In this document: piece after piece, positions 1-64,000 of the stretch
Position numbering within the stretch: position 1 is the stretch's first letter
How the letters are laid out: the number at the start of each line of letters is the position of its first letter
Translations under genes and position numbers: made by a program
Notes under the pieces: model-generated
What the model was told of the DNA's origin: nothing
The model's input: the letters and a program-made list of their open reading frames with translations, nothing else
Databases searched by the model: none
Virus record (IMG/VR): IMGVR_UViG_3300027834_000005
Span: 124,001-188,000 of that record
Length of the DNA stretch: 64,000 nt
Direction: 5' to 3' (one strand)

Positions 1-664
1 TAAGGATTACATTTCTACCTTCGCCAAATCTCAACTCTTCGGCAAATACAGATTTAATAGGGTTGTCATATTCACCTAAGTCAATAAAACTTCCGCTCTC
101 AGCTGTTATTTTAGAAACGTTACCAGTAGATGATTTGGAGTTTGACAGTACCGTGTTACCGTCTATAGACAAAGCAGGGATACCATCTGGATCAGATACG
201 CCTACTTGACCGGCATATCTGTTCGTGTTCAATGTTAAATGAGTAACGAAAGCTTCATGCCAGTACAATGAATCAGTGCCGATATTCTGTTCTGAATCTC
301 TCGCAGGAACCAGCGACTGCGTAGTTGATTCTTGCGCAACTAAAGTCCATCCGTAAGTAGGACTAGAGACCTCTGAATTATACACTTTAAGTCTTTCTAC
401 GGATGTATCAAACCATAGCTGTCCGGTAACTGGTGTTACTGGTGCCGGTGATGTATCGTCATTGTTATTAAAGTTTACAAAAGGATTACTTTCTGGAGGA
501 AGATCAGACGCGTAATTTTCTGATAACTGAAATAAAGATTGCGCCACAGAGGACCCATAATCTTCGACGTCACGACCTAATAGACTAGTACTATAGATTC
601 TGTTTATTTCAGAATCTTGCACCGGAACAGAAAGTCCGTTAGATTTCTTAAATGTAAGAGACAT
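1..664 (-). CDS. Baseplate/tail-fibre structural protein, N-terminal part only (runs off the left edge; not in the ORF track)
   Basis: ATG at 664, 1 nt after the stop of the upstream gene; my translation is open to the edge: MSLTFKKSNG...LLGRDVEDYGSSVAQSLFQLSENYA...PVTGQLWFDTS. The LxG..YG...ENFA...GQLWxD pattern is typical of fibre N-termini in large myoviruses. Confidence 0.75.
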   Translation of the reverse strand, partial: MSLTFKKSNGLSVPVQDSEINRIYSTSLLGRDVEDYGSSVAQSLFQLSENYASDLPPESNPFVNFNNNDDTSPAPVTPVTGQLWFDTSVERLKVYNSEVSSPTYGWTLVAQESTTQSLVPARDSEQNIGTDSLYWHEAFVTHLTLNTNRYAGQVGVSDPDGIPALSIDGNTVLSNSKSSTGNVSKITAESGSFIDLGEYDNPIKSVFAEELRFGEGRNVIL

Positions 665-665
665 A

Positions 666-1298
666 TTACACTGCCTCCAAATAGATTCTTATAGTGTAGT
701 CAATCTCAAGAATACGATTGTTAGACTTTTGGATAGGATGAAAAATAACATGAGAAATCATCAACGCATCATTAGTGTTGGCCAATGTAGTTGATAGAGG
801 AATATTTGACTCACCTGTATACAAAGCTATCTCATCAAACACCGTGGCGTCATCTAAGTTATTTGCTCTATCAATCGGGTCCTGTAGACTACCAGTATCA
901 TTGAAATCTAAAGTACACGTGATTTTTACATCGGCATACTGCGCATTACTTTGGATAGGAATAACTGTGTTACCAGAATCGGCTCCGGTATTCGTTGAAC
1001 CATTCTCTCCTACTTCTTGGTGGTAAATTTCCGAGTATAATGATGAACTAGGATCTTTTATATTAGTCACATCCGGTTTTCTATATGTAATTTCTCCGTT
1101 TGCAGAGATAGACGTACCGCCATTACCAAATGCCATATATCTAATATGTCCGGTTCCTAGACCAGACAATGCATCAACTACGGACGCCGCGAGGTTACCA
1201 TAATGTATAGCGTTCATTTCGTCACGTATTACTTCTCTAGTAACTTTGTCACGAATGATGACATGCCCTTCAGCACGCATACCAATTCCTTCAATCAT
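666..1298 (-). CDS. Conserved baseplate/fibre-attachment protein
   Basis: Track ORF 666..1343; start moved to ATG 1298 (MIEGIG...), preceded by AGAGGA. Motifs MAFGNGGT, FDEIALY, SHVIFHPIQKS resemble tail-collar/fibre-anchor domains. Confidence 0.65.
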   Translation of the reverse strand: MIEGIGMRAEGHVIIRDKVTREVIRDEMNAIHYGNLAASVVDALSGLGTGHIRYMAFGNGGTSISANGEITYRKPDVTNIKDPSSSLYSEIYHQEVGENGSTNTGADSGNTVIPIQSNAQYADVKITCTLDFNDTGSLQDPIDRANNLDDATVFDEIALYTGESNIPLSTTLANTNDALMISHVIFHPIQKSNNRILEIDYTIRIYLEAV

Positions 1299-1299
1299 T

Positions 1300-1428
1300 T
1301 TATCCTCTCTTATCAAGCAAAGTCTTGCCTGATTCTTTGTCAATTATCTTGATGTGATCTTCTGCACTGAGGATGATGCCATCTCTGACACCATCATCTT
1401 TATCTTTTACTTCGTCTGTTTCTTTCAT
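1300..1428 (-). CDS. 42-aa microprotein (not in the ORF track)
   Basis: MKETDEVKDKDDGVRDGIILSAEDHIKIIDKESGKTLLDKRG*; sits directly behind a late promoter, fills the intergenic gap, and resembles the N-terminus of the next gene. Confidence 0.65.
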   Translation of the reverse strand: MKETDEVKDKDDGVRDGIILSAEDHIKIIDKESGKTLLDKRG

Positions 1429-1433
1429 ATCAC

Positions 1434-1441
1434 TATTTATC
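1434..1441 (-). promoter_or_regulatory. gp55-type late promoter GATAAATA
   Basis: TATTTATC on + strand; 5 nt before ATG 1428. Confidence 0.7.
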
Positions 1442-1460
1442 ACTAAATATTATATCCGTA

Positions 1461-4400
1461 TTAATTGTGCGGTGGCGTAGGTGTTACCGCCACTGGTAAG
1501 AATGGCACCTCTGAGTTAGAGTACACATACGTCCCTAATGGATAGTCTTCCAATAGGTTACCGTTAACAGATCCTTCAACATCTAATGTAGTACCGGCAG
1601 ACATTCTGGTCACGCCAGTCAATGTATTACCAACCTTGCCCGTGTAGATAACTCTCTCCGCGCCAACCCAAATAATACTTGGATTATCAACAGTCGCATC
1701 AACGAATAAAGATCCGTCTGTAACGTTCACATTAGAATCACCGTAAGCAAAGATACTAGAAAGTGTAGTTCTCGAAGTTAAGCTATGTAGCGTCTGGATG
1801 TTCTTCTCACTAACGAAGATTCTACAATCGTCGGAACTAACACCAGAACTTTTATCCGTGTAGCTAATAACTACCGCATCAGAAGATTTATACAAAGCCA
1901 TTTCGTCAGTTACGCCAGCATCAACATTGGAAGGTAAGAACGCTCCGCCGTCAATTGTTTGCTTACTGATATCATTACTGAATACATCGTCTCTCTTAGT
2001 AAAAGAAATCTTAACAATCTCATCGAGTAACGGAGCAACACTAAAGCTTATAACAACATCTCTTCCACTTTCGGCAACCGTGTAGTTAGTAACTATCACG
2101 CCATCGACGGTAACCTCACCAACGTAATCAGAGTTATGAACAGTAAAATCTGTATCCACACCATTAGCTGTTACGCTAACGTCATGTAATCTTTTATGCT
2201 GAATTACAATCTCATCATCAATCGCCGGAGCAGTAACAAAGGTAACGTCCGTAGTAGACACATTAAGTGTGTCTGAGTAGCCTGAGCTAACATACATAGG
2301 AACACCCGCGACTGTAACGCCGGTAACTTGAGATCTATACGGAATAGAATAAATCACTGTAGACGCATCACCTTGGTCAACTAAAGCCCTGAAGTATTTT
2401 TCATACACCACTTCTAAACTATCATTTACGCTTAACACAGAACTGAACGTTACTAATGTTGTTCCTTCTGCTACGTTCTGAGAAATAACATATACGTTTT
2501 CATCCGCTGCATCGCCATTTAAAATAACAGATTCGATCTTAACTAATCTATCAATAATAAATTCTGACGTTGCGCCATTAGGGTAGAACGTAGTATTGTA
2601 ATAATCACCGCTATCTACAGTAATAAAAGGCATTCTGATGTCAGAATTCCAACCTGTGCTATCCCAAGAAGTACTATCCCATCTAGCAGTATTTCTATAC
2701 GTGAAGTCTTGCGCGTCAATGACACTTCCTTGATAAGAACAATTGAACCATTCAGAATATGTATTCTTGAATGAATCCAAAGTTTGCTGTTCGCCCAAAG
2801 TAACTTTCACATTATCTTTCAACTCTGTATAGTACGAATATTTGATAGCGCCAGATCCGTCACCAGTCGAAGCTTTACCATTAATGGTAGCCAAACTGTT
2901 GTCATCCTGTAACTGCAAATATCTGTTAGCTGCACCACTATACACAATGAATCTACCTTTACGGATATCATTAGGTACGCCTTTACTACCTTCCGCAGTA
3001 GCACTGAAGTTCCATTTGAAAGAATCCCATGGCTGCGTAGTTCCGGCATTCCATCCTGCTTGTTCAGGCTGTAAGATAGGTGGTATTAAAGCCAAAGCCT
3101 CATCACCCCAATCATACGAACCCCAGAATCCAAAACCCCATCCTGATTTCAAGTTACCATGCGCATCAAGGAAAATATCATACTCGACTAATTTAAAATC
3201 TAATACGTTATCGTTACCGTCAATATCTGACAGCTGACCTCTATATCCATGGTAAGAAAGTCTCATTTCTTCCATATCAGTATGCGTAAATCTAATGTGA
3301 CCTTCAGGAATTAACTTGGCACCAACTGGCGGAGCAACAACGTCATCAACTATGGTAGCTTCAACCCAATGAGAGTACGTTGCATTTTCCTCAACAGTAT
3401 AATGCTGATCGATTAACAATGTGTCAGTATCCATCATTTCGTCACCTAAGTTTCCAGTGTACGTAGTGTCGTAGGATAATTTGCTAAGCTGCGGCATTGT
3501 TTTGAAAATGAACTTCTTAGTCACGCCATCGCCTATTGCATATTCCCTAACGAACACATAATCGCCTTCAGATAGAGGACTATTAAATGTTATGTCTAGT
3601 AATCCGGTTTCGCTCGACACGTACGTATAATCACCGGCATCAATCTCTACGTTATTTACGAACACGTCGAAATAGAACGGAGTAATACCGAATCTTATAG
3701 TAGTAGTTTCTGCCGCTGCAAACTTTTCTTGTCCGCCAGTCTCAACTTGCATTCTCTTATCCATGAATGAACATTGAACAGAGTCATATACTGGATTAAC
3801 ACGTATAGATCTTGGCACTTCAAACGGATCAAATACCGGATCTACTACTGGGATAGTTCTGCCTTCTTCGTCAGTGGTGTACGCTAATGAATCGAAATCA
3901 TTTGCTACCATCAATGAAGGGTCAATAAAATTATCATAACGAGTAGAGAACTCTCTAATCTTAGTTTGATAAGGCTTAACTTCAAGTAAGTAATCCAAGT
4001 ACCCATCTAAGTCGTCAGCGTCGTAAAACTTAGGCTGAGATAGAAGAGGCTTGTTTTCTTCAACCACATCGATATACGTAGTCTTGAAGAACCAATCTAC
4101 ATTAGTTTGCTCAAACGCCACGTACTTAACCATGGAAAAGAAGAATTCGACCTTCTCATCTCCATGATTACCAACTGACAAGTTAATGAAAACTTCTTCA
4201 CTAAGAAGATCAAGTATATATCTTACGTCGTCATCCAATTCTTTAGATATTCTTGACTCGTAAATATTATCGTTGATCATAATAGCAGTACTCTCACGTC
4301 TAACTAGGACAGTAGCAGTGTTGCTTTCTTGGTCATATAAGTAGTACGCAGAGTTATCTAATACGTATACTTGAACTATGTCGCCGTCTTCCAAGATCTT

Positions 4401-7400
4401 CGCTTGCTCAGCATCAATGCTTGGTGGCGGAGGCACTATACGTCCTCCAACTTGGTCATAATTAACGACTAACTTAGGTTCTGTGTTGTCTTTTGAGTAA
4501 CCTACCGCGTACCAATCAGTCCAACTCCAATAAGGGTTGTCTATGATCATGTCACCAGCTAACCAAGAATCAACGTCTCTAATTCTTATGTTGACTAGAA
4601 GGCTATTAAGGGACTGAGCCATAACTTTTCTTGCAGAAAACACATCCTTGATCATGGTTTGACGAGGAACGTCACTAACACCTAACATATTATAGTCAGA
4701 TAGTAATGGCGAAGGAACAATATTCCCATCAACGTCATATTTCGATAACGAATCAATTAATTTTTCCCATAATTGATCTGGAACAATTTCGTCAGGTTTA
4801 CCTTCCGCAATTAATTTCCATTCGACATGCTTGCTATTCTCTGTCTTAGAGTTTCTGTAGTTAATCTGGAAGATATTTTCATCTTCAGACAACGTATCAT
4901 TAATGTTATTAAACACAAATGATTCTTGAGATATAAAGGAGTACCAAGCGTACCCTTGTACTCTAGGATTAATTATCAAGTTAGCAGTGCTCATCGAAGA
5001 AAGAGATCTACTTGCGATATTAGAAGGTCTAACAGTACGATCTTTAACCCAGAAATAATATTTCTCAACATATGTTTCTGTCTTGAAATCATACGCGTCT
5101 CTTATTACGTATTCATCTACGTTCTTAGGAGTTCCATCCTGATCATAATCAGCAGGCACAGTAGGACTTTCTACCCATTCGTAAACATCCACAGAAGATT
5201 CTGGGAATAATCTTCCCCAGTTTGTCACTCTGTAGTTTTCATCGCCTTGTTCATAATGAACGTACTTAGCCGTGCTAGTATCCCACCATAATTGACCAAC
5301 ATTATCTTTACTAAATGACAATGAATCATTAGTCATACTGTTAGAACCGGCTACAGAATATCTGCTTGGGTCACTATCGTTAATATAGGTTATATTCCTA
5401 TCTGCCAATGTAGGTATGAATCCTTTTATAGGATCATACACTGGCGACTTGGACAACGTTCTGTCACTACTACCTTCGTACACTGATAGATTACCCATTA
5501 AGCTAGAATCGATTAACGCTCCGCCTTGACGAGATACGCCATTAACTAAATTCTTAAAGCTCCAAGTATTACTAACCTCAGAATCTTTATCGATCCAACG
5601 TTTAACGTAGTTTACTCCATCGGGTCTGTTATTCCATTCATCGATAGATTCAAATCTAGATTCAACGAAGAATAAATTCTCAGTCTTACTTAGATCAATA
5701 TCATATTCTACCTTCTCCGACACTACAGAACCGTCAGGATTAATACCAATAACGTCTACTTTATCAACGTCAAATGCATTAACTGTGAACACAGTAAGTT
5801 GCGTAGGGTCGTCTTTAGGAGTGATGATAGAAAAATTAGTATGTGCTGCATCCGGTGCGATATCCGCCTCGAAAACAATCTTCTGGTTTTCACCAACTAA
5901 CTTAAATTTCTCAGACACTGAAGACTTAGAAACTCCGCCAATACTCTGCCAAATCTCCAACTGAATATACGGTTGCTCAACCCAACCTTCATAATCGCCA
6001 CTAGGCAAGAAGTCAGATGCTGGTAGTTGAGATAAATCAACTGTTATTCTCATTCTACTGTTGTTAAAACCGTTATCAGTAGCGTTTTTAGAGGTATAAT
6101 AAATCGCTGTGGAAGCAGTACCCGCGTTAAGTTCGACCACGTTGTTAGGTCTCTTAACAGAAAGAGAATCTGCTGGCCAAACATCAAAGTAATCTGGATC
6201 ATATGGATCAGGCGTTACGTCAATTCCGTTAACAAGAACATTCCCGTCTACATCTTGAACATTTAATATTTCGCCTATCTTCGTAGCGTTAGCTGGAGTA
6301 TAGTCATAATATTTTCCGTCAGCAGTCAATCTACCGCCTAACGAATTATTCGAGATATCAGTTTCTAATAAATTGTATGTGCTCCAATCAAAACGATCAC
6401 TAGTGCCTTCCAATTCAGCAATCCAAACTGTTTTATCCTTAACGTCATCGGAGTATGTTTCTATAGCCGTGCCGACATTAGATAATAAGAAAGATGTTAT
6501 TTCTGCGTCGTCCAAATGAACATACCCAGCATTCTTAGTTGTAGAATCTTTAGGAAGTTCATTTATGGTAGGAAGCAACTTATCGTTTCCATTAAGTCTA
6601 TTAACTGACAGCCATTTATCACTATCGTCAATATCTATAACGATAGCATCGCTACCGTTGTTATCTTCTGTGATGAAATTACTTATGATAGTATTCCCTA
6701 CGTCAGTGGTAGCTTCATGATTGATATCTACCTTATCGAACGCAGTGAATCCGTTGCCAGCTTCAGCTTCTGAACTTGTGAAATACGCATCGTTACTTGG
6801 AATATCATACAATACTAATTCAGGTGCCTCAGAGTAAACTCCAGACTGACTAGTAACGACAATCTCAGAAATCCTTCCGTTATCATCAAGCGTAATTGTA
6901 GCTTCAGTATCGTCAAATAATCTAAACGCAGATGTACTATCCACTGACGAATCATAAGTTCCGTCCCAGAATCTAACTACCGGCACATTAACGTATACGT
7001 GATTACAATCGACAAGGTACACACGTCTTATCTCGCCAGTGTTCGAAGGCATACTAGGATAAACCAAGTTTACCATTTGCGGATTTGCAACGACATCATC
7101 GCCTCTAATTTTAAGTTCTAGGGATCTACTGTTAAGAACATCACCTAGCTCTCCCATTTTTAAAGCCCACATTTCATATACGTTAACGTCTCCGTTAGCG
7201 GACACAGAATCAGCTCTTGCGATTGCATCTAGTGGTCTATATGTTCCTTTCTCAGGAAGCATACCTTTATATAATTGATACTGAATATCGTCAAACATTC
7301 TAAGTCTACTTAAGTAGTCTCTATGTTCGAATCCAATAAGATGCTTTGCCGCGTCTTCAATGTTTTGGTTATCTAATGTTTTTGTAGCGTCATAGTAATA

Positions 7401-10400
7401 ACGTGATTCTTCAACAAGATTATCAAAGTTAGGTTTAATAGTGTCACCGTCAATAATATAACCGTCAGCCTCGTACTTACCAAACCAGTTAGACGTTCTT
7501 TGTCCTCTAACTTCTAATCTTTCCACGCGAATACCTAACAGAGGATCATACAATCTATCATTGAACTCAGTCGTATTATCAAACACGATAACATGTTCTG
7601 TCTCTTTAGAATTCACTGCCAAGAAATATATACCAGCATTACCATTAACGTTAGCCACGGAAATAGTCTGGTCTTCTCTGTTAACGAATGCATTGTCCAT
7701 GTTGTAGGGAACACCATCTACGGACAGAACATTACCTGCCCCTTTATTGGCCTCTCTCACATCTGCAGGATATCCATCGGTTACCGTTAGGTTCAATTTC
7801 TCAGACCCAGCGCTAACTTGTAATGTATTTCCTACCGCCCATGAATTAGTCAACCAGAAAATTGTAGATTCAGCAGACTCAAACCAATCTTGCACTTTAC
7901 CAGTACTAGAATCTACATTATCGAAATTCCATCCATCAACTGCCAACCAGTCTCCATATCCTATAAGGAAATCAAAAAGACTTTGCTTATCTGGGAACGT
8001 CGTATTATATTCTATGATAATTTCTTTATTTACATCATATTCTTTAACATAAGAAATGCTGTCTCCGCCAACTGTAGGCAGATCTGCAAGCTTAGTCCAT
8101 GAACCACTATCGAAATCACTAACTACCTGATCAATTTTTGACTGATAGAAAACGCCGTTATACTTAACATATGAACCGCCAGAGTATGTACCATCGTTTT
8201 TAAAATTCCTGAATGTAGCTGGTTTACCACCAACGTTTACTTGTCTAGCTCTTCCAGTATCTGATCTTCCGTAATATCTAAATTCAGGTATTCTGCGGTC
8301 ATACCCCATAACCTGATAACCATCTTCAGCTATGCGAACCATAACACCACTGTACCTATGGAATTCAACTACTTCACCAGTATGGATTTTTATCTCATAA
8401 TTTTCTCTAGGAACCACCAAGTTTGTATTCGTAGAATCGAATGCGCTACCTTCAAGTAATACTTTAAATGTATCTGCGTTAGTGTATCCAGCCAATCTAT
8501 GCGCCAGTTTAACCGTAGAACCATTTATGATATCTTGGAATTCAGTCTTTGGATTTTTCCCTAAGAATTTAATACGGTCATACACGTATCTCTGGTAACC
8601 GCACAACGCAGTACCTTCCACTTGATGAACTTCTAATGTACTATTATTCCTTCTTTTCAGCTCTGGATAATCCACGACTTGATTAGGAGAAATAGGCGCT
8701 TGTATAACTTTAGATCTATCCCACCAGAATTCACAGAATCTGTTTGGAGACATTAAGAAAATCTTATTAACTAAACTAAAGTTGAAACTTGAAGACACTC
8801 TCCAAGAATATTCAGTAGGACCGAAGTCACCAAATTTCCATTCGTAGCCTTTCTCTAAGTCAGTAGGTTCAACAATACCCACATCTATTACATGTGGGGC
8901 CAATAGGTCACCCATAGAGTCCACAGGCAGTATTAACAATCCACTCGTACCAAGCATATGCGGACGTTTAAATTCATCGTATACGCCTTGTCTGTCGCCC
9001 ATAAGAACAACGCCATCTATTATGTCTCTCCACATACTATCATTAGCGCTAGTGTATGGTTCATTGCCATATTCGCCAACCCACCAATCAGGCATAGAAG
9101 TAAATCCTAACATCTCCCATGGTGTTTCATTAGGTGATACCGTGTCGTATAAATACGTGTATATACCTTTCCAGCTACCGGCGAAACTAGGATTAGCTGC
9201 GCTATAATTCCACGTCTTCCAATCTGCTAAGTCAAGTGTATCGTTAGTTTGATAATTAGCACCAGTACTGTGGTTCCATTCCAAGAAATCTCTAATTATA
9301 ATGTTATTAAATTCTTCTAAAGAATAGTCAACTTTCCTGTCATTGCCTTCTATGAATTGATATTCGTTAATCAATTTATCGTAAGAATCAACGAACTGCT
9401 GCGTGATATTGTTATAGATTCTATTTTCCATCTCAAGAAGCATTTTATCACGTAAATCTAAGCTATCTTCGCCCATATTATTATGCGTTAGTATGTCCGC
9501 TTCACTAGTGTAACAAGGAGTCTTAGCACCGTCATGACCGATGATAACCCACGTAGGAGTAGCGTAGCTATTATCTACTTTAATTTCAGGTTTGTGCGTT
9601 TGCATCATTCCGCATTTAGCAGGAGTAGATGGGATTTTAGCAGACTCAATATTACTATAAATTCTAACTCTAATAGTAGATCCGAATGTCGTTCCTTTAA
9701 GCATAATTATGACATTATTTTCCCCGTACACATAATCTTCTTCTAATCTCAATAACACAGAAGTTTCAGTAGGTAAATTATGATCAGTGACTTCGTATAC
9801 CAATGTAAGTACGTCCTCGGAATTCACATCATTAGCGTTCTCGATTGTGTGCTGTTCCGTAGAATCAACTATGAACACTTCGTCCACGTAGCTAGATCCC
9901 CATGGAAGAACTTTACCACCAACAAAAGCGCCATTATATTCTATTGAAGAAGACACACGCGTGATTACTTCATCGAACTGCTGTTCAATTAAAGAAACAT
10001 TCTGGAATGAAGCGGTAGGATACCATCCTTCACGGATCATCTGTCTTGATGTTGCTACTATCTTATCTTTATATCTGGTATATTCAGAAGCACTAAATTC
10101 TACAGCTCTCAAGATATCTAAATGGTCCTCTGAAGTACTTATCATGGCCTTCAATAATGGAGCACTAGTCTGTATAATCTTATCCCCAAGACTCACATCC
10201 TTATCAGTATCTCGATAGTTATTACGAGAACCTAAAGCAGTGCCAATAAATCCACTTTGATTAGAAATAATAGATGAAAAATGAGGGATAAGATCGCTCA
10301 TAGTAACGTCTGTAATTTCGTCATTGGAAGGATTATCTTCTAATTGAGCTGGCACTTCGTAATACCCAGCACTACTTTCATCTAAAGTTTCTTCACTATA

Positions 10401-13400
10401 AGTTTTATATTCAAATACGTCATAATCAGAAAGATCGTTATTTTTTACATAGTAAACTACTTCTTGAGTGTTATTGTCGAAGTAAAAATCCCACACGATA
10501 TCTTCTATGACATCACCAGAATCAATTTCTCTACCTTGCCCAATAGCGTTACCGTTTCTAAACCCAAGAATATCATATTCAGCCGAACCTGTTTGTACAG
10601 GATAAACGGACAATGGAATTCTCAATTCATCAATGGAGTTTATGTATTGATTTTGAACAACTGAGTAACGACCATCTACATATACCGCTCTATCGATAAC
10701 TCTAAGTTTAGTTTTCTCATCATTTCTAGCCCAAGTATAATCAAACTCCACAACGCGACTAGAGGTAGTCTGTCTGAAATAGTAGTATCCTGGAATCTCA
10801 ACGTCCGTCTTATTCACAGAGTACGAATACCTAACAGTTTCCAAGTCATGTTCGAATACGATTTCAGAATTCTGATTTCTATTTCTGTACTCTAATTGCA
10901 TATTCAAATATGGATCTACGATTCCACTTGTCTCGTCTATCTTATACGAGAATATTTCAGAACCAGTGAACGTATTATCTGGGAATTCGTCATCGTTACC
11001 TATCGTGATAGGCAACCCATCACTACCAAGTTCAGAGAAATACAACTGGAACTTAGGAGGGGTATTTATAGATGTGCCTCTACTGTTATCTGAGCTGGCA
11101 TCAGTGGAATCTAATTCCTGTTCCCACTTTCTACTATCAAAGTAAAAGCTTTTGCCATCATAAGGCGCACCGGCATTTTTAACAACTACTGCGTCTCCGT
11201 GTATTGCGAAATCGGTATCGTTTTCGTATGGCAGTAATAACCACTGCGTTCCATAATTAGGAATATTAACAAAGTTACTAGTGGTACGCTTAGATGCCTT
11301 CCACACGTATTCTGCAGAACCAATACTTCCAACTAACACTTCTCTAACATGCAAATTCATGATGTCGTCTAATGAGTCTGGCAATGCTGACAGAGTTATT
11401 GTCACTGTCTCACCGGAATAACTAACACTATCAACTATAGTGTTATTGAATTGTACGTTCTCATTGTTACTATCAGTGATCTTTATTGAAACAATATGAT
11501 CTTCAGTTACATTATCTATGCCGGTGTTTATATTATAGGTTAAAGCTCCATTAGTAAGAACTGCATGGTTAACAACATTAGCATTAACATATATGTCCAC
11601 AAGGTCCATATTCTGTTCTGCCATATTATTACCATCGATTAGACCGTCAGTTCCATCTTTAACTTTAGCCGTTACAACGCCCACTACGCTCGCGTAGAAG
11701 ACGACAGTGAATTCCTTAGTAAGGGCAACACTAGTCCATAAGAACTCAGACTCGTCTATTATAACACCGTCAACGTACACTTTAACGTAGTTAGGGTCTT
11801 CGATATCGGTCATAGTAGCTTGATATTCAAGAGGGTTAGCCTGTTGAACCATTGCTAATTCTTCTTCAATATGGTCTTGAACGTCAACAGTGTATGTTAC
11901 ATCGTTTAAGTTAGGACTAAGTTCGTACCAATCAGGATTAATAATGTCATTTTTACCTAGAACTACGTGGAATTCTACTTCTACGAAAGTATCAGGCGCG
12001 ACATCAAAGTCTATGGTAATGCTACCAGAAATAGTTACGGCTGCGGTGTATGAATCTTTTGACACAATACCGTTTGTGTCAAATACTTCGTATACGAAAA
12101 TTCTTTCATCAGAGAAGTTAGTATTAGCATTAGATAACACATCTGTTGCTAGTACAGTATACTCTAAAGCGCCAGTCTGAGTAGCAGCGACGTTGTTATT
12201 TACGCTGTATGGGTCGCCTGTAAGAGGAGAAGCATTAACTACATCGAGTGTATCTGAGAATGATGTGTTAGTGAAGTTGACGCCAAGACCAGTTGCTACT
12301 GATGCGAAATAAACTAAAGGTAAAGTCGTGCTTCTTCTAACCACTGAAAAAACGTTATCTTTCGCTTCCGAGAAAGGCTGCATAACAGTAAATACGTACG
12401 GTGTGGTTCTCGCCTTATACTGTTCTAGAGTATCTCTTTCTATAGGCACACTGTCGCCTAGGAACACAATCCTATCGTCTTCACTTAAAGGAAAACTAAC
12501 ATTAGTCACGTCGCCATCAGGAGTGATTATGATATCGCCATCTTTACCGTCAATAGTGGTAGGAGAATCAATAGTTGCGAATTCAATGTCCTTATGTGCT
12601 TCTGTTCCGTACCCGTATAATTCCAAATCTTTATCAAAAGATAATATAGGACGTCTCGCTTGCTGGGCATTAATAGAAAGATCCAAACCGTTCTGTGCTG
12701 ACATAGCAGACAGTGTACTTTTATGGAACCAGAAATTATTAGCAGACCAGTCGTTGTTGTTTCTCGCGCCAAAATCAACAGTAGTATAATCTGGGTTAGT
12801 ATCCAAATAAGGTCTAGCATTCCCAGACTTATCATCCGCATATCTCAAATGTAGTTCTATGCCGAACTCACTACCTACGCCGGTAACTTGATATGAATCG
12901 TTATATGATGCTGAGTCTTCAAATCTAACAATAACGTCACTAGTGAATACGAAACCATCGGTAGTGGTATAGCCCTCATTACCAATTATATTTGCTTCTA
13001 TCTCGCTATCGTCTACGTCAGAGATAACAACTTCTTGACCAGTGAAATCTGTCTTCCATAAGTACGAAGAATAGTTAGTGTACTTATCTATGTCTATTGG
13101 TGGCGCAAAAGAATATTGCTCAGACCTAAATAGTCTGTCATGATTCCCAGTATTACCACCTTCATTTTCGATATAGTTCAGTAAGTCTTGAAGAAATACT
13201 TCATTACTTCCTACGCCAGTAGTACTTTCAGAAAGAGCAATCGGCTCAAGCTGATTCCACGTCCTTTCTTTGCTTGGTTCAGGCACATAGAAGTCTTTCA
13301 GTGGATCATAAGACCCACCTTCTCTTCTACCTATGTACCCATTTATAGATTCTTTTTCTACTGAAGAAAAAACTTGCTCGAACGTAGAGTCGAAAAACTT

Positions 13401-13460
13401 TTTGTTCACATCAGTCTGTAAGTTACTAGGTAATTTATTAAATACGTCTTTCTTAGCCAT
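1461..13460 (-). CDS. Giant virion structural protein (3999 aa), probable baseplate wedge/fibre scaffold
   Basis: Uninterrupted 12 kb ORF directly downstream of gp6; acidic, beta-rich, with recurring V.V.G....Y......ITF..AP...D.I.I units and Trp/Asp motifs. Confidence 0.75.
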   Translation of the reverse strand: MAKKDVFNKLPSNLQTDVNKKFFDSTFEQVFSSVEKESINGYIGRREGGSYDPLKDFYVPEPSKERTWNQLEPIALSESTTGVGSNEVFLQDLLNYIENEGGNTGNHDRLFRSEQYSFAPPIDIDKYTNYSSYLWKTDFTGQEVVISDVDDSEIEANIIGNEGYTTTDGFVFTSDVIVRFEDSASYNDSYQVTGVGSEFGIELHLRYADDKSGNARPYLDTNPDYTTVDFGARNNNDWSANNFWFHKSTLSAMSAQNGLDLSINAQQARRPILSFDKDLELYGYGTEAHKDIEFATIDSPTTIDGKDGDIIITPDGDVTNVSFPLSEDDRIVFLGDSVPIERDTLEQYKARTTPYVFTVMQPFSEAKDNVFSVVRRSTTLPLVYFASVATGLGVNFTNTSFSDTLDVVNASPLTGDPYSVNNNVAATQTGALEYTVLATDVLSNANTNFSDERIFVYEVFDTNGIVSKDSYTAAVTISGSITIDFDVAPDTFVEVEFHVVLGKNDIINPDWYELSPNLNDVTYTVDVQDHIEEELAMVQQANPLEYQATMTDIEDPNYVKVYVDGVIIDESEFLWTSVALTKEFTVVFYASVVGVVTAKVKDGTDGLIDGNNMAEQNMDLVDIYVNANVVNHAVLTNGALTYNINTGIDNVTEDHIVSIKITDSNNENVQFNNTIVDSVSYSGETVTITLSALPDSLDDIMNLHVREVLVGSIGSAEYVWKASKRTTSNFVNIPNYGTQWLLLPYENDTDFAIHGDAVVVKNAGAPYDGKSFYFDSRKWEQELDSTDASSDNSRGTSINTPPKFQLYFSELGSDGLPITIGNDDEFPDNTFTGSEIFSYKIDETSGIVDPYLNMQLEYRNRNQNSEIVFEHDLETVRYSYSVNKTDVEIPGYYYFRQTTSSRVVEFDYTWARNDEKTKLRVIDRAVYVDGRYSVVQNQYINSIDELRIPLSVYPVQTGSAEYDILGFRNGNAIGQGREIDSGDVIEDIVWDFYFDNNTQEVVYYVKNNDLSDYDVFEYKTYSEETLDESSAGYYEVPAQLEDNPSNDEITDVTMSDLIPHFSSIISNQSGFIGTALGSRNNYRDTDKDVSLGDKIIQTSAPLLKAMISTSEDHLDILRAVEFSASEYTRYKDKIVATSRQMIREGWYPTASFQNVSLIEQQFDEVITRVSSSIEYNGAFVGGKVLPWGSSYVDEVFIVDSTEQHTIENANDVNSEDVLTLVYEVTDHNLPTETSVLLRLEEDYVYGENNVIIMLKGTTFGSTIRVRIYSNIESAKIPSTPAKCGMMQTHKPEIKVDNSYATPTWVIIGHDGAKTPCYTSEADILTHNNMGEDSLDLRDKMLLEMENRIYNNITQQFVDSYDKLINEYQFIEGNDRKVDYSLEEFNNIIIRDFLEWNHSTGANYQTNDTLDLADWKTWNYSAANPSFAGSWKGIYTYLYDTVSPNETPWEMLGFTSMPDWWVGEYGNEPYTSANDSMWRDIIDGVVLMGDRQGVYDEFKRPHMLGTSGLLILPVDSMGDLLAPHVIDVGIVEPTDLEKGYEWKFGDFGPTEYSWRVSSSFNFSLVNKIFLMSPNRFCEFWWDRSKVIQAPISPNQVVDYPELKRRNNSTLEVHQVEGTALCGYQRYVYDRIKFLGKNPKTEFQDIINGSTVKLAHRLAGYTNADTFKVLLEGSAFDSTNTNLVVPRENYEIKIHTGEVVEFHRYSGVMVRIAEDGYQVMGYDRRIPEFRYYGRSDTGRARQVNVGGKPATFRNFKNDGTYSGGSYVKYNGVFYQSKIDQVVSDFDSGSWTKLADLPTVGGDSISYVKEYDVNKEIIIEYNTTFPDKQSLFDFLIGYGDWLAVDGWNFDNVDSSTGKVQDWFESAESTIFWLTNSWAVGNTLQVSAGSEKLNLTVTDGYPADVREANKGAGNVLSVDGVPYNMDNAFVNREDQTISVANVNGNAGIYFLAVNSKETEHVIVFDNTTEFNDRLYDPLLGIRVERLEVRGQRTSNWFGKYEADGYIIDGDTIKPNFDNLVEESRYYYDATKTLDNQNIEDAAKHLIGFEHRDYLSRLRMFDDIQYQLYKGMLPEKGTYRPLDAIARADSVSANGDVNVYEMWALKMGELGDVLNSRSLELKIRGDDVVANPQMVNLVYPSMPSNTGEIRRVYLVDCNHVYVNVPVVRFWDGTYDSSVDSTSAFRLFDDTEATITLDDNGRISEIVVTSQSGVYSEAPELVLYDIPSNDAYFTSSEAEAGNGFTAFDKVDINHEATTDVGNTIISNFITEDNNGSDAIVIDIDDSDKWLSVNRLNGNDKLLPTINELPKDSTTKNAGYVHLDDAEITSFLLSNVGTAIETYSDDVKDKTVWIAELEGTSDRFDWSTYNLLETDISNNSLGGRLTADGKYYDYTPANATKIGEILNVQDVDGNVLVNGIDVTPDPYDPDYFDVWPADSLSVKRPNNVVELNAGTASTAIYYTSKNATDNGFNNSRMRITVDLSQLPASDFLPSGDYEGWVEQPYIQLEIWQSIGGVSKSSVSEKFKLVGENQKIVFEADIAPDAAHTNFSIITPKDDPTQLTVFTVNAFDVDKVDVIGINPDGSVVSEKVEYDIDLSKTENLFFVESRFESIDEWNNRPDGVNYVKRWIDKDSEVSNTWSFKNLVNGVSRQGGALIDSSLMGNLSVYEGSSDRTLSKSPVYDPIKGFIPTLADRNITYINDSDPSRYSVAGSNSMTNDSLSFSKDNVGQLWWDTSTAKYVHYEQGDENYRVTNWGRLFPESSVDVYEWVESPTVPADYDQDGTPKNVDEYVIRDAYDFKTETYVEKYYFWVKDRTVRPSNIASRSLSSMSTANLIINPRVQGYAWYSFISQESFVFNNINDTLSEDENIFQINYRNSKTENSKHVEWKLIAEGKPDEIVPDQLWEKLIDSLSKYDVDGNIVPSPLLSDYNMLGVSDVPRQTMIKDVFSARKVMAQSLNSLLVNIRIRDVDSWLAGDMIIDNPYWSWTDWYAVGYSKDNTEPKLVVNYDQVGGRIVPPPPSIDAEQAKILEDGDIVQVYVLDNSAYYLYDQESNTATVLVRRESTAIMINDNIYESRISKELDDDVRYILDLLSEEVFINLSVGNHGDEKVEFFFSMVKYVAFEQTNVDWFFKTTYIDVVEENKPLLSQPKFYDADDLDGYLDYLLEVKPYQTKIREFSTRYDNFIDPSLMVANDFDSLAYTTDEEGRTIPVVDPVFDPFEVPRSIRVNPVYDSVQCSFMDKRMQVETGGQEKFAAAETTTIRFGITPFYFDVFVNNVEIDAGDYTYVSSETGLLDITFNSPLSEGDYVFVREYAIGDGVTKKFIFKTMPQLSKLSYDTTYTGNLGDEMMDTDTLLIDQHYTVEENATYSHWVEATIVDDVVAPPVGAKLIPEGHIRFTHTDMEEMRLSYHGYRGQLSDIDGNDNVLDFKLVEYDIFLDAHGNLKSGWGFGFWGSYDWGDEALALIPPILQPEQAGWNAGTTQPWDSFKWNFSATAEGSKGVPNDIRKGRFIVYSGAANRYLQLQDDNSLATINGKASTGDGSGAIKYSYYTELKDNVKVTLGEQQTLDSFKNTYSEWFNCSYQGSVIDAQDFTYRNTARWDSTSWDSTGWNSDIRMPFITVDSGDYYNTTFYPNGATSEFIIDRLVKIESVILNGDAADENVYVISQNVAEGTTLVTFSSVLSVNDSLEVVYEKYFRALVDQGDASTVIYSIPYRSQVTGVTVAGVPMYVSSGYSDTLNVSTTDVTFVTAPAIDDEIVIQHKRLHDVSVTANGVDTDFTVHNSDYVGEVTVDGVIVTNYTVAESGRDVVISFSVAPLLDEIVKISFTKRDDVFSNDISKQTIDGGAFLPSNVDAGVTDEMALYKSSDAVVISYTDKSSGVSSDDCRIFVSEKNIQTLHSLTSRTTLSSIFAYGDSNVNVTDGSLFVDATVDNPSIIWVGAERVIYTGKVGNTLTGVTRMSAGTTLDVEGSVNGNLLEDYPLGTYVYSNSEVPFLPVAVTPTPPHN

Positions 13461-13465
13461 TGCTA

Positions 13466-16400
13466 TTATAGCCTCATATTAGTTTCTGTTAATGTATCTA
13501 CGATAATAATATCATTTACTTGCGCCGTAGATATAAACAGTTCATTTGATTCCGCTTTCACTTGGAAAAGGTTACCAAATTGTGATTCTTTAGATTCCGG
13601 TACTAACACTACAGAACCAACGATACCAGCCATATTAGTATGGATATATGCCGCTAGTTCAGTAAAGTAAAATGTCTCACCGAAATCCCAGTTAGTTATC
13701 ATGAAGAATTCGTCTACCAATTCGACAATTCTAGATTTAATTTCGTTATTCGTTAATGCTGTTGATGGTACTTTAACAACTTTAAATTTAGCTCTTAATT
13801 CAGGCTTGGCCTGTTGTCCAAAAATAACTTTAAACTCTGACGGTCCAAAAACAATCTCATCACTCATCATTTTAAAATCATCCAAGTCACTAAAGTTAGC
13901 TCTTAGCTCTTCAGTTGTTGGAGGAGTAGGAAACTCTTTAAGAGTTTTACCATCAATTTTCCATTGCTGAACGTCATCATTATACGTCTGGGTTAGTACT
14001 ATCATGTCCATAATATTACTAACGCTAGGATCTATTCGATTATTAGACGGAGAAAAATGTCTCCATTTATAATCAAAACTTTCCTGAGTTGCAGACCCAC
14101 TATCTAAAGTAAATGATCTTCCATTTGCCACTTCATGTGACGTATCATTTGTGTAAATATACACTGTTCTATTCGCAGAGCTTAAGTAATCAAATGATTC
14201 TTCTCTAGCTGTATCGTATGTGAAGGGTGGCAGACCATCGTCTTCTCTCTTCGCAATACGTCTACTAGCTTCAGTTCTCATAGACTCAAGTACTGCGGTA
14301 TTAACAGTTATAGTGACCATGGGAATAAAATTACCAGTTGAGTCCGTTAAAATAGAACCCGTATCTGGATCTCTAGCTTCCCTAAATACTTCACTCTCAT
14401 ATCCTGTTTGTAAAACTTCAGTGTTTGTGTTGCCAAGTAACAAGTAAGTCATCGTGGCAGACTCCATAGTCTTCTGTAGTTCACTATAGTAAATATCTTT
14501 AGTAAGGAATAACCCAGAATCAATAATGTCAGTGTATGTGATACTGTCGTAAACAGTTCCGTTATCCAAGACCGGAATTTCACTTCTCACATCTTTCCAT
14601 ACCGTAGTCCACAATCTAGTATAGTCATCACCATTGGCGTCTAAAACTGTTTCGTGGAAAACCAAATCATTTTCACCGACTACATTTTTAAACAAAAAAG
14701 GATCGTCTGGAATACCGTCGTTATTAATATCAGCGGGTATAACTTCAATCTTTGCAGTGTTTAGATATCCGCTTGCTTCAAAATATGGCTTGAATGTATT
14801 AAGTACATAATCTTTTTCTAGTTTAGCCGCATTACTCGTGGAGGTTAATTCAATAACAGACCCCGCCACGATAGATCCATAAGTGGAACTATTGGTGATA
14901 TCGAATGAGGAGAAACTAGCCAAATATAATACTCCGTTAAGGATATTACCAGACACATCATATATTCCATCACCAGGTATTGTTAGCGTGGCAATAACGT
15001 TCGACTCACTAGCCGATCTTGACCCAAGAAGAATAAATTCATCTGGATATGTCAAGTTTGACCCTTCGGTCATTCTCCATCTTCTAGCGCCGGTATTATC
15101 ATCGATAAGAACCCACTTCTCGTTCGTGTCGATGTCGTTATTAGATCCACTAATAACCACTTCATCTATACTTGACACTAACTGATCAGAACTAAAATTC
15201 TTTTGATTTTCTGAATCAAAGTAAAACCTAACATCACTTTCCGATTCAAAAACGTATCTTGTACCTCTAGTACTAATGTCGTATCTAAGATTCGTGATAT
15301 TATTCACTTCGTAAATGGCTCTTAATACCCATCTAGTTATTTCAGAACCGTTAGAGATACTAAAATCTTGCGTAGAATTTGGCGTTACTTTCCAACCAAG
15401 CGTATTACTTCCGTCGATGGTAGTGTCCACTACGTACTCAAGACCGAAATTTCTTGTCGCACTAACTTCCGCATTAATTCTTCTTCTCTCATCTTCAGTA
15501 AACGTTGTTCTGAACGGAGGTAATATTTCTTCAATGCCCCAACCATTAGGAACATTAGCATTAACGAATAATTGCTTACCATCTAGATCTGAATCACCAG
15601 TGCCGGTGCTTATTCCCGAAACTGTCGCGGTTATATAATCTTTAGATCCACTGAATTCAGCGAATTTAATTACAGAACCTTCTTCTAGGTATTTGTCAAA
15701 ACCGTAGTCTCGGTTATCGAACCTAGGAGAGATATATCTGTTGCTTCCATCAGACATTTTCAAGAAACCTACATTATCTGATTGCGCACCAGTAACAGTA
15801 GTCCAAGAAACATCAACGTCAACTAGGAACACATTATCTTTTACATACCCTGCAGCGTCATTCCATAATCCAGACATGTAGTTTTTAAAGTCAGTGATGT
15901 ACTCATCATAAAAGAAATTAGAAAGTTCTCTGCCTCTAACTAACGTTTCCACGCCAGTGGTAGTAATGTAGTTGGCGGTATCAACAGCTGGGTCATACCC
16001 TATCTCCGTACTTGGAATTTGATCGTCTTTATACAGAGATCCGTCAGACGCGCTAATTAATAGGCTCTGATGAAAACCAGTGGGATCATTCAAAGAAATA
16101 TATCTACTATGCCCAGAGTGAGTACGGTTTATAGTTCTCATTTTCACGATCTCATTACCTCTAGATAATGGGAACACATTATAATCTTTATTGTTTACCA
16201 TCCTATCTTGAGTGTAGTAAACTTGAGGCGCTCTAACTTTCACGTCATCATTAGTTTCAGAAGGCGCAGAATTATTATTAGTTTCTTCCAAACCGAAAAC
16301 CAAACGAAGGTAATATGTTTGGGAATTAGTTCCGATATACGGGATTGTTATTTCTAAATCAGTAGCTTCGTCAGGTCTAACAACAAGCTTTCTATTAGCA

Positions 16401-17494
16401 GAAGATCTACCCCATACACGCATAATCCCAGTTGGAACTTCACCGAAATTACCATCAGGATACTGTATAGAGATACTGTCGTCAGCGCCAGACACAACAG
16501 AGTATATCGTTCTCTCATTACCGTCGATTGAATTATATACCACATTCTCATTACCACGAGAGTACTGAACCTTAGTCCATTTGTCCACGATATTACCATC
16601 ATCATCTATCTCCTGTACGTATACGTCAGTTTCATTAACATTGGTAGCTGATATAGCCTCAACTCTACTTTCTTCTGGGAACTGATATGCGAAGTCATAA
16701 TTTATTAACTCGCCTTGTCTGAAGTGCACGAAGAAACCAGTATTAGGAGACGCAAAACCTTGACCGTCATTACGATATGCCATATGGAACCCTTCACTTG
16801 GGTCTGGATGTCTCTCCGTAAAAGTACCACCATCTTCGAAATCTACATTGGCGATATTGAAAGCCATCTGCTCGCCATTAACTACTACTTGGATTGGATA
16901 AGCAACTTGAAGATTCTTTACGTTCTCTAACTTGTATAAGTCGGTATTAATACCGCCAACAGTGCCTCGCTTAACCGGCTTACCGAAAGGCGAAGATGCT
17001 GTGAATGCAGAGTTAAGAATGTTAGTGAATTGGTCGTAACTATCCATGTTATTAGGATCATTCCAGAACACCGTAGTGTTAGCTAGGTTCTTACCTAGAC
17101 TATCAGTCACTGACTCAGTAGTCTCAACTGCCGACAATTTGAACATGCCATTAGACGCCAAGTTTCTACTTGGTTGATAGTTCAGCATCTGTGCTAATCT
17201 AACTACTGATTCTCTACGGTCAGCGGTGTCCATTAAGTTTTCTCTGGTATTCAAGTCAGACCTGAATGCCAAAGACGTGCCTAAGTAGGATAGTAATTCG
17301 ATGATTGCTATGAATTCTGAACTCTCAATGTAATCATTGAAGTCTTCAGGATAGTTTCTGTTGACGTATTCTACCATACTGGCTTTCAGGGAATCGAAAT
17401 CGTACGCTCTGAAATCTACGTCTTTGAAGCTACGGTATATATTCTGGTAGTCTTCAGCGGAAAATAAGTTTGATTGTCTTGGACTTTGTGCCAT
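13466..17494 (-). CDS. gp6: Baseplate wedge subunit gp6-like, enlarged (1342 aa)
   Basis: N-terminal DFRAYDFDSLKASM...FNDYIESSEFIAIIELLSYLG...ENLMDTADRRESVVRLAQMLNYQP and the later QDRMV...DY motif; follows gp25. Confidence 0.85.
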   Translation of the reverse strand: MAQSPRQSNLFSAEDYQNIYRSFKDVDFRAYDFDSLKASMVEYVNRNYPEDFNDYIESSEFIAIIELLSYLGTSLAFRSDLNTRENLMDTADRRESVVRLAQMLNYQPSRNLASNGMFKLSAVETTESVTDSLGKNLANTTVFWNDPNNMDSYDQFTNILNSAFTASSPFGKPVKRGTVGGINTDLYKLENVKNLQVAYPIQVVVNGEQMAFNIANVDFEDGGTFTERHPDPSEGFHMAYRNDGQGFASPNTGFFVHFRQGELINYDFAYQFPEESRVEAISATNVNETDVYVQEIDDDGNIVDKWTKVQYSRGNENVVYNSIDGNERTIYSVVSGADDSISIQYPDGNFGEVPTGIMRVWGRSSANRKLVVRPDEATDLEITIPYIGTNSQTYYLRLVFGLEETNNNSAPSETNDDVKVRAPQVYYTQDRMVNNKDYNVFPLSRGNEIVKMRTINRTHSGHSRYISLNDPTGFHQSLLISASDGSLYKDDQIPSTEIGYDPAVDTANYITTTGVETLVRGRELSNFFYDEYITDFKNYMSGLWNDAAGYVKDNVFLVDVDVSWTTVTGAQSDNVGFLKMSDGSNRYISPRFDNRDYGFDKYLEEGSVIKFAEFSGSKDYITATVSGISTGTGDSDLDGKQLFVNANVPNGWGIEEILPPFRTTFTEDERRRINAEVSATRNFGLEYVVDTTIDGSNTLGWKVTPNSTQDFSISNGSEITRWVLRAIYEVNNITNLRYDISTRGTRYVFESESDVRFYFDSENQKNFSSDQLVSSIDEVVISGSNNDIDTNEKWVLIDDNTGARRWRMTEGSNLTYPDEFILLGSRSASESNVIATLTIPGDGIYDVSGNILNGVLYLASFSSFDITNSSTYGSIVAGSVIELTSTSNAAKLEKDYVLNTFKPYFEASGYLNTAKIEVIPADINNDGIPDDPFLFKNVVGENDLVFHETVLDANGDDYTRLWTTVWKDVRSEIPVLDNGTVYDSITYTDIIDSGLFLTKDIYYSELQKTMESATMTYLLLGNTNTEVLQTGYESEVFREARDPDTGSILTDSTGNFIPMVTITVNTAVLESMRTEASRRIAKREDDGLPPFTYDTAREESFDYLSSANRTVYIYTNDTSHEVANGRSFTLDSGSATQESFDYKWRHFSPSNNRIDPSVSNIMDMIVLTQTYNDDVQQWKIDGKTLKEFPTPPTTEELRANFSDLDDFKMMSDEIVFGPSEFKVIFGQQAKPELRAKFKVVKVPSTALTNNEIKSRIVELVDEFFMITNWDFGETFYFTELAAYIHTNMAGIVGSVVLVPESKESQFGNLFQVKAESNELFISTAQVNDIIIVDTLTETNMRL

Positions 17495-17871
17495 TAGTTA
17501 GTCTCTCTCAGTTCTCTCATGAAATCAATGTATAAGTGTTCGGCTGTGCTTTTGCCGGTATACATAACTTCGACTTCAACTCTTACAGTGGAGTCATATT
17601 CTGTTATTTTTGGTGGACCTTGCATTTGTACTCTAGGGTCGCTGGCTAATATACGACGTACATCTTCTCTAATAAGATCAATGCTCGTAGCATCCAGTGG
17701 GTCCATGATTAATTCATGGATTATAGAACCAAATTCTGGCATCATCACTCTCTCACCCCTACGGGTATTAAAGTGATTCAAGAGATCAATCTTCACTAAT
17801 TCTATATCAGTGGTTGTGTATGGGGGCTTCTTATTGATAACAGTAGAAAAGCCCTTGTATATGGTCGCCAT
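17494..17871 (-). CDS. gp25: Baseplate wedge subunit gp25-like
   Basis: DLLNHFNTRRGERVMMPEFGSIIHELIMDP...DPRV is the gp25/GPW signature. The track start at 17877 is TTG; ATG 17871 has AAGGA 9 nt upstream. Confidence 0.92.
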   Translation of the reverse strand: MATIYKGFSTVINKKPPYTTTDIELVKIDLLNHFNTRRGERVMMPEFGSIIHELIMDPLDATSIDLIREDVRRILASDPRVQMQGPPKITEYDSTVRVEVEVMYTGKSTAEHLYIDFMRELRETN

Positions 17872-17892
17872 AGCCAAGAATCCTTTTACTCT

Positions 17893-17900
17893 TATTTATC
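17893..17900 (-). promoter_or_regulatory. Late promoter GATAAATA for gp25-gp6-giant protein
   Basis: TATTTATC on + strand just upstream of the gp25 RBS. Confidence 0.75.
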
Positions 17901-17934
17901 ACTAAAAATTATATACGGACACAATTTATTCTGT

Positions 17935-17963
17935 TTGACAAGGGCACCATTTAATGTTATACT
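17935..17963 (+). promoter_or_regulatory. Sigma70-like early promoter with extended -10
   Basis: TTGACA-17 nt-TATACT with TG at the extended -10 position. Confidence 0.8.
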
Positions 17964-17994
17964 TCCCCCTCAATCAATAAAACCGGAGACTAAC

Positions 17995-18237
17995 ATGTCC
18001 GTATCTAAAGTATTAAGAAATTTCTCTAAAGTGACAGACAATATTAACCGCTTTAATTCCAAATTCAAAACCAAACGATTCCATGCGATGACGCATCACC
18101 ATCACGGTAAGACCGTCGAAGTAGGAGTTTATGACTCCAAAATGAAGACGTACGCAGTTACTGATGTAAGAGCGTACAATGCAGTTGAACTGGTAGATGA
18201 AATGAAAGGTATGTTGGCTAGAGCCAGTAAGGGCTAA
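17995..18237 (+). CDS. Small basic hypothetical protein (80 aa)
   Basis: The track start at 17935 is the TTG of the -35 box; real start is probably ATG 17995 with GGAG upstream (MSVSKVLRNF...HHHH...). Confidence 0.7.
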   Translation: MSVSKVLRNFSKVTDNINRFNSKFKTKRFHAMTHHHHGKTVEVGVYDSKMKTYAVTDVRAYNAVELVDEMKGMLARASKG

Positions 18238-18239
18238 TC

Positions 18240-18458
18240 ATGACAAATGAAGACGCGTTGAAGAAATCAATACATGATCTAGAATCACAACTACGTGATG
18301 CAAGAATAAGAATAAAAGATCTGAATTCAGAGTGCGGTGTTCTTCAGAGATTGGTAATAGACATTACCAATCTCTATCCCTCGATGGAATCCGACTCAGA
18401 TGTTGAGAGGATTAGTAATATTATTTCAGGGTGTGCTCAGGACAAGGCTCAAAAGTAG
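18240..18458 (+). CDS. Small coiled-coil hypothetical protein (72 aa)
   Basis: Starts 2 nt after the previous stop; heptad pattern LKKSIHDLESQLRDARIRIKDLNSE; its 3' end overlaps the gp5 3' end by 38 nt. Confidence 0.6.
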   Translation: MTNEDALKKSIHDLESQLRDARIRIKDLNSECGVLQRLVIDITNLYPSMESDSDVERISNIISGCAQDKAQK

Positions 18459-19887
18459 GCATTCTTCCTACTATAGTAGTCAAACTCTGAGTATTTCTGT
18501 CAAATTTATATTCCTGATCCTCAAAAGACTTCAAATTATCATCCTTGGCACCAGTTGCCCTAGCTGTAAAAACACTAGGACTCGCCGAGGATGCATTTGT
18601 GGAAGCACCACTATTCAAATCTATGGACACGCCGTCTATCGCTACAGACCCACCAGCTTTAAGATTAGCAGCAGAACCAGATTCCATATTCAATCCAGCA
18701 CCAGACTTCACATTCACATCACTACCTGCTTCCAGATTCATCCCACTATCCACTTTAACATCCATCGCCCCTGTAGACAAAGAAAACGAAGCCGACCCAA
18801 TATTAATATCAGTCTCGATGCCCAATTCCAAAGAATCTAAAGCCTCGATATATATCTTACCGCCACTACCTGACGCTATACCTCCTACGCCCTCACCAGC
18901 GGCACCTTGATAATCTTTAGTAGCTTTGATAGCGATATCCCTACCAGCCTCAATATTAACATCTCTGTCTGCTCTGAAGTTGATATCACGCAATGCTCTA
19001 ATGGATAAGTCATTGGCCATAAAGAAGTCACCGTTACCATCTTCATCTATCTGTATCCAACCCGTACCATCACGATTTATGAAATACAACATGCCATTAG
19101 TTTCATCAACGCGTATCTGTGCACCACTTCTGGTCTTAATACTGATATGTTCGTTACCTTCACCGTCATCCATAATCAATGAATGCCCACCTTTTCTACC
19201 TTTCTTATTGGGTGAATCTGGATTTATAGGACCTGGAGTTCGCATCCCGTACACTTCTGGCGGAGACCCTCTTCTAGATGTGGACGTTGATTGTCCGCGA
19301 ATGGAATCTCTAATTAATCCTTGGGCCGCAATGCCTCGCATTCTAACTTTATCAATAGGCCTAGACGGTTTAGTACTTGCAGAACTCGTCGTATGCTTGT
19401 TATATTCACTAGTAGGCATAGGTATACTTTTATACTTTGACGGCAGATTACCTGCGTTGTACGTACTGTCAGTAGGCACTTCAGGGACAGAGCTGTTCAT
19501 ATTCTGCTGAAAAACACATCCTAACCAGAAACCTCTAGAAGGATCACCATTCAAAAAACACACTAATACTTGATTATCCAAGTCTGGCGGCACCATCCAC
19601 ATACCGTAGCTAGTCTGTGTCTGATCGGAATCGCCCAAATCTTTACCTATTTCATTTACCGGAGTGGCTCCTGCAAAGGGGGAACTATAGCTTACTATTC
19701 TCCAGCCATTTTCGTCGTCCTCGTCAGATCCAAATTCAGGAACCCATACCTTCAGTCTTCCCATGCCCTGAACATCACTATTATCTTTAATGATGCCCAT
19801 GTAAATGCCCATATTCACACCGGCCTTACCGACTGGCATGTTATTCTCTACATTACTTAACCCGTCACTTCTGGATAAACTACCCAT
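18421..19887 (-). CDS. gp5: Baseplate central spike gp5/VgrG-like (OB fold plus beta-helix, no recognisable lysozyme domain)
   Basis: GIIKDNSDVQGMGRLKVWVP...SYGMWMVPPDLDNQVLVCFLNGDPSRGFWLG OB-fold motif, then GHSLIMDD and repeated beta-strand units ending AIDGVSIDLNSG. Confidence 0.85.
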   Translation of the reverse strand: MGSLSRSDGLSNVENNMPVGKAGVNMGIYMGIIKDNSDVQGMGRLKVWVPEFGSDEDDENGWRIVSYSSPFAGATPVNEIGKDLGDSDQTQTSYGMWMVPPDLDNQVLVCFLNGDPSRGFWLGCVFQQNMNSSVPEVPTDSTYNAGNLPSKYKSIPMPTSEYNKHTTSSASTKPSRPIDKVRMRGIAAQGLIRDSIRGQSTSTSRRGSPPEVYGMRTPGPINPDSPNKKGRKGGHSLIMDDGEGNEHISIKTRSGAQIRVDETNGMLYFINRDGTGWIQIDEDGNGDFFMANDLSIRALRDINFRADRDVNIEAGRDIAIKATKDYQGAAGEGVGGIASGSGGKIYIEALDSLELGIETDINIGSASFSLSTGAMDVKVDSGMNLEAGSDVNVKSGAGLNMESGSAANLKAGGSVAIDGVSIDLNSGASTNASSASPSVFTARATGAKDDNLKSFEDQEYKFDRNTQSLTTIVGRMPTFEPCPEHTLK

Positions 19888-21749
19888 TATCTCATCTTCC
19901 TAATGTCTGTCTTTGTCACGTCTATAGATGTCTCTCTGACAAGATCTAATTTCTGCTGAAACATCCCGCCCTCGAAGGTGCTATCTATCATTATAACTCT
20001 GTATATGCCACTCATCGCGTTATATTGAGTTACGCTTCTCATGCCGCCAAGTTCGGTGTCTACTATTTCCGGTAATCCACTGTTAAAAAGAACATACACG
20101 TCACCTTTCTTAGTGAAAACTGAGGTTTCATTATACTTTTCTTCACCTTTTATCTTGGCACTTAACGTAGGTAGTGCATATAGAGATCCATCGTACGGTG
20201 CCGGTTCTAACCAGAACGGATCTCCCTTAATATCTAGCTTCAGAGATATCATATCTGGCCCTTTAGCCTGATTAAATAAAGAACTAAGAATATTCTTACC
20301 TATGCCTGCACTACTTTCTACGCCGATATTACTATCATTCTGTACATCACTACTCACGAATGTCACTTGGGGGCCATCTTTCGTGGCTTTACTCGTGCCG
20401 CCACCACCATTAACATCAGCCTTCACGTCTGAAGATGTGGTTTTTCTACTCGTTTGTATTTCAGTCTCACTTTGAGCAGCCAATGTAGCATGGTTTTGCC
20501 CTAAAGAGTTAGAATCTGTCTTACTACCAGCATTTTTAGGCACGGACTGATAGAAAGCGAAGTCGAAATTTAATTCAAAATCCAATACTTGATCATTGAG
20601 TCCGGTAAAAATATGGTCATATCTTTTTCTAATGCGATTATTAGCAATTATTTTTGTTACGTTGTTTTCAGATCTAGTCTTCACGTCCGTCTGTTCATGC
20701 GTTAGGGATAGAATATCGTATTTTTTAACTAAGTATCTAATTTCCTTAGCATAATCATTTCTCTTACCGTCATATTTTACCAATTTAACGTCGGTGTACG
20801 TCCTGAATAATGTGGAGAATTCTGCTGGATTTCTATTCTTCTCTTTAGCTTGACCGTCTGCAGTAGGACTAGCCTTGGCCAGTTTCTGAAACATCTCAGT
20901 GTTCATTAGAATATTCTCTATGACACGGGTTATAGCAGTTCCTTTGGTAAAATGAACGCTTGTTTTTCCAGATGCCGAGTTAGGAGAGTACGTAGAGTTC
21001 TTTGAGGAACTAGTATTTAATTGAGATGGCATTATTGACGCGGTTTCAATACCGTCATCGAATTCAAACGCCCACATATCAGGTTTACTTGTGTCGTTTG
21101 CTTTCTCTTCGCTTTCTCTGTTTGTAAGCACTTCAGATAGCTTAGAGAAATATTCCCCTACCGTGGATGCTTCTATAGTAGTATCTTTGTCCAATGCCCC
21201 GAACTGGTCCATATATGCCATATCTGAAGCGATAGCAGACGTTACGTCGTACGTCGAGCCTGAGCCGGTAACAGATACGTCCATTTGTGTTATTAGTATT
21301 GGCCATACCCACTTATTATTAGCGAGATCACCGGCATACCCGCCTGCCACAGACTGTCCCTTGAATGATAATTCTAATATGTAAAAAGCCTTTTGGTAAT
21401 TGTCAATGCCTAACAACTGGGAATAATCGTAAAGATTATCAAGGAGCGAAGCGCCAAGAGGCTCAGTTAAGGTGAATGATATGATAGTCGATGTGCCACT
21501 ACCTGTTCTTTCCGTGAGACCAGGTACAGAATTTATATCGACGTCATCTATACCTAGATCCTGTGTCACTCCGCTAGACGCGATGACTATCTTATCCTTA
21601 GAATCATAGTTTTTATTATACATGTCCTCTGCAGATAACATAGAAAGCTTAAAGTTGTAGGTAGGATTGTCATACTGATCCAAAATATTCGGAAAAAAAA
21701 CATTACCGTCACCCGCACCAGTTGGTTTTGATGTTAGATTATCTGACAT
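19887..21749 (-). CDS. Baseplate hub protein, gp27-like by position
   Basis: Directly upstream of gp5; C-terminal L.IKGDPFW...SGIYRVI...F..G.F.Q.L motif typical of hub proteins. Confidence 0.6.
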   Translation of the reverse strand: MSDNLTSKPTGAGDGNVFFPNILDQYDNPTYNFKLSMLSAEDMYNKNYDSKDKIVIASSGVTQDLGIDDVDINSVPGLTERTGSGTSTIISFTLTEPLGASLLDNLYDYSQLLGIDNYQKAFYILELSFKGQSVAGGYAGDLANNKWVWPILITQMDVSVTGSGSTYDVTSAIASDMAYMDQFGALDKDTTIEASTVGEYFSKLSEVLTNRESEEKANDTSKPDMWAFEFDDGIETASIMPSQLNTSSSKNSTYSPNSASGKTSVHFTKGTAITRVIENILMNTEMFQKLAKASPTADGQAKEKNRNPAEFSTLFRTYTDVKLVKYDGKRNDYAKEIRYLVKKYDILSLTHEQTDVKTRSENNVTKIIANNRIRKRYDHIFTGLNDQVLDFELNFDFAFYQSVPKNAGSKTDSNSLGQNHATLAAQSETEIQTSRKTTSSDVKADVNGGGGTSKATKDGPQVTFVSSDVQNDSNIGVESSAGIGKNILSSLFNQAKGPDMISLKLDIKGDPFWLEPAPYDGSLYALPTLSAKIKGEEKYNETSVFTKKGDVYVLFNSGLPEIVDTELGGMRSVTQYNAMSGIYRVIMIDSTFEGGMFQQKLDLVRETSIDVTKTDIRKMR

Positions 21750-22033
21750 TATTCCTCCAGAGACTCAATAGGCGGAACGAAAATCTGTATGCCTGCTTTA
21801 AAGTCGAAAATAGGATCAAAGATAACGTCTTTGTTACGTTGCATAAAAACCCACCAATATTTAGTAGTCCCATATTCGTCGTAACTAAGAAGATCAGGTC
21901 TTTCATCATACTTCGCCGCAAGAATAATCTTCTTATCGGTGAATGAAACGGGCACCTCAATAGGGTTCCATACATCCAAGTAGAAATCTGTTATGTTTGT
22001 TTTAGCGTACCTTGTCCCTGAAAAATCTGGCAT
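21749..22033 (-). CDS. gp53: Baseplate wedge gp53-like/LysM-like protein
   Basis: YDERPDLLSYDEYGTTKYWWVFMQRN...DPIFDFKAG motif. Confidence 0.7.
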   Translation of the reverse strand: MPDFSGTRYAKTNITDFYLDVWNPIEVPVSFTDKKIILAAKYDERPDLLSYDEYGTTKYWWVFMQRNKDVIFDPIFDFKAGIQIFVPPIESLEE

Positions 22034-22716
22034 TATAAATATCCTCTTCCGTTCCCATTATTTTTTCCCCTAACCATATTACCGTTGGCAAAATCAGAAA
22101 GCTTAAAGTTTTTCCTTAGCGCTGCCGGATTATAATACGGCTTCAGCTCCAACGTTAAGGTTAGTTCTGTGGGTACATACGTTATCTCATCACCATACGT
22201 AGTTACCTTCACGTAATCCACGTGGTCCGGTAGATCAAAGCCGTACGAGGAAACTACCACAGGGACGTCATTGAACATATGAGTACCTAAGTAATTGAAA
22301 AGTAGAACAGGCGGCGGCATACCAGCGCTCAGCGTCGTGTTGTTTGTTGGTTCGTTAAAATCTGGAGAGTCTTTTTCGCCGAAATTCATTTTAGTGACAT
22401 TCGATAACATCTTCATCATAGCGAGAACATATCTAGCCTCGTATTCAGTCTGCGCAGTGAACTTAGCGGTCAGTGCTATATCACGTATTTCACTATTCTT
22501 ATACGCTGGCTGACGATAGTTACTATGTGTCATGTGGAAATCATCATAGTTAGCATTGCCTCCATATTGTAGTATCGATGGCGTGTACGGGAATAACAAT
22601 CCGCCAGTGTCATGCAGTGGGCGCATTAAATTATCACCAGTCTTTATTCCTATGGCACGTTCGATAGCCGATTGACTATCTGGTTTAGGCTTGAGATACG
22701 CTCTAAAGTCAGTCAT
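22033..22716 (-). CDS. Baseplate tail-tube initiator/cap-like protein (gp48/gp54 family)
   Basis: GLLFPYTP, AKFTAQ, PPPVLLFNYLG..MFNDVPVVV pattern; position in the baseplate cluster. Confidence 0.55.
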   Translation of the reverse strand: MTDFRAYLKPKPDSQSAIERAIGIKTGDNLMRPLHDTGGLLFPYTPSILQYGGNANYDDFHMTHSNYRQPAYKNSEIRDIALTAKFTAQTEYEARYVLAMMKMLSNVTKMNFGEKDSPDFNEPTNNTTLSAGMPPPVLLFNYLGTHMFNDVPVVVSSYGFDLPDHVDYVKVTTYGDEITYVPTELTLTLELKPYYNPAALRKNFKLSDFANGNMVRGKNNGNGRGYL

Positions 22717-22740
22717 TTTATTTCCAAAATCCGTTTACTG

Positions 22741-22748
22741 TATTTATC
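22741..22748 (-). promoter_or_regulatory. Late promoter GATAAATA for the tube-initiator to gp5 operon
   Basis: TATTTATC on + strand, 24 nt upstream of ATG 22716. Confidence 0.75.
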
Positions 22749-22775
22749 ATGTAAAATAATATACGAATAAAATGC

Positions 22776-22804
22776 TTGAAATTTTAACACAGATGTGGTA
22801 TAAT
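22776..22804 (+). promoter_or_regulatory. Sigma70-like promoter for gp55-gp47-gp46
   Basis: TTGAAA-17 nt-TATAAT with extended -10 TG. Confidence 0.8.
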
Positions 22805-22833
22805 GTAAAGAACTTTTACAGGATTTTTCAAGG

Positions 22834-23826
22834 ATGAAAAAAAAGAAAATAAATTACTTAAACAACAAAGATCTTCTAGATGAAATAGGGAAAAGTAAAC
22901 TAACTTTCTGTCAGTTCACCGAAGAAGATTCTGAGAAATATGACTTTATAGTGGACACACCACGTCCAGAGTCACGCGGCAAGAAGGTAAGGATACCGCC
23001 TCCTTCAACCATCGAATACAGCGAGATGTTAGAAGGTAGGAGAGCGCAGTGCTTATCTCCAGATACCGTAGCTACAGCCATCAAGAACAGAGCCGATAGA
23101 CTTTCTAAGTTTGGCTATGATCAAGCCATGAAAGGGTATGTTGAGGCTTATGACGCGCACGTAGATGCTATTGACGGCGGAACAATAGGCAAAAATGAAC
23201 CTTTCAAAGTTGCAAAACCTACGAAAAAAGAGTATACTGTTGATCCCGATGATATCATGATAGAAGATTTGGTCATTCGTTTCCATACGTTTGAACACAT
23301 CCCTCTTAGTGATAACACCAAGGATAACCCAGTTACTGAAGCAGACTATAGGGAAAAAGTCAGCTTCGTGCCATTCATTCAATACAAATATGATATTACT
23401 GATGGTAAGGTTTCAGGGCTAAGAATAGTGGGACGATCTCACTTCAAGGAAGGAATCTACTCCAACGAGCACGGTGATATCACGCCTAAGCTTGCTAATA
23501 TGTTCATTCTTCTAACCAATAAATATGCCCAAAAGCATAATTGGAGAGGATACACTTACGTCGATGACATGAAGGGTAATGCCTTACTTCAGCTATCCAT
23601 TATGGGCTTGCAATTTAATGAAGCTAGAAGTGATAATCCATTCGCGTACTTGACCACTACACTTAAGAATGCATTTCTTAGAGTACTGCAGTCTGAAAAG
23701 AAAGAGCAGGACATCAGAGATGACTTAATTGAGAAGTCTGGACAGACACCTAGCAACACTCGCCAAATGGATCATGATAAACACATCCAAGAAGAAAGAG
23801 AACGCCTTAACAACAACGTAAACTAA
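22834..23826 (+). CDS. gp55: Sigma factor for late transcription, gp55-like, with a large insertion
   Basis: NYLNNKDLL...NWRGYT...GLQFNE..SDNPFAYLT...NAFLR matches the T4 gp55 motifs NYVNNKELL, NFSGYT and NPHAYIT..NAF; lies upstream of gp47/gp46 as in T4. Confidence 0.88.
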   Translation: MKKKKINYLNNKDLLDEIGKSKLTFCQFTEEDSEKYDFIVDTPRPESRGKKVRIPPPSTIEYSEMLEGRRAQCLSPDTVATAIKNRADRLSKFGYDQAMKGYVEAYDAHVDAIDGGTIGKNEPFKVAKPTKKEYTVDPDDIMIEDLVIRFHTFEHIPLSDNTKDNPVTEADYREKVSFVPFIQYKYDITDGKVSGLRIVGRSHFKEGIYSNEHGDITPKLANMFILLTNKYAQKHNWRGYTYVDDMKGNALLQLSIMGLQFNEARSDNPFAYLTTTLKNAFLRVLQSEKKEQDIRDDLIEKSGQTPSNTRQMDHDKHIQEERERLNNNVN

Positions 23827-23835
23827 AGGAACTAC

Positions 23836-24843
23836 ATGTCTGACTTATTTAAGCGAGTAGCCATGGCCACCGATATTCATTTCGGTGGTAAAGGCAACAG
23901 CAAGTTATTTAACGAGGACATTATAGAATTCTTCGAGTGGTTCATTTCAGAAGCTAAGAGTAGAGACGCGGAAACGTGTATCATTCTTGGCGACTGGCAT
24001 GATTCCAGAAGTTCTATCAATGTCTTAACTCTCAATTACAGCCTCAAAGCCTTAACAATGCTTAACAACGCATTCGAGAAGGTATACATCATAACAGGTA
24101 ATCATGATCTTTTCTATAGGGAAAAGAGAGATGTTCATTCTCTAATAGTAGGTGATGGATTAGCCAATATTACAGTCATAGACACTCCTACCGAGATAGA
24201 TAATACACTATTTTTACCTTGGTTGGTAGAAGAAGAGTGGAAAGATTGCGTAAAGAATAAATCTAAATACATTTTTGGCCACTTAGAATTACCTGGATTC
24301 AAAATGAACGCTATGATCGAGATGCCAGATCATGGGGGCCTCAATGGCAAGCATTTTAAAAACCAAGATTACGTATTCACTGGTCACTTCCATAAACGAC
24401 AGTATAAAGACAACATCCATTATATCGGTAATCCTTTTGGTCACAACTACGGTGACGCAAGTGATTTCGAACGTGGTGCTTGCTTCTTAGATTGGGGCGG
24501 AAAACCAGAATATATAAATTATGTGGATGGTCCTAGATACCATAGTCTCATGCTTTCGGATCTTTTAAACTGTGTCGATGATATAGCTACTGAGAAGGCC
24601 TATATTAAGGTCACTGACGACATGAATATCAGCTACGAAGATACGATTTCGTACAGAGATATGTTCTCCAAGCTCAATGTTAGGGAATTTAAACTGACAC
24701 CGCAAAAGGTAGAGTACGATCACGAGTACGATCCGTCCGAAAAGTTCGAAACAGTGGACGGTTTAGTAGTAAATGAACTCACAAATATCGACAGTGACAA
24801 CTTCGACAATGCAATTCTAATAAAGATGTACGATGACTTATGA
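23836..24843 (+). CDS. gp47: Recombination endonuclease subunit (Mre11/SbcD-like)
   Basis: Metallophosphoesterase motifs DIH, GDWHD, GNHD, GHL, GHFH. Confidence 0.93.
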   Translation: MSDLFKRVAMATDIHFGGKGNSKLFNEDIIEFFEWFISEAKSRDAETCIILGDWHDSRSSINVLTLNYSLKALTMLNNAFEKVYIITGNHDLFYREKRDVHSLIVGDGLANITVIDTPTEIDNTLFLPWLVEEEWKDCVKNKSKYIFGHLELPGFKMNAMIEMPDHGGLNGKHFKNQDYVFTGHFHKRQYKDNIHYIGNPFGHNYGDASDFERGACFLDWGGKPEYINYVDGPRYHSLMLSDLLNCVDDIATEKAYIKVTDDMNISYEDTISYRDMFSKLNVREFKLTPQKVEYDHEYDPSEKFETVDGLVVNELTNIDSDNFDNAILIKMYDDL

Positions 24844-26588
24844 TTAAACTAAAAAATGTAACGATAAGAAACTTCATGTCGGTAGGTAATGTGTCCCAAG
24901 GCGTAGTTTTGGACAACGACCCTATCGTCTTAGTCCTAGGCGAGAACAGGGATCTAGGCGGAAACGGCAACAGAAACGGCGTAGGGAAGTCTACTATAGT
25001 GAATGCGATAACGTATGCACTATATGGAGGGGCCTTGACCAATATTAAGCTCAATAACCTAATAAACAAGACGAACGGCAAGAACATGTTCGTGACGATA
25101 GAGTTCACTAATGGTAACGACACGTACAAATTAGAACGTGGGCGTAAACCTGACGTGTTTAATATGTATATCAATGGATCTAACCCATACGATAATGACG
25201 CACAGGGCAATAATAGGCTCACGCAGAAGGACGTAGAAGCCATTTTGGGAATGAATAAAACATTATTCTCTAATATCGTCGCTTTAAATACGTTCAATGA
25301 GCCTTTTTTGTCCATGAAGGCAGCGCCACAACGAGAAATGATGGAGTTACTACTAGGAATGACGAAGCTTTCTGAGAAGGCTGTGTCGTTGAAGGAGAAT
25401 ATAAAGGATACTAAGGACGAAGTCAAGGAAGAAGAGTACAAAATAAAGTCCATTGATGACAGTAACTCAGTTATCCAACGAAGTAAAGACAGCCTTGCGT
25501 CTAAATCGAGTAAGTGGGAGACAACTAGAGAGCAGAACCTTGTAGATTTAACTAGTGCACTGTCCCTTTTATCCGAAATGAATATTGAAGATGAACTTGA
25601 GAATCATAGATTACTAGGCGTCAAGAAGGAAGCTGATACGTTATACCGAGAGGCATCCACTAACTTAAACATACTCAGTAAAGACTGTCAAGCGCTTATT
25701 AAAGAAAGAGACAGGGAACAACGCCATTTGGATAGCGCCACTGAAGGCGTATGTCATGCTTGTAATCAGGTATTACCGGATGACAATACTACTGAGACCA
25801 AGAAAACACACGCAGAGACCATAGAAGAGCTAAATAAGGCCATAGAAGAACTTGAGGCTGGCATAGCTATACTCACTGCCGACGTGGACAGTATGGCCAC
25901 TATAGAAGCTCCTACAGTTTTCTACTCTACGTACGAGGAAGCATATAACCACCAGATTCAAATACGCTTAATGGCTGATGAACTGGAAAAGGAAATGAAT
26001 TCCACTAATCCGTATGTCGATCAGATAACTGAACTGGACACATCTATAAAGAAAGCAGATTTCACTAGAATGGAACAGCTCGTAGCTATACGTGACCACC
26101 AAGATTTTCTTCTAAAATTATTGACGAATAAAGATAGCTTCATCAGAAAGAAAATTATAGACCAAAATCTATCATTCTTAAATGACAGGTTACGACATTA
26201 CTTAGAAACTATTGGACTGCCACACTCAGTTGTGTTCAATCCTAACTTAGATGTTTACATTACTGAGTATGGCCGTGACTTAGACTTCGATAATTTGAGT
26301 AGAGGAGAAAAGACTAGACTTATCCTTTCTCTATCATGGGCGTTCAGAGACGTATATGAATCCATGAATGGATCTATAAATTTATTATTCATCGATGAAC
26401 TATTAGACTCAGGCCTAGACGCGAGCGGAACCGAATCCACATTAGCTGCGCTTAAAGTTATGGCTCATGAGCAAAATAAAAATGTAATACTGATCTCCCA
26501 TAGGGAAGAGTTAGTAGGTAAAGTAGACAATATCATTACTGTATGTAAAGAAAATGGCTTTACCCGTATAGAGACATCGGAGTTGTAA
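24840..26588 (+). CDS. gp46: Recombination ATPase subunit (Rad50/SbcC-like)
   Basis: Walker A NGVGKST, zinc hook CHAC, signature LSRGE, Walker B LLFIDE, ISH motif. Confidence 0.95.
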   Translation: MIKLKNVTIRNFMSVGNVSQGVVLDNDPIVLVLGENRDLGGNGNRNGVGKSTIVNAITYALYGGALTNIKLNNLINKTNGKNMFVTIEFTNGNDTYKLERGRKPDVFNMYINGSNPYDNDAQGNNRLTQKDVEAILGMNKTLFSNIVALNTFNEPFLSMKAAPQREMMELLLGMTKLSEKAVSLKENIKDTKDEVKEEEYKIKSIDDSNSVIQRSKDSLASKSSKWETTREQNLVDLTSALSLLSEMNIEDELENHRLLGVKKEADTLYREASTNLNILSKDCQALIKERDREQRHLDSATEGVCHACNQVLPDDNTTETKKTHAETIEELNKAIEELEAGIAILTADVDSMATIEAPTVFYSTYEEAYNHQIQIRLMADELEKEMNSTNPYVDQITELDTSIKKADFTRMEQLVAIRDHQDFLLKLLTNKDSFIRKKIIDQNLSFLNDRLRHYLETIGLPHSVVFNPNLDVYITEYGRDLDFDNLSRGEKTRLILSLSWAFRDVYESMNGSINLLFIDELLDSGLDASGTESTLAALKVMAHEQNKNVILISHREELVGKVDNIITVCKENGFTRIETSEL

Positions 26589-26589
26589 T

Positions 26590-27147
26590 ATGGACCACAA
26601 GCCTTGGGAAGAAACTGACGTATGGAAATCTGAGAGCCAATATCTAATTTGGCTTCGAGGAAATCTAAGAAAAGCGTTATGGCAGCATTTTCCGCCTAGG
26701 ATTGCGTTCAAAAATGAAAGGTGCATTAACGTGACACCTAACATCAGAGAACAATATGGTCTCAGCAAGGCTTGTAAGTACGTAGGGGTGTGTGAGTTCT
26801 GTGAGGAATACCATCCCAAGTCTAAACTTGAAGTGGACCATATCGAAGGATGTGGTGCGCTTACATTAGAGAATAAATCTGAATGGATAGACCGTCTTAT
26901 ATGTTCCACATCGAATATGAGATTAGTCTGTAAGCCATGCCATAAAATTCACACTTACTCGGAACGAATGGGTATATCATTTGAGAGCGCTAAATTAGAG
27001 AAGAAAGTAATTGAATTTTCTAAAAAGCCCACGTCTATGCAGAATACATACCTCAAGAAAAGAAATCTACCCCACAATAATGCTAAAGTGAGGAAGGAAT
27101 CTTTTAGGAAGGTGCTGCTTGAAGACTCAAAGGCCGAAATCACTTAG
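26590..27147 (+). CDS. HNH endonuclease
   Basis: CEFC...EVDHI...LVCKPCHKIHT: Zn-binding CxxC pairs flanking a DH/H motif. Confidence 0.8.
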   Translation: MDHKPWEETDVWKSESQYLIWLRGNLRKALWQHFPPRIAFKNERCINVTPNIREQYGLSKACKYVGVCEFCEEYHPKSKLEVDHIEGCGALTLENKSEWIDRLICSTSNMRLVCKPCHKIHTYSERMGISFESAKLEKKVIEFSKKPTSMQNTYLKKRNLPHNNAKVRKESFRKVLLEDSKAEIT

Positions 27148-28737
27148 TTTGTAATTCCCATTTGGGTACTTATTGATGACATCTGCGATCTTCGTCTTAG
27201 TTCTATCCTGAAAACTACTACCATTGCGGTATGCAATCTTCTTAGCCGACATGAAATTCATCTCGGCTTTTGTCATGCCTGTACTTTTGTCGCTTTTCTT
27301 TCTAGGATTACCTGATGAGGTCCATTTCTTTCTTTTCTTTTTGAATACGCCTGTCTTACCTTCAACTACCGCACCCGTAAATATACCAGCTAACATGTCA
27401 GCAGTGGTTTTGTCAAGTACTATTACCTCTACTTCCCTTCCGACTTGCATAAAATCGTGAGAACGTATTGCAGTGCGACCTATAGTCTGATAAACACTCT
27501 CCAATTTGAAAGCGTCGTTAAGAACATTACCGTCTATATTACTTAATTTTTCCATAATACCCTTTACAGCAGTAGGGAATTGACATACGGTGAGTGCTGC
27601 CACTCTATGATATGACGTATATTGGTTCTGTCCGTGACTCTTTACGCTTATACTGGCTACATTATCCAAGTCATCTAGGGTCTTTACGTTACCATTTCCG
27701 TTGAAAGTCCAACTCTTATGGGTCGCATAAAGGAAATCTCCATCTGGCCAGTGTGCTGCTACTTGTGAAAAAAGTAGATCCCTAACATTCTGCTTACTTT
27801 CGACTGGCAGACCCTTCGGCTTATTATCGTGCAGCATACCTTTACTGGATTTATCATTATCATCCATTAAGTGGTATATCTTTAATAAAGATCCATGTGA
27901 GTGGGTATCCTTACTTATTAAGCTGGCCAGCGCAGTGTCTTCAACGAATTCTACGTCAAATACCTCTTTGAATAGATGGTACTGTAGGGTATTCAGGAAA
28001 TCAGCACACAGCACAGTGGTAGATTTGAACTTACTCGCTATACTGATAGGATCTACGATAGACACCGTTTGTAAATATGTATCGGTTACTTTCGCAAAAA
28101 CTGCACTGGTACGTTTCTGCATAACCGAAAGAATTCTGGAAAATTGTTTACAGTTAAGATTATCACGTTTATGATACATCTTAATGATATCTTCATACTC
28201 ATCCACATATTCTGGGTTGTCTTCTAAGCGATATATGTCCTCCACCACGTGATGGCAACTTATAAAATCAAGATACGTGTCGAATGTTTCTTCATCTGGC
28301 GTAAATCTTAGGAAGTCGAATACCGGCAACTGCTCATCTACGTACAGGGAACAGCCCTTAAGCATCGTTTTATTTGAGGTGAGGTCAGAGTCCAAATACA
28401 TCAGTAACGCCGCGTGGCTGATCACTAGAGCACCATAGGACACATCATCACATAGATCACGAATAGCTTCATCGACCTTATCTACCATTCCGCCTTGTTC
28501 AGCGGACACAGTATCCTCGTTACCTTTTTCTTCCAGAATAGCCATTGACTGCGAAGATAGTACTAACTTAGCCTTTCCGCCTTGCCTTCTTATGTCCGTG
28601 TGTGTCTGTAGTGCAAGTTTGGCAGTGGGAGCAGCATATATCGCGTTTATATGGGGTGATGTATTTATGTGAGATATAAATGCCGAGGTCTTTCCTGCCC
28701 CAACACTCGCGTTCACGTATAGGATCTGTGTTTTCAT
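27127..28737 (-). CDS. SF2-like helicase/ATPase, candidate origin-binding protein
   Basis: Walker A ASVGAGKT, motif Ia YAAPT, Walker B YVDE, motif VI YQTIGRTAIR; Lys-rich C-terminal tail. Confidence 0.7.
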   Translation of the reverse strand: MKTQILYVNASVGAGKTSAFISHINTSPHINAIYAAPTAKLALQTHTDIRRQGGKAKLVLSSQSMAILEEKGNEDTVSAEQGGMVDKVDEAIRDLCDDVSYGALVISHAALLMYLDSDLTSNKTMLKGCSLYVDEQLPVFDFLRFTPDEETFDTYLDFISCHHVVEDIYRLEDNPEYVDEYEDIIKMYHKRDNLNCKQFSRILSVMQKRTSAVFAKVTDTYLQTVSIVDPISIASKFKSTTVLCADFLNTLQYHLFKEVFDVEFVEDTALASLISKDTHSHGSLLKIYHLMDDNDKSSKGMLHDNKPKGLPVESKQNVRDLLFSQVAAHWPDGDFLYATHKSWTFNGNGNVKTLDDLDNVASISVKSHGQNQYTSYHRVAALTVCQFPTAVKGIMEKLSNIDGNVLNDAFKLESVYQTIGRTAIRSHDFMQVGREVEVIVLDKTTADMLAGIFTGAVVEGKTGVFKKKRKKWTSSGNPRKKSDKSTGMTKAEMNFMSAKKIAYRNGSSFQDRTKTKIADVINKYPNGNYKLSDFGL

Positions 28738-28763
28738 ATCTTACCTTTGTTCAAATATAGCGG

Positions 28764-28792
28764 AGTATAGCATAAATCCCATGTATTGGCAA
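28764..28792 (-). promoter_or_regulatory. Sigma70-like promoter for the helicase
   Basis: On the - strand TTGCCA-17 nt-TATACT with extended -10 TG. Confidence 0.75.
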
Positions 28793-28802
28793 CAAAGTTC
28801 CA

Positions 28803-29299
28803 ATTTTGGATCGCGGTGTTGAGTAAAGTAAAGGAATGATTTTTTTATATAATATATAATTACTAGATAGATTATAGTAGTTATCTTTATTATTTCATTA
28901 TACAAAATATTTTGTCCTTCATTTCAATTTATATGTGTGTAATTACGTCGATAATGCATCGATATGTGTCTATATGTCATTAATATTCCATTATATGAAT
29001 TGACGTCGGTTCTTCGCAAGCTCAGCTCCAACGCAAATCCACATAATTCCTTTGGTTATGTCATCGCTTCGCTCTACAAACCAATTGATATTATTTAATT
29101 TGTAGCTTAAAAACAAATAAAGGCGTACACAATATAATTATATATGTGATATGGAGGTACGACATATGACATATCTAATATTGCAGTGTCGGTTGAGTGG
29201 AATGAAATGGAACTGACCGTCATAGCAATATGTCATTATACATTAATAATTTATATTTTAATACATTAATAATATATAATGAGCACCGCGATTCAAAAT
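28803..29299. other. AT-rich non-coding element bounded by 18-bp inverted repeats; candidate replication origin or structured RNA
   Basis: Arms ATTTTGGATCGCGGTGTT (28803-28820) and AGCACCGCGATTCAAAAT (29282-29299); internal ATATGT/ACATAT repeats, a 14-bp palindrome (28902-28915) and several hairpins. Largest ORF-free gap in the window. Confidence 0.55.
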
Positions 29300-29302
29300 C
29301 TG

Positions 29303-29331
29303 TTTACATATCGAACTAAATAAGTTATAAT
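29303..29331 (+). promoter_or_regulatory. Early promoter (T4-like GTTTACA -35)
   Basis: TTTACA-17 nt-TATAAT, preceded by G. Confidence 0.75.
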
Positions 29332-29356
29332 AGTGCCACATTAAATGGAATAACAA

Positions 29357-29641
29357 ATGTATCTTAATATAAACTTCTCTTTACTAGACTTAGCCTTACA
29401 AGAAAACATAATCAATGGGTTTGAAGCCACATTCATCAAAGAAAAGCAAGGGTTATATGTGAAACTTCTCTCAGATAAGCAATTACTTGTATTTGAAGAC
29501 GTATTTCCTAGATTAATAGAGGGCACTATCTCAGTAACCGAAGAAGAACCTCAGACACACGCCTCATACGCGCCAAACCACGAATATAAATATTCATATC
29601 AGTATGACGCTAACTCAGACCCAGATCATGATCCAGAATAG
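29357..29641 (+). CDS. Small acidic hypothetical protein (94 aa)
   Basis: ATG downstream of the early promoter; its stop abuts the convergent stop at 29642. Confidence 0.55.
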   Translation: MYLNINFSLLDLALQENIINGFEATFIKEKQGLYVKLLSDKQLLVFEDVFPRLIEGTISVTEEEPQTHASYAPNHEYKYSYQYDANSDPDHDPE

Positions 29642-30169
29642 TTACTTCCACGTCTTACCGGAATATACATCCAGTAATTTATTCTCCCAATCTTTGCCAT
29701 ATAGGTCTAAGACGTCTTGATCCACATGTAAAGTTATAGACACTACATACTTGCCTATATTCTGAAACCTCACGTAACCAGTAAATTTATTGAAGTTTAA
29801 GTATATGAAAGAGTTGATTTTAAGAAGTATATCACCAATTTCACCTTCTATCAAGTTAGTGCCTTCACGATGGGACATGTATTTTATAGTCCCTTTCTGT
29901 AAAACAACGTCAGTGTAAATTTCATCACCTGTCATTTCTTGTGTGTAAATTTTACCAACCATAGTCTTGCATTGGTTTATTGATAAGTCATAAACGACGC
30001 CATCACCATAGTTGAAGGCATCGATTTTATGTTGATTTTTTCCATTATAATAAAGGGACCAGTTAATCTTCTGGGCGTCTAGTATCTTGGTAGTTTCGCA
30101 AGCCCACTTAATATTCTTAAGTCTGCTTGCTTCTTCTACTGTTCTAGGTATGTATACTGTGTCTTGCAT
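29642..30169 (-). CDS. Hypothetical protein (about 175 aa)
   Basis: Track ORF 29642..30190; ATG 30169 has AAGGA upstream and avoids overlap with the gp51-like gene. Confidence 0.65.
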   Translation of the reverse strand: MQDTVYIPRTVEEASRLKNIKWACETTKILDAQKINWSLYYNGKNQHKIDAFNYGDGVVYDLSINQCKTMVGKIYTQEMTGDEIYTDVVLQKGTIKYMSHREGTNLIEGEIGDILLKINSFIYLNFNKFTGYVRFQNIGKYVVSITLHVDQDVLDLYGKDWENKLLDVYSGKTWK

Positions 30170-30180
30170 AATTGTGTCCT

Positions 30181-30414
30181 TTATAACCATTCTTTGCCGG
30201 TCATATTCTGTATCTTGTGGTTTAGCTTCTTAAGCATCCGGTTTCTTTCTAGATGCGACATACGTCTAGCTTCAGTGTAGGTTACCCCACCATCCATGTA
30301 CACGCACATATCTGTAATCTGGTCTTCAATCAACTCAGAACTTTTTTCAAGGGACTTAATCGTTTCCGATATACGTTCGTCGTCTAGACTTATTAAGACC
30401 CCGTAGAAAAATTT
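30181..30414 (-). CDS. gp51: gp51-like baseplate hub assembly chaperone domain, probably expressed as a -1 frameshift extension of gp26
   Basis: ETIKSLEKSSELIEDQITDMCVYMDGGVTYTEARRMSHLERNRM resembles small gp51-like proteins; the frame is -1 relative to gp26 and there is no in-frame ATG for about 33 codons after the slippery site. Confidence 0.6.
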   Translation of the reverse strand, partial: KFFYGVLISLDDERISETIKSLEKSSELIEDQITDMCVYMDGGVTYTEARRMSHLERNRMLKKLNHKIQNMTGKEWL

Positions 30415-31247
30415 ACAGGATTTGTCTCTATCTGTGAACTCCATGTGTTTTCGCATTCATCACACTTAATAGTTACGTTGGTGTCTATGCCTATACCGTT
30501 GATTTTTTTCACTTCAGTTTCAATCGACTTCGCATCTCTTATTTCAATGTTCTTGAGAAGATCAATGATGTTTGCCCTATTTGACTCGTCTGCGTACAGA
30601 TCAATGTTAGCCTCGTCATCATGTAGACGGTATATGCTACCCGCTATAAGCTCGGCATTAAGAGCTGTCATTTTCTTTATGGACTTGTTGAGGACTTTAA
30701 GTACCTCTTCAGTACCGGCATTGGCGTTAATAAGTTGCTTCTGAACTTTTTCTTGCTCGAAAGCCAACTTCATCATCTTAATTTTGTCATTATATGTGAA
30801 AGGGCGCACAGATGCATTCAGTCCGCTACTTAACTTAACGATATATTCATCATCTAGGCTCTGGCAGTTAGCCAGCATTTCTTCTAGGTTAATAGCATAC
30901 GTGTTCTCGTGTGTACATTTACCGCACACTGAGGTGAAGTCAGTTTCTTTACCGTATGAAGCGACCCTTATTGCTGTTAATAGAGCATCAACATCATTGG
31001 TTAATAGCGACAGTGGCTTTTTCAAACCATCTACGCAGCTCTTAAGTACAGTGGTTACCGCCTCTCCATTAAGTAGAGCATCAGGGTTTTTAAGGATGAT
31101 CTCGTCATCACTGGTCATGGCACGAATGCCTACCTCTCCATTGTCCGTGAAGTCTATAACTTGGTCTGTGTAATATGTTGTACCGGAAGGAAGTGGCACA
31201 TATGTACTCACCTTGCGGTAATAATCGTGGAATATGTCAGAATTCAT
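30393..31247 (-). CDS. gp26: Baseplate hub assembly protein gp26-like
   Basis: YVPLPSGT...VGIRAMTSDDEIILKNPDALLNG...DVDALLTAIRVASYG...CxxC...CxxC: T4 gp26 family pattern. Confidence 0.85.
   Translation of the reverse strand: MNSDIFHDYYRKVSTYVPLPSGTTYYTDQVIDFTDNGEVGIRAMTSDDEIILKNPDALLNGEAVTTVLKSCVDGLKKPLSLLTNDVDALLTAIRVASYGKETDFTSVCGKCTHENTYAINLEEMLANCQSLDDEYIVKLSSGLNASVRPFTYNDKIKMMKLAFEQEKVQKQLINANAGTEEVLKVLNKSIKKMTALNAELIAGSIYRLHDDEANIDLYADESNRANIIDLLKNIEIRDAKSIETEVKKINGIGIDTNVTIKCDECENTWSSQIETNPVNFSTGS
30408..30414 (-). other. Candidate -1 ribosomal frameshift slippery heptamer A_AAT_TTT
   Basis: In the gp26 frame GTA AAT TTT TCT; fits X_XXY_YYZ, four sense codons before the gp26 stop. 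Confidence 0.6.
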
Positions 31248-31271
31248 TTTTTTAAGGTTCCTATGTTCTGT

Positions 31272-31279
31272 GATAAATA
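31272..31279 (+). promoter_or_regulatory. Late promoter GATAAATA for the tape-measure/portal operon
   Basis: TGATAAATAGT in the divergent gap. Confidence 0.75.
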
Positions 31280-31292
31280 GTGTTCATGCAAG

Positions 31293-31300
31293 TATTTATG
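31293..31300 (-). promoter_or_regulatory. Late promoter variant CATAAATA for gp26
   Basis: TATTTATG on + strand, facing the promoter at 31272. Confidence 0.55.
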
Positions 31301-31326
31301 CATACGAATTTAATACGGATAAAAAT

Positions 31327-33237
31327 ATGGATGACATTAATATATTAAGCGTCAACGGAAAAGATCCAGAGGATATGCCATGGGCAAGGGAAATGACCCT
31401 TCAGGCTATCGCTAAGGATATTTCTAAAATGGCAAAGACCTCGCAGCGCGACTCTAGCTCTATGTTGGATTCCATACTTGAAGGTAATGAAGAGGGTGAA
31501 GCTCAGCGCGAAAGACTTAATAGAGAAACCAAGTCTGGGAATGACGATGCTAGGCAAGACAGTAGAATAAGAAATAAATTACAGCAAAGTACCGTAGATA
31601 AACTTGAACATATGGGCGTTAAGTTTGATGGTATGGGTGATAATTTACTTGGTGGTATGGGCGGCGGAGTAATGGGCGTCGTTGCAAATGCGGTTGGCGT
31701 TGCATTTGACACAGTTATTGAATCTATGGTCGCGGGAGTATCTTCCTTTGCCGATGCATATAAAGATGGTCTTGCCGTAGGCGAAGACGCATACGAAGGG
31801 TTCGTGAATAGTACTATAGGTTTACAGATCAGTATGTCCAGTTTGTCAGAGATCAGTCAAGAATATACCAATATGATGAATCAGGTTGGCATCCCTACGT
31901 TCCTTAGCTTCAATGATGCAATGCGTAAAGGTGAAGAAAATAGCGTGAGCTTCATGTCTAAGTTTGGTTTAACAAATCGTGAGGCTGCAGATTATATGGC
32001 TTCGTATTTAGACCAACATCGTCTTTTAACCGGCATGGAAAATCTAGAATCTATGCGTAATATGAAAAAGATGAAAGAGTCATATGCCAATACGGACAGA
32101 TTTGCCAAAGCGTTAGGTGTGTCAACGGAACATCTAATGAACCAATTAAAGGCTCAAGCGGAAGACGTCAATGTAAGAAAGGCGATGCTGAACGTTGATA
32201 AAGATTCTAAAGAGTCCATGAATAAACTTCTTGCTATCGTGCCCGACAGTATGAAGAACATGGTTCTAGATATGCTACAGAATCCAGCATTAGCTGAAGG
32301 TACTAATTCATTCAAAGATTTACTTAAGGGTGGCGCGTCAGGCGTTGCGTACGCATTAAAAGATATCGTAATGGCGGCGAATGATGGTTCATTAGCTATG
32401 GGTGATATAGAAGGAATCATGCAAAACTTAAATGGTGAGTTTAAGAAGGTGGATCTAGACAGCCTTAATGCTGCTGGTACAGCCGGTCACAGTTTCGCAG
32501 ATACAACCAAAATAGCAACGGTAGAATTCAAAGAACGTATGGATAATATCAATGCGACCCTTAAAGCCGGTACGAACATCTATGCAGAAAGTAGCGTTAC
32601 GTTAGGTAATTTCATTGAGACTACTGAAGGCGCTATACAGAAGTTATTCGCTGATCTAGCAACTCCTGAAATGTTAGAAATGTTCACGTACGCGTTAGGA
32701 TTAGCTACTGAAATGTTCACAGACACAATGAAGAGCTTCGCAACTATAGACCAAAAAGATATTAAAGAGTTCTTCAACACTACATTACCTGGATTTTTCG
32801 TGACAGTAAAAGAGATGATGGTAGGTATCAGTGAAGGATGGATGAATTTCAAATCATCATGGCTTGGTGAGTCGATGGGGTTTGGCGGGACAGTTACTAA
32901 AGAAGAAAAGGCGGAGTTGGTTGCGCAGAAAGAAAATCTAAACCACACGAAGAATATATTTAACGCCCAACAGACCGTTCTTAAACAGATAGAAGCCGGT
33001 CCTGCAGAGAAAGCTAAAGCTGCTGCGGAAAATGAACAAAAAATAAAAGCACAGCAAGAAAAAGTTAATCAAGAGAACAGAGGACTGACGCCAGAACAAG
33101 ATAAGGCCTCATTCACCGCGAGCGAAAAGCAACTAGAAGTTCTCATGGCTATTAAGAATACTTTAGAACTACAAGAAAAGATCTTGAAAAAAACACGCAC
33201 AGACGCAAAAAGTAAATCCATCACAGGTGGAAAATAA
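31327..33237 (+). CDS. Tape-measure-like protein (T4 gp29 analogue)
   Basis: Helical, Ala/Met/Gly-rich with FAKALGVS; the track start at 31234 overlaps gp26 and lies upstream of the promoter, so ATG 31327 (MDDINIL) is preferred. Confidence 0.65.
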   Translation: MDDINILSVNGKDPEDMPWAREMTLQAIAKDISKMAKTSQRDSSSMLDSILEGNEEGEAQRERLNRETKSGNDDARQDSRIRNKLQQSTVDKLEHMGVKFDGMGDNLLGGMGGGVMGVVANAVGVAFDTVIESMVAGVSSFADAYKDGLAVGEDAYEGFVNSTIGLQISMSSLSEISQEYTNMMNQVGIPTFLSFNDAMRKGEENSVSFMSKFGLTNREAADYMASYLDQHRLLTGMENLESMRNMKKMKESYANTDRFAKALGVSTEHLMNQLKAQAEDVNVRKAMLNVDKDSKESMNKLLAIVPDSMKNMVLDMLQNPALAEGTNSFKDLLKGGASGVAYALKDIVMAANDGSLAMGDIEGIMQNLNGEFKKVDLDSLNAAGTAGHSFADTTKIATVEFKERMDNINATLKAGTNIYAESSVTLGNFIETTEGAIQKLFADLATPEMLEMFTYALGLATEMFTDTMKSFATIDQKDIKEFFNTTLPGFFVTVKEMMVGISEGWMNFKSSWLGESMGFGGTVTKEEKAELVAQKENLNHTKNIFNAQQTVLKQIEAGPAEKAKAAAENEQKIKAQQEKVNQENRGLTPEQDKASFTASEKQLEVLMAIKNTLELQEKILKKTRTDAKSKSITGGK

Positions 33238-33246
33238 GGAAGTATA

Positions 33247-34944
33247 ATGAGTTGGAAGAAATATTTTAAACCAGTAAACAGCGTAATGCCTGCCCAACAT
33301 AAATCCGTGGGCACTCCGCAATCTGCAGACAAGTTTAATAGTTGGTTGCCAGAAGTTTATAATGGACCGCCAGATAGACTACAACGCTATGCCCAGTATG
33401 AACAGATGGACATGGATCATGAAGTTTGCGCAGCAATGGATACATTGGCGGAATTTTGCACTCAGAAAAGTGAGAGTACGGGCACGCCATTCGACGTAGA
33501 ATATCTTACTGATCCGAGTGAATCGGAGAGTAAAGTAATAGATAGTGCATTAAGAAGATGGTGCTCTATTAATGATTTCAATAAAAGAATGTTCAGAATG
33601 GTTAGGTCAACATTAATGTATGGAGATCAATTCTTCATTCGTGACCCAGAAACTTTTAAGTTGTATTGGGTTGATCCTAACAATATAGAAAAAGTTGTTG
33701 TTAATGAGAGCGCAGGTAAGAGTATCGAGACCTACTTTATTAAGGATCTTGATCTTAATCACCAGTCTTTAGTTGCTTCATCTATGACTAACTCCAAAAA
33801 AGGCGGTTACGCTAATAGATCTCACGGATTTGGTAACTTAGCTAATATGCAAGCCCCAGCACAAGGAGCCACATCGTCATACTTTACATCGGGTGGCACA
33901 TCTGACTCTGACGTAGCCTTTCCGGTAGCCGGAGAGAACGTAATTCATATCAGTCTTACTGAAGGTATGGATTCTGCTTGGCCTTTCGGCGTGAGTGAGC
34001 TTGAGCCAGTCTTTAAAATATATAAGCAGAAGTCGATGCTTGAAGATGCGATGTTGATTTACCGCATCCACAGAGCACCTGAGAGACGTGTATTCTCCAT
34101 TGACGTTGGTGATATGCCACCTACACAGGCACATCAATATCTTGAGCGTGTTAAGTATGAAGTGCAACAGAAGCGTATGCCTAATAGAACAGGTGGCGGC
34201 GAGAACATCACGGACTCAGCTTACGATCCCCTATCTACCTTAGAAGATTACTACTTCGCTGTTACGGCTGACGGTAGAGGCTCTAAAGTAGATGTATTAC
34301 CAGGTGGTGATAACTTGGGCGAAATAAACGACATGCTTTATTTTAACAATAAAATGTTTAGAGCATTAGGAATCCCTAGTTCATATATTCCTACTGGACC
34401 AGACGACGGCAGCGCTACATCTTCTGACGGTAAAGTGGGCACAGCTTTCATACAAGAATTTAGATTCACTGAAAGATGTAAAAGGCATCAACGTCAAATG
34501 GTTGATGCTATGGATAGAGAATTCAAACTGTTCATGAAAGAAAATGGCATCACGGTTGATAACGGAATGTTTAATCTTCAATTTTCAGAACCGCAGAATT
34601 TCTCTGAGTACAGACAGATTGAATTAGACTCTGCTCGTATAGCTGTGTTCTCTCAAGTACAAGAGATTCCGTTTGTGGCTAAGCAATACGCATTAAGACG
34701 TTACATGGGCTGGACAGAAAAAGATATCTTCGAGAATGAGAAATACTGGAAGATGGAAAATGAAGAAGAATTTACCGACGAAGATCAAGGCGTTGGCTTA
34801 GGTCAAGTAGGCATGAGTGGATCTGACTTTGAATCAGACGAGTTCGGTGGTGAAGAAATGATGGGCGACGAAGAGATGAGCGATGAAGGTGATTTCGACG
34901 CTGACTCAATGGGCGCTGAAGACGTAGAGAATTTTGGGAACTAA
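33247..34944 (+). CDS. gp20: Portal vertex protein
   Basis: YEQMDMDHEV, LEDAMLIYRIHRAPERRVFSIDVG, LEDYYFA...GRGSKVDVLPGG, ALGIPSS; acidic tail. Confidence 0.96.
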   Translation: MSWKKYFKPVNSVMPAQHKSVGTPQSADKFNSWLPEVYNGPPDRLQRYAQYEQMDMDHEVCAAMDTLAEFCTQKSESTGTPFDVEYLTDPSESESKVIDSALRRWCSINDFNKRMFRMVRSTLMYGDQFFIRDPETFKLYWVDPNNIEKVVVNESAGKSIETYFIKDLDLNHQSLVASSMTNSKKGGYANRSHGFGNLANMQAPAQGATSSYFTSGGTSDSDVAFPVAGENVIHISLTEGMDSAWPFGVSELEPVFKIYKQKSMLEDAMLIYRIHRAPERRVFSIDVGDMPPTQAHQYLERVKYEVQQKRMPNRTGGGENITDSAYDPLSTLEDYYFAVTADGRGSKVDVLPGGDNLGEINDMLYFNNKMFRALGIPSSYIPTGPDDGSATSSDGKVGTAFIQEFRFTERCKRHQRQMVDAMDREFKLFMKENGITVDNGMFNLQFSEPQNFSEYRQIELDSARIAVFSQVQEIPFVAKQYALRRYMGWTEKDIFENEKYWKMENEEEFTDEDQGVGLGQVGMSGSDFESDEFGGEEMMGDEEMSDEGDFDADSMGAEDVENFGN

Positions 34945-34946
34945 AA

Positions 34947-35183
34947 ATGAAGAAGAGCGATATTATTAACGAGAATTATGATATGGAAGATGATGAGTAT
35001 ATGAAGGCTGAGCTTTCAGATACCCGTCGTCCTAGACTTACCATACGACACCTTAACAAGCTACGTAAGCTAAAAGACGCTAGATCGATACAAGATCAAG
35101 AGAGATCTGTATTTGTTAAGAAGATGTATGGTGCCCCACCGGCAGATATGGGCGGTGGCATGGATGATGGCATGGAATTTTAA
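34947..35183 (+). CDS. Small prohead-associated protein (78 aa)
   Basis: Follows the portal; DTRRPRLTIRHLNKLR; N-terminal IINE motif. Confidence 0.65.
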   Translation: MKKSDIINENYDMEDDEYMKAELSDTRRPRLTIRHLNKLRKLKDARSIQDQERSVFVKKMYGAPPADMGGGMDDGMEF

Positions 35184-35300
35184 ATAATTTTATACCCCAA
35201 CATAATAAGGGCATAAAAAGGGTTAAATACATTAATAATGCCCCTCTTTTTGCAAAAAGTGCGTTTTTGACCCCTTTTTGCGTCCCTTTTATTTAGAAAG

Positions 35301-35308
35301 TATAAATA
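35301..35308 (+). promoter_or_regulatory. Late promoter TATAAATA
   Basis: Exact T4 late consensus upstream of an AAGGAG RBS and ATG 35353. Confidence 0.8.
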
Positions 35309-35352
35309 TCCACTGTAGAAAGATTTAAACGTAACAATCAAAGGAGAGAATA

Positions 35353-36225
35353 ATGTCACAATCTAAATTAGCCAGAATTCTGGATTTAATTATTAATGAA
35401 GACACTGACTCTGCTTCAGATTTACTACATGACGTATTAGTTGAAAAAGCTCGTACCATCTATCAAGAAATTGCTGAAGATGAAGAAGTATGCGGCGATG
35501 AAGAACTTGACGAAGAAGCATGTGACGAATCAGAAGAAGAAGAAACTATCGAAGAAGATTTCGGCGGAGACGAGAAAGAAGGTTTCGCAGCTGATATCGC
35601 ACAAGACGAAGAAGAAATTGATTCTGATGAAGTTTCAGATGATTCTGATATCGACGGTTCTGGTGGTGAATTCGGAGAGTTTGGTGATGAAGGCGAAAGT
35701 GAAGCTGAGCCTGAAGAAAGAATTGAAGACCTTGAAGACCAGTTAGCAAGTTTGAGAGCTGAGTTTGATATGTTAGTAGGACAAGAATCAGAAGAACCTA
35801 ATCACGACCTAGACGGTATTGGTGATGAGGGTGGATTCGATTCAGGCATGGGCGATGAGTTCGGTGCTGAAGAAGAATTCGCAGATGAGTCTTTTGTTTA
35901 CGAAGGTACTAAGTTCCAAAGCGAAGTTAACGTAACACTTGACGGCGAGAAAGATGCTACTAATAAAGAAGCACCTTACACTAACGCTCCTTCGAAAGAA
36001 GAGTTCGGTGGTAAGCCAGTTAAGATCGGTAAAGGCGACGGACAAGGTAAAGAAGTAGATAAGACTGCTGCAAAGAATAAAGATAGTAAAGAAGACAATG
36101 TAGATGTTCCTAATAAAGATCAATCTGCAGATTTAAAAGGCGAAGGTAAGTTTTCAGGAACTGGTAAGAATAGTAAGCGACCTACTATGCAAACCAAATC
36201 TCCTCTTACTAAGAAACCTAAGTAA
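35353..36225 (+). CDS. Acidic prohead core/scaffold-like protein (gp67/gp68 position)
   Basis: Very Glu/Asp-rich, between portal and protease; LLHDVLVEKARTIY. Confidence 0.7.
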   Translation: MSQSKLARILDLIINEDTDSASDLLHDVLVEKARTIYQEIAEDEEVCGDEELDEEACDESEEEETIEEDFGGDEKEGFAADIAQDEEEIDSDEVSDDSDIDGSGGEFGEFGDEGESEAEPEERIEDLEDQLASLRAEFDMLVGQESEEPNHDLDGIGDEGGFDSGMGDEFGAEEEFADESFVYEGTKFQSEVNVTLDGEKDATNKEAPYTNAPSKEEFGGKPVKIGKGDGQGKEVDKTAAKNKDSKEDNVDVPNKDQSADLKGEGKFSGTGKNSKRPTMQTKSPLTKKPK

Positions 36226-36227
36226 TC

Positions 36228-36860
36228 ATGTCTAATTCGCTATATGAGTATTTCGATCCGCAAAGAGCCAAGATGGTTGTTGAATCTCTTGCGGGAGCAA
36301 ATGGTAAAGACTTATACATGTCAGGTATTTTTGTTCAGGCTGAACAGAAGAATCAGAATGAAAGAGTTTATCCATTACACGAAATAACAAACGCTGTTAA
36401 CAGTGTTAAGAATAGAATTGCTGAAGGTCAAAGTATTTTAGGGGAGCTTGATCACCCTGAAGAACTTTCGATTAATTTAGACAAAGTTTCACATGTTATT
36501 ACTGATATGTGGATGGAAGGTAACGACGGTTACGGGAAGTTAAAAATTGTACCTACTCCAAGTGGTATGATTGCGAAATCATTATTAGAAAGCGGAGTTA
36601 TTTTGGGCGTAAGCTCACGTGGCTCAGGTAACGTTGCTAATAACGGATTCGTAAGTGACTTCGATATGATAACTGTTGATATTGTGGCTCAGCCTAGTGC
36701 TCCGAACGCATATCCTAAATCCATCTATGAAAGTTTATATAACATGAGAGGCGGTGCACAGATAATGGAAGTTGCCAGAGCGGTTTCACATAATGAATCC
36801 GGTTCTAACAGACATCTTCAGCGAGAAATTTTGAGTTTTATAAAAGAACTCAAGAAATAA
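36228..36860 (+). CDS. gp21: Prohead core scaffold protease
   Basis: GIFVQAEQKNQNERVYP, LGELDHP, VSHVI, LGVSSRGSG, DIVAQPSAPNAY. Confidence 0.96.
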   Translation: MSNSLYEYFDPQRAKMVVESLAGANGKDLYMSGIFVQAEQKNQNERVYPLHEITNAVNSVKNRIAEGQSILGELDHPEELSINLDKVSHVITDMWMEGNDGYGKLKIVPTPSGMIAKSLLESGVILGVSSRGSGNVANNGFVSDFDMITVDIVAQPSAPNAYPKSIYESLYNMRGGAQIMEVARAVSHNESGSNRHLQREILSFIKELKK

Positions 36861-36873
36861 GGGAGAGAAGACA

Positions 36874-37959
36874 ATGAAATCTACGTTCGAAAAAGCTCTT
36901 ACTGAAAACCTTGACCTTCCTACGGAAGTTAAGGAACAGCTTAAAGAAGCATGGGATGAACAGTTGTCTGAAGCAAAAGAAGAAGTTGCTGCCGAAATGC
37001 GTGAGGAATTTGCACAAAAATTCGAACACGACAAAGGCACAATGGTTGAGTCTATTAACCAATTCCTAGAGGAAAAGGTAAGAGCTGAACTTTCAGAATT
37101 TGCAGAAGATAAGAAAGCCCTAGCTGAAGAAAAAGTTGTATATAGAAAGAAACTTAAAGCGTTCGAATCTTTCCTAGCTCAAGGTCTTGCTAAAGAAGTT
37201 AAAGAACTTCGTGAAGACCGCGTTAAGGCTAGTACTAGTCTTAAACAGTTAGAAGGTTTCGTAATCGAACAACTTTCTGAAGAAATTAAAGATCTGCATG
37301 CAGATAAAAAAGCTTTAGTTGAACAGAAAGTTAAGATGGTAAAAGAAGGTAAATCAGTATTAGCGGAAGCTAAACGTGACTTCCTTGTTAAAGCATCTAA
37401 GTTGGTTGAATCCAACATTGACACATTATTGCGCAATGAGATCACACAGTATCGTGATGATATCGTTTCAGCAAGAGAAAATGATTTTGGTAGACGCGTT
37501 TTTGAAGCGTTTGCAGCTGAGTACATGACTTCGCACTTGAATGAAAGTTCAGAAGCTAAGAAATTACAATCAATTCTTTCTGTGAAGGAAGATGAGATCG
37601 GCAAGCTTAACGAATCTCTTAAAAAGAAAACTGGTTTAGTAGAAAGCGCTCAGCGTAAAGCTACTGCGGCCAAAGATCTTTTAAGCAGAGACAGAGTTAT
37701 GAGTAAACTTCTATCTCCATTGGGTGGTGATAAGAAGATCGTAATGAAGGATTTACTGGAATCTGTGCAAACAGATAAACTAGAAAAATCTTTTAACAAA
37801 TATCTTCCGGCTGTTCTTAATGAAGGCCAAAAACGTAACGTAGAGAGTTCTACTGTTATAAACGAGAGCCTAGTTGAGAAGACTGGTGATAGGGCAGTTG
37901 CCCAAACAAAAACCTCGGAAGGTGACTTAGCTGAAATCGTTAGATTGGCTGGGTTATAA
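36874..37959 (+). CDS. gp22: Prohead core scaffold protein
   Basis: Long coiled coil between gp21 and gp23 with many LxE motifs. Confidence 0.85.
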   Translation: MKSTFEKALTENLDLPTEVKEQLKEAWDEQLSEAKEEVAAEMREEFAQKFEHDKGTMVESINQFLEEKVRAELSEFAEDKKALAEEKVVYRKKLKAFESFLAQGLAKEVKELREDRVKASTSLKQLEGFVIEQLSEEIKDLHADKKALVEQKVKMVKEGKSVLAEAKRDFLVKASKLVESNIDTLLRNEITQYRDDIVSARENDFGRRVFEAFAAEYMTSHLNESSEAKKLQSILSVKEDEIGKLNESLKKKTGLVESAQRKATAAKDLLSRDRVMSKLLSPLGGDKKIVMKDLLESVQTDKLEKSFNKYLPAVLNEGQKRNVESSTVINESLVEKTGDRAVAQTKTSEGDLAEIVRLAGL

Positions 37960-37962
37960 ATA
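37955..37962 (+). promoter_or_regulatory. Late promoter TATAAATA for gp23
   Basis: Overlaps the gp22 stop; followed by AGGAG and ATG 37981. Confidence 0.8.
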
Positions 37963-37980
37963 CTACTAGGAGACTTAAAA

Positions 37981-39165
37981 ATGTCTAAACTTATGGAAAG
38001 TAATTGGGGTGCAACTAAAACAGCACTTCTAGAAGGTCTTCAAGGGCAACGCAAAGATTCAATGGGTGTAGTTCTTGAGAATACAAAACGTTATATTGCG
38101 GAATCTGCAACATCTGGCGCAACACAGGCTGGTAACATCGCTACGGTAAACAAAGTGATGCTTCCTTTGATCCGTCGTGTAATGCCTTCTGTTATCGCTA
38201 ACGAAATCTTGGGTGTTCAACCTATGACTGGTCCTGTTGGTCAGGTACATACTTTACGTGTTCGCTATGCAGACACTAAAGCTGGTGTAGCTGCTGGTAC
38301 TGAAGCATTAGGTCCGTTCGATATCGCTAAAGCATACTCAGGTAATGAGCGCTTAAACGATGCAAACAACCCTTCAGTTGGTGCTGACCGCACTGCAAGA
38401 TTAGAAGGACAAGCTGGTAACAGAATGTCTATCCAAATCTTAAAAGAAACTGTTGAAGCAAAAACTCGTAAATTGTCTGCTCGTTGGACTTTCGAAGCTT
38501 CACAAGACGCTAACGCATTACACGGTATCGATATCGAAGCTGAGATCATGCAAGCATTAGCACAAGAAATCACAGTTGAGATTGACCAAGAAATGTTGAA
38601 TAACCTTCGCATCTTATCTGGTCCTGCTCCTGTAACTTACGACCAAGCAGCCGTTTCTGGTACTGCTACATACGTAGGTGACGAGCATGCTGCATTAGCA
38701 GTTATGATCAACCAACAAGCTAACCTTGTTGCTGCACGTACACGTCGTGGTGCTGCTAACTGGGCTGTTGTATCTCCTACTGTATTAACAATCTTACAGT
38801 CTGCTACAACTTCTAGCTTTGCTCGTACTACTGAAGGTACTTTTGAAGCTCCGACTAACACTAAGTTAGCTGGTACTTTGAACAGCACTATGAAAGTTTA
38901 TGTTGACCAATATGCCGCAGATAATGAGAAAGTTCTGTTAGGTTATAAAGGCGCAAACGAAACTGATGCTGCTGCATTCTTCTGTCCTTACGTGCCATTA
39001 ATGAGCACTGGACCAGTAATCGATCCAGATACATTTGAACCAGTTGTTTCTTTCATGACCCGTTACGGTTACATGGAATTGACTTCATCTGCTAACTCTT
39101 TGGGTAACGCAGCTGACTACTTGTCAAGTATCGCAATCGACACAGCTAACCTTAAATTCCTATAA
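37981..39165 (+). CDS. gp23: Major capsid protein
   Basis: LIRRVMPSVIANEILGVQPMTGPVG, VEAKTRKLSARWT, EIDQE, FFCPYVPL, FMTRYG; strong codon bias. Confidence 0.97.
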   Translation: MSKLMESNWGATKTALLEGLQGQRKDSMGVVLENTKRYIAESATSGATQAGNIATVNKVMLPLIRRVMPSVIANEILGVQPMTGPVGQVHTLRVRYADTKAGVAAGTEALGPFDIAKAYSGNERLNDANNPSVGADRTARLEGQAGNRMSIQILKETVEAKTRKLSARWTFEASQDANALHGIDIEAEIMQALAQEITVEIDQEMLNNLRILSGPAPVTYDQAAVSGTATYVGDEHAALAVMINQQANLVAARTRRGAANWAVVSPTVLTILQSATTSSFARTTEGTFEAPTNTKLAGTLNSTMKVYVDQYAADNEKVLLGYKGANETDAAAFFCPYVPLMSTGPVIDPDTFEPVVSFMTRYGYMELTSSANSLGNAADYLSSIAIDTANLKFL

Positions 39166-39192
39166 TTTTAGGTTTAGTTTAGAAAGCAATAA

Positions 39193-39216
39193 AGCTCACT
39201 TCGGTGGGCTTTTTTT
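39193..39216 (+). terminator. Rho-independent terminator after gp23
   Basis: AGCTCAC-TTCG-GTGGGCT followed by a T run. Confidence 0.9.
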
Positions 39217-39254
39217 ATGCCTGTTAACTACGCTCTGAAAATCTACTAAAACGC

Positions 39255-39262
39255 GATAAATA
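39255..39262 (+). promoter_or_regulatory. Late promoter GATAAATA
   Basis: Between the terminator and the fibre gene. Confidence 0.75.
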
Positions 39263-39287
39263 GTAGTAAACTCACTTGGAACACGAT

Positions 39288-42206
39288 ATGAGCGAAAACA
39301 TTAATTTTTCTAACAATTTAACATTCACTAAGGTAACAGATTTAGATACCAGTGAAGTTGTGTTTGACATAACCGATACAGAAGGTCTCATAATTAGTGT
39401 TCCTTCAGCCGGATCTAATCCTACGTTGACCGTGAGCGGTGACTTGGATGTAACGGGCGATCTTAACGTTGCCGGTAATACAGTCGTAAATGCAGACACC
39501 AAATTATCAATAACAGATAAGAACGTTTTAATGAACGTGCCAGAGGAACCAAAAGAACCTCAAGGTAACAGTACATTAAATTCGGATATAGTAGATACTG
39601 CGACTGTAACAGATCCAGGTGTAGGTTTTACGCCATCCACGACTGTTCCGGTAGTATTTGAAAGTCCACCTTCAGGAACAACTGCTACAGGTACTGTATC
39701 CGCAGACGCCGGAGGTATAGTTGCATTTGGTTCCGCAGTTACTATTACTGATGCCGGTACTGGATATGTAACACCCCCGACATTCACTTTCGGTAGTGCA
39801 GCTAACACCCCTCCTAGGCCTACAGTTATGCCAGATGGTTCTGGGTCAATTGTAGTTAGGGATTGGTTCGATGGCGTAGAAGCGCACGCCGGTATCCTAT
39901 GGGACGACACTGAGCTGTCATGGGATCTTAACTTTGGTATAGACCAAGACATTTATGAAGGTTCGCCTAGTGGCCCTATCAATACGTTAGCAGCTAATCC
40001 GAGAATAAGAAATCTTGGTGACCCAATAGATCCTTCGGATGCGGTTAACTTATCCATCATAACAGCGCTAGAATTAAATGATCTAGCCGACGTTGTTGTG
40101 TCTGGCCCATCTGTCGGTCAAGTATTAAGATACAATGCGAGTGGCGATTGGGAAGCTGATCAATTAGATTTTTCTGATCTATCTGGGATATCAACACCAA
40201 CTACAAGCTCAGGGTACTTTTTCTGGAATCATCTTCTAGGTGCCTCTGGAGAATTTGAATATAAAGAACAAATACCATCTACTGATATTTCAGGACTAGC
40301 TACTGTAGCAACTTCAGGCACATTAACTTCGTTGACTGACACTAATGTACCGGCACCTACGGACGGGTATGTACTGTCATGGGATGTCGCTACATCTAAA
40401 TGGATTGATGTTCCTAAGATTGCAATTGGTGACTTAGATACAATCCAGAGTCCATCAGTTAGTCCTACTGCTAAGGTTGCTACTGTTACAGACAATGTGA
40501 CTATCGATGCGGATAATAATTTAGTTGTTACCATTGGAAACTTGGTGACTGTAGATGTCGTAGACAGCTTCACACTCAACGCTAATAGTGTTCTATTAGA
40601 TACCGTTGCACCTGTGGTACTTAATACTGGAGCAGGCACTGACGGCGAATTGAACGCCAGTGGCGACCTTATACTAACCTCTACAGCAGGCGATGTATAT
40701 TTACAAAACGTAAGCTACCCAGAATCTGAGATTACTACTCCTAATTTATCATTGTTATTTTATAACTCAAGTACTAATGCCATGGAATGGGGGTTACTTC
40801 CTACGTCTGCTATTCAGAACAGACTAGAGAATAGTATCCAGACCACCTACGTTGACGTCGAAGAAACTAATGACGTTGTTACACTTAAAGCTCCAGACTT
40901 AGGAGACACAAGTATAGGCGGCGGAACTATAACTGATGATGTTGGTGTTATCATAAACGCAGGCGACGGAAGAGATGTATTATTTCCAGGTACTAGTGTC
41001 TCAAACATTCACTCCGACACCGGAATGAATATAGAAACTACTCTTGGCGACATGACATTAAATACTGATGGCGATCTTAAATTTAACGGGTTTATATTCC
41101 CTGATGAAACGTCTATTAGAGAAGTTGGTGATGTTTTAATTGTAGATCCACTGGACACAATTAATAAAGAAAACTTAGTGTTTGCCACTATGAGTATAGG
41201 GCTTAACTCGGACGTTAACTTAACGCCACCTTTAAATGAGTTTGAAGTACTTATAGCTAATGACGCAGGGACGTTTTATAACAAAAGATTATCTTATGAT
41301 GATCTTGATCCTACCTCTATACCAACTCCGACACTTACCCTTCTTGGTCTTACTGATACGTATGATCCTACTGGTATGGTCCCTTCTGTGCCTGATGAAC
41401 TTAAGAATAAATATCTACGCTGGAATGAGTTTGGTACTGAAGTGGTCTATGAGACTACCATAAGTGCTGAGAATATAAATTTCATAGGTGTAGCAACAAA
41501 CATAGAGCCTACGACGTCAAATGTGAATGATATAGGTAGTGCCTCTAAAAAGTTCAAAGACGTGCACGCCACGACTGTGTATGGGGATACATTAGTTGGT
41601 TCATATACTAACGCCAATGAAACTATCACTGAGGCTATGTTAACAACCAATGTACAAAATAAACTTAACGCCTCATACGGTGACGCGTTTATAGACGGAG
41701 ACCAAACATTCACTGGTCAGAATTCTTTTGTGCCTACTGAATCGGCTGACGGATTCGCCGTGTCTACAGATGACGGCAGTATTACGTTGATGACGGTAAC
41801 TGGTGATATAGATATAAAGTCTACTGACGGGAATATCTATATCGAAGGATATCAAAAGGCTGTTAATTTAGACATATCTGTTGCTGACGTTCCTACTGGA
41901 ACAGGCACGGTAGTTTTGAATATCGGAAACTTGGTCCCTAGTAATTCAATAGTTACGTCTTGTAGGATTTTAGTTACTAGCGCATTCGATGGCACTGACC
42001 CTCAAGTGTCGGTTGGTAACCTTAGTGTTAGTGATTCATTAATGACTATAGCAGAAAACGACCTGACAAGTACTGGGTTAAATCATAGTAATACTTTCTT
42101 AGATGTTGGTACTACTGCAAACGGTAAACAACTGGCTGCCACAATTACGTTAGCTTCTGCGACTGTAGGTAACGCTAGAATTCTAATAGAATATTACAGA
42201 CTGTAA
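39288..42206 (+). CDS. Fibre-like virion protein (about 972 aa)
   Basis: LTVSGDLDVTGDLNVAG beta-repeat, RIRNLGDP.DPSDAVN stalk motif, LxDLxD...GQVLRY/GYVLSW repeats, beta-sandwich-like C-terminus. Track start 39276 is TTG; ATG 39288 preferred. Confidence 0.7.
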   Translation: MSENINFSNNLTFTKVTDLDTSEVVFDITDTEGLIISVPSAGSNPTLTVSGDLDVTGDLNVAGNTVVNADTKLSITDKNVLMNVPEEPKEPQGNSTLNSDIVDTATVTDPGVGFTPSTTVPVVFESPPSGTTATGTVSADAGGIVAFGSAVTITDAGTGYVTPPTFTFGSAANTPPRPTVMPDGSGSIVVRDWFDGVEAHAGILWDDTELSWDLNFGIDQDIYEGSPSGPINTLAANPRIRNLGDPIDPSDAVNLSIITALELNDLADVVVSGPSVGQVLRYNASGDWEADQLDFSDLSGISTPTTSSGYFFWNHLLGASGEFEYKEQIPSTDISGLATVATSGTLTSLTDTNVPAPTDGYVLSWDVATSKWIDVPKIAIGDLDTIQSPSVSPTAKVATVTDNVTIDADNNLVVTIGNLVTVDVVDSFTLNANSVLLDTVAPVVLNTGAGTDGELNASGDLILTSTAGDVYLQNVSYPESEITTPNLSLLFYNSSTNAMEWGLLPTSAIQNRLENSIQTTYVDVEETNDVVTLKAPDLGDTSIGGGTITDDVGVIINAGDGRDVLFPGTSVSNIHSDTGMNIETTLGDMTLNTDGDLKFNGFIFPDETSIREVGDVLIVDPLDTINKENLVFATMSIGLNSDVNLTPPLNEFEVLIANDAGTFYNKRLSYDDLDPTSIPTPTLTLLGLTDTYDPTGMVPSVPDELKNKYLRWNEFGTEVVYETTISAENINFIGVATNIEPTTSNVNDIGSASKKFKDVHATTVYGDTLVGSYTNANETITEAMLTTNVQNKLNASYGDAFIDGDQTFTGQNSFVPTESADGFAVSTDDGSITLMTVTGDIDIKSTDGNIYIEGYQKAVNLDISVADVPTGTGTVVLNIGNLVPSNSIVTSCRILVTSAFDGTDPQVSVGNLSVSDSLMTIAENDLTSTGLNHSNTFLDVGTTANGKQLAATITLASATVGNARILIEYYRL

Positions 42207-42218
42207 GGGACAAAATAA

Positions 42219-43706
42219 ATGACTAATAAATATGATATATCCGCTGTAGGCGGAACATTAGAAATAGGAAAAAATGGTCCTATACTTACGAATAATTCTG
42301 GCGAGTTGGAAGTTAATGGCTCCCCAGTTGGCGACGTGAATCAGGGAAGTGTTAACGCATTCACTGATAGTAATACTTTTTCTATCGATTCATCTTTAGT
42401 TGGAGATAAATTTAAAATTAGCGATGATCTGAATTCTGTAAATTTCTCCATGGATGTAGATGGTAACTATAATAATAGTATTATAGGTAGTGTAACCACA
42501 CCAGAAAATGCTATTACTGATACTATTAGCAGTGTTTATATTGCGCCAGCTAATGCCGGAAACATTTTACGTAAGACCATAGAGATAGGTTCATCGGATG
42601 TTCTTATAGATATGAGAATGAGTGGCCTCGATACTAGAAATTTAAACATAGAGGCTGGTAATTCAGTGTTGAGTTTAGAAGGGACTGCAGTTTCCGACTC
42701 AGCAACACTTGGATCTGCAAGTACTAAATTCTTTTTTACTGAAACTGGATTAACATCGACACTTAGCATGTTTAATATTGATGGTGATATTAGTATAAAA
42801 CATGACGGTACATTATCTAATATAGATATGACGTCTACGTTAATTGATATGTCAGCGAGTAAAGGTTTGAGAATTCCTCAAGTGTTAGGCATACAAGTGG
42901 ATAATACATTAGATCCTGGTATTCCGTCATTGGGTGACGCGTATGTAATAACAGATTCTGCTAACCTTCATGTTAATTTTGGTGCGCCAACGGTAAGTGA
43001 TAATGACGTGGTGTCGTATAATGGCGCGGCATTCGTTACGGTTATAAGTGTTACTGGGGCGGCAATTGACGGCGGATTAAAAGTTTGGGATTTAGCCGGT
43101 AACAAAGAGTACACATATGATAGTGTTATCTGGAGAGAAGATACTGCTGGTGGCGGAACTGGACCTACTGGGCCTACTGGACCCGCTGGGGCTGATGGTA
43201 CTAACGGAACTAACGGAACTAACGGAACTAACGGAACTAATGGAATAGATGGCGCAGACGGTGCCACGGGACCTACAGGAGCGGCAGGGCCTATCGGACC
43301 AGACGGATTAGATGGCCAAGGAGTTCCTATTGGCGGTGCCACTGGGTACGTACTAACTAAATCTAGCATCAACGACTTCGACACTGTGTGGGCAGCAGCA
43401 TCTGGTGGAGGTGGCAATCCATTTGACCAAGACTTAAATACGTTTAACGATGTGACATTCAACGAAATCGTAGCGGATAAACTAACTACTACTTCCGCGA
43501 CTCCGTCCACTATTTCTAGCTCAACAACATTAACGTTGTCATCGGTTGAAGGAACGAGAGTTACTGGCGGACCATTTAGATTACCGAGCATGACGCAAAC
43601 AGAAGTGAATGCATTAGTGTCCCCTCAAGATGGTGATATGATATTCAACACTACAACCGTATCTGCACAGGTATACGTAACTGGCGTATGGGTGTCTATA
43701 ACATAA
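42219..43706 (+). CDS. Collagen-repeat fibre protein (495 aa)
   Basis: About 18 consecutive Gly-X-Y triplets [18 protein letters not shown]...GLDGQG followed by [10 protein letters not shown]...DFDTVW. Confidence 0.8.
43200..43244 (+). repeat. 9-bp tandem repeat (ACTAACGGA)x4 plus ACTAATGGA encoding the GTN triplets
   Basis: Read directly from the sequence. Confidence 0.95.
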
Positions 43707-45340
43707 TGGCTAATTACAAAGAGTATATAGTCGTAGTTAACGAAGGAGTCCTAATCAGTGATGTCGAAATAGATCTGATTAGGGATACTAAGCTTGACAG
43801 TGTTGTAGATAGTAATGTAGTTCCTGACAGGACATGTGAGGTTGCTTTAGAGAAGTCAACGAACGACAGAATAACACATTTTTATTTAACTGATGCTGAA
43901 GCTAAAAATTTAAAGAGTGATAGTAGAATTCTTGATGTTCATTTAAAACCTACAGTGTGTAAATCATTAATGCAAACTCAGACTTCTAACTTTAGTAGGA
44001 CTGATACGTTAAGAGATGATCTAGTTAACTGGGGATTAAAAAGGCATATAGAATCGGTAGTTGATACTAACGCGGTTAATGACGTATATGAAGTTGATTA
44101 CGGGTATAATTTAGATGGTGACGGCGTAGATATTATTATACAGGACGACGGCATACAAACGGATCATCCTGAATTCCAAGACGAACATGGTTTTAGTAGA
44201 GTTAAAGAAATAGATTGGTATGCCGAGTCAGGTATGGCCGGAGAAATGCCTTCTAGTTTCTATTCTACGACTACTGCGGACCCTAATCATAATGGTGGCC
44301 AACACGGAACTCATGTTGCATCAGTGGCTGCCGGTAAAACGTATGGGTGGGCAAAGAAAGCTAGAATTTACTCCATGAGAATTTTTGGAGGTCCTAATCA
44401 TGAAATAGACTACGCTGAAAGTTTTGATTTGATTAGGATGTGGCATGAGAATAAGCCAGTAGATCCTAACACCGGAGTGAAAAGGCCTACGATTGTAAAT
44501 CAGAGCTGGGGATTTGCGTATTACTATGATAATTCGCCGACTGCTAATCCGTCTATAACTAATATTTTTTATAAAGGCGTGGATCAAGGGTATAACGGCG
44601 GAGAATCAAGGAAAGTTTCTTTAGGTATGGTTTCGCCAGTACATCCAATAAGCGTGCCTTCCGTGGACGTAGAACAGCAACAATTAACAGACGCTGGTGT
44701 AATATGTATACATTCTGCCGGTAATAGTTTGCACGCCCAGACAAGCCAGTACCCAGAATATAATAGCGATATATATGATTCATATTATACTAGAGAAGAT
44801 ATATGGGCAGGTATGGTTATGCCTAATGATCCGATATATTACAATAGAGCTATGTCACCGAACAGCAGAGATACTATTACTGTCGGTGGTATGAGTAATG
44901 AGATACAGGGAACGGATGAATTGGCAGATAGGAACAGTGAGCGAGGCCCATTAATAGATGTTTGGGCTGCGGGTTCTAGTATTATGGCTGCTACTAGCGA
45001 TACATCTAATAACGTAGAAAATGTAGTGTATCCTGACGATAACGCCTATTATATATCTAGACTTAGTGGTTCGTCAATAGCGACACCTCAAGTATCAGGT
45101 ATGTTATGTTTATTGGCGCAGATGCACCCTTCGATTACACCGGCTCAGTGCAAACAGTTCATAACTACAAATTCAGTGAGTGGGATCTTAGATACGCCTT
45201 CGTCCGAAGACTGGACAGACGGTAATACGAACGATAGTACGTATGGATCACCGGATAGAATACTACATTGGCCTTACGGATCTGGCATTAATACAGTTGT
45301 GGAAGGAAACACAGAAACTAATTTCACGAATATCACGTAA
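43706..45340 (+). CDS. Subtilisin-like S8 serine protease
   Basis: Catalytic Asp (VDIIIQDDG), His (HGTHVASVAAG), oxyanion Asn (SAGN), Ser (SGSSIATP). Start ATG 43706 overlaps the upstream TAA. Confidence 0.9.
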   Translation: MANYKEYIVVVNEGVLISDVEIDLIRDTKLDSVVDSNVVPDRTCEVALEKSTNDRITHFYLTDAEAKNLKSDSRILDVHLKPTVCKSLMQTQTSNFSRTDTLRDDLVNWGLKRHIESVVDTNAVNDVYEVDYGYNLDGDGVDIIIQDDGIQTDHPEFQDEHGFSRVKEIDWYAESGMAGEMPSSFYSTTTADPNHNGGQHGTHVASVAAGKTYGWAKKARIYSMRIFGGPNHEIDYAESFDLIRMWHENKPVDPNTGVKRPTIVNQSWGFAYYYDNSPTANPSITNIFYKGVDQGYNGGESRKVSLGMVSPVHPISVPSVDVEQQQLTDAGVICIHSAGNSLHAQTSQYPEYNSDIYDSYYTREDIWAGMVMPNDPIYYNRAMSPNSRDTITVGGMSNEIQGTDELADRNSERGPLIDVWAAGSSIMAATSDTSNNVENVVYPDDNAYYISRLSGSSIATPQVSGMLCLLAQMHPSITPAQCKQFITTNSVSGILDTPSSEDWTDGNTNDSTYGSPDRILHWPYGSGINTVVEGNTETNFTNIT

Positions 45341-45344
45341 AGCT

Positions 45345-45352
45345 GATAAATA
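45345..45352 (+). promoter_or_regulatory. Late promoter GATAAATA
   Basis: TGATAAATAGT upstream of an AGAGGA RBS and ATG 45381. Confidence 0.75.
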
Positions 45353-45380
45353 GTGTAAAATGAATTAAGAGGATACTATC

Positions 45381-45920
45381 ATGGTAACCAGAGTAAACGG
45401 CGGCGTCATTAATGACCAAATGCTAAAAGGTAAGTTAAGATTTTTCAAGATTGTTGGTCCTGCTAATGCGTTCCAATATACTATTGGTACAGACTCAGTG
45501 GGTGACGGAACAGGCATCCCAAACGTAGTCGTGCCCAATACTAATACAGCAATCAATGACGCTAATACCGCATTGTATGTTGAGAAAGTTGGTATTAAAC
45601 AGCCATCACCTAATTCAGTAGCTGAGTATGTTATTAGTGCTATATTAGAGAAGTGCACCGTGTCTATGATCAAGATAGTTAGTGACACTGAAATCCACGT
45701 CGCTATCGAAAATACTTCTAATGGTTGGGACACAACTTCTTCCGGTGAGTACGATTTCGATACAGGCCTTGATATAGATTCTGATGCCGCAGCTAATATG
45801 CTTGCTGTCATTAAAGATGGTGGAACTTTAACAAATGTACCTGACATAACTAATACTGGAAAAAGCTTCGACACCGCAACATTAGTTTCAGTTACTGAAG
45901 TTCCTTTCGTACTGGTATAA
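45381..45920 (+). CDS. Virion protein, paralog family A (179 aa), possible head decoration
   Basis: MVTRVNGGVINDQMLKGKLRFF is shared with the genes at 49650 and 50325. Confidence 0.65.
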   Translation: MVTRVNGGVINDQMLKGKLRFFKIVGPANAFQYTIGTDSVGDGTGIPNVVVPNTNTAINDANTALYVEKVGIKQPSPNSVAEYVISAILEKCTVSMIKIVSDTEIHVAIENTSNGWDTTSSGEYDFDTGLDIDSDAAANMLAVIKDGGTLTNVPDITNTGKSFDTATLVSVTEVPFVLV

Positions 45921-45933
45921 GGGGTAACTAGCC

Positions 45934-46182
45934 TTGGATAAGAGAAGATCACTGCTCCATGAAATGAACGATTACATTCCTCATAAAGATAAAGAGAGTG
46001 TAGTCGAATCTAGGGCAAACCATATAATTACGTCAGCTATAAATCTTTTAGAAGATATACACTCTAACTTTACGGAGGAAGAGGCTGAAGTCTTGGAAAA
46101 AAGACTCATGAGCAGTATAAAAAATAGAGATTATGGTCGGTTTGATAAACAGATACGTAAGATTAAGGAGTCTAAGAAATGA
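45934..46182 (+). CDS. Small helical protein, probable head-internal (82 aa, TTG start)
   Basis: AGGGGT 8 nt before TTG; SLLHE and VVES motifs. Confidence 0.65.
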   Translation: MDKRRSLLHEMNDYIPHKDKESVVESRANHIITSAINLLEDIHSNFTEEEAEVLEKRLMSSIKNRDYGRFDKQIRKIKESKK

Positions 46183-46880
46183 GATTTAAAGACCTCTTCG
46201 AAGCGCCAAGAAACAATCCAGCTGATCTAGCTAAAAAAGTAGGCAGTGTTAATGATGCCGAACGTGATAGAAAAGAAACTATTAGGAAAAGAAATTCATC
46301 TAATGGTAAATTGGGCGCACAGACTAGAGCAATGAATAAAGATTTCAAAGCTCTTAATAAAGAACTAAAGAATGATGCCAAGGCAAAGGCTGCTGATCAA
46401 CAAGCTGCCGTAGAACCTGAGCCGAATAAACCTAATACCGACATGTCTTCGGCTGAAAAGGATTTAATTGCTCCGTTCATAAAAAGTCAAATCCGCGATA
46501 GAAAAAGAAAGCGTGGAGTTGAAGGTGACCAAGGCGTAGAAGAAAGAGACGTATTAGATTACGCTCAAGAAAAATATCCAAATGTTGACGCTCAAGAATT
46601 AGAAGGTTTATGGAAGCAAGTTTCTGGTGGAGATAGTTCCCCTAAAGCAACTGACGTAGAGACCCCTTACGGTAGCGGTAAGGACGAAGATCCCCAGCCT
46701 AATCAAGATGAACCCAAGACGCAGAAGAAGCCTAGAAGAAAACCTAGTGGCGGATCTGGCGGTGGAAGTTCTCCAGAAGGGTCAGTATCTAGTAAGGACA
46801 TGGGTAGAATCTTAGATAGAATAAAATCTATGTCAATGAAAGAATTAAAATGGTTTAAGAAGGCGATACGTAATGACTGA
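46179..46880 (+). CDS. Highly charged protein, probable internal head protein (233 aa)
   Basis: ATGA coupling; N-terminus MRFKDLFE; low-complexity K/E/P/G tail. Confidence 0.65.
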   Translation: MRFKDLFEAPRNNPADLAKKVGSVNDAERDRKETIRKRNSSNGKLGAQTRAMNKDFKALNKELKNDAKAKAADQQAAVEPEPNKPNTDMSSAEKDLIAPFIKSQIRDRKRKRGVEGDQGVEERDVLDYAQEKYPNVDAQELEGLWKQVSGGDSSPKATDVETPYGSGKDEDPQPNQDEPKTQKKPRRKPSGGSGGGSSPEGSVSSKDMGRILDRIKSMSMKELKWFKKAIRND

Positions 46881-47589
46881 TACCTCAATGAGCGACTTAA
46901 TTGCTATTGCCGAAGGTAAAGTAATTACAGGGTCCGAAGCAAGACATAGAATAGAATCTGCTGTAAAAAAACACGGTATAGAATCCGAGTTAGGTAGAAT
47001 CCTCGACGTATGGGATCAAGAATACGGCGGACAGTCTAAGACTGCAGACGTAAACCACATTAATAGATTTCTTAAGAAAGAAGTCGGTGACATAAAAGTA
47101 TCCAAGAAGAAGCAGCAAGTCGGTAGAGACATAGCGGACTTAGCTAGGTTTGTAAAAGACCATGGTATAGCTGATCGTATCATGGACATGATTGACACGT
47201 ATCGCGTAGGCGGTAAAAGAGATAAAGCTGGTAGAGTGTTGAAAGGCGTTAAGCGTGCAATGTTCGGTGAGAGTATCTTGCATGAAAGCGATGTGTCTGA
47301 TGACGTGGTTAGGGATTTCTTTGAACTTCTAGTGCAGAACTACGGTGACCCTACGACTAGTGAAGGCATAACAGAAAGTATAGTCGATGACTTTTTAGAT
47401 ACTAAGTTAGACAGAAATAAACTTAATAGTATAATGTCCACTATTGAAGATAATAATCAGAGTGGCGCATTTAACGCGGTTAAAGATAGTATCCTTAGTA
47501 AATGGGGAGACTCCGCATTCGACACTAGTACTCTTAGGTCCATAAGCGATGAGCTAACAACGTTGAGTCAGAAAGGACTGGACATATAA
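46873..47589 (+). CDS. Probable internal head protein (238 aa)
   Basis: Coupled operon gene; IAE, LHES, ITES motifs. Confidence 0.65.
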   Translation: MTDTSMSDLIAIAEGKVITGSEARHRIESAVKKHGIESELGRILDVWDQEYGGQSKTADVNHINRFLKKEVGDIKVSKKKQQVGRDIADLARFVKDHGIADRIMDMIDTYRVGGKRDKAGRVLKGVKRAMFGESILHESDVSDDVVRDFFELLVQNYGDPTTSEGITESIVDDFLDTKLDRNKLNSIMSTIEDNNQSGAFNAVKDSILSKWGDSAFDTSTLRSISDELTTLSQKGLDI

Positions 47590-48101
47590 TGTTTGAGTTA
47601 CTAGGTGATTTGTCTGAAAGTAAATCTTTCAGATGTCAGAAGTCGTTAGATAAGATAGAGGAGCAGAGATCGAGAGACCTTCTGTTCGCGCACGTGTGTA
47701 TACTAATGTGTTTGATTCAGGAAGAAGATACTAAAGACAATGCACAGAGATATATGTCTAAGGCCATCGCATTTGGGAACTTTGACTTTTTCAGATCTTC
47801 CGGTAATGATTTGTATATGTTGGCGTACAATGAGAAAGAAAATAAATATTTTGACGAGAAAGGGTTGATTAGGTTTGTCCAAAGTGTTATAATGGGCAAC
47901 TACAATTTCATATATACATACCTGAATAAACTCCAAACGTCATTAGGTGTCAAAAATTCTACCTTTACCAGATTCAAAAGATACGCTGGGTATTGGGATA
48001 GAATTTCTGAAAGAGAAAAGCGTAGAGCTTTGGAAATGGTTCTTATAGATATAAGAAAAGATATGCCAATGTCCGAGCTGTACCATATGATTAGGAGATA
48101 A
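47589..48101 (+). CDS. Hypothetical virion-associated protein (170 aa)
   Basis: TAATG coupling; N-terminus MFELLGDLSES. Confidence 0.65.
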   Translation: MFELLGDLSESKSFRCQKSLDKIEEQRSRDLLFAHVCILMCLIQEEDTKDNAQRYMSKAIAFGNFDFFRSSGNDLYMLAYNEKENKYFDEKGLIRFVQSVIMGNYNFIYTYLNKLQTSLGVKNSTFTRFKRYAGYWDRISEREKRRALEMVLIDIRKDMPMSELYHMIRR

Positions 48102-48103
48102 GT

Positions 48104-49555
48104 ATGTCAGGTAATAAAGTTATACTGTCGGCAGATGTTATTAGGAATGCCGCCAAAGAATTAGGAATGGTAGAACCGGCTGAAGAAGGTTCGATCTTAG
48201 CCGCGATAGACGATTACTTCTTAACGTTAGCCAACGGACAGTATAGTCCGATGTCAGGTGAACATAATAATGCCTCTAATTATAATGAGGTGTATATAGT
48301 TGCTAAGAAGCATAACGTAGATCCTAATTTAATGATGAAGTATCTAACACATACCTCTATTTTTGATAAATTCCAGAAACTTTCCGTTAATGAAAGTATG
48401 TTACCGGATTACATTGGTACTCGAATTAAGTCTAAATTGAAACCGGAAGCGTATAAGAAATTTAAAGGTGATGCTGTTAACGCAGTTGTCAAGGCACTTA
48501 TGAAAGGTGCTAACCTTGGTACTATAGTTGATTCTATCTCAGGTACATATTCAATACCTAGAAAAGAACTGCTTAGTGCAGTGAGAGATGTAACTTCCGC
48601 TGATGGAAGTTATGGTGTCACAGAGGAAGACGACGTGAAAAAGAAGAAAGGTATCGAAGGTAAGAAGGGCGGTAGTAATCCAGTCCAGAAGAACTTGAGA
48701 GAGTTCAATAAGGGCGGAAGACACACCGATAAGAAAAACGACTATCGTAGAAAAGAGAAGCATTCTAAAAGCTCTGCTACTACAGAGGGCTACAGAGTCG
48801 TACCTTCAATTGATAAAGATAGATACCAGAATCGTGAGTGGGAAGGCCTAGAAGGTCCATACTCTAATAAGCACGGAAGAGTCTACTACTATGACACTAA
48901 AGCAGGTAAGTACTACGACCCAGACACCGACATTTATATGGCTGTCGATGATGTTATGGAATCTAAAGTAGGAAGTGCTCTGCAAGAATCTGTAAATAGA
49001 TTCATTAGTGTATTAGAGGGTAAACAGATGAGTATATATCAGGCCAAGTTAATAAACTTACTTGATAATATGAATGCTGATTATCTTTTTACTGGGGATA
49101 AAGTATTATTGGAAGAGCCATTAGGTTCACAGATACTTGAGAAGTTCCCAGAGATGGCTGGTCTTATTATCACACGAGGTAAGAAGGTGACTGAGACTAT
49201 AGCTGGTAATATAGCTGGTAGTGCACAACCTATCGGTGATATGCAGAAGAGAAGAGGTATTGCTGAGATAGAATACGAAAAGATGGAAGACGGTGAAGTA
49301 GAGCTTGATGAGTATGATGGAAGTGATGATCGCGGATCTGATCAAGAAGCCAACCTTAAGTTCCTGAAGCAGTCTATGCGTCAAGGCGGAGAGATAACAG
49401 TATACGGGGCGGACTACCGCGCACGTGTATTCAAATATGATTTTGATAATGATATCTGGACCGATACGACGAAAGGTAAGACGTACTCCACTGAAGAGTT
49501 GTCCGGTGTTCTTAAAAGAAATAACGGCGAATCTTTTGTTGAGTCTAAAAAGTAA
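48104..49555 (+). CDS. Modular probable internal head protein (483 aa)
   Basis: Short modules separated by hydrophobic-X-E-(S/G/T/E) motifs (VNES, VTEE, VMES, LQES, VLEG, VTET, FVES). Confidence 0.65.
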   Translation: MSGNKVILSADVIRNAAKELGMVEPAEEGSILAAIDDYFLTLANGQYSPMSGEHNNASNYNEVYIVAKKHNVDPNLMMKYLTHTSIFDKFQKLSVNESMLPDYIGTRIKSKLKPEAYKKFKGDAVNAVVKALMKGANLGTIVDSISGTYSIPRKELLSAVRDVTSADGSYGVTEEDDVKKKKGIEGKKGGSNPVQKNLREFNKGGRHTDKKNDYRRKEKHSKSSATTEGYRVVPSIDKDRYQNREWEGLEGPYSNKHGRVYYYDTKAGKYYDPDTDIYMAVDDVMESKVGSALQESVNRFISVLEGKQMSIYQAKLINLLDNMNADYLFTGDKVLLEEPLGSQILEKFPEMAGLIITRGKKVTETIAGNIAGSAQPIGDMQKRRGIAEIEYEKMEDGEVELDEYDGSDDRGSDQEANLKFLKQSMRQGGEITVYGADYRARVFKYDFDNDIWTDTTKGKTYSTEELSGVLKRNNGESFVESKK

Positions 49556-49594
49556 ATAAATATACTCGTTTTGATACACGTTTTGTGTATAAAT

Positions 49595-49602
49595 GATAAA
49601 TA
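49595..49602 (+). promoter_or_regulatory. Late promoter GATAAATA
   Basis: Upstream of an AGGAG RBS and ATG 49650. Confidence 0.75.
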
Positions 49603-49649
49603 CAATTAAGAGCGCGATAAAGCGCATAAAAAAATTTAGGAGAAATATT

Positions 49650-50201
49650 ATGGTTGCTAAAGTAAATAGTGGCGTATTCAAGGATCAGGTTTTAGCTGGT
49701 TCATTAAGAGCATTTGTAATTGGTGGTGTAACTTTAACAGCTGGTACTTTATCAGCTCCAGTAGCATCTGCAGACGACCAAGAATGGACGTTATCAGCTG
49801 GATCTACAGTAAAATATAACGACCAAGACGCTGTTCCAGATACAGCTGCTGAAATGGTTTATCGTATCTTATCTACTCGTTCTACCGTTGTGTCTATCGA
49901 GTTTGAAACAGTTACTGATACAGTTCATGTTATCTTAGAAAATGCTTCTGGTTGGGGCTACACTAAGGCTGACGGCGTATTAGCTGATCTAGAAGCTGAA
50001 CTTCAAGGTTTAGGTGCTACTTTCGCAGTTTCTGTTGAAGGTGCGGTTGCTGGTACAGGCGACTTCTCTGCGGCAACTGCTGTAGAAAATAGAATGGTAT
50101 TTGATGCTGTTAATGGTGCAATTGCTGCTCCAGCAGTTGGTGGATTGGGCGGTAACGAACACGACCAAGATACTGACAGTAACGCGAAAACTGCTCCTTA
50201 A
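49650..50201 (+). CDS. Abundant virion protein, paralog family A (183 aa), candidate head decoration protein
   Basis: ATG 49650 with AGGAG (the track start at 49593 overlaps the promoter); capsid-like codon usage; own promoter and terminator. Confidence 0.7.
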   Translation: MVAKVNSGVFKDQVLAGSLRAFVIGGVTLTAGTLSAPVASADDQEWTLSAGSTVKYNDQDAVPDTAAEMVYRILSTRSTVVSIEFETVTDTVHVILENASGWGYTKADGVLADLEAELQGLGATFAVSVEGAVAGTGDFSAATAVENRMVFDAVNGAIAAPAVGGLGGNEHDQDTDSNAKTAP

Positions 50202-50226
50202 TCGGAAACAGTTTAGTATCATAAGA

Positions 50227-50250
50227 AGCTCACTTAGGTGGGCTTTTTTT
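50227..50250 (+). terminator. Rho-independent terminator
   Basis: AGCTCAC-TTAG-GTGGGCT followed by a T run; near-identical to the gp23 terminator. Confidence 0.9.
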
Positions 50251-50289
50251 ATGCCTGTAATAAACCAATAGAACACATGCTCATTCTTT

Positions 50290-50297
50290 GATAAATA
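50290..50297 (+). promoter_or_regulatory. Late promoter GATAAATA
   Basis: TGATAAATAGT upstream of an AAGGA RBS and ATG 50325. Confidence 0.75.
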
Positions 50298-50324
50298 GTG
50301 TAAAGATATTTGAAAGGATAAAAC

Positions 50325-51512
50325 ATGGTTCTTAAGGTGCACGGCGGACTTATAAATGACCAGTTCTTAACGGGCAACCTAAGACACTATAGTGTTACGG
50401 GAGCTGACTTTAGCAATGCTATAAGTGACGGAACTTTTATAATTCCCAATGGTGGCGGTCCCAATATAGATCTAGTTGTAGGTGAAGGCCAACCTGTGCC
50501 TGATTCAGCCGCGTCAATAATAATGAATGAAGTTGCTAAATTAGCGACTGTCGTAATCACAAATCCAACAGCGGAAGGATTATATTTCGCTCTAGAGAAC
50601 GACGATAACGACTGGACCATTGCCGAACTACAGACCATGATCCAAACGTTAGGGACAGTAGGGGTTGATGGAGTCGATGTGAGTGCCGCCATTGTTACAG
50701 GAACGGCATATATTTTATATCAGGGCGGATCAGGTGGGTCATCTGACTTCCTAGGTTTAACCGATACACCGGCAGATTATAGCGGGTTTGCTGGTTATTC
50801 TGCTGTAGTAAATCCTGCTGAAGATGGTCTTATTTTTGTTGATGTGACTGGTGGAGGAACAACATCACTAGTTAACCTTTTTGATACTAACCCAACCGCA
50901 GTGCCCGATGGCATTCTGAGATGGAATACCGCAGGTAATATAGTAGAATACGTCACGACCATAGAAGCAGATATAGTGTCTCTAGATGCCTCCTCGTTCG
51001 GTGGTAATTTAAGTCCTTCAGACACTGATGTCCAGACAGCTATGGAGACAATTGATCAGATGACCGCAACTGGCGGTGTCGATTCAGTTATGATAGATGG
51101 CCAACATGTACTAGTTCTAACAGACACTACGAGGGGCGATAAAAGACTGTCAGTATCTGAACAAACTATAATGTTCTCCGCTAATAAACTTAGAGACTTA
51201 GAATGGATGAACATAGGTAATGCCGTATCGGCTAAATCATCTTATGTTGCAGATTTCAACGGGACAGTAGTGTATATAAGTGGGCATTGTGAAGAAACAT
51301 TCGCTGAAGATAAGGACCTACATCTATATGTGAATGAAATCAATCTAGGGTACGTGGGCACTTTGTCCGGTGGAACTAACGCAATATTGATAGCGAACAC
51401 GTTGGATTTAGATTTTAATAAGGGTGATAGGCTAAGGCTTAGAGCAGTCGGCGGGACCGAAACTATAGAAGATACTGTAGTTAAAATAACAATAAAATGG
51501 AGAGCAGATTAA
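50325..51512 (+). CDS. Fibre/adaptor protein: N-terminal domain A plus C-terminal domain B (395 aa)
   Basis: N-terminus MVLKVHGGLINDQFLTGNLR; the last 137 aa align without gaps to the C-terminus of the next gene. Confidence 0.7.
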   Translation: MVLKVHGGLINDQFLTGNLRHYSVTGADFSNAISDGTFIIPNGGGPNIDLVVGEGQPVPDSAASIIMNEVAKLATVVITNPTAEGLYFALENDDNDWTIAELQTMIQTLGTVGVDGVDVSAAIVTGTAYILYQGGSGGSSDFLGLTDTPADYSGFAGYSAVVNPAEDGLIFVDVTGGGTTSLVNLFDTNPTAVPDGILRWNTAGNIVEYVTTIEADIVSLDASSFGGNLSPSDTDVQTAMETIDQMTATGGVDSVMIDGQHVLVLTDTTRGDKRLSVSEQTIMFSANKLRDLEWMNIGNAVSAKSSYVADFNGTVVYISGHCEETFAEDKDLHLYVNEINLGYVGTLSGGTNAILIANTLDLDFNKGDRLRLRAVGGTETIEDTVVKITIKWRAD

Positions 51513-51544
51513 ATTCTGCCGCATAGACAAAAAGGAATATAAAA

Positions 51545-53485
51545 ATGGCTGGAACATTCTTAGTAAGAAAATTAGATGCGTCTGCGGTAGTAATTGACGA
51601 TCTTGGTATCACTATATCGGGAACGGCAGGAACAACGTATGATCTTATAGACATACAACCAAATAATTTATCAGTAAGTGATAATTTGGTAGCTGCTATA
51701 GGGGTTACATTAGAAGTACTGGACCCTAGGGATGGCACAACAGCACTATCTACTGCGGATGGAGTATTGACAATAGAGAGTTGTAACTCTCCTCATTTCG
51801 GTATTAACGGCGGTAGGTTTGCGGCACTTGATGATCCAGCAGTTACCCCAGCGACATCAACATATTTGAAATTTGATGGTACTGAGTACGTAGCTTCTGA
51901 CGCCTCAGATTTAACTGATGAGATAGGCAATGACGTACAGGATCTTATTGAATCCACGCTCATAGACGGTTCGGATATTACTTTCGTGGTTGATGCGGGT
52001 ACTGGTAATAACGACAAGACAATCACTATTAACGTTGATGACTCATTCCTGCGTAATACGGGTGATAATCTAACTAGTGGCACGTTAACTATTGATAGTG
52101 GCGCTGCAATTACCGTATCAACTGGCGCAGCTTTAACTATAGCGGACGCACCTGTAAATCCCCAAGACGCAGCTAATAAAGCGTATGTTGATTCTATATC
52201 TGCAGGTTTAGACCCTAAAGAATCTGTTAGAGTGGCATCTGCCGCAGATTTAGCAGCAACGTATGTTCCAGCTGGAGGAACCGCAGGGACTGGGTCATTT
52301 ACATCCGCACCGACTTTAATAGATGGTGTAGTGTTAGTTAACGGAGACAGGGTTTTAGTAAAAGACCAGTTCGATGCTAAACAGAATGGTATTTATGAAG
52401 TTATAGCGTCTACTATATGGAACAGAGCAGAAGACCAAGATGGTGATCCAGCAACTGAAGTTTCTTCAGGTAACTACACATTTGTAGAGCAAGGTACGGC
52501 ATCTGGTTCGACAGGATGGGTAGTAACTGGAGATGGAATCTTAACACTTAATGTTGATGATATTGTGTGGGTGCAGTTCTCTGGTACTGGAGCATACACA
52601 GCAGGCGTAGGTTTAGGTCTTTCAGGGTCTGAATTTTACTTAGATATTAATAACCTAGTTTCGGATACTATTACGTCTGCAGATTCTATAGCGTTCAATG
52701 ATATTGATGCTCCTAATACTACTAAGAAAATTACATTGTCAAGTATGTTATCTGATCTTGATATCGTAAATAGTCTTAGTGGTAATGGTATAGCGGTACA
52801 GACTGCAGCTGACACGTACACTGCTAGATCTATTATCCCTTCGACTACTGCGGCACAAGAAGGTATATTAGTAGTGAATGGGGATGGCGTGGCTGGCAAC
52901 ATGTCAGTCGGTCTTGATATTAACGGTCTTACGGATAGTGCTGCTGACCTAACTGCCACTGACGAATTGGCTGTGTTTGACGGCACTAACAATTTAAGTA
53001 TGTCAGGGCAGCAACTAGCGGATGGCGTGGGAACGTTATTAGGATTAGGTTCGTTGACTTTGACCACCATAAATGGCCAGACAGTTTTGACTATAGTAGA
53101 TAGTACTAGAGGTAATAAGATTTTATCTGTTGATTCAGTTGAACTAACATTCAGTGAGAACAGAGTGAATCATTTAGATTGGTTGGATATCGGAAACGCA
53201 GTAGACGCGGATAGTGGTTTCGTGGCTCCTATGAACGGGACTATTGTGATGGCCACAGGAAACTGTGAGAATACCGGAGCTAACAGTAAGGATTTTCATG
53301 TGTTCGTAAATACTACTGATCAAGGGTCACTAGGTACGCTTTCAGGTGGTACTAATGTAGTATTCACTAACACCACTGCTAACTTCGACTTTACGCAGGG
53401 CGATAGAATACGTGTGCAGGCAAATGACGTATCAGGAAGAATCCAAGATACGGTTGTGTCGGTATACATTAAATGGAGAGGATAA
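51545..53485 (+). CDS. Fibre protein: N-terminal domain C plus C-terminal domain B (646 aa)
   Basis: Contains DAANKAYVD and the phage fibre module KESVRVA...LVNGDRVLVKDQ...QNGIY...WNRAED. Confidence 0.75.
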   Translation: MAGTFLVRKLDASAVVIDDLGITISGTAGTTYDLIDIQPNNLSVSDNLVAAIGVTLEVLDPRDGTTALSTADGVLTIESCNSPHFGINGGRFAALDDPAVTPATSTYLKFDGTEYVASDASDLTDEIGNDVQDLIESTLIDGSDITFVVDAGTGNNDKTITINVDDSFLRNTGDNLTSGTLTIDSGAAITVSTGAALTIADAPVNPQDAANKAYVDSISAGLDPKESVRVASAADLAATYVPAGGTAGTGSFTSAPTLIDGVVLVNGDRVLVKDQFDAKQNGIYEVIASTIWNRAEDQDGDPATEVSSGNYTFVEQGTASGSTGWVVTGDGILTLNVDDIVWVQFSGTGAYTAGVGLGLSGSEFYLDINNLVSDTITSADSIAFNDIDAPNTTKKITLSSMLSDLDIVNSLSGNGIAVQTAADTYTARSIIPSTTAAQEGILVVNGDGVAGNMSVGLDINGLTDSAADLTATDELAVFDGTNNLSMSGQQLADGVGTLLGLGSLTLTTINGQTVLTIVDSTRGNKILSVDSVELTFSENRVNHLDWLDIGNAVDADSGFVAPMNGTIVMATGNCENTGANSKDFHVFVNTTDQGSLGTLSGGTNVVFTNTTANFDFTQGDRIRVQANDVSGRIQDTVVSVYIKWRG

Positions 53486-53488
53486 AAA

Positions 53489-56400
53489 TTGTCTATTATA
53501 ATTAAGAATGTTTCAGTGTCATTGGTCCCTATCAATGACATTGGTATAACAGTTGGGATAGGACTAACATACGATGTGTCTATAATAGATGCATCGGACG
53601 TTTCTGCTAGTGCGGTGGACGGTGATATTTTTGACGTCGTGAGCGCAGGCGATATCGTAGTAATAGATCCAAGAGATAACATAACTGAATTGGGAGTGGC
53701 CGACAGTCTTGTTGTCCTACGTGCGCATAATGATTCGCACTATGGTATGGCGGCAGGATCAAGAATCATTGACGCCGAAGACGTCGATGATACCGGACTA
53801 GCTAATGGGGATATTTTAAAGTGGGGCGGAACTGATTTCCAAACTGTGGCTAATGACCATGACGATTTAACCAATATTTCTGGTGGTGGTGTTGGAGATT
53901 ACCAACATTTCACTACTGCTGAAAAAACCAATATTAATGCTGTTGCATCTACAACTGGACATACTGGTTGGTTATCTGGTGGTGATGTGTCTATCGGTAC
54001 TAACCCTAATGAGGTTACAGTGTCTGCCGGTACAGGTAGAATCATAAGATATACAGATCCGCTTAATCCTGTCGTGACCGAAGTGTCATGGCCGCAATTA
54101 ACAGACGTGCCAATAACCGACATAGCCACAACGATAACGACTACTTTGGGGATTAACTCACTAGGTCAATTAGTGCAGTTCCCAGATTCTATTTTAGAAA
54201 GACTAGACTATAAAGAATATATTTTAATAGGATTTATATCCCATTTAGATAATACCTCTATCGATCAGTTTTCTAGTAGTCCGTCAATGGTTGCGTATGA
54301 CGGCGTAGCTAATGTTGCTGATTTCATTAGGTCAGCCGGTGCCGTTCTCTTAGAGGGTAATAAGGTCTCTGGCGTAGCAGGAACATTACAATTGGCAAAG
54401 ACTAGTGGTGAGGTTTTCTCTTACGGTACTAATGCCAGTTCAGAGCCAGAAATACCGGACGTTGCGCCAACAATAGCAACACTAGGGAATAATTTCTTCC
54501 TTGGCCATAGAGATCCCAGTACCACTGATACTTATCTGTCAGTAATAACTAACGTTATTGATCCGTTACAGTGGGACGATAATGGCGTTTTGACTGTGGT
54601 TGGGAATAACAGGTGGACAATTATGCCTGTGTATCTAATTTCCGCCATAAACTTTATAGTAGTGGGCTACGGACAAACAACATACGTGAATTTGAGTGAA
54701 GCACTGACTGATTTGAGAAATGGCACTCATGTCTGGGAAGAAAGAGCGCAGTTAAAAAATAGTGCGTTCTTGGGTCATATTGTAGTGAAGAAAGAAGCTA
54801 CCGACTTAACTGATGAGTTAGAAGCGACATTTGTGTTAGCTCCAACACTGAGAGAAGCATTACGTGGATCGTCAGGTTCAGGAAACACTAGTGGTGGCGG
54901 CGGAGTTTCTGCTTGGGGCGATATAACAGGAACGTTATCTGACCAGACTGATTTACAATCTGAATTAGACACATTAACAGCGCACACAGTGGATACTGCT
55001 AATCCACACGACACTACTGTGAATAATTTAGATGACACAGTGATTACGTCTCCAGTATCAGGAGAACATCTAGTTTATAATGGGTCATCGTGGGTAAATG
55101 ACTCGCCGTTAGTTAATCTTCCATTAGTGCAAGTCCGTAGAGAAACATCCATGAATAATTTGGGTACTGGATGGAACGATGTGTATTGGGAAAATACTGA
55201 TTTTGAAAATAATACAGATTACTTAGAACTTAGTGGCGCGGATGCTAGATACGTTCTATTGAAAACTGTTGGGTTCTATTTATTTGAATATAAAACTACT
55301 GGTCTGACGTCCGTTGGCGGAAGGTTAATGTTAGATGGTGGCACATACATAGTGGGGTCTGAAACAGACCCTGTTGGTCTTACATCACAAAGTGGACTGG
55401 ATAGTACGCGAATGGAAGGCATAGCGACTGCGCAAGTAATAGTCGAATGTACTGCACCTAACCAAACGGTTCATTTACAGTTGCGTTCCAATAATGTCCA
55501 GCAAGATGATACTGATAAAATTAGTATGAATGCGGTAGCTTTAATAGGTGTTCAGGGCGTGTCAGGTGCCAACGGACAAGGAGTTCCTTCTGGCGGAATA
55601 GCGGGACAAGTTTTGACAAAGGTTGACGGGACCGATTATAATACGGAATGGGCAATTCATGTGCCTAGTCATAATGAATTTTTTGTGGCTAAGAATGGAA
55701 ACGACACTACTGGTGAAGGAACTAACGATAATCCTTATCTTACTATTAATAAGGCAATAACAGAAATTAACACGCTTAGCCCAAGTGTAACAAATCGCTT
55801 CCAAGTAAACGTATCTCCAGGTATTTTTTCTGAGTCGCCGTTTACTATACCGGCTGGGGTAGATGTGGTATGTAAGACTTCTATAATAGTTGCGGCAGAC
55901 GCAGCTAATGATTTCATAACTCTAGACGGTAGTGGAAATATATATGGTGCCGACGTACAAGGCGTTACTGGAGCAGGAAAATACTGTATAGTTTGTTCAG
56001 GTACAGGAACGTCAACGAGTATTATTCGTGAGTGTACTATTGGGTATCTTTCTACGGGAGCAATAAAAGCATCGAGTACGGTAATAGGGCACTCTGTCAT
56101 AATATCGTTCAGTAATATAATTGCATTTAGTGAAGATGGTGTGTATGTAGATACCAATTCAGATGTTATATATTCTGAAGGACTTATATTTGGCAACGGA
56201 ACAACCGCGAGAGGAGTTGTGACTAACGGCAGTGGGACATGCACAGTTACGTCTTTGATAGTCGAAAGCTGCGGTACTGGGGCATACCATAACTCGACAG
56301 GAACATTAAAGTCAGTCGGGTCAAGTTTTAATCCTTCTAATTTAATACCTGTGACTAGAGTTGGTACGTCCCCGTTAGTGGTGAGATCTACCGACTTAGA

Positions 56401-57646
56401 ATCTGAAAAATTAAACACGTTGACTACCGAAAATATATCTGGTTCTTTTTATGACTTATCTCAAGGGGAACCGAAGTTCAGATTAGTGGATGAGTTGTCA
56501 GTTGGATTACCAGGAAATGGATCTGAATCAGCCTTTGGTGAAGGTGATAGTTTCGTAAATGGAATGTTAGTGTGGTCGTGGGATGGAACAACATTCACGG
56601 ATGTATCAGAAGAAGCATCGAGTACTACAGGCTCCACCTTATCATATCCTAATTTGAATGTTGGTTCAGCACTTTATTTCTCAACGGCTCGCACCGTAGT
56701 AGACACAGGAGACTTCATGAAGTTCTATAATATAAAGATCTCGCAAACTGTTCCTACTGACAACACGGGTGAATTAGTCGCGGAATATTGGAATGGTAGT
56801 ACGTGGGTTGAATTAAATCATATGAGTACCGAAGCGGAATCGAATGGCACGTATAGGGCATTCGCTAAGGAAATATTTCAGGGAACTGGATCAGAACATA
56901 TTAGATTCGACAGTCATATAGATCCTTTGTGGGTAGCAAACGATGCTGTTGGTATGGGCATCTCTACGTATTGGATACGTATCAGAATAGAAACTGCGCT
57001 AACGGGGAACCCTACTTTTGAGAAAATTAAAATAGGAACTAACCGCACGGAAATAAATGCAGATGGGTTTATTGAATACTTTGGTGATGCTAGACCGACT
57101 AGCGCTTTGCCATTTGATACAAGTACGTTTATTGCCGCGAATAATTCACCGGCAAATAATGATGTGTATTTAAGTGACACGCTAGGCGTAGGTAGGGTAG
57201 AAAACGAATTTCAATCGGGAGTAACAGATAGATGTGGTATGGTATTGCCGTTCCCACCGGAAATAGACACCTCTATGCCGATACATGCTAAATTCCATTT
57301 TATATCGGACAGTGCAGACACAGGTACGTTTACTTTTGTTCTGAGGCACGCGAGTTCTAGGCAAGGAGATGGAGTTTATTCAAATACCGCATCAGCGCCA
57401 TCGACTGCACCAGGACAACAAACGATAACAGTTCTGAAAGCTCCGCCAGCTATACACCAGCAATTCTTAGTTGAGTTTGACTTGGACATATCTGATGTAA
57501 TAGCTCGTAACGCAGATGGGTCATCGGATTTATTCTGGCTAACGCTGCAGCGCACAGGCGGAACGGATGCCAATACAGGAAATGCAATAATGGTGCAGTT
57601 AGAAGTAACGTATGTTAGGTGGGCTTCAGGAGGTCACATAGAATGA
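53489..57646 (+). CDS. Large fibre/receptor-binding protein with domain C and a putative parallel beta-helix (1385 aa, TTG start)
   Basis: GGAGAGGA RBS; FVAKNGND..G.G..DNPYLTINKAI...VSPGIFSE is the usual entry into a pectate-lyase-like beta-helix; also carries GQGVP.GG..GQVLTK. Confidence 0.7.
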   Translation: MSIIIKNVSVSLVPINDIGITVGIGLTYDVSIIDASDVSASAVDGDIFDVVSAGDIVVIDPRDNITELGVADSLVVLRAHNDSHYGMAAGSRIIDAEDVDDTGLANGDILKWGGTDFQTVANDHDDLTNISGGGVGDYQHFTTAEKTNINAVASTTGHTGWLSGGDVSIGTNPNEVTVSAGTGRIIRYTDPLNPVVTEVSWPQLTDVPITDIATTITTTLGINSLGQLVQFPDSILERLDYKEYILIGFISHLDNTSIDQFSSSPSMVAYDGVANVADFIRSAGAVLLEGNKVSGVAGTLQLAKTSGEVFSYGTNASSEPEIPDVAPTIATLGNNFFLGHRDPSTTDTYLSVITNVIDPLQWDDNGVLTVVGNNRWTIMPVYLISAINFIVVGYGQTTYVNLSEALTDLRNGTHVWEERAQLKNSAFLGHIVVKKEATDLTDELEATFVLAPTLREALRGSSGSGNTSGGGGVSAWGDITGTLSDQTDLQSELDTLTAHTVDTANPHDTTVNNLDDTVITSPVSGEHLVYNGSSWVNDSPLVNLPLVQVRRETSMNNLGTGWNDVYWENTDFENNTDYLELSGADARYVLLKTVGFYLFEYKTTGLTSVGGRLMLDGGTYIVGSETDPVGLTSQSGLDSTRMEGIATAQVIVECTAPNQTVHLQLRSNNVQQDDTDKISMNAVALIGVQGVSGANGQGVPSGGIAGQVLTKVDGTDYNTEWAIHVPSHNEFFVAKNGNDTTGEGTNDNPYLTINKAITEINTLSPSVTNRFQVNVSPGIFSESPFTIPAGVDVVCKTSIIVAADAANDFITLDGSGNIYGADVQGVTGAGKYCIVCSGTGTSTSIIRECTIGYLSTGAIKASSTVIGHSVIISFSNIIAFSEDGVYVDTNSDVIYSEGLIFGNGTTARGVVTNGSGTCTVTSLIVESCGTGAYHNSTGTLKSVGSSFNPSNLIPVTRVGTSPLVVRSTDLESEKLNTLTTENISGSFYDLSQGEPKFRLVDELSVGLPGNGSESAFGEGDSFVNGMLVWSWDGTTFTDVSEEASSTTGSTLSYPNLNVGSALYFSTARTVVDTGDFMKFYNIKISQTVPTDNTGELVAEYWNGSTWVELNHMSTEAESNGTYRAFAKEIFQGTGSEHIRFDSHIDPLWVANDAVGMGISTYWIRIRIETALTGNPTFEKIKIGTNRTEINADGFIEYFGDARPTSALPFDTSTFIAANNSPANNDVYLSDTLGVGRVENEFQSGVTDRCGMVLPFPPEIDTSMPIHAKFHFISDSADTGTFTFVLRHASSRQGDGVYSNTASAPSTAPGQQTITVLKAPPAIHQQFLVEFDLDISDVIARNADGSSDLFWLTLQRTGGTDANTGNAIMVQLEVTYVRWASGGHIE

Positions 57647-58515
57647 TAAATTATGGAATATACAGTAAGAGTAAGGGGCTGTTCATAAGAACATACGAAT
57701 ATCACCGCATGAAAGAGTTCGGTGATATGTATGCTGATCCAGATCTAGTTCATATACAACTATTAGGGGATTACCCAGAAGCCCATTACTGGGACGGATC
57801 TGCAGTTGCGTATAACGTGGAGTTTGAACCTGAAGTCGTTAAAGAATTCAAAATTTACGACTATCTAACTAACGAGGCTAAAAGGTATCATCGTGGCGGC
57901 ACCTATCTGCCAGTTGATATAGATTATAAGACTGGCTTGAAAGAAAAACTGCATCCAAGATATACCTACATAAAAGGTGAATTACAAAAGACCATATACT
58001 ACGGCACTTATGATGAATCTGAATCATTAGAGGCGGACAGGTTTAAAGATCCGACTGTGAGAGTAGATATTGTATACGAACGTGATGCCATGGGATTTGC
58101 TAGGAAAAGGACAACGGAAAGGTACTGGTATTATAAGGATGGTACTTATGATGTGACCCTTAGAAAGACGACAACTAAATATTACGATAATACGATGACT
58201 ATAGTTGAAGGTAAACGACGTCGTGGTAATATAGTGACTAATATGACAATGCCTATAATGGGTATGATGATGGGCACGGAATTGGGAAAAGAAGGATCGC
58301 CTTTCTCTTCTCAGGAAGATATCATCATAGAAGGTCGTAGATGGCTAGCTTCCCATAAGGCGGACTTCATAGATTTTGTGGATGATTCCAACCCAACAAT
58401 TAGTGCTAGTATATCAACAGACGTTACTGCGTGGTTAGATAATTATATTGATGGTAACGGAACCACTATACGAATGTATATGTTGAACGAATTAAATATT
58501 CAGGACGTACTGTAA
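57643..58515 (+). CDS. Hypothetical protein, possible fibre assembly chaperone (290 aa)
   Basis: ATGA overlap with the fibre stop (track start 57619 is GTG inside the upstream gene); function inferred from position only. Confidence 0.55.
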   Translation: MINYGIYSKSKGLFIRTYEYHRMKEFGDMYADPDLVHIQLLGDYPEAHYWDGSAVAYNVEFEPEVVKEFKIYDYLTNEAKRYHRGGTYLPVDIDYKTGLKEKLHPRYTYIKGELQKTIYYGTYDESESLEADRFKDPTVRVDIVYERDAMGFARKRTTERYWYYKDGTYDVTLRKTTTKYYDNTMTIVEGKRRRGNIVTNMTMPIMGMMMGTELGKEGSPFSSQEDIIIEGRRWLASHKADFIDFVDDSNPTISASISTDVTAWLDNYIDGNGTTIRMYMLNELNIQDVL

Positions 58516-58526
58516 TAGTACAGTCC

Positions 58527-59132
58527 TTAAATATTTATATTGTCTTTTTTCCATTGACGTACTGTGGAAAAAGTTTCTAAGTGTGCACTATATTCGTGGT
58601 GCAGCTTTGCCAATTCTATAATCCCTATGGATATCTCACTTGTATAATCAAGCCTATCATAATCCGAACATACATGTTCTAGTACTGCCATGTCTTCTCT
58701 TATGGCGCTTAGTAATGAATCGTGTAGTGTGTCATCTTCGAATATACTAATAATCCATTTGTGAAAATTATTATCTGGGTCATACTTAAGAATTGCTTCT
58801 TGGAGTGAAAGGTATAAAGCCTTAACAGGATTCAGTCCTTTTCTATATCGACATAACACAGACGGAAACATAAACTTTGAGTTTCTCGTTTTTAAATTTA
58901 ATAATATGGATTCTTTAATGAATAAGAAATCTTCATTTAATATTGCAGTCTGCTCATTACGAAATTCTTGTAATGTTTGTTCATAAGACTTCCTAGTGGT
59001 AGTGGAGCCATGTACTGATATGAGTGATATGTTCTGTGTTATGTTTTCTGAAATGATTCCTGCACTTTCGAATTTCTTCAAATCGGTCTTAAATATATAT
59101 GTTTCTAAATCTACTACATTAGACATATTCAT
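58527..59132 (-). CDS. Hypothetical helical protein (about 200 aa)
   Basis: Follows NUDIX in the same operon; start may be 59126. Confidence 0.65.
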   Translation of the reverse strand: MNMSNVVDLETYIFKTDLKKFESAGIISENITQNISLISVHGSTTTRKSYEQTLQEFRNEQTAILNEDFLFIKESILLNLKTRNSKFMFPSVLCRYRKGLNPVKALYLSLQEAILKYDPDNNFHKWIISIFEDDTLHDSLLSAIREDMAVLEHVCSDYDRLDYTSEISIGIIELAKLHHEYSAHLETFSTVRQWKKDNINI

Positions 59133-59135
59133 GGC

Positions 59136-59573
59136 CTACTTACTGTGCCTTTCTAAGATAGTGCGAATCTTATCCACGCTTCCTTGATTGCAAAGAGTAA
59201 TATTAGCACCTTGATGCATTGGTTTAGGCCATATTCCCAACTTGGACCAACAGTAACCCACAGCCTCCTTGTTTATGTGAGGTATAAACTCCTCATCAAC
59301 CACACAAATATAACTGTAATATCTGAAATGCCCATCGTCGCTTTCGTAAACGTCAAACGGGTTTATTTTTCCAATATCAGGAGTGTACCCTACTTCTTCG
59401 AGTATCTCTCTGTTAAGGCATTCTATAGGGGTTTCCCCTTCTTCAACCATACCTCCCCATAAACACCACGTGAGTCCGTGAGTTTTATAAGGTGCTCTTA
59501 AGTTAAGCAGTACTCTTTCTGTTTTGGAAGAAACGAAGATTGCACCGCACGCTGTCTTTTTTAATTTGTCCAT
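59136..59573 (-). CDS. NUDIX hydrolase
   Basis: Complete Nudix box GMVEEGETPIECLNREILEEVG (Gx5Ex7REUxEExG). Confidence 0.92.
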   Translation of the reverse strand: MDKLKKTACGAIFVSSKTERVLLNLRAPYKTHGLTWCLWGGMVEEGETPIECLNREILEEVGYTPDIGKINPFDVYESDDGHFRYYSYICVVDEEFIPHINKEAVGYCWSKLGIWPKPMHQGANITLCNQGSVDKIRTILERHSK

Positions 59574-59578
59574 AATAA

Positions 59579-59586
59579 TATTTATC
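59579..59586 (-). promoter_or_regulatory. Late promoter GATAAATA
   Basis: 5 nt before the NUDIX ATG. Confidence 0.7.
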
Positions 59587-59622
59587 GACTAACAGGTAAT
59601 ACGGTGCTAAAAAGGGTATGAA

Positions 59623-61008
59623 TTAGCTACTTCTTATATCTAGCAGTGACCAATACGTTGGAGTGAATGTTCCGAGTAAGGTATACGCCCACTCTTCGCC
59701 TGTGTATCTGTAGTGGTTACCATCAGAAATAGATTCAACATAAACGTTTGCTGGTGACTCTATCGCACTAAAAACGACATACCAAACCCCATTGGAATAC
59801 TCTATTATGTCATTGTTATACGCAGTTAGTCCGCCCCAGAATTGATTGTCAGGGATGATAATAGCCTCACCGTCTGTCTGTTCTGAAAGGATAGCGTAGC
59901 GGTGCGTCACAGAGGTGTCAGAGACATCTATGCCGTGAGTAGGGTAAGTGCTGCTAGGATCTATAAACTTCGTTATAGGGCTTTGTGGGAGCGTCTGCGG
60001 TAACGAGTCTGGATCTATATTAAAATATAGAACTGCATCATCACTAGGATCAGTTCCTGTTACCGTACCATACACATCTCCGCTCTCATCATCTAAGTCG
60101 TCAGCTAACCTTAACTTTATTCTGGTCTCATTAGGAATAATGTCTCCAACTTTATCTAGCTTAGTCTTCCACGTTACGTCAGGCGACGGCACTCCTTGGG
60201 GAGATAGTAATCTTCCTGAATATCCACTGCCACTCTGTTCTATACCTAAATGTAAATTGTCAGCTGTCACATTAACTTGGGCCACTTCATTAGGGAAAGG
60301 ATTTTCCCAATCAATAGGATCTTCGTCTGTGTCAAATACGCGAGTAATGATGTTCTTGATAATTCTCTGTCTCTTTTCTTTAGCAGCAGGGTTTATCCAG
60401 ATGTTCATGTCGAAATCTAGCGTGGCAATATCATACTGAGTCTCAGCCCCTACCGGAATAGACCTATTACTCCAATTAATATTAGTAAGTTCAACTTCAA
60501 ATACTCTTGACCAATCAACAACATTTTCATTCTGTTGTAGCTGGATACTCGGATTGAATATAGTTAGAAGTTGCTCTAATATTTGTAGCTTAGAATCCGT
60601 ATTAGATGTCATAATATCTAATCTCATCTGAAGAACATAAGGCACCGGCATATAACGTTCTACACTATAGCTATTACCTTGATTGTTTTCATAAGACTGA
60701 GTTAAATTATCAAATTTTTGTTCAGTTACTTGTGCTGTGCTAACCAACATTGTGTCTCGTCTATTCGACGGGTCTAATTTCAAAGACGTAACGTATCCTG
60801 CCATAGTAGGAACAGACATAACTACGTTTTCCGTATTACCATTTAATATTGCCGCAACCTGTCTACTCATGTCCCCATATTTTATAGGAACTCTAGTTTC
60901 TAAACTGAACCCATTCTCATTGGGATCTGATCTGACTTTTACGTCAGAAAAAATCCTAAGAAATTGAGCAATGTATCTTCTTACCTGACTGTCGTAGAAA
61001 TAATCCAT
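59623..61008 (-). CDS. gp15: Tail sheath stabiliser/terminator gp15-like with a C-terminal extension
   Basis: YFYDSQVRRYIAQFLRIFS...VPIKYG...VPY.L...L.I.......LQILEQ....FNP. Confidence 0.85.
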   Translation of the reverse strand: MDYFYDSQVRRYIAQFLRIFSDVKVRSDPNENGFSLETRVPIKYGDMSRQVAAILNGNTENVVMSVPTMAGYVTSLKLDPSNRRDTMLVSTAQVTEQKFDNLTQSYENNQGNSYSVERYMPVPYVLQMRLDIMTSNTDSKLQILEQLLTIFNPSIQLQQNENVVDWSRVFEVELTNINWSNRSIPVGAETQYDIATLDFDMNIWINPAAKEKRQRIIKNIITRVFDTDEDPIDWENPFPNEVAQVNVTADNLHLGIEQSGSGYSGRLLSPQGVPSPDVTWKTKLDKVGDIIPNETRIKLRLADDLDDESGDVYGTVTGTDPSDDAVLYFNIDPDSLPQTLPQSPITKFIDPSSTYPTHGIDVSDTSVTHRYAILSEQTDGEAIIIPDNQFWGGLTAYNNDIIEYSNGVWYVVFSAIESPANVYVESISDGNHYRYTGEEWAYTLLGTFTPTYWSLLDIRSS

Positions 61009-62243
61009 TATTTTTTACCATCATTTTTTATGATTTCGTCTTCTTTATCTTTATGAAGATTTATCTTTGGTTTCACGACCTTAGATACTGCCTTTTTAGT
61101 TTCTTGAGTAGTACCGTCAGTCATCACATCTGTAGAAGTGTTGTCGATAAAGGTATCAAGTACCTTATTGTACGGAGTCCATACTTTTCTGAAATCTGCT
61201 TCGATCAATCTCCAGATAGCGCCTTCTTTTCTGAATAATCTGCTAGGTTCGAAATCTGTTCTTAAGAAGAAAGACCCGTCACCAATGCTACTGTCAAATT
61301 CATCTCCCATACCAGCCAACTGCATTCCGTTAGGCGGTATTCCATCTCCGGTCCATGGGTATGCGCAGAACTCACCTGTGACTACATCTTCGTTTATCCA
61401 AAGATGAGCAGCGTCGAACTGTTTAGGATCAAACCTCACATCTTTATAAGCTTCATCGATTATACCATCTGTGATTTCTTGATCTATACACGCCGTAGAG
61501 CCAGAACCGCAGGAAACAAAATCTCCAACGCCAGAACCACCGTTACCATCATGCCCTGTGCTTCCGCCAACCGTAGCTTCGTCATCACAGCATACTTCAC
61601 CAACGACATTACCGTCTCCGTCGATGACAGTACCAGGTTTATTAAACATGGCACCTGTACTAGGATCTCCTAGACCATCCATGAATGACCCTTGAGGATT
61701 GTCACCACCAGTAATACCCGCGTACTCAGGGGAAGACAATGTTTGCTTGGCTTTTATTCTCCAAATATGAGACCACCAACCGTTACCGTATCCTTCAGAT
61801 GAGTGAGCACCTTCCATTACAGTATAGAATCTATGAGTCATAGGAGCATCTTGATCTAGAGTGTCTGGGTCTGCCAAGTGAGGTAGTTCAAGTACGTCCC
61901 CCGACATAAGTTTTCTTCCTATTTTATCAAGCATGTCACTGTAATGAAACATTATGAAGATGGTGTCATTGGAAATAAAAATACCGAATTGAGAAAGATC
62001 AAAATCAGAAGACTGAGGCTGATACGTTCCGCGCAATTCGTAAATTTCGTCAGAGTACTTTCTTGATCTGTTTTCTAAAAATAATAAATCATCGATAGTG
62101 GTTTCGTCTCCGCCACTTGCGGGACCAATATATTTATGAACATACACGCCCGTTCCACTATGTAAGAAGTAATTTTTTACAATTCTATCTTGGTAGTAGT
62201 AGTTATTTCCTTTCTGCGGTTTCCATGTGCTTATACGTGGCAT
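61008..62243 (-). CDS. gp14: Neck/head-completion protein gp14-like
   Basis: DLLFLENRSRKY...FDLSQFG...GDVLELPHL; directly upstream of gp15. Confidence 0.75.
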   Translation of the reverse strand: MPRISTWKPQKGNNYYYQDRIVKNYFLHSGTGVYVHKYIGPASGGDETTIDDLLFLENRSRKYSDEIYELRGTYQPQSSDFDLSQFGIFISNDTIFIMFHYSDMLDKIGRKLMSGDVLELPHLADPDTLDQDAPMTHRFYTVMEGAHSSEGYGNGWWSHIWRIKAKQTLSSPEYAGITGGDNPQGSFMDGLGDPSTGAMFNKPGTVIDGDGNVVGEVCCDDEATVGGSTGHDGNGGSGVGDFVSCGSGSTACIDQEITDGIIDEAYKDVRFDPKQFDAAHLWINEDVVTGEFCAYPWTGDGIPPNGMQLAGMGDEFDSSIGDGSFFLRTDFEPSRLFRKEGAIWRLIEADFRKVWTPYNKVLDTFIDNTSTDVMTDGTTQETKKAVSKVVKPKINLHKDKEDEIIKNDGKK

Positions 62244-62252
62244 AATATTTCC

Positions 62253-63857
62253 TTAAAATTGCGTTGTTATTAATCTAGGCGCATGGTTAATTGACTTTGA
62301 TAACTCATACGTATCGTAATCGTATGAATCCCTGAAACCGTCGAGACTAGAAATGCATTTGAACGGATCACTTGAACCGTCCAAGAAAGAAGTCTCTTTG
62401 AAGTCGTGGCTACTCGGAAACATGCGCTCTTCCATAATGGCTAGGCCGCTATTACTAACATAAAGTATGTCGGGTATGCCATGTGAAGTTGTTTCAGGTC
62501 TCACCTTCTGTATAGTATAGTTTCCAGAATTTATAGGATTTGTGTCAGTGCTCGTAATAAGAAACCAACCGCCTACGTCACTGGAAACTTCCATTAATAT
62601 TTTCTTATCGTCATCGAATACGTGTAAGCGTATATACTGTATGCTAAGAGGTACAGTGGTAAAAGTCACTTCGCTTGTCTCCATGTCGCCTAGGAAACCG
62701 ATATAATCAGTCACGTCGTACTCCATTTCCCACTCCAAAACGTTATTAGTGGAAGTGTCTAAACGCGTCATATTAAGTGCGCTTTTATTAGTGTCACTGG
62801 ACATCCTTAAACCGTAAATGTAATCCGTATTAGTTGCTTTTCTTCTCATGATGCTGTTAAGACTGAACCATGTCACTGAGTCGGAAGTGGTTGGGTGGTC
62901 GTATTGCGTGTAAACCCCATAATCAGCAAACGGGGAACTGATATCTGCTAAGTCCATGTTCGCCCCTTCGTCCTTTCCAAAAGAATATATTGTGCTATTG
63001 CTGTAGTTGGATATCATGATCGTAGCCATGTTAGAAACATCAGCAATAACCACATTATTATCACGTGCTGTGAAAAGTCCAGTTGATGTGTAATTTGGAT
63101 AGAAAAAAGAGAACCCTTGGTGAGTTACACTAGACGCGACACCACCTGAATAATTAATATCGTATGAAGTTGAAATTATACCAGAAGATTCCAAGTCAAT
63201 AGCACCCACCTCGTCCGCCGAAAAAGTCACTGTTATTCCATCGGTGGTTGATCCTTCTAGAGATGTGAAACCCGTTAGTCGCTCAGGTCTTAAATTCGAA
63301 GGCACAGGGCTTCCGTGCCCAGCAAGATTAGTTGTGAAAGTTTTATTCCATGTAGCAGAAGAACCAGACCCACTTTTCTGAAACACGTTTAGTTGTGCTT
63401 GATAGTTGGCAACAGAATCCCCATATGTCTCGACCTTTGTTCCTATGCAAATCCCTGCTATTTCAAAACCTAAGCACGTAATGTCTATGTTCGGTACTAA
63501 GCTAAATGAAATGGTATATATAATAGAACCGTCATTGTTCATGGCTACTCTGGATGCCCTAGAATTAATATAACCGTACGTCCAGCTACCAGGCAAAATC
63601 ACATCATGCTTAGTGGCCCAATTGTCTTCTGTGAAAGTTATAAACAAATCAACTACGTTATTAGTCGCTGTATTATCAGTGTAGTGGGTAGCAAGTACAT
63701 TACCGTCCTTGCTTATGCCAGATTTACCTATATCTAAAGGGTATCTATATTCTGTCGGGCCTAAATTGTTCAAAACCGCAGTCCCATTAGGTGTGCCGGT
63801 GCCGTAATTACTGAGAGGTTGCTGTGAAAGCTCAGCTATGTGTTTAATCGTGCTCAT
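62253..63857 (-). CDS. Beta-rich structural protein, possible beta-propeller (534 aa)
   Basis: ISKDGNVLA and VAMNNDGSII blade-like repeats; located in the neck cluster. Confidence 0.55.
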   Translation of the reverse strand: MSTIKHIAELSQQPLSNYGTGTPNGTAVLNNLGPTEYRYPLDIGKSGISKDGNVLATHYTDNTATNNVVDLFITFTEDNWATKHDVILPGSWTYGYINSRASRVAMNNDGSIIYTISFSLVPNIDITCLGFEIAGICIGTKVETYGDSVANYQAQLNVFQKSGSGSSATWNKTFTTNLAGHGSPVPSNLRPERLTGFTSLEGSTTDGITVTFSADEVGAIDLESSGIISTSYDINYSGGVASSVTHQGFSFFYPNYTSTGLFTARDNNVVIADVSNMATIMISNYSNSTIYSFGKDEGANMDLADISSPFADYGVYTQYDHPTTSDSVTWFSLNSIMRRKATNTDYIYGLRMSSDTNKSALNMTRLDTSTNNVLEWEMEYDVTDYIGFLGDMETSEVTFTTVPLSIQYIRLHVFDDDKKILMEVSSDVGGWFLITSTDTNPINSGNYTIQKVRPETTSHGIPDILYVSNSGLAIMEERMFPSSHDFKETSFLDGSSDPFKCISSLDGFRDSYDYDTYELSKSINHAPRLITTQF

Positions 63858-64000
63858 TAGTTAAAGTTCCCTATTGCTTGCCATTCTTCGCTGACTAAAT
63901 CTCTTGAACCTAAAGTGAAATATGCAAATCTAAAAGTAGAACCAACAATGTCACTATTTTTATTTACCGTTATTTCAACATCCGATGTGAGAGTTAGAAT
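63857..64000 (-). CDS. C-terminal fragment of an upstream gene (runs off the right edge)
   Basis: Open frame ILTLTSDVEITVNK...EWQAIGNFN* whose TAA overlaps ATG 63857. Confidence 0.65.
   Translation of the reverse strand: MLTLTSDVEITVNKNSDIVGSTFRFAYFTLGSRDLVSEEWQAIGNFN

What the first reader, a model, noticed from the sequence alone, without database searches (positions are those of the whole stretch)
26590..29641. Candidate self-contained replication-initiation module: SF2 helicase plus adjacent origin-like DNA (plus HNH) inside the T4-like core
Seen: an SF2-like ATPase with a basic C-terminal tail, transcribed from its own sigma70 promoter away from the only large AT-rich non-coding region, which carries iteron-like repeats: ATATGT at 28931, 28962, 28972, 29142 and 29228, inverted GACATAT at 29161 and 29168, and ATATGTCATTA twice (28972, 29228). 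Established: SF2 origin-binding proteins exist (herpesvirus UL9 type), whereas T4 itself initiates from R-loops. Inference: this phage uses an initiator-helicase/iteron origin, a system unlike T4's. Best candidate in the window for an undescribed system.
Basis: partly seen in the sequence, partly recalled or inferred. Interest (0 to 1): 0.75.

Follow-up and report, generated by a model that had tools for sequence, protein, structure and literature searches.

The report
Conserved origin-like DNA beside phage helicase
A 619-base non-coding stretch in a marine jumbo T4-like phage is better conserved than the genes around it, has the layout of a replication origin, and always sits beside one unusual helicase gene, but nothing yet shows that the helicase binds it or that replication starts there.

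Summary

The gap is a real, constrained element:
- Related strains are 83-95% identical in the flanking genes but 97.5-99.5% identical in the gap.
- A roughly 75-nt core unit recurs in five lineages whose helicases are only 26-57% identical.
- The two least stable 40-bp duplex stretches of the whole 347-kb genome lie inside the gap, flanking the repeat cluster.
- A genome-unique 16-nt inverted element sits upstream of each of two outward promoters.

The helicase is not UL9-like, not UvsW and not the replicative helicase. It belongs to a widespread phage SF2 family (phrog_2467, YonV-like) whose other members have no such gap. A subclade with a C-terminal YKLSDFGL tail always neighbours the element, in one case with the gene inverted.

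T4 itself has origins with repeats, early promoters and accessory-helicase dependence at points of transcriptional divergence. So this is a variant of a known kind, not a system unlike T4's. Binding and initiation remain untested.

The parts
26590..27147 (+). HNH endonuclease gene (185 aa). It converges on the helicase gene and overlaps its 3' end by 21 nt.
   Evidence: phrog_1985, E 4.5e-43. A 185-aa gene lies in the same position in L002 and L003, and a partial one in L004. It is absent in PA5oct, RB43 and Aeh1.
27127..28737 (-). SF2 helicase (536 aa) of the phrog_2467 / YonV-like family. It has an inserted beta-rich domain (about residues 140-230) and a basic C-terminal tail (465-536) ending in YKLSDFGL.
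   Evidence: AF2 model pLDDT 87.7. Best solved matches are XPD/DinG, Z up to 14.9. The ESM Atlas points to YonV_C clusters. The tail motif occurs only in P0001-P0005 and P0009.
28764..28792 (-). Helicase promoter P_L: TTGCCA, 17 nt, TATACT, with TG upstream of the -10 hexamer.
   Evidence: Equivalent TTGCTT, TTGCAT and TTGCTA, each with a 17-nt spacer and TATAAT preceded by TG, can be read in L002, L004 and L005 (sequences).
28803..28825 (.). Left arm of the outer inverted repeat (core CACCGCGATCCAAAAT on the minus strand), 16-17 nt upstream of the -35 of P_L.
   Evidence: pair I1. The core has only these two copies in 347 kb. Both arms change together to ACCGTGAT in L002 and L004.
28839..28878 (.). 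Left AT-rich, easily melted segment (candidate DNA unwinding element).
   Evidence: Second least stable 40-bp duplex of the whole 347-kb genome, and the least stable 100-bp window. L002 and L004 have an equivalent segment.
28931..28982 (+). Three ATATGT(G/C) sites (28931, 28962, 28972) with a TCGATAATGCATCGA palindrome between them.
   Evidence: (family D3).
28990..29047 (-). Conserved hairpin C. It has an inner 7-bp stem (GCGUUGG/CCGACGU) and a conserved loop (GAGCUUGCGA). In the window it is stable only on the minus strand and only with RNA parameters.
   Evidence: RNA fold z -4.3 (minus strand) against +0.7 (plus strand). L002: -3.2 against -1.2. L005: -2.05 against -0.27. Two compensatory pairs. 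With DNA parameters z is -0.9 in the window. Not significant in L150.
29055..29078 (-). Block B, TGTAGAGCGAAGCGATGACATAAC on the minus strand. In L002 and L004 this position holds the inverted copy of block A.
   Evidence: 23 of 24 nt identical to L005, whose helicase is 33% identical.
29150..29174 (-). Block A (TATGTCGTACCTCCATA on the minus strand, 29150-29166) overlapping the first of two tandem GACATAT motifs on the plus strand (29161, 29168).
   Evidence: A-type blocks occur in L002, L004 (as an inverted pair 71-75 nt apart), L005 and L150.
29178..29231 (.). Imperfect hairpin (16-nt arms, 81% complementary). L002 and L004 have a CGGTCA...TGACCG hairpin at the same place.
   Evidence: (pair I5).
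29237..29276 (.). Right AT-rich, easily melted segment, containing a 23-nt tandem repeat (29229-29274).
   Evidence: Least stable 40-bp duplex of the whole genome. Family D1.
29277..29299 (.). Right arm of the outer inverted repeat (CACCGCGATTCAAAAT on the plus strand), 10 nt upstream of the -35 of P_R.
29303..29331 (+). Promoter P_R: TTTACA, 17 nt, TATAAT (11 of 12 matches).
   Evidence: Equivalents can be read in L002 and L004.
29357..29641 (+). 94-aa ORF with a conserved small N-terminal domain and an acidic, tyrosine-rich tail. Function unknown.
   Evidence: 38-43% identical to the 119- and 123-aa proteins of L002 and L004. No family hit. Model pLDDT 73, with no fold match above noise.

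Best explanation
The 619-bp gap is an autonomous cis-acting DNA element.

Layout. At the centre is a core of about 330 bp. It carries 4-5 copies of a GACATA(T)/ATGACATA site in both orientations and a conserved 75-nt unit: a GGAGG-N-ACGACATA-type block, then GACATATG, then a hairpin with loop GAGCTTGCGA. On each side of the core lies the most easily melted DNA of the genome. Outside those lies a genome-unique inverted 16-nt site placed just upstream of an outward-facing sigma70-type early promoter.

Most likely function (inferred). It is a replication origin of the kind T4 places at points of transcriptional divergence. A site-specific protein would load on the core. Divergent early transcription would supply negative supercoiling, and perhaps a primer RNA carrying hairpin C. 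The flanking AT-rich segments would open, and the phage's DnaB-like helicase would then be loaded.

Role of the helicase (inferred). The neighbouring SF2 helicase is the best candidate for an accessory or initiator helicase acting here. Its clade-specific basic tail ending in YKLSDFGL co-occurs with the element.

Shown: the anatomy, the conservation, the extreme duplex instability and the linkage. Inferred: origin function, and any contact between the helicase and the DNA.
For: 1. Constraint. Strains in runs X2-X4 differ from the window by 5-17% in the flanking genes. In the gap they differ by only 9 of 360, 2 of 218, 1 of 204 and 2 of 232 positions. L002 against L004: flanking genes 64-71% identical, gap 81%, with blocks up to 94%.

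2. Deep conservation. Core blocks persist in L005 (helicase 33% identical; 23 of 24 nt in block B) and in L150 (helicase 26% identical).

3. Autonomy. In L150 the helicase gene points into the gap and the gap is bounded by two 3' gene ends, yet the element is kept. It is therefore not merely the helicase's promoter region.

4. Unwinding potential. The two least stable 40-bp duplexes of the 347 kb lie at 29237 and 28839. The least stable 100-bp and 400-bp windows are also here. The twin arrangement recurs in L002 and L004.

5. Site cluster. Four of the genome's 42 ATGACATA copies lie within 264 bp. TATGTC/GACATA clusters occur in the gaps of L002, L004 and L005. L005 has six tandem 15-16-nt repeats containing ATATGT.

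6. Outer inverted site. It is unique in the genome, and its two arms co-vary between lineages.

7. Position. The gap lies where the large minus-strand block turns into the plus-strand block, at a local minimum of cumulative GC skew. T4 oriE, oriF and oriG sit at such points (PMC3016281).

8. Helicase link. The YKLSDFGL tail is found only in the six relatives P0001-P0005 and P0009. All five whose context is known adjoin the element. One family member is fused to a Toprim domain.
Against: - There are no experimental data. No RNA run was listed, and only assembled contigs were available for the DNA runs, so no marker-frequency profile could be made.
- GC skew follows gene orientation and shows no separate replication signal.
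- In the window the repeats are short, of mixed orientation and irregularly spaced (84, 109 and 63 bp), unlike classical iterons.
- Family members outside the subclade have no gap.
- The cultured relative PA5oct has a low-coding stretch at the syntenic place. It lacks this helicase, the core unit and the extreme instability.
- Hairpin C depends on G-U pairs on one strand, which points to an RNA function that an origin does not require.
- All lineages carrying the element form one clade, so the linkage could be inherited rather than functional.
Confidence: 0.4

Rival explanations
1. It is a transcriptional control hub. The outer inverted sites and the GACATA sites are operators for a phage regulator, for instance the 94-aa protein made from P_R. 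That regulator co-regulates the two divergent early promoters, possibly by DNA looping. The AT-rich segments are promoter-upstream or curved DNA.
For: - Each outer site sits at a fixed distance upstream of an outward promoter: 10-11 nt from the -35 of P_R and 16-17 nt from the -35 of P_L, in the window, L002 and L004.
- The two arms co-vary, as binding sites of one protein would.
- The gap holds 13 promoter-like sites against 7.0 +/- 2.9 in shuffles.
- The 94-aa gene is a one-gene unit driven from the gap and is conserved.
Against: - L150 keeps the core although both flanking genes end at the gap and no 94-aa homologue is evident.
- About 330 bp of near-invariant core is far more than operators need.
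- The 94-aa model matches no DNA-binding fold above noise.
- The sites occur nowhere else in the genome, so this would be a regulon of one locus.
Confidence: 0.25
2. It is a gene for a structured non-coding RNA, or a long regulatory leader, transcribed on the window's minus strand from the hub side toward the helicase side. Hairpin C is its conserved functional part.
For: - The hairpin is stable only on that strand in the window, L002 and L005 (z -4.3, -3.2 and -2.05, against +0.7, -1.2 and -0.27).
- In the window it needs RNA-type G-U pairs (z -0.9 with DNA parameters).
- It has two compensatory pairs and a conserved loop.
- The whole 451-nt core folds better than shuffles on the minus strand only (z -3.6 against -0.6).
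- Its orientation is fixed relative to the hub gene block even where the helicase gene is inverted.
Against: - No Rfam family matches, even at E up to 10.
- No conserved promoter or terminator pair is found, and there are zero terminator-like sites.
- L002 and L004 fold equally well on both strands (z -3.6 to -5.7), as DNA-level inverted repeats do, and L005 folds no better than shuffles.
- The hairpin is not significant in L150.
- Only five lineages are available, so the covariation is thin.
- No RNA run was listed.
- This reading is compatible with an R-loop or primer RNA at an origin, so it does not fully exclude the best explanation.
Confidence: 0.2
3. It is a mobile or recombination-prone non-coding cassette bounded by inverted repeats (MITE-like or inverton-like). 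Its near-identity between strains would reflect recent spread rather than function.
For: - The arms are 23 nt long and 83% complementary, 451 bp apart.
- The element is 99% identical in strains whose flanking genes are 83-95% identical.
- Several contigs in X3 and X4 run on into unlike sequence at 28893, 29042, 29250 and 29263 (table 7).
Against: - It is single-copy in 347 kb.
- It sits at the same chromosomal place in five diverged lineages, with lineage-specific sequence and co-varying arms.
- No transposase or invertase gene is nearby.
- No strand-switch joints were seen among the laid contigs.
- The loose ends come from short, low-depth contigs of more distant relatives.
Confidence: 0.05

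Closest known systems
Bacteriophage T4 oriE (12-nt direct repeats, early promoter, repEA/repEB; strongly affected by the accessory helicase Dda)
   Same: Both are non-coding repeat clusters in a T4-type genome. Both depend on, or are flanked by, host-type early promoters. Both lie where transcription switches strand, and in both an accessory helicase is implicated (PMC3016281).
   Different: No sequence is shared. The window's repeats are 6-9 nt, of mixed orientation and unevenly spaced. Here the helicase is SF2 (T4 Dda is SF1, from my own knowledge) and is encoded next to the element. No repEA/repEB homologue was looked for. Even in T4, the role of the iterons is not established.
Bacteriophage T4 oriF(uvsY) and oriG(34): a promoter plus a downstream A+T-rich unwinding element, primed by an R-loop
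   Same: Promoters adjoin extreme A+T-rich, easily melted DNA. There may be a structured transcript across the element. In T4 an SF2 helicase (UvsW) acts on the origin R-loops (PMC3016281).
   Different: The strong promoters here point away from the element. No MotA-type activator was found, though that search had no positive control. Block A is not a genome-wide promoter box. The phage's UvsW orthologue is a different gene, at genome 267217-268680.
Herpes simplex virus oriS with the origin-binding protein UL9 (an SF2 helicase with a C-terminal DNA-binding domain)
   Different: No sequence or fold kinship was found. The inverted blocks here are 71-75 bp apart (inner pair, in L002 and L004) or 451 bp apart (outer pair), against about 18 bp in oriS. 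Binding is untested.
phrog_2467 / YonV-like phage SF2 helicases (for example RB43 ORF277w and Aeh1p034)
   Same: Same family by sequence: phrog_2467 at E 4.8e-43 over the full length, and tblastn at 23-25% identity over 84-92% of the protein. The ESM Atlas neighbours carry YonV_C.
   Different: Those genes sit inside operons, after gene 55.2, with no adjacent gap. They also lack the YKLSDFGL tail. No function is known for any member; a literature search for YonV found nothing relevant.
XPD/DinG (Rad3-type) helicases
   Same: These are the best solved structural matches: two RecA lobes with an insertion in lobe 1. Foldseek E 7e-11 to 1e-9 and VIA Z 13-15.
   Different: TM-scores are only 0.4-0.47. 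No conserved cysteines are present for an Fe-S cluster.

Membership tests
SF2 helicase superfamily | Walker A (motif I), DExx (motif II) and QxxGRxxR (motif VI) on two RecA-like lobes | tested here: met
   GAGKT 13-17, DEQ 134-136 and QTIGRTAIR 417-425. These are invariant in 47 relatives. Pfam DEAD and ResIII are hit across the family. The two-lobe model has pLDDT 87.7, and all top fold matches are SF2 proteins.
Herpesvirus UL9-type origin-binding protein (Pfam Herpes_ori_bp, PF02399) | Sequence membership of the family | tested here: not met
   A Pfam scan at E up to 0.01 returns only DEAD. The 47 relatives hit DEAD, ResIII, Suv3 and Flavi_DEAD only.
Herpesvirus UL9-type origin-binding protein (Pfam Herpes_ori_bp, PF02399) | Fold kinship with viral origin-binding helicases | tested here: not met
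   The top 50 BFVD matches are phage helicases, nidovirus helicases and one poxvirus helicase. None is from a herpesvirus.
Herpesvirus UL9-type origin-binding protein (Pfam Herpes_ori_bp, PF02399) | Sequence-specific binding of the C-terminal domain to inverted origin boxes | not testable with these tools
   The complex-prediction job with DNA was not folded.
T4 UvsW | Orthology to T4 UvsW | tested here: not met
   phmmer of P0001 against PDB sequences at E up to 1 returns only two chance hits and no helicase. UvsW (2oca) is also absent from the profile search and from the top 50 of the fold searches. Another gene of the genome, at 267217-268680, matches 2oca at E 3.7e-22 over its full length.
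Replicative (DnaB/gp41-type) helicase | DnaB_C domain | tested here: not met
   The DnaB-like gene lies elsewhere, at genome 274623-276056: PF03796 at 62 bits and phrog_19 at E 1e-65.
XPD/DinG family | Four-cysteine Fe-S cluster domain in lobe 1 | tested here: not met
   The cysteines at 96, 129, 161, 196, 244 and 385 are not among the conserved columns.
YonV-like helicases (Pfam PF27199, YonV_C) | Match to the YonV_C model | not testable with these tools
   The local Pfam copy returned no such hit. The only evidence is that ESM Atlas neighbours (scores 0.96-0.97, TM 0.61-0.64) carry it. This is a lead, not a test.
Iteron-type replication origin (lambda, P1, R6K, pSC101 kind) | Three or more direct repeats of about 12-22 bp at regular spacing | tested here: not met
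   In the window there are only 6-9-nt motifs in both orientations, 63-109 bp apart, and two-copy direct repeats. L005 does have six tandem 15-16-nt repeats.
Iteron-type replication origin (lambda, P1, R6K, pSC101 kind) | Adjacent A+T-rich unwinding element | tested here: met
   The two least stable 40-bp duplexes of the 347-kb genome flank the repeat cluster. The same holds in L002 and L004.
Iteron-type replication origin (lambda, P1, R6K, pSC101 kind) | Initiator binds the repeats, and replication starts there | not testable with these tools
   No raw reads and no RNA runs were available. GC skew is uninformative.
T4 oriF/oriG-type origin | A promoter firing into a downstream unwinding element | tested here: inconclusive
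   A weak inward candidate, TTGAAT-16-TATTAT at 29296-29269 (minus strand, 9 of 12 matches), faces the right AT-rich segment, but it is not convincingly conserved in L002. The strong promoters face outward.
Known RNA families (Rfam 15) | Covariance-model match | tested here: not met
   The best match has E 0.96 and lies far below its gathering score.

The most novel reading that the evidence does not exclude
The subclade of YonV-like SF2 helicases with the basic YKLSDFGL tail are sequence-specific origin-binding initiators. On this reading they recognise the GACATA-type core and open the flanking AT-rich DNA. That would be a UL9-like strategy, evolved independently in jumbo T4-like phages of bacteria, possibly working with a primer or regulatory RNA that carries hairpin C.
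Probability: 0.12. Interest if true: 0.8.

Novelty: new variant of a known kind. Interest (0 to 1): 0.55.

Why it matters
Replication origins of T4-like phages are poorly defined even in T4, and none is known for the jumbo PA5oct/RaK2-like lineage or its uncultured marine relatives. This locus gives a sharply delimited, testable candidate. It is about 500 bp long, more conserved than the proteins around it, contains the most meltable DNA of a 347-kb genome, and has a fixed helicase partner.

If it proves to be an origin, it would assign a function to a widespread phage helicase family that has none (phrog_2467, YonV-like). It would also show how origin elements and accessory helicases stay linked through genome rearrangement. 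If it proves to be a regulatory RNA or operator hub instead, it is still one of the most strongly constrained non-coding elements seen in a T4-type genome.

Tried and rejected
- **UL9 kinship.** No Pfam hit and no fold match.
- **UvsW or replicative helicase.** Both are encoded elsewhere in the genome.
- **XPD-type Fe-S helicase.** No conserved cysteines.
- **Small proteins in the gap.** The ORFs 28964-29098 (+), 28991-29116 (-) and 28741-28905 (-) have no family hit. The apparent peptide similarities follow nucleotide conservation. The window and L002 differ by two 2-nt indels inside the hairpin, 4 nt in all, so no reading frame is shared.
- **A genome-wide promoter class using block A or GACATA.** The motifs are not enriched upstream of other genes.
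- **MotA-type activator.** None was found, but that search had no positive control.
- **Rfam.** Nothing matched.
- **GC skew as an origin marker.** It tracks gene strand only. Plus-strand genes left and right of the locus have the same skew.
- **PA5oct as a cultured proxy.** It has a low-coding stretch of about 1.3 kb at the syntenic place. It has no homologue of this helicase, no core unit and no extreme instability there. Its four reported ncRNAs lie elsewhere (PMC7318152).
- **Clamp-binding tail.** I recalled, from memory only, that the YKLSDFGL tail resembles T4-type sliding-clamp-binding C-termini. No other protein of the genome ends in a similar motif, so the idea is left as an untested lead.
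- **Fold of the 94-aa protein.** No match above noise.
- **Complex prediction of helicase plus DNA.** The job was not folded and is no evidence either way.
- **Collection scans.** Scans of viral contigs with the protein, a protein profile and DNA patterns found no further relatives. A 14-mer pattern gave only chance hits.
- **RNA runs.** None was listed.
- **Five-lineage covariance test of hairpin C.** The 3' arm is misaligned in L005 and L150, so the counts are weak. No covariance model was built.

Full report
**Where the window lies.** The window is bases 124001-188000 of a 347-kb virus record. The same DNA also lies on a 410-kb metagenome contig. Genome GC is 40%. By portal protein, the nearest cultured phages are the Pseudomonas jumbo phage PA5oct (59.6% identity) and Agrobacterium phage Atu_ph07 (47%). 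The close relatives of the locus come from marine metagenomes, and DNA runs that hold it are from marine water and marine sediment.

**Gene order around the finding.**
- a 330-aa ORF, 22834-23826 (+), at the place where PA5oct annotates its late sigma factor; not examined here
- gp47-like phosphoesterase, 23836-24843 (+)
- gp46-like SMC ATPase, 24840-26588 (+)
- HNH endonuclease, 26590-27147 (+)
- SF2 helicase, 27127-28737 (-)
- gap, 28738-29356
- 94-aa ORF, 29357-29641 (+)
- 182-aa and 91-aa ORFs (-)
- gp26-like baseplate hub, 30393-31247 (-)
- a 667-aa protein, then the gp20-like portal (+)

**Check of the observation.**
- The gap is the only non-coding stretch of 250 bp or more in the window. 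At GC 29% it is among the most AT-rich in the genome.
- The named motif is enriched against local dinucleotide shuffles: 8 ATATGT against 2.0 +/- 1.4, and 4 ATATGTC against 0.26.
- The clearest statistic is genome-wide. The 8-mer ATGACATA occurs 42 times in 347 kb, and four copies lie within 264 bp here.
- An unbiased 'commonest k-mer' test is not significant, because pure A/T words dominate. So the repeats alone would be weak evidence. What makes the region interesting is what follows.

**The gap is under stronger constraint than the genes around it.**
- Contigs of related strains in three marine-sediment runs were laid on 27000-30400. In the helicase and in the genes to the right they differ from the window by 5-17%. 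Examples are 73 of 662, 57 of 330, 33 of 344, 20 of 263 and 22 of 411 positions.
- In the gap they differ by only 9 of 360 (28651-29010), 2 of 218 (29114-29331), 1 of 204 (28927-29130) and 2 of 232 (28884-29115) positions.
- An independent pair shows the same. L002 and L004 are 64-71% identical in five flanking genes but 81% identical in the gap, with 100-nt blocks up to 94%.

**Anatomy of the gap, conserved in the window, L002 and L004.**
- At each end there is an outward-facing promoter of host sigma70 type. P_L is TTGCCA-17-TATACT with an upstream TG. P_R is TTTACA-17-TATAAT.
- Just upstream of each promoter lies one arm of an inverted repeat. Its 16-nt core, CACCGCGATYCAAAAT, has only these two copies in the 347-kb genome. 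In L002 and L004 both arms read ACCGTGAT, so the two arms change together.
- Just inside each arm lies an extreme A+T segment. The segments at 29237-29276 and 28839-28878 are the two least stable 40-bp duplexes of the entire genome. The region also holds the least stable 100-bp and 400-bp windows. L002 (5434 and 5851) and L004 (1739 and 2145) show the same twin arrangement.
- Between the AT-rich segments lies a core of about 330 bp with the GACATA-type sites, two imperfect hairpins and a conserved unit of about 75 nt. That unit has block B or inverted block A (…ACGACATA…), then GACATATG or its like, then hairpin C with loop GAGCTTGCGA.
- In L002 and L004, block A (TATGTCGTNCCNCCATA) forms an inverted pair around a 71-75-nt spacer that is very A+T-rich. 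In the window the second arm has drifted into block B.

**The core reaches far beyond close relatives.**
- L005 carries a helicase only 33% identical. It shares block B at 23 of 24 nt, an A-type block and a version of the hairpin. It also has six tandem 15-16-nt repeats (TATAGATATATGTGR) at the end of the contig.
- L150 carries a helicase 26% identical. It has a 630-bp gap between the helicase gene and the same 176-aa / 70-aa / hub gene block. That gap holds an A-type block, GACATATG, the hairpin segment with the identical loop GAGCTTGCGA, and three GGGTGCGAT sites that resemble the outer-repeat core.
- In L150 the helicase gene points into the gap and both flanking genes end there. The element is therefore not simply the helicase's promoter region. 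Its orientation is fixed relative to the hub block, not relative to the helicase.

**RNA or DNA?** The evidence is mixed.
- Hairpin C folds far better than shuffles on the window's minus strand (z -4.3) and not on the plus strand (z +0.7). The same bias is seen in L002 (-3.2 against -1.2) and L005 (-2.05 against -0.27).
- The alignment shows two compensatory pairs. In the window the hairpin depends on G-U pairs, so with DNA parameters it is not significant (z -0.9). This favours a transcript.
- Against that, the whole core folds equally well on both strands in L002 and L004 (z -3.6 to -5.7), and L005 folds no better than shuffles. The hairpin is not significant in L150.
- No Rfam family matches and there are no terminator-like sites. 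No conserved inward promoter could be identified by reading the relatives' sequences, and no RNA run was listed.
- The region does not code for protein. The window and L002 differ by two 2-nt indels within the hairpin, so no reading frame is shared.
- I therefore treat a structured RNA as a live rival. It is also a possible component of an origin, as a primer or R-loop RNA.

**The helicase.**
- It is a genuine SF2 protein, with motifs I, II and VI invariant in 47 relatives.
- The model is confident (pLDDT 87.7). Its best solved matches are XPD/DinG helicases (Z up to 14.9), but it has no conserved cysteines for an Fe-S cluster.
- It belongs to phrog_2467, a family of unknown function. The ESM Atlas places it among YonV_C-bearing clusters, some of which host inteins. 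A literature search for YonV found nothing relevant.
- It is not related to UL9.
- It is not UvsW, whose orthologue is at genome 267217-268680 (E 3.7e-22 to PDB 2oca). It is not the replicative helicase, which is DnaB-like and lies at genome 274623-276056.
- More distant members lie inside operons without any gap. These are RB43 ORF277w, Aeh1p034 and L128. PA5oct lacks the gene altogether.
- One 890-aa relative carries an N-terminal Toprim domain, which hints at a replication role for the family.
All five whose context is known adjoin the conserved element.
But these proteins form one clade, so it shows linkage, not function.

**Comparison with T4.** According to Kreuzer and Brister (PMC3016281):
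- T4 uses at least five origins with no shared motif.
[quoted passage not shown] - oriE, oriF and oriG lie where transcription switches strand and base composition shifts.

The present locus also lies where the large minus-strand block (genome 118.8-155.2 kb) gives way to plus-strand genes, at a local minimum of cumulative GC skew. That skew simply tracks gene orientation and cannot by itself indicate an origin. The locus fits the T4 pattern of an origin at a divergence point with early promoters, repeats, unwinding DNA and an accessory helicase. What differs is an SF2 helicase encoded alongside it.

**Verdict.**
- The element is real, conserved and autonomous.
- Its most likely role is a replication origin or an origin-plus-control region (confidence 0.4). 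A transcriptional control hub (0.25) and a structured RNA gene (0.2) are serious rivals, and a mobile cassette is unlikely (0.05).
- The specific idea that the helicase is a UL9-style sequence-specific initiator is not excluded, but it rests only on linkage and a basic tail (about 0.12).
- Novelty: a new variant of a known kind.

Noticed in passing
window 1461-13460 (-) and 13466-17494 (-): Two giant ORFs of 3999 aa and 1342 aa lie back to back on the minus strand.
   Followed up: no
L005 1-95: There are six tandem 15-16-nt repeats (TATAGATAT(T/A)ATGTRR) at the very end of the contig, upstream of the conserved core in a distant relative. This is the only regular iteron-like array seen in the clade, and the contig may be cut inside it.
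   Followed up: partly
L150 3345-3977: This relative has the helicase gene inverted, pointing into the gap. Its gap has three GGGTGCGAT sites (3434, 3478, 3536) that resemble the outer-repeat core. A PDDEXK nuclease gene lies upstream of the helicase, where the window has its HNH gene.
   Followed up: partly
window 29615 (94-aa ORF): The strain in run X2 has an in-frame 6-nt insertion (CAGACC) in the acidic, tyrosine-rich tail of the 94-aa protein (table 4).
   Followed up: no
protein P0025 (890 aa, relative of the helicase): It has an N-terminal Toprim_3 domain fused to this helicase family. Other relatives of about 800-900 aa have extensions with no Pfam match. ESM Atlas clusters of the family with LAGLIDADG/Hom_end domains suggest intein-bearing members.
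   Followed up: partly
L131 7840-9180 (PA5oct genome 75.8-77.2 kb): At the syntenic place, PA5oct has about 1.3 kb holding only four very small annotated ORFs (117-153 nt), with A+T-rich palindromes near 8900-9030. A RusA-like resolvase and a structural gene replace the helicase and the HNH gene.
   Followed up: partly
genome 25197-25232 (outside the window): An 18-bp tandem duplication, GATATACGATGACATAAT x2, lies inside a coding region. It is the only other place where two ATGACATA copies lie close together.
   Followed up: no
genome 192-212 kb (window coordinates 68-88 kb, outside the window): There is a run of about ten gaps of 270-1400 bp with GC 35-47%, unlike the AT-rich gap studied here. 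They were not scanned and may hold RNA genes.
   Followed up: no
whole record: The same sequence lies on a 410,284-bp metagenome contig (JGI24723J26617_10000007). The 347-kb virus record is therefore probably only part of a larger genome.
   Followed up: no

What the first reader, a model, noticed from the sequence alone, without database searches (positions are those of the whole stretch)
28803..29299. 18-bp terminal inverted repeat whose only mismatches are G-T wobbles, enclosing about 460 nt
Seen: ATTTTGGATCGCGGTGTT pairs with AGCACCGCGATTCAAAAT at all 18 positions (16 Watson-Crick, 2 G-T). An internal hairpin at 29167-29235 (ATATTGC/GCAATAT, GTCGGTT/AACTGAC) also uses a wobble. Both arms sit just upstream of the -35 boxes of the divergent promoters. 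Inference: wobble-tolerant changes suggest single-strand pairing (a ncRNA or extruded ssDNA, reminiscent of retron a1/a2 closure, though no reverse transcriptase is present) rather than a double-strand protein site; an invertible segment or MITE-like relic is an alternative.
Basis: partly seen in the sequence, partly recalled or inferred. Interest (0 to 1): 0.7.

Follow-up and report, generated by a model that had tools for sequence, protein, structure and literature searches.

The report
Conserved inverted repeat bounding phage control region
The 18-bp inverted repeat is real and is kept, with matching changes in both arms, in related uncultured marine giant phages, where it bounds a 0.5-kb non-coding, hairpin-rich stretch between two divergent promoters; its function, most likely a folded regulatory or replication-origin element, is still unproven.

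Summary
The repeat is exactly as described: 28803-28820 pairs with 29282-29299 at 16 Watson-Crick and 2 G-T positions. On its own it is not beyond chance. The 347-kb phage genome has 5 such repeats, and simulated genomes have 2-8. Comparison with relatives shows that it is real. Four related lineages from marine metagenomes keep an inverted repeat at the same place. It has four base pairs changed on both sides and it bounds the same set of internal hairpins. In a close strain the gap differs at 1.3% of bases, against 5-18% in the flanking genes. The gap has no conserved reading frame, Rfam match or tRNA. The genome has no reverse transcriptase, recombinase or transposase, and the element is single-copy. 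This excludes retron, invertible-switch and MITE readings. The wobble argument is weak. Mismatches in the outer repeat favour the + strand and those in inner hairpin G favour the - strand. One strain variant is uncompensated. Best reading (0.4): the arms pair when the region is single-stranded and close a roughly 500-nt multi-hairpin domain of an origin-like or regulatory element. Main rival (0.28): the arms are mirror-image protein-binding boxes upstream of the two promoters. No transcript data could be obtained.

The parts
28803..28820 (.). Helicase-proximal arm of the outer inverted repeat (ATTTTGGATCGCGGTGTT)
   Evidence: Homologous arms occur in L001, L004 and L012. A close strain carries G>A at 28818.
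29282..29299 (.). Arm of the outer inverted repeat nearest the small gene (AGCACCGCGATTCAAAAT)
   Evidence: Homologous arms occur in L001, L004, L012 and L015.
28821..29281 (.). Interior of the module: 461 nt, about 29% G+C against 40% for the genome, non-coding, dense in hairpins and single-copy
   Evidence: A close strain shows only 3 differences here.
28764..28792 (-). Sigma-70-like promoter of the helicase gene (TTGCCA-17-TATACT with TG extension)
   Evidence: The extended -10 box is conserved in L001, L004, L012 and L019.
29302..29331 (+). Sigma-70-like promoter of the small divergent gene (GTTTACA-17-TATAAT)
   Evidence: Counterparts were found in L001 and L012.
28826..28924 (.). Hairpin I: stems at 28826-28839 and 28915-28924 around an A+T-rich loop with two TATAAT boxes (28871-28880, 28897-28905)
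   Evidence: (I2). The architecture is the same but the stem sequence differs in L001/L004/L012, L017 and L019.
28993..29044 (-). Hairpin G: 17-position stem (13-17 pairs formed per lineage; arms 28993-29009 and 29028-29044) and loop with GCTTGCGA (29010-29027). This is the most widely conserved core.
   Evidence: 11 of 21 predicted pairs keep pairing through changes on both sides in six sequences.
29054..29074 (-). Block F (GAGCGAAGCGATGACATAACC), conserved next to hairpin G and nearly identical in L019
29152..29166 (-). Block D (TATGTCGTACCTCCA), a conserved sequence that pairs with F or with the block after hairpin G in predicted folds
29178..29231 (.). Relatives keep a CGGTCAGC...TGACCG hairpin here.
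   Evidence: (I12)
29233..29282 (.). A+T-only hairpin (22-nt arms, 86% complementary) next to the right arm
   Evidence: (I4)
27127..28737 (-). Flanking gene: 536-aa YonV-like SF2 (DEAD/ResIII-type) helicase
29357..29641 (+). Flanking gene: 94-aa orphan protein. Homologues of 37-41% identity occur in every lineage that carries the arms.

Best explanation
The two arms are the selectively maintained outer pair of a vertically inherited non-coding module of about 0.5 kb. The module fills the gap between the divergent promoters of a YonV-like helicase gene and a small orphan gene, in an uncultured marine jumbo myovirus related to PA5oct. SHOWN: the arms are complementary. Four related lineages keep them at the same position, with four pairs changed on both sides. 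They enclose the same ordered set of hairpins (A+T hairpin, C, D/F, G, I), whose stems also keep complementarity while their sequences change. There is no conserved reading frame. The module is single-copy. In a close strain it is far more conserved than the flanking genes. INFERRED: the functional form is single-stranded, and the arms then pair to close a multi-hairpin domain of about 500 nt. The most plausible single-stranded form is RNA from leftward (- strand) transcription that enters from the baseplate-hub operon, because no terminator is predicted in between. Unwound DNA is the alternative. By analogy with the transcription-dependent origins of lactococcal phage c2 and T4 oriF/oriG, I take the domain to be a cis-acting origin-like or leader/regulatory element at a point of transcriptional divergence. 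This functional assignment is the weakest step.
For: The repeat is conserved and co-varies. Across 4 lineages 65/74 cells are paired and 4 pairs changed on both sides, against 0-2 in slid controls. L012 extended the helix by two independent changes relative to L004. The arms pair with probability about 1.0 in the ensemble, with 80-nt flanks, on both strands and in all four lineages. The 497-nt element folds far better than shuffles: z -3.9 on the + strand and -6.6 on the - strand, and -4.9 to -9.5 across the window and its relatives with mononucleotide shuffles. Hairpin G keeps pairing through two-sided changes at 11 of 21 pairs in six sequences. A close strain differs at 8 of 619 bases in the gap, against 5.5-17.6% in the flanking genes, where 29 of 40 listed changes are at third codon positions. 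No conserved ORF, Rfam family or tRNA was found. No terminator is predicted between the upstream - strand operon and the gap. The gap lies in the trough of cumulative GC skew at a switch of transcription direction. It is A+T-rich and holds the genome's densest cluster of (T)GACATA(T): 5 copies against 0.52 expected. T4 origins and the c2 ori share these traits (PMC3016281, PMC7150918).
Against: No transcript evidence exists; no RNA run was listed. No convincing promoter lies upstream of either arm on either strand, and both arms sit upstream of the -35 boxes of promoters that read outward. Mismatch types disagree on the strand: the outer pair favours the + strand and hairpins G and I favour the - strand. 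The strain variant 28818 G>A is uncompensated. The more distant relatives L017 and L019 keep the F-G core but not this outer pair. The interior is very A+T-rich for a stable RNA. There are only four independent lineages, so covariation statistics are weak. Near-identity of the gap between strains could reflect recent recombination rather than constraint.
Confidence: 0.4

Rival explanations
1. The arms are two inverted copies of one duplex-DNA recognition box for a sequence-specific protein of the phage or host. One copy sits upstream of each divergent promoter. The 'inverted repeat' then simply mirrors the promoters, and the protein regulates both promoters, bridges them, or marks an origin.
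For: The arms sit just upstream of both -35 boxes. The distance from the core to the -35 box is nearly constant across lineages: 10-11 nt on the small-gene side and 16-18 nt on the helicase side, although the intervening sequence varies. The core AATC[G/A]CGGT[G/A] is conserved in sequence. A near-copy (AATCGGGTGC) and two further copies of the overlapping GGGTGCGAT box occur in a different arrangement in L017. The box is a G+C-rich island in A+T-rich DNA and is unique in the genome. A small orphan gene co-occurs with the arm-bearing lineages.
Against: Identity between the arms runs 16-19 bp, beyond the conserved core, and its limits shift between lineages. That pattern fits selection on complementarity better than a fixed protein site. 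Four two-sided changes would each need co-evolution of the protein. No DNA-binding domain was found in the neighbouring proteins. The two arms lie at different distances from their promoters, about 7 bp apart in phase. The protein-DNA complex job was not folded and gives no evidence.
Confidence: 0.28
2. The repeat has no function of its own. It arose by chance or by an old duplication and persists only because the whole gap is conserved or was recently exchanged between phages by recombination.
For: A 16/18 repeat at this spacing is expected about 6 times per genome by chance. The whole gap, not only the arms, is nearly identical in the close strain.
Against: Between the distant lineages most A+T-rich spacers are no longer alignable, yet the arms persist with matched changes on both sides.
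Confidence: 0.1
3. The segment is a relic of a MITE-like non-autonomous transposon with terminal inverted repeats.
For: It has the right size, is A+T-rich, has no coding capacity, has 18-bp terminal repeats and folds strongly.
Against: The genome holds only one copy of the arms and of every inner block. There is no flanking target-site duplication. No DDE transposase, integrase or resolvase is encoded. The element sits at the same site, with a co-diverged interior, in lineages whose neighbouring helicase is only 53-56% identical.
Confidence: 0.04
4. The arms are crossover sites of an invertible DNA segment.
For: Inverted repeats flank a promoter-rich segment.
Against: The genome has no serine or tyrosine recombinase. 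The interior has the same orientation relative to the flanking genes in all lineages. Contigs of five runs show no strand-switch joints, though contigs can hide minority forms. Both flanking promoters lie outside the segment.
Confidence: 0.02
5. The element is a retron-like msr/msd unit closed by a1/a2 repeats.
For: The only support is the formal resemblance of terminal complementary repeats.
Against: The 347-kb genome has no reverse transcriptase match; the estimated completeness is 94%. The enclosed span is about twice that of known retron ncRNAs (own knowledge). No Rfam hit was found.
Confidence: 0.01

Closest known systems
Origin region of lactococcal Ceduovirus phages (c2, bIL67 and 923 types)
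   Same: Both are non-coding gaps between divergently transcribed gene blocks, flanked by promoters and free of ORFs. In c2 a non-coding transcript whose length and structure matter is implicated in initiation. Both are highly conserved within a type and show no similarity between types at the same syntenic position (PMC7150918). Here the gap is 98.7% identical in a close strain, while unrelated sequences fill the same position in L013, L014, L018 and PA5oct.
   Different: The phage group and host are unrelated and there is no sequence similarity. Replication activity is untested here. An outer 18-bp repeat is not a described feature of the c2 ori.
T4 replication origins oriF/oriG (promoter plus A+T-rich unwinding element, R-loop primed) and oriE (iterons)
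   Same: The phage belongs to the T4 superfamily. The gap lies at a switch of transcription direction and of compositional skew. It has sigma-70-type -10 boxes next to very A+T-rich DNA and a short motif repeated 5 times. An SF2 helicase gene is adjacent; in T4 the UvsW helicase controls origin R-loops (PMC3016281).
   Different: T4 origins are about 100 bp minimal elements and have no shared sequence motifs or long-range repeats. No MotA box was found. The helicase is YonV-like and did not match UvsW in a sequence search of solved structures. No replication data exist.
Long-range closing helices of large structured RNAs, and RNase III processing stems that enclose rRNA precursors (own knowledge)
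   Same: A helix of 16-19 bp brings together sequences about 480 nt apart and encloses nested hairpins. Complementarity is kept through compensatory changes.
   Different: No transcript is shown. The interior has only about 29% G+C. There is no consistent strand asymmetry. No Rfam family matches.
MITEs and Correia-type elements (own knowledge)
   Same: Terminal inverted repeats, a size of a few hundred bp, no coding capacity, promoter-like ends and a strong fold.
   Different: The element is single-copy and vertically inherited, with no target-site duplication and no transposase.
PeSL promoter/stem-loop cassettes of T4-like phages
   Same: Both are conserved motifs next to early-type sigma-70 promoters in T4-like genomes (PMC4122927, PMC2839356).
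   Different: PeSLs are multi-copy cassettes, each a local stem-loop plus a promoter, and they are spread over hyperplastic regions. Here there are exactly two copies, the arms are not stem-loops themselves, and the two promoters differ.

Membership tests
Retron (msr/msd) | Reverse transcriptase gene adjacent or elsewhere in the genome | tested here: not met
   PF00078 has no match at E<=0.001 in the 347-kb genome; the controls were positive.
Retron (msr/msd) | a1/a2 repeats that close a compact ncRNA matching a known retron RNA model | tested here: not met
   No Rfam match at gathering score or at E<=10 is relevant. The enclosed span is 461 nt.
MITE / non-autonomous transposon | Terminal inverted repeats | tested here: met
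   The arms match at 16/18.
MITE / non-autonomous transposon | Multiple copies and flanking target-site duplication | tested here: not met
   The arms and every inner block occur once in the genome. The flanks TTCCA and CTGTT are not a duplication.
MITE / non-autonomous transposon | Cognate transposase available | tested here: not met
   The phage genome has no DDE_Tnp_1, rve, resolvase or integrase match. Host transposases could not be tested.
Invertible DNA switch (fimS/hin type) | Site-specific recombinase | tested here: not met
   PF00239 and PF00589 are absent.
Invertible DNA switch (fimS/hin type) | Both orientations present in a population | tested here: inconclusive
   Contigs of 5 runs show no strand-switch joint, and all lineages are collinear. 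Contigs drop rare variants, and raw reads were not available.
Transcription-primed phage origin (T4 oriF/G, c2 ori) | Promoter next to an A+T-rich unwinding region in a non-coding gap at a transcription divergence | tested here: met
   Consensus promoters were found. The gap has 29% G+C against 40% for the genome. There is no conserved ORF. The gap lies in the skew trough.
Transcription-primed phage origin (T4 oriF/G, c2 ori) | Supports initiation of replication (R-loop, nascent DNA peak, plasmid ori assay) | not testable with these tools
   This needs infection or plasmid experiments. Only assembled contigs were available.
Iteron-type origin | Evenly spaced direct repeats bound by an adjacent initiator | tested here: inconclusive
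   (T)GACATA(T) occurs 5 times against 0.52 expected, the densest cluster in the genome. The copies are in both orientations and unevenly spaced, and no initiator was identified. L019, L013 and L018 do have tandem repeats at the same locus.
Structured non-coding RNA | Helices supported by compensatory changes | tested here: met
   The outer pair has 4 two-sided changes and hairpin G has 11 of 21 pairs. The sample is small, at 4-6 sequences.
Structured non-coding RNA | A transcript that covers the structure, with strand-specific G-U tolerance | tested here: inconclusive
   No RNA run was listed. The wobble pattern favours opposite strands in different helices.
PeSL cassette | Many copies per genome, each a local stem-loop followed by an early promoter | tested here: not met
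   There are two copies only, and neither arm is a stem-loop (PMC4122927).

The most novel reading that the evidence does not exclude
The gap encodes a new class of large (about 500 nt), A+U-rich, multi-hairpin non-coding RNA, or an origin that works through a folded single strand. It is closed by the 18-bp helix, is specific to a clade of uncultured marine PA5oct/Rak2-related jumbo phages, and has functionally equivalent but unrelated 'types' at the same genomic position in sister clades.
Probability: 0.25. Interest if true: 0.7.

Novelty: new variant of a known kind. Interest (0 to 1): 0.5.

Why it matters
Almost nothing is known about the replication origins and cis-regulatory RNAs of jumbo T4-superfamily phages. 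This locus offers a concrete candidate that can be cloned. It is a single-copy, 0.5-kb, hairpin-dense element that is much better conserved than the genes around it. It lies at a fixed genomic position where sister clades carry unrelated non-coding 'types'. That pattern is known from the functionally proven origins of lactococcal c2-type phages. If the arms act by pairing, this would be a rare case of a long-range helix organising a phage control region. If they are protein boxes, they define a new regulator-operator pair. The case also shows that a wobble-only inverted repeat in one genome is no evidence by itself, and that comparative data decide.

Tried and rejected
- **Known RNA families.** Rfam at gathering score on the window and on six related loci, Rfam at E<=10 on the gap, and ARAGORN gave nothing relevant.
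- **Retron, invertase and transposon readings.** Family searches of the whole genome found none of the required enzymes.
- **Small proteins in the gap.** Similarity between relatives appears in all six frames and switches frame, so there is no conserved ORF.
- **Origin from GC skew.** The skew trough at 146-156 kb simply follows gene orientation and is not specific to the gap.
- **Homology with PA5oct.** Its equivalent gap (L009 8529-10041) shows no similarity. Its four published ncRNAs lie elsewhere in that genome.
- **Distant homologues of the helicase.** In RB43 and Aeh1 the gene sits inside an operon with no upstream gap.
- **More homologues by DNA pattern.** Two IMG/VR scans and one GTDB scan gave only chance hits in G+C-rich coding DNA. 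Protein-guided scans of IMG/VR and JGI metagenomes found only the phage itself.
- **Protein-DNA complex.** The job with the 94-aa protein and an arm duplex was not folded by the tool and gives no evidence.
- **RNA runs.** None was listed.
- **PeSL cassettes.** Rejected on copy number and structure.

Full report
**Context.** The window is bases 124001-188000 of a 347,232-bp virus record with 40% G+C.
- Its genes place it in the T4 superfamily. They include a late sigma factor like gp55, a gp46/47-type nuclease, a baseplate hub, a portal and a major capsid protein. The capsid protein is 82% identical to that of Pseudomonas jumbo phage PA5oct and 66% identical to the capsid proteins of Escherichia jumbo phages such as PBECO4.
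- The finding lies in the 619-bp gap 28738-29356, which has 29% G+C.
- On one side, on the - strand, is a 536-aa protein at 27127-28737. Language-model and structure look-alikes identify it as a YonV-like SF2 helicase.
- On the other side, on the + strand, is a 94-aa orphan gene at 29357-29641.

**The observation.**
- The arms at 28803-28820 and 29282-29299 match at 16/18, and both mismatches are transitions giving G-T on the + strand.
- The inner hairpin lies at 29178-29231.
- A promoter-like site starts 3 nt beyond the right arm on the + strand, and another lies 10 nt beyond the left arm on the - strand.
- Each arm sequence occurs once in the genome.
- The repeat is not statistically remarkable on its own. 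The genome has five inverted repeats of at least 16/18 with a 50-600 nt gap. Six simulated genomes with the same dinucleotide content have 2-8, mean 5.8.

**Relatives.** Exact-protein look-ups gave the same locus in uncultured marine phages.
- L001/L002 come from Tara Oceans; their helicase is 53% identical. L004's helicase is 56% identical. L012 is a third locus, and L015 is a short contig end.
- All carry a gap of 614-652 bp with an inverted repeat at the equivalent position, but with altered sequence: AAATCACGGT[A/G]T[C/T]GTG.
- In a four-lineage alignment, 65 of 74 cells of the outer pair are paired.
- Four pairs changed on both sides while staying complementary. The window differs from the relatives at three pairs, for example CGCGG against CACGG, and L001 differs at GGTG against GGTA.
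- Controls with the partner slid by 1-3 columns give 0-2 such pairs.
- L012 extended the helix outward by two independent substitutions relative to L004. The repeat is therefore selected, not accidental.

**The whole gap is an organised module.** All four lineages fold into the same nested architecture. In order it comprises the outer pair, an A+T hairpin, hairpin C, a long D/F stem, hairpin G, and hairpin I next to the helicase-side arm.
- The window element folds far better than shuffles, with z -3.9 on the + strand and -6.6 on the - strand.
- With 80-nt flanks the arms pair with probability about 1.0 on either strand in every lineage.
- Hairpin G, a 17-position stem with a GCTTGCGA loop, keeps pairing through two-sided changes at 11 of 21 predicted pairs across six sequences.
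- Those six sequences include two more distant relatives. L017 has a helicase 24% identical to the window's, and its helicase gene is inverted. L019 has a helicase 33% identical.
- L017 and L019 keep the F-G core but not this outer pair. They carry other inverted repeats around promoter-like A+T-rich loops instead. L017 has three copies of a GGGTGCGAT box, the third overlapping a near-copy of the arm core (AATCGGGTGC).
- Similarity between the gaps appears in all six frames and switches frame, so nothing is coding.
- Every block is single-copy in the genome. The motif (T)GACATA(T) occurs five times against 0.52 expected, the densest cluster in the genome.

**Population data.** Contigs of four marine-sediment runs carry a close strain.
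- Its flanking genes differ from the window at 5.5-17.6% of bases, and 29 of the 40 listed changes fall at third codon positions.
- The gap differs at 8 of 619 bases and the interior at 3 of 461.
- One variant, 28818 G>A, lies in the left arm and is not compensated at 29284.
- No strand-switch joint was seen.
- This island of near-identity fits strong constraint. Recent recombinational exchange of the segment cannot be excluded.

- All mismatches in the outer pair give G-T on the window + strand.
- Hairpin G shows 14 G-U cells in 8 columns, against one C-A, on the - strand. Hairpin I in the relatives also favours the - strand.
- The strain variant is wobble-compatible only on the - strand.
- Z-scores show no consistent strand preference across lineages.
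- No promoter is evident upstream of either arm.
- The hub operon on the - strand reads toward the gap, and no terminator is predicted in between. A - strand RNA that contains both arms is therefore plausible.
- No RNA run was listed.

**Excluded readings.**
- Retron: the genome has no reverse transcriptase.
- Invertible switch: there is no recombinase, and all lineages are collinear.
- MITE: the element is single-copy, with no target-site duplication and no transposase, and it is inherited vertically.
- PeSL cassettes: these are multi-copy stem-loop plus promoter units.
- Known RNA families: none matched.

**Interpretation.** Complementarity, rather than sequence, is what evolution preserves here. 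This holds for the outer pair and for the inner stems; hairpin I has unrelated stem sequences in different lineages. I therefore favour a function in single-stranded form, with the arms as the closing helix (0.4).

The main rival is that the arms are mirror-image duplex boxes for a protein upstream of the two promoters (0.28). It is supported by three things: the placement of the arms, the conserved core, and the arm-like box copies in L017.

For the role of the module, the nearest functional precedents are two kinds of transcription-dependent phage origin.
- In c2-type lactococcal phages the ori is a non-coding gap between divergent gene blocks, flanked by promoters. A structured non-coding transcript is implicated. 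The ori is highly conserved within a type and unrelated between types (PMC7150918). The same pattern is seen here: L013/L018, L014 and PA5oct carry unrelated gene-poor sequences of 0.8-1.5 kb at the same position, some with tandem repeats.
- In T4, origins combine a promoter with an A+T-rich unwinding element, lie at switches of transcription direction, and are controlled by a helicase (PMC3016281).

Replication activity is wholly untested, so the origin assignment remains an inference.

Noticed in passing
window 18952-18969 / 19486-19503 and 56766-56783 / 57135-57152: Two more 16/18 inverted repeats with gaps of a few hundred nt lie in the same window. Together with the finding they match the number expected by chance.
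   Followed up: partly
L013 7979-9062 and L018 4967-5991: At the syntenic position after the hub module, these more distant relatives have a non-coding gap of about 1 kb. It contains direct repeats of about 125 bp, each holding the palindrome TCGATCTAAAGATCGA, which looks like iterons. L013 also has a masked run of N.
   Followed up: partly
L019 1-100 and 421-603: Upstream of a helicase homologue (33% identical) there are at least six tandem repeats of 15-16 nt (TATAGATAT(T)ATGTRR). There is also a 24-bp inverted repeat (23/24), with about 135 nt between its arms, that encloses two 28-nt direct repeats.
   Followed up: partly
L014 4650-7478: The helicase at this locus is 942 aa long and has LAGLIDADG/Hom_end hits, so it is probably a YonV-like helicase interrupted by an intein.
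   Followed up: no
L004 1640-1690, L012 2020-2070, L015 3060-3110: In the relatives the start codon of the small divergent gene lies 7 nt after the extended -10 box (TGTTATAAT-N7-ATG). This suggests a leaderless mRNA. Gene callers placed the start further upstream in L004 and L015. The window copy has a 25-nt leader.
   Followed up: partly
L024 133-154, L030 12-33, L045 5529-5550, L056 434-455: Desulfovibrionaceae MAG contigs carry a dispersed hairpin (ATTTGCGT ... GAGCTTGCGA ... ACGCAAAT) that resembles hairpin G. It is not arrayed. The resemblance is probably coincidental, because the search pattern forced part of it.
   Followed up: partly
L017 2053-4473: In this relative the helicase gene is inverted relative to the hub module, so the conserved F-G core lies at the gene's 3' end. 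The core therefore keeps its orientation relative to the hub genes, not relative to the helicase.
   Followed up: partly
L006 (JGI contig of 410,284 bp) versus the 347,232-bp record: The same phage locus lies on a JGI metagenome contig that is 63 kb longer than the virus record holding the window. The record may be incomplete (94% by CheckV), or the longer contig may contain terminal redundancy.
   Followed up: no
window 26590-27147 and 27127-28737: An HNH endonuclease gene (phrog_1985) converges on the helicase gene and overlaps its 3' end by 21 nt. The pair is conserved in L001, L002, L003 and L012.
   Followed up: no

Follow-up and report, generated by a model that had tools for sequence, protein, structure and literature searches.

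The giant T4-like marine phage represented by IMG/VR record IMGVR_UViG_3300027834_000005 most likely makes two tail-baseplate assembly proteins, corresponding to those that phage T4 encodes as two separate genes (26 and 51), from one gene by a programmed -1 ribosomal frameshift, although the evidence is comparative and no protein-level data yet exist. We analyzed a 64,000-nucleotide stretch of this record (positions 124,001 to 188,000; hereafter the window), in which the gp26-like gene ends ...NPVNFSTGS* over GTA AAT TTT TCT. An earlier note had read this junction as a slippery heptamer, A_AAT_TTT, fusing a gp26-like and a gp51-like domain into products of 284 and 355 aa, and our reading of the sequence confirms the heptamer, the open -1 frame and the predicted product lengths. 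The -1 frame reads AAA TTT TTC TAC and onwards, so that a slip after F280 adds 75 residues to give the predicted fusion (…NPVNF-FYGVLISLDDER…; predicted junction peptide …NPVNFFYGVLISLDDER). We infer that most ribosomes terminate at the frame-0 stop and make the equivalent of T4 gp26, whereas a minority slip back one nucleotide and make a long product whose added helical domain corresponds to the C-terminal extension of T4 gp51, the hub-assembly 'catalyst'. The efficiency of the shift, and the action of both products in hub and tape-measure assembly as in T4, are likewise inferred. The coordinates of the features are collected in Table 1.

Table 1. Features of the gp26/gp51-like locus, in positions of the window.
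Feature	Position	Strand	Description
gp26-like baseplate-hub assembly gene	30393..31247	-	Frame 0; 284-aa short product; two CxxC pairs (C108/C111 and C262/C265)
Putative slippery heptamer	30408..30414	-	A_AAT_TTT; frame-0 codons AAT (N279) and TTT (F280)
-1 frame ORF	30181..30411	-	gp51-C-terminal-like helical domain (FFYGVLISLDDER…KEWL); stop TAA at 30183..30181; 75 of its codons follow F280 in the predicted fusion
Frame-0 stop codon	30393..30395	-	TAA, four codons after the heptamer; terminates the short product
Two -1-frame ATGs	30444..30456	-	At 30456 and 30444; used by gene callers as starts for an 87-91 aa ORF; probably not real starts
Divergent neighbour	31234..33237	+	667 aa; putative tape-measure-like virion protein
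T4-type portal gene	33247..34944		Follows the divergent neighbour

Profile searches assigned the upstream ORF to the T4_baseplate family (PF12322; 72.9 bits against a cut-off of 24.5, residues 38-268) and to phrog_150 (E 4e-27). The four cysteines of its CxxC pairs and F280 are invariant in our alignment, and although frame 0 of the window has F-S in place of the C-terminal F-F, the F-F is restored in the predicted fusion. It is the only PF12322 gene found in the 347-kb genome, of which about 6% is missing. The source metagenome contig is identical over this stretch, and about 90%-identical relatives in two other metagenomes show no indel here. The window also aligns without gaps to relatives in both frames, the change from T6 to T5 plus C being a substitution, so a homopolymer sequencing error is not the explanation. 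A DNA-level search of the phage collection with the locus found nothing, a 9-sequence gp26 alignment contained no stretch conserved enough to retrieve further loci, and scans with the XacN1 and Vibrio proteins found no new loci.

Conservation of a slippery heptamer at gp26 ends across relatives was the test proposed in the earlier note, and it is passed, although the conserved form is T_TTT_TTC/T and not the A_AAT_TTT of the window. All 26 relatives with a single PF12322 gene (jumbo phages PA5oct, 121Q, Atu_ph07, XacN1 and others; cyanophages; KVP40) carry xxT TTT TTY in the gp26 frame at the same C-terminal Phe-Phe, followed by a homologue of the downstream domain in the -1 frame, whereas none of 6 short-form genes from two-gene phages has the run. 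Across the 27 one-gene loci, including the window, the codon before Phe-Phe always ends in T (8 different codons, 7 amino acids) and the first Phe codon is always TTT, while the second codon is TTC in 23, TTT in 3 and TCT in the window alone. Part of the Phe-Phe conservation is explained by the gp26 protein itself, since T4 gp26 also ends …EFFELL. The next codon is selected in the -1 frame, as it is Arg through all four CGN codons in 22 of 27 loci while the overlapping frame-0 codon encodes E, A, V, G, I, R or T. Coding periodicity switches at the same run, with column entropy lowest at frame-0 position 2 upstream (1.22) and lowest at -1-frame position 2 immediately downstream (1.11 in the first 30 nt). 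The frame-0 tail after Phe-Phe is 1 to 11 codons long in relatives and is unconserved.

The window is the odd member of this group and has the weakest signal in the clade. It is the only one of the 27 loci without T_TTT_TTY, its heptamer lies one codon upstream of the conserved position, and slippage on A_AAT_TTT needs tRNA-Asn to re-pair on AAA. We found neither an upstream SD-like element (-2.9 kcal/mol, at background level) nor a significant downstream hairpin (z 0.3 and -0.5, from two analyses) in the window, and RNAalifold over 19 loci detected no RNA structure conserved across the clade. In contrast, the cyanophage relatives P-SSM2 and S-PM2 show a dnaX-like three-part layout, with GGAGGG 9 nt upstream of the heptamer (-9.8 kcal/mol) and a hairpin starting 4-5 nt downstream (z -5.6 and -5.7).

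Naturally uninterrupted proteins also support the predicted fusion. A profile search with the -1 domain found 633 relatives, including in-frame C-terminal copies, and about 21 cluster representatives of 319-351 aa carry the domain at the extreme C-terminus. All 10 of these that were tested pass the PF12322 cut-off, and their junctions are colinear with the predicted fusion (for example …FDPASFFRRKLLSL…). An AF2 model of one is predicted to fold as a unit (pLDDT 89, pTM 0.82), and a fold search with a natural long form found only baseplate-hub proteins in BFVD and nothing significant in PDB or AFDB Swiss-Prot.

The 'gp51-like' label given in the earlier note also holds for the -1 domain, although its continuity with the PF12322 domain depends on the unproven frameshift. 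T4 gp26 (208 aa) and gp51 (249 aa) are encoded by two divergent adjacent genes, are both PF12322 and are both listed as hub assembly chaperones, gp51 being required but absent from the particle (PMC3004832). Whereas gp26 stops just after …FFELL, gp51 consists of a PF12322 domain (E 4e-52) plus a C-terminal helical extension (F-K-L-L-x-N-P-D-E-I … M-I-P-x-E-R), which aligns colinearly with the -1 domain starting from the Phe-Phe. A profile of the jumbo-phage -1 domain matches the gp51 and mini-gp51 C-termini (hhalign probability 78%, E 1.8e-5, 35 columns). This homology is statistically moderate, as a single-sequence comparison gave a probability of 2%, family profiles gave 24-78%, and HMM scores against individual gp51s were weak (2-9 bits), although always at the same place. 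Single-sequence comparisons of the -1 domain with T4 gp51 and gp28 were uninformative, profiles of the long forms against single T4 sequences aligned only the N-terminal domain, and only phrog_18291, of unknown function, matches. Sequence identity to T4 is low, and the -1 domain is about 14 residues longer in the middle. T4 has two PF12322 genes and no slippery run (GAG TTC TTT GAG), whereas this phage, PA5oct, 121Q, Atu_ph07, XacN1, KVP40, S-PM2 and P-SSM2 have one gene each.

The 'mini-gp51' ORFs of cyanomyoviruses and KVP40, described as about 20% of the length of T4 gp51 and lacking the first ~200 aa (Sullivan et al., 2010; PMC3037559), are the same element; each lies directly after the single gp26 gene in the -1 frame, with the gp26 Phe-Phe encoded as xxT TTT TTC, and is homologous to the -1 domain of the window. 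They differ in having an ATG 4-5 codons after the run and a domain that is shorter, like that of T4. The comparison with lambda gpG/gpGT and the P2 gpE/E+E' type of tail assembly chaperone (Xu, Hendrix & Duda, 2004), which the earlier note had drawn as a 'G/GT-style' switch, is an analogy of mechanism and not of family membership. As in those systems, two proteins would share an N-terminus, the longer being made by a -1 slip near the 3' end of the first ORF, the role would be non-structural or catalytic tail assembly, and a low-abundance long form is plausible. However, the Pfam and PHROG searches returned no tail-assembly-chaperone families, the extension is only 75 aa, and in T4 the family acts in baseplate-hub assembly. 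The gene lies next to the putative tape-measure gene but is divergent from it rather than immediately upstream on the same strand, a layout also seen in PA5oct, 121Q, Serratia phage BF and Phosso. The tape-measure assignment is itself a lead and not a proof, resting only on a language-model feature search (ESM-Atlas hits mostly to tape-measure families, score 0.93). Syntenic homologues in PA5oct, 121Q and Serratia phage BF are annotated as virion structural proteins, that of PA5oct having been found by MS. The adjoining portal matches PF07230 (E 2e-101).

The principal alternative, which we consider unlikely, is that the downstream ORF is an ordinary separate gene whose small product acts in trans with gp26. 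In the window it would be translated from one of the two -1-frame ATGs as an 87-91 aa protein overlapping the gp26 3' end by 52-64 nt, and in relatives it would start by coupling at ATGA or TAATG, or at TTG. Indeed, Phosso and Atu_ph07 have an ATGA overlap, 121Q and Serratia phage BF have a TAATG-type junction, and in Phosso, Atu_ph07, 121Q, cyanophages and KVP40 an ATG lies 3-5 codons after the run, often overlapping the gp26 stop, so a separately initiated small protein could exist there as well. All database annotations treat the ORF as a separate small gene, and cyanophage gp51 has been described as a short stand-alone gene (PMC3037559). Against this, the 75-codon -1 ORF of PA5oct has no ATG, GTG or TTG and is unannotated, and in eight or more lineages, including SCTP-2, Serratia phage BF, XacN1, Xoo-sp13, RAS14, XaC1 and Munch, the first start lies 14-21 codons inside the conserved domain. 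Gene callers give the ORF lengths from 41 to 98 aa. The residues before any start (FFR…) are under -1-frame selection and align with in-frame residues of T4 gp51 and of the natural fusions, and the T-ending codon before Phe-Phe in 27 of 27 loci has no explanation under this model. In cyanophages the GGAGGG lies 24 nt from the ATG, which is too far for initiation. In the window the two ATGs lie 15 and 11 codons before the Phe-Phe (downstream of the slip site the first ATG is 34 codons in), are by-products of the conserved Cys and Trp codons (GAA TGC and ACA TGG) and have weak Shine-Dalgarno pairing (-3.1 and -2.1 kcal/mol, against a median of -5.5 for long-ORF starts and -2.4 for internal ATGs). 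Upstream initiation is also not a conserved feature, as the equivalent ATGs in Phosso run into a -1-frame stop and in 17 of 23 relatives the -1 frame is closed within 5 codons upstream of the T-run.

A less likely possibility is that the same fusion protein is made by transcriptional slippage, with RNA polymerase adding one U in the T-run in a fraction of mRNAs. The conserved element is a homopolymeric T6-T7 run, an in-frame T7 version exists at the DNA level in a metagenomic relative (AGT TTT TTT CGT), showing that a +1 T yields a functional reading, and the product would be identical, so the comparative evidence does not separate the two mechanisms. However, T6 is probably short for efficient slippage by bacterial RNA polymerase, which would usually be expected on runs of 8-9 or more, and the window has only T5. 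The strict codon register, in which the run starts at codon position 3 in 27 of 27 loci, matters for ribosomal tandem slippage but not for polymerase slippage, and the SD-like element and hairpin of the cyanophage relatives act on ribosomes. That the locus is instead a decayed remnant or an assembly artefact, as the loss of T_TTT_TTY and the lack of a detectable stimulatory element might suggest, is very unlikely, since the -1 ORF is intact (76 codons) and aligns end to end with homologues, substitutions within it in the about 90%-identical relatives fall on third codon positions of the -1 frame, and A_AAT_TTT still fits the X_XXY_YYZ pattern and gives the same Phe-Phe junction.

Our data suggest that the arrangement in the window is a local variant of a -1 frameshift site, T_TTT_TTC, conserved at the C-terminal Phe-Phe of the single gp26/51 gene in Rak2-, PA5oct-, Atu_ph07- and XacN1-like jumbo phages, cyanomyoviruses and KVP40, whereas T4-like phages proper, and at least one metagenomic lineage, carry one short and one long paralog without the slippery run. 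We found no published description of it in a literature search that did not reach most subscription journals. In a tree of PF12322 domains, frameshift-type genes lie on both sides of the deepest split, while T4-like gp26 and gp51 form one nested clade (support 97/97). It is somewhat more likely than not, though far from established, that the frameshift is the ancestral state of the whole T4-like superfamily, including the jumbo Rak2/PA5oct/Atu_ph07-like phages, cyanomyoviruses and schizoT4 phages. Under this reading genes 26 and 51 of T4 are a frameshift that was 'resolved' by duplication, and the 'mini-gp51' genes annotated in hundreds of cyanophage and vibriophage genomes would be the shifted-frame exon of gp26 and not genes of their own.

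Conserved -1 frameshifts in tail-assembly chaperone genes are a hallmark of long-tailed phages, yet T4-type phages were the exception, and the gp26/gp51 pair would, under the same reading, be the missing T4-type counterpart of the G/GT switch. The finding predicts a fixed short-to-long ratio set by frameshift efficiency, would correct the annotation of a core gene in several large phage groups and would offer a natural example of a frameshift replaced by gene duplication at least twice. It would link why T4 has two paralogous hub chaperones, one with a C-terminal extension and both functionally obscure, why the gp51 of cyanophages and KVP40 lacks about 200 residues, and why jumbo-phage genomes carry an unannotatable small ORF, in PA5oct with no start codon at all, after the baseplate hub gene.

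The gp26-like ORF of the window encodes 284 aa and is a member of PF12322 T4_baseplate (72.9 bits against a cut-off of 24.5) and of phrog_150 'baseplate hub'. It ends CCT GTA AAT TTT TCT ACG GGG TCT TAA, which reads …NPVNFSTGS*, whereas the -1 frame reads AAA TTT TTC TAC GGG GTC … (KFFYGVLISLDDER…) and stays open for a further 75 codons, so that a slip on A_AAT_TTT would give a product of 280 + 75 = 355 aa, as the earlier note had stated. The -1 frame is also open 15 codons upstream and holds two ATGs. The divergent neighbour (667 aa) resembles tape-measure families only in a language-model feature search, and is followed by a T4-type portal gene. The listed ATG of this neighbour overlaps the gp26-like start by 14 nt, but its ESM Atlas record begins at residue 13, so the true start may be further in, which would leave a short divergent promoter region, as between T4 genes 26 and 51. 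The next ORF downstream of the -1 frame has no Pfam or PHROG match, and the second of its two candidate ATGs has the better Shine-Dalgarno (SD) pairing (-5.3 against -1.7 kcal/mol) and is the likelier start; relatives have unrelated genes at this position. In relatives the gp26 neighbourhood holds gp46/gp47-type recombination nuclease genes and endonuclease VII. The window belongs to a 347-kb virus record from a marine metagenome.

Coordinates of the features discussed, in the window and in loci of related phages and contigs
Sequence	Position	Strand	Feature
Window	30393..31247	-	gp26-like ORF (284 aa)
Window	30414..30408	-	Putative slippery heptamer A_AAT_TTT
Window	30183..30181	-	TAA stop of the -1 frame
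Window	30456 and 30444	-	ATGs in the -1 frame
Window	30380-30455		76-nt stretch around the slip site with no difference listed in relatives of about 90% identity
Window	30391-30423		Region in which several contigs break; the only stretch matched by a 6.5-kb contig of a more distant phage
Window	29642-30190	-	Next ORF downstream (182 aa from ATG 30190; likelier start ATG 30169)
Window	31234	+	Listed ATG start of the tape-measure-like ORF (667 aa)
Window	31247	-	Start of the gp26-like ORF
Window	31234-31270		Region of the two divergent starts
Window	24840-28737		Upstream: a 582-aa ORF with an N-terminal P-loop and a long coiled-coil-like middle, a 185-aa Cys/His-rich ORF and a 536-aa P-loop ORF on the other strand
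L004 (PA5oct)	3353-3575		-1 ORF missed by the public annotation
L002 (Atu_ph07)	4019-4246		-1 ORF truncated in the public annotation
L032 (ENA metagenome contig)	2380-2470		T7 run with both domains in one frame
L033 (Logan contig)	955-2909		Two tandem PF12322 genes
L046 (P-SSM2)	2150-2260		dnaX-like three-part signal at the gp26 3' end
L047 (S-PM2)	2150-2260		dnaX-like three-part signal at the gp26 3' end

Searches by tblastn with the small ORF and with the gp26-like protein found jumbo myoviruses, including PA5oct (37% identity), Phosso, Atu_ph07, SCTP-2, XacN1, Serratia phage BF, 121Q and Rak2-like phages. We retrieved 13 annotated loci and 10 IMG/VR loci, and in every one a homologous ORF of 72-82 codons follows the gp26-like gene in the -1 frame. 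The gp26 C-terminal Phe-Phe is written xxT TTT TTC (or TTT in three cases), which is the slippery heptamer T_TTT_TTY in the correct register. After the run the frame-0 tail is 1 to 11 codons long and unconserved, whereas the -1 frame immediately reads a conserved FFR-x-[RK]-L-L-x-S-x-P-E-E-[IV]….

Several lines of evidence suggest that the -1 frame is read from the run and not from a start codon. The PA5oct ORF has no ATG, GTG or TTG at all, and because it has no start codon the public annotation leaves a 223-nt gap; in SCTP-2, Serratia phage BF, XacN1, Xoo-sp13, RAS14, XaC1 and the Munch group the first start lies 14-21 codons inside the conserved domain. In 17 of 23 loci a -1-frame stop lies within 5 codons upstream of the run, so no upstream start can serve it, and in three loci this stop lies directly against the run (TAA TTT TTT). 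Gene callers disagree widely, giving products of 41 to 98 aa, and in Atu_ph07 only the last 40 codons are annotated (gp687). Column entropy has the coding signature of frame 0 upstream of the run and that of frame -1 from the first 30 nt downstream. Across 27 one-gene loci the codon before Phe-Phe always ends in T (8 codons, 7 amino acids), the first Phe codon is always TTT, and the next -1 codon is Arg through all four CGN codons in 22 loci, while the overlapping frame-0 codon changes amino acid (E, A, V, G, I, R, T).

Natural fusions of the two domains also exist. A profile of the -1 domain searched against 1.8 billion cluster representatives found 633 relatives, and about 21 of the top 150 are proteins of 319-351 aa with the domain at the extreme C-terminus. 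All ten that were tested pass the PF12322 cut-off and 21 of 21 match phrog_150. Their junctions (…SSSFRSRILTKTTEEV…, …DQFFNQLVNVSDGEIE…, …FDPASFFRRKLLSL…) are colinear with the predicted fusion, and one of these proteins is predicted to fold with high confidence as a single unit (pLDDT 89, pTM 0.82), its last 80 residues forming four helices. The GC-rich relative on L032 (the source of …FDPASFFRRKLLSL…) has the run as T7 (AGT TTT TTT CGT), which places gp26 and the C-terminal domain in one frame; this may be a genuine DNA-level fusion by a +1 T or a homopolymer assembly error, and its called gene also lacks the N-terminal ~90 residues of the family. L033 carries a 312-aa short form without the C-terminal domain followed by a 319-aa long form with it in frame and no T-run, an arrangement that parallels T4 genes 26 and 51 independently.

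T4 gp51 (249 aa) is itself a full PF12322 match (E 4e-52), so it is a paralog of gp26 (208 aa), and it has a C-terminal extension that gp26 lacks; T4-like gp26 proteins stop a few residues after …F-[FL]-[KE]-x-L. The gp51 extension aligns with the -1 domain, with F-K-L-L-x-N-P-D-E-I against FFR-x-x-L-L-x-S-x-P-E-E-I, then a 14-residue gap, then N-Y-S-L…M-I-P-x-E-R against N-x-D-Y…N-M-P-x-x-D-R. The statistical support is moderate: hhalign gave E 8e-4 against a gp51 family alignment, and E 1.8e-5 with a probability of 78% once cyanophage and KVP40 sequences were added, while HMM hits are weak but fall at the same place in 6 of 7 gp51 sequences. A precomputed annotation lists a second Pfam family, PF28602, on T4-like gp51 proteins, which is absent from the Pfam copy that we searched and from the jumbo-phage -1 ORFs; it probably models the gp51 C-terminal extension and would be the natural family to extend to the -1 domain. 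The PF12322 copy number is 2 in T4, but 1 in this genome, PA5oct, 121Q, Atu_ph07, XacN1, KVP40, S-PM2 and P-SSM2, and none of five T4-like gp26 genes, nor the short paralog of L033, has the T-run.

It has been noted that the gp51 of cyanophages and marine vibriophages is only about 20% as long as T4 gp51 and lacks the first ~200 residues (Sullivan et al., 2010; PMC3037559). In P-SSM2, S-PM2 and KVP40 this 'mini-gp51' lies directly after the single gp26 gene in the -1 frame, and the gp26 end is written AGT/TCT/GAT TTT TTC. Read from the Phe-Phe, the residues before its ATG (FFRIS…) align with in-frame residues of T4 gp51 (VFKLL…). The two cyanophages also have GGAGGG 9 nt upstream of T_TTT_TTC (-9.8 kcal/mol), the strongest anti-SD pairing in the gene, and a hairpin that starts 4-5 nt downstream (z -5.6 and -5.7), which is the dnaX-type layout; the GGAGGG is 24 nt from the ATG, which is too far to serve initiation. 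KVP40 has AAGAGG (-5.8 kcal/mol).

The window is sister to PA5oct (99/94) but is the only locus without T_TTT_TTY. The aligned codons are AAT TTT TCT, so T6 has become T5+C by substitution and not by an indel, and the usable heptamer, A_AAT_TTT, lies one codon upstream and gives the same Phe-Phe junction. No SD-like element or significant hairpin flanks it. The two upstream ATGs do not look like real starts, as they have weak SD pairing (-3.1 and -2.1 kcal/mol, against a median of -5.5 for long-ORF starts and -2.4 for internal ATGs) and arise from the conserved gp26 codons GAA TGC and ACA TGG, and in Phosso the equivalent ATGs run into a -1-frame stop before the run. In relatives of about 90% identity from two sediment metagenomes, all six substitutions listed inside the -1 ORF are at its third codon positions and no indel is reported. 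Around the slip site no difference is listed, although the flanking gp26 sequence differs at about 11%; a conserved island here is probable but not certain.

Of the alternatives to ribosomal slippage, independent initiation of the small ORF cannot be excluded in lineages with a nearby ATG, including the window, but it cannot explain the absent or late start codons, the stops upstream of the run, the disagreement among gene callers, the switch in coding signature at the run or the constraint on the codons that flank it. Transcriptional slippage would yield the same protein and is disfavoured by the short run and the strict codon register, although it remains untested. Decay of the locus or an artefact is unlikely. 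The earlier note had likened the arrangement to a G/GT-style switch, and it would work like lambda G/GT, with a shared N-terminus, a -1 slip and a role in tail assembly, and it has a position next to the putative tape-measure gene. However, it does not fit that family in gene position and strand or in homology, and by family it is gp26/gp51. No description of a frameshift in these genes was found in the part of the literature that could be searched, which is incomplete.

In an unrooted tree of PF12322 domains, drawn with a midpoint root, T4-like gp26 and gp51 form one clade (97/97) nested beside KVP40 and the cyanophages, which are of the frameshift type, while the in-frame long forms and the L033 short paralog nest among the jumbo frameshift types. 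The frameshift state therefore lies on both sides of the deepest split, and the two-gene state looks derived at least twice, but several branches are long and the root is unknown, so this is a parsimony argument only. Taken as a whole, the sequence observation made in the earlier note is confirmed, and its interpretation as a -1 frameshift is supported by strong comparative evidence, without protein-level proof; our confidence in the frameshift is high for the clade and somewhat lower, though still good, for this particular window. The best explanation is ribosomal -1 slippage, which would produce a major 284-aa gp26-equivalent and a minor 355-aa gp51-equivalent, and a low-abundance long form fits the catalytic, non-virion role of gp51 in T4 (PMC3004832).

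What the first reader, a model, noticed from the sequence alone, without database searches (positions are those of the whole stretch)
49650..57646. Domino chain of shared terminal domains across four consecutive genes: [A] - [A..B] - [C..B] - [C..beta-helix]
Seen: the C-terminal 136 aa of the 395-aa and 646-aa proteins align without gaps (about 66/136 identical by hand count; 51099-51512 versus 53075-53485). The N-termini of the 646-aa and 1385-aa proteins share I(D/N)D(L/I)GIT...TYD...DPRD...L..AD.......N..H(F/Y)G. Inference: a modular appendage built by like-with-like docking (A to capsid, B to B, C to C) that ends in a receptor-binding or depolymerase fibre, i.e. a branched head-fibre system.
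Basis: partly seen in the sequence, partly recalled or inferred. Interest (0 to 1): 0.65.

Follow-up and report, generated by a model that had tools for sequence, protein, structure and literature searches.

The report
Serially jointed phage fibre gene chain
Four neighbouring genes of an uncultured giant phage encode fibre segments whose shared end domains most likely form a repeated socket-and-plug joint, the end knob of one protein receiving the start of the next; this layout is common in uncultured phages and was found in no sequenced, deposited phage.

Summary
B (g395 257-393 vs g646 509-645) is 49% identical without gaps. C (the N-termini of g646 and g1385) is 31% identical. A is shared by g202, g395 and a third gene, g179. 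The window lies in a 347-kb jumbo myovirus related to Pseudomonas phage PA5oct.

B folds as a TNF/C1q-like jelly-roll knob and always sits at a C-terminus. A and C always sit at an N-terminus.

Across 26 loci, a gene ending in B is immediately followed by a gene starting with C in 39 of 43 cases. A C gene is preceded by a B gene in 38 of 39 cases. Nine records each hold equal numbers of B and C. One 98%-complete 55-kb provirus has exactly one of each, adjacent.

The best reading is a head-to-tail joint: knob B of protein n receives N-domain C of protein n+1. The joint comes in two matched versions (B1/C1, B2/C2). It strings together an anchor segment, an extension and an exchangeable distal fibre. 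Physical binding is inferred, not shown. Whether the fibre sits on the head or the tail is unresolved; synteny leans towards head or neck.

The parts
45381..45920 (+). g179: small protein made of domain A plus about 55 residues (first A-only paralogue)
   Evidence: A-HMM E 2e-27. About 30% identical to g395 1-97. Orthologues with the same neighbour (g82) occur in L008 and L024.
47589..49555 (+). g170 and g483 (DUF7230): conserved genes upstream of the A-bearing pair
   Evidence: Pfam DUF7230 E 6e-8. Homologues precede the A-only/A-long pair in L004, L008 and L009.
49650..50201 (+). g202 (183 aa from the real start): domain A plus an Ala/Gly-rich tail (second A-only paralogue)
   Evidence: BLASTP to g395, E 2e-7. 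A-HMM E 9e-26. Start ATG at 49650 with an AGGAG site. An A-only gene lies just upstream of an A-long gene in L004, L008 and L024; in L009 a 283-aa gene lies between them.
50325..51512 (+). g395, the proximal segment. A (aa 1-135, 50325-50729), short fibre repeats (aa 133-230), neck helix (aa 234-248), knob B1 (aa 252-395, 51078-51509).
   Evidence: AF2 pLDDT 83.7. B is a TNF/C1q-like jelly roll. A is an alpha/beta domain with no convincing structural match. B1 subtype signature.
51545..53485 (+). g646, the extension segment. C1 (aa 1-165, 51545-52039), fibre domain shared with T7-like and other fibres (aa 190-360, 52112-52624), repeats, neck helix, knob B2 (aa 503-646, 53051-53482).
   Evidence: AF2. 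VIA Z 9.9 for B2. Residues 169-346 match the tail fibre of Legionella phage LME-1, 9EFK, E 1e-9. Conserved over its full length at 37-47% in other lineages.
53489..57646 (+). g1385, the distal exchangeable segment. C2 (aa 1-160, 53489-53968), domain at aa 158-451 shared with a 502-aa paralogue and with Streptomyces phage tailspike/minor tail proteins, candidate right-handed beta-helix (aa 722-1000, 55652-56488), C-terminal region of unknown fold.
   Evidence: C-HMM E 5e-51. TTG start with a GGAGAGGA site; its N-terminus aligns with those of homologues..
57643..58515 (+). g298 (290 aa from the ATG at 57643, overlapping the stop of g1385 as ATGA): lineage-specific downstream gene. It may be an assembly factor for g1385; this is inference only.
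   Evidence: AGGAGG site 9 nt upstream. No family hit. No homologue in L004.

Best explanation
The genes encode trimeric fibre segments that are joined head to tail in gene order. The C-terminal TNF/C1q-like knob (B) of one protein is the socket. The N-terminal domain (C) of the protein encoded immediately downstream is the plug. This phage uses the joint twice, in two matched versions. g395 is anchored by its N-terminal domain A and offers knob B1. g646 plugs in with C1 and offers knob B2. g1385 plugs in with C2 and carries the variable business end, a probable beta-helix enzyme or receptor binder. The 'domino' of shared ends arises because the same joint family is reused in series, not because like binds like. 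Shown here: the domain homologies, the folds of A and B, the terminal positions of A, B and C, the B-then-C adjacency rule, and the matched subtypes. Inferred: that B and C touch, that the proteins are trimers, that they are virion parts, and where the chain is attached. The small A-only proteins g179 and g202 probably share the docking site or oligomer of domain A; their role is open.
For: Adjacency rule over 26 loci (the window, relatives found through proteins, and 17 IMG/VR loci ascertained by B alone). 38 of 43 testable B-ending ORFs are followed within -120..+450 nt by a C-starting ORF; this becomes 39 of 43. 38 of 39 C-starting ORFs are preceded by a B-ending ORF. The one exception has a 272-aa ORF inserted between the two genes. 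The median gap is 22 nt. Whole-record counts give equal numbers of B and C: the window's own genome 2/2, G005 3/3, G006 2/2, G007 3/3, G008-G010 2/2. A 55-kb provirus that is 98% complete has 1/1, adjacent. B1/B2 and C1/C2 are separable subfamilies (leave-one-out 28/30 and 29/30). In the two-gene loci L025-L028 a B2-type knob is followed by a C2-type domain. B lies a median of 1 residue from the C-terminus in 107 proteins of 86-1645 aa. C and A always start at the N-terminus. B is well conserved (about 40-60% identity across lineages whose terminase is 36-40% identical), whereas the part behind C2 is hypervariable; this suits a joint better than a host-range tip. The N-terminal part of the first protein varies: A, a short peptide ending in LTRP, or other domains. 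This fits a lineage-specific anchor. Precedents: in phage 7-7-1 the C-terminal triple jelly roll of the long tail fibre contacts other virion proteins. The TNF-like ExsF binds an N-terminal peptide of a fibre anchor (PDB 9h3d, known here from its title only). T4 long tail fibres are non-covalently jointed segments encoded in assembly order (established knowledge).
Against: Gene adjacency can persist by descent alone. Mantel correlations do not favour B-C pairs (B1-C1 0.43, B2-C2 0.51) over C1-C2 (0.60) or C1-B2 (0.55). No B-C fusion protein was seen among 165 relatives. TNF-like knobs at fibre ends can be lectins or receptor binders (BC2L-C, PLTL, Sf6 needle knob). Four B-ending ORFs are not followed by C. 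L018 shows one mismatched and one ambiguous subtype pair. No member comes from a cultured phage, so no virion data exist.
Confidence: 0.5

Rival explanations
1. Independent fibres. Each protein is a separate homotrimeric fibre with the usual polarity. A and C are anchors that plug into virion sites (C1 and C2 into paralogous sites). B is a distal ligand-binding or folding knob. Shared ends reflect duplication and module shuffling only, and adjacency is inherited.
For: N-terminal anchor plus variable C-terminus is the standard fibre layout, as in the RaK2/CBA120 systems and 7-7-1 gp015. Anchors and tips recombine freely: L007 has D-B, C-B and C-Y, while L005/6 has peptide-B, C-B, C-BclA_C and D-Y. 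B resembles TNF-like lectins and phage needle knobs.
Against: It does not explain why C is preceded by B in 38 of 39 cases across very different genome contexts. It does not explain why B and C counts are equal in every record, why B subtype predicts the next gene's C subtype, or why a supposed receptor tip is among the most conserved parts.
Confidence: 0.25
2. One reading: like-with-like docking. B1 binds B2 and C1 binds C2, so g646 lies in reverse polarity between g395 and g1385.
For: Both paralogue pairs are kept in 15 chains. Paralogous hetero-oligomers often derive from homo-oligomers. gC1q trimers can pair head to head (PDB 9lkk, known here from its title only). C1-C2 distances correlate (r 0.60).
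Against: The 98%-complete provirus G001 has exactly one B and one C. The stretches held for L027 and L028 also hold one B|C junction each, and the two-gene junctions of L025-L028 have no like partner beside them. B1-B2 distances do not correlate (r 0.19, not significant). The model needs a fibre with reversed polarity, for which I know no precedent. The C-C complex job gave no answer, which counts neither way.
Confidence: 0.08
3. Shared node. B and C do not bind each other. Both bind a third component, for example a capsid or collar protein, so that the end of one fibre and the start of the next meet at the same node, forming a net rather than a linear chain.
For: It would give the same adjacency and count rules. 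In 7-7-1 the fibre's C-terminal jelly roll is held by separate garland proteins. Conserved small neighbouring genes exist: 78-104 aa upstream of the chain in L005, L007, L012 and L013.
Against: No third protein co-occurs with all B|C junctions. The provirus L026 and the T4-like loci share no obvious third gene.
Confidence: 0.1

Closest known systems
T4 long tail fibre (gp34-gp35-gp36-gp37)
   Same: A fibre made of several gene products joined non-covalently end to end, encoded in assembly order, with the distal segment carrying specificity (established knowledge).
   Different: There is no sequence relation: no PHROG or Pfam hit to these families. Here one joint family (TNF-like knob plus N-domain C) is reused, so segments can be concatenated or dropped; loci have one to three junctions.
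Branched receptor-binding complexes of CBA120 (TSP1-4), RaK2 (gp526-534) and phiKp24, the last two being jumbo phages of the same wider group as PA5oct
   Same: Several consecutive fibre or spike genes share conserved N-terminal modules needed for assembly and carry variable C-terminal enzymes. The setting is also a jumbo myovirus.
   Different: Those systems branch through T4 gp10-like XD domains near the N-terminus of a scaffold protein. Here the conserved partner of the N-terminal module is the C-terminal knob of the preceding protein. No XD-like domain was detected, although C's fold could not be searched on its own.
Long tail fibre gp015 of Agrobacterium phage 7-7-1 (PDB 9RKV)
   Same: N-terminal anchor, shaft and a C-terminal triple jelly roll, which is one of the best structural matches of B (Foldseek 2e-4, VIA Z 9.1). 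That jelly roll contacts other virion proteins.
   Different: 7-7-1 has a single fibre protein. Its partners are garland and short-fibre proteins, not the N-terminus of a next segment. There is no sequence similarity.
C1q/TNF superfamily knobs, including BclA and ExsF of Bacillus spores
   Same: The same 10-strand jelly-roll knob at the C-terminus of a trimeric stalk (Caprin-2 C1q 5e-5, 4-1BBL Z 9.9, BclA Z 8.4-9.0). ExsF binds an N-terminal peptide of a fibre anchor (PDB 9h3d, title only).
   Different: B matches no Pfam C1q, TNF or BclA_C model. The relation is one of fold only.

Membership tests
TNF/C1q-like jelly-roll knob (fold class) for domain B | Compact jelly roll of about 130-145 residues at the C-terminus, superposable on C1q/TNF heads | tested here: met
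   AF2 pLDDT above 90 over B in both proteins. Foldseek Caprin-2 C1q 5e-5 and 1e-4. VIA 4-1BBL Z 9.9, rmsd 2.4-2.9 over 108-113 residues.
TNF/C1q-like jelly-roll knob (fold class) for domain B | Sequence membership in Pfam C1q (PF00386), TNF or BclA_C | tested here: not met
   No Pfam hit at E up to 1 for residues 250-395.
TNF/C1q-like jelly-roll knob (fold class) for domain B | Forms trimers | not tested
Segmented (serially jointed) phage fibre, T4 LTF type | Gene order equals segment order, with the C-terminal module of gene n conserved together with the N-terminal module of gene n+1 | tested here: met
   B is followed by C in 39/43 cases and C is preceded by B in 38/39. Subtypes are matched and counts are equal in 9 records.
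Segmented (serially jointed) phage fibre, T4 LTF type | Physical contact between the two modules in the virion | not testable with these tools
   There is no cultured carrier.
CBA120/RaK2-type branched RBP complex | T4 gp10-like XD branching domains in a scaffold RBP | tested here: inconclusive
   No gp10-like family was found in Pfam or PHROGs. The fold-search lists were filled by B, so C and the shaft were barely searched.
Right-handed beta-helix depolymerase/tailspike (g1385) | Pectate-lyase-like beta-helix recognised by family models | tested here: inconclusive
   No Pfam match. The feature search of residues 722-1000 puts DUF1565/Beta_helix clusters first (0.93; all ten best hits in one clan), which is a lead only. 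The PHROG hit covers about 55 residues.
Head fibre / head decoration protein | Encoded in the head module and attached to the capsid | tested here: inconclusive
   Gene position fits. In provirus L026 the pair lies between the major head protein and head closure Hc1. In the window it lies after the MCP operon. In T4-like loci it lies about 5 kb from TerL. Attachment cannot be tested, and the central domain also matches tail fibres.

The most novel reading that the evidence does not exclude
A reusable socket-and-plug joint (a TNF/C1q-like C-terminal knob receiving a dedicated N-terminal domain) lets phages as different as 55-kb siphovirus-like proviruses and 350-kb jumbo myoviruses concatenate one to three fibre segments and swap the distal one. 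The fibre may be mounted on the head rather than the tail. The joint exists in two orthogonal specificities that enforce the order of assembly.
Probability: 0.4. Interest if true: 0.75.

Novelty: new variant of a known kind. Interest (0 to 1): 0.6.

Why it matters
If the B-to-C joint is real, it is a compact, modular and apparently orthogonal connector for trimeric fibres. It would explain how a large group of uncultured phages exchange receptor-binding ends without touching their anchor. It would also give a rule for reading fibre order straight from gene order in metagenomes. B has 977 relatives at 50% clustering, yet tblastn finds no A, B or C in 50,697 deposited phage genomes. The family is therefore a sizeable blind spot in current fibre annotation. 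It also corrects an attractive but wrong inference (like binds like) that sequence inspection alone suggests.

Tried and rejected
- Complex prediction on C(g646 1-165) plus C(g1385 1-160) gave 'no answer' (ipSAE 0.05, controls not run). It counts neither for nor against, and it used the only job before the B-then-C rule was found.
- Megablast of the region against deposited phages found no match.
- The search for related loci with g395 in IMG/VR found no confirmed relative. With the C alignment it had no usable conserved stretch.
- The word search with g1385 1-160 returned only the protein itself.
- hhalign of A against C shows they are unrelated (probability 1%).
- Mantel tests of domain distance matrices gave r 0.4-0.6 for every pairing except B1-B2 (0.19). 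They do not discriminate between the models.
- The sigma-70 promoter and terminator scan and the T4 late-promoter motif were at chance level.
- Fold searches for A and C were swamped by B. A's only listed match is an ACT domain (Z 7.5, 75 residues), which I do not take as meaningful. The Atlas gave TM 0.39.
- DUF7230 of g483 matches a small non-structural KVP40 ORF, which says nothing about virion location.
- Heterotrimeric B knobs (C1q-style) were considered and set aside. The shafts upstream of B differ in length and domain content between g395 and g646.
- Read-through of the in-frame TAA between g646 and g1385 was rejected as coincidence. g1385 has its own ribosome site and a conserved N-terminus, and other junctions are out of frame.
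Full report
**Setting**

The window is bases 124001-188000 of a 347,232-bp IMG/VR virus record that is 94% complete. It carries a T4-type core: portal, prohead protease, scaffold, major head protein, gp6-like wedge, hub and gp15-like neck protein. Its major head protein is 82% identical to that of Pseudomonas jumbo phage PA5oct.

The four genes lie on the + strand. Upstream is the head operon, followed by three fibre-like or protease genes: g976, g495 and g550. Downstream, on the opposite strand and convergent, are NUDIX, gp15-like and neck genes. In PA5oct the same slot holds a homing endonuclease and the virion protein gp324, 'tail fiber protein H'. gp324 is 33% identical to g976 in repeated segments.

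**Checking the observation**

All three homologies are real.
- B: 67/137 identical, no gaps, E 2e-41.
- C: 31% over 157 columns, E 5e-10.
- A: 26%, E 2e-7.

A third A gene, g179, lies 4 kb upstream. The start codons were checked against ribosome sites and against the N-termini of homologues: ATG 49650 for g202, TTG 53489 for g1385, and ATG 57643 for the downstream gene. HMMs of the three domains find exactly 3 A, 2 B and 2 C in the whole genome.

**What the domains are**

An exhaustive HMMER search with g395 found 977 representatives at E up to 0.001. The architectures seen are B alone 77, C..B 23, A..B 7 and A alone 20.

AF2 of g395 (pLDDT 83.7) gives four elements:
- an alpha/beta domain A (residues 19-130), preceded by a highly conserved but unmodelled N-terminal strand;
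- short fibre repeats;
- a neck helix;
- a jelly roll B.

B is TNF/C1q-like. The matches are Caprin-2 C1q at 5e-5, 4-1BBL at Z 9.9, BclA, PRD1 P5, and the C-terminal jelly roll of the 7-7-1 long tail fibre. The B domain of g646 gives the same result.

In g646, the C core (residues 1-85) is confidently modelled as a small alpha/beta domain, but its fold could not be searched on its own. Residues 169-346 of g646 match the tail fibre of the T7-like Legionella phage LME-1 (9EFK, E 1e-9). They also match generic fibre modules such as Mtd_N and lambda Stf repeats, as well as marine 'capsid decoration' proteins.

A and C are unrelated to each other. tblastn finds no A, B or C in 50,697 deposited phage genomes.

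**Conservation of the chain**

Protein-identity look-ups and an IMG/VR scan with a B alignment gave 25 further loci.
- The full four-gene form [A][A..B][C..B][C..] recurs in L004 and L024.
- The triple [..B][C..B][C..] occurs in 15 lineages.
- The middle protein is conserved over its full length (37-47%).
- The last protein keeps only C and is otherwise different in every lineage.
- The first protein keeps only B. Its N-terminal part is A, a roughly 25-residue peptide ending in LTRP (nine loci), or another domain.

The A genes form a separate syntenic unit: g179, g82..., g170, g483, an A-only gene, then an A-long gene. In L008 and L009 this unit occurs without B or C.

**The decisive pattern**

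Listing every B-ending and every C-starting ORF shows that the invariant is not two Bs and two Cs. It is B followed by C.
- 38 of 43 testable B genes have a C gene starting within -120..+450 nt on the same strand. This rises to 39 after one search revealed a weak C behind L022's 637-aa protein.
- 38 of 39 C genes have a B gene just upstream. The exception has a 272-aa ORF inserted between them.
- The median gap is 22 nt.

Loci exist with a single junction (L025-L028) and with three junctions (L018/G005, L022/G007). In nine records searched whole, the number of B equals the number of C. One of these is a 55-kb provirus, 98% complete, with exactly one of each, 9 nt apart.

B and C each split into two subfamilies that can be told apart: leave-one-out 28/30 and 29/30. 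The B subfamilies also carry signature residues. In the four genuine two-gene loci the pair is B2-type with C2-type. L021 and L023 also match, while L018 gives one mismatch and one ambiguous pair.

**Interpretation**

The simplest account is a head-to-tail joint. Knob B of protein n receives N-domain C of protein n+1. Two specificities, B1/C1 and B2/C2, fix the order anchor - extension - distal fibre. This account explains:
- why B is conserved while the region behind C2 is hypervariable;
- why the first protein's N-terminus changes with the type of virion;
- why segments can be added or dropped.

All three proteins keep the usual N-proximal polarity.

The model of independent fibres remains possible, but it leaves the adjacency, count and subtype rules unexplained.

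Contact between B and C is an inference. No binding or structure-prediction evidence was obtained. The one complex job, run on C-C before this pattern emerged, returned no answer. Distance-matrix correlations do not discriminate between the models.

**Head or tail**

Several findings favour head or neck.
- In the L026 provirus the gene order is TerL, portal, protease, gpD-like decoration, major head protein, three small or fibre-like genes, [..B], [C..], then head closure, Neck1, major tail protein and tape measure.
- In T4-like loci the chain lies about 5 kb from TerL and near gp23.
- In the window it follows the head operon. The baseplate genes, with their own 3999-aa giant protein, lie 30 kb away on the other strand.

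Against this, the fibre modules resemble tail fibres.

I leave the attachment site open, with a slight lean to head or neck.

**g1385**

The N-terminal C2 is followed by several regions.
- A domain at residues 158-451 is shared with a 502-aa paralogue in a second fibre cluster (genome 319-347 kb) and with Streptomyces phage tailspike/minor tail proteins.
- Fibre motifs come next.
- A region at residues 722-1000 has nearest feature neighbours that are DUF1565/Beta_helix/pectate-lyase clusters.
- A C-terminal stretch of 385 residues has no match.

The beta-helix reading is plausible but unproven.

**Comparison and novelty**

Segmented fibres (T4) and multi-protein branched receptor-binding complexes (CBA120, RaK2, phiKp24) are known. 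A reusable knob-to-N-domain joint with matched subtypes, in domain families absent from all deposited phages, is not one I could find described. I rate it a new variant of a known kind.

Noticed in passing
window 1461-13460 (- strand) and 13466-17494 (- strand): A 3999-aa ORF lies directly beside a 1342-aa gp6-like baseplate wedge protein (PHROG 10646, E 0). It is presumably a giant baseplate or tail fibre protein, separate from the chain studied here.
   Followed up: no
genome G000:C1 319000-347232 (outside the window): A second cluster of large fibre-like genes (485-1263 aa) shares mosaic pieces with the window. The g976 C-terminus resembles the C-terminus of a 1041-aa protein. The first 34 residues of g495 resemble the N-terminus of a 502-aa protein. 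g1385 220-441 resembles residues 110-326 of that same 502-aa protein. Two adjacent proteins (967 and 1041 aa) share their N-terminal 140 residues. The g976/g495 boundary therefore looks like a second duplicated 'end of one gene plus start of the next' unit.
   Followed up: partly
window 53483-53491: g646 and g1385 are in the same reading frame, separated only by TAA and one codon. I judged this a coincidence: g1385 has its own ribosome site and a conserved N-terminus, and other junctions are out of frame.
   Followed up: yes
window 43688-45340: A subtilase (Peptidase_S8, E 1e-25; PHROG 9158) is encoded inside the fibre gene block, between a collagen-like fibre gene (g495) and the first A gene.
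   Followed up: no
L023 5858-6673: The only C gene not directly preceded by a B gene has a 272-aa ORF inserted between the two. The ORF is similar to one at genome 11252-12265 and to an ORF in L025. It looks like a mobile insertion at the joint.
   Followed up: partly
L018 (record G005 47630-58700) and L022 (record G007 42187-50700): C-only proteins of 165-170 aa follow a B knob and are themselves followed by another long ..B protein and another C.. protein. They may be chain terminators or adaptors.
   Followed up: partly
genome G000:C1 about 30-38 kb, 51-84 kb, 206-208 kb and 226-228 kb (outside the window): There are large tandem families of paralogous ORFs of about 100-150 aa, with dozens of mutually similar copies, as is typical of jumbo phage accessory regions.
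   Followed up: no
window 57643-58515: The gene after g1385 starts at an ATG that overlaps the stop of g1385 (ATGA), with a strong AGGAGG site. It has no relatives in the syntenic locus L004. It may be a segment-specific assembly factor.
   Followed up: partly
The search for homologous proteins rows for P0002/P0003: The same proteins are also recorded on a 410,284-bp contig, longer than the 347-kb record. The phage genome may therefore be larger than the record held here.
   Followed up: no
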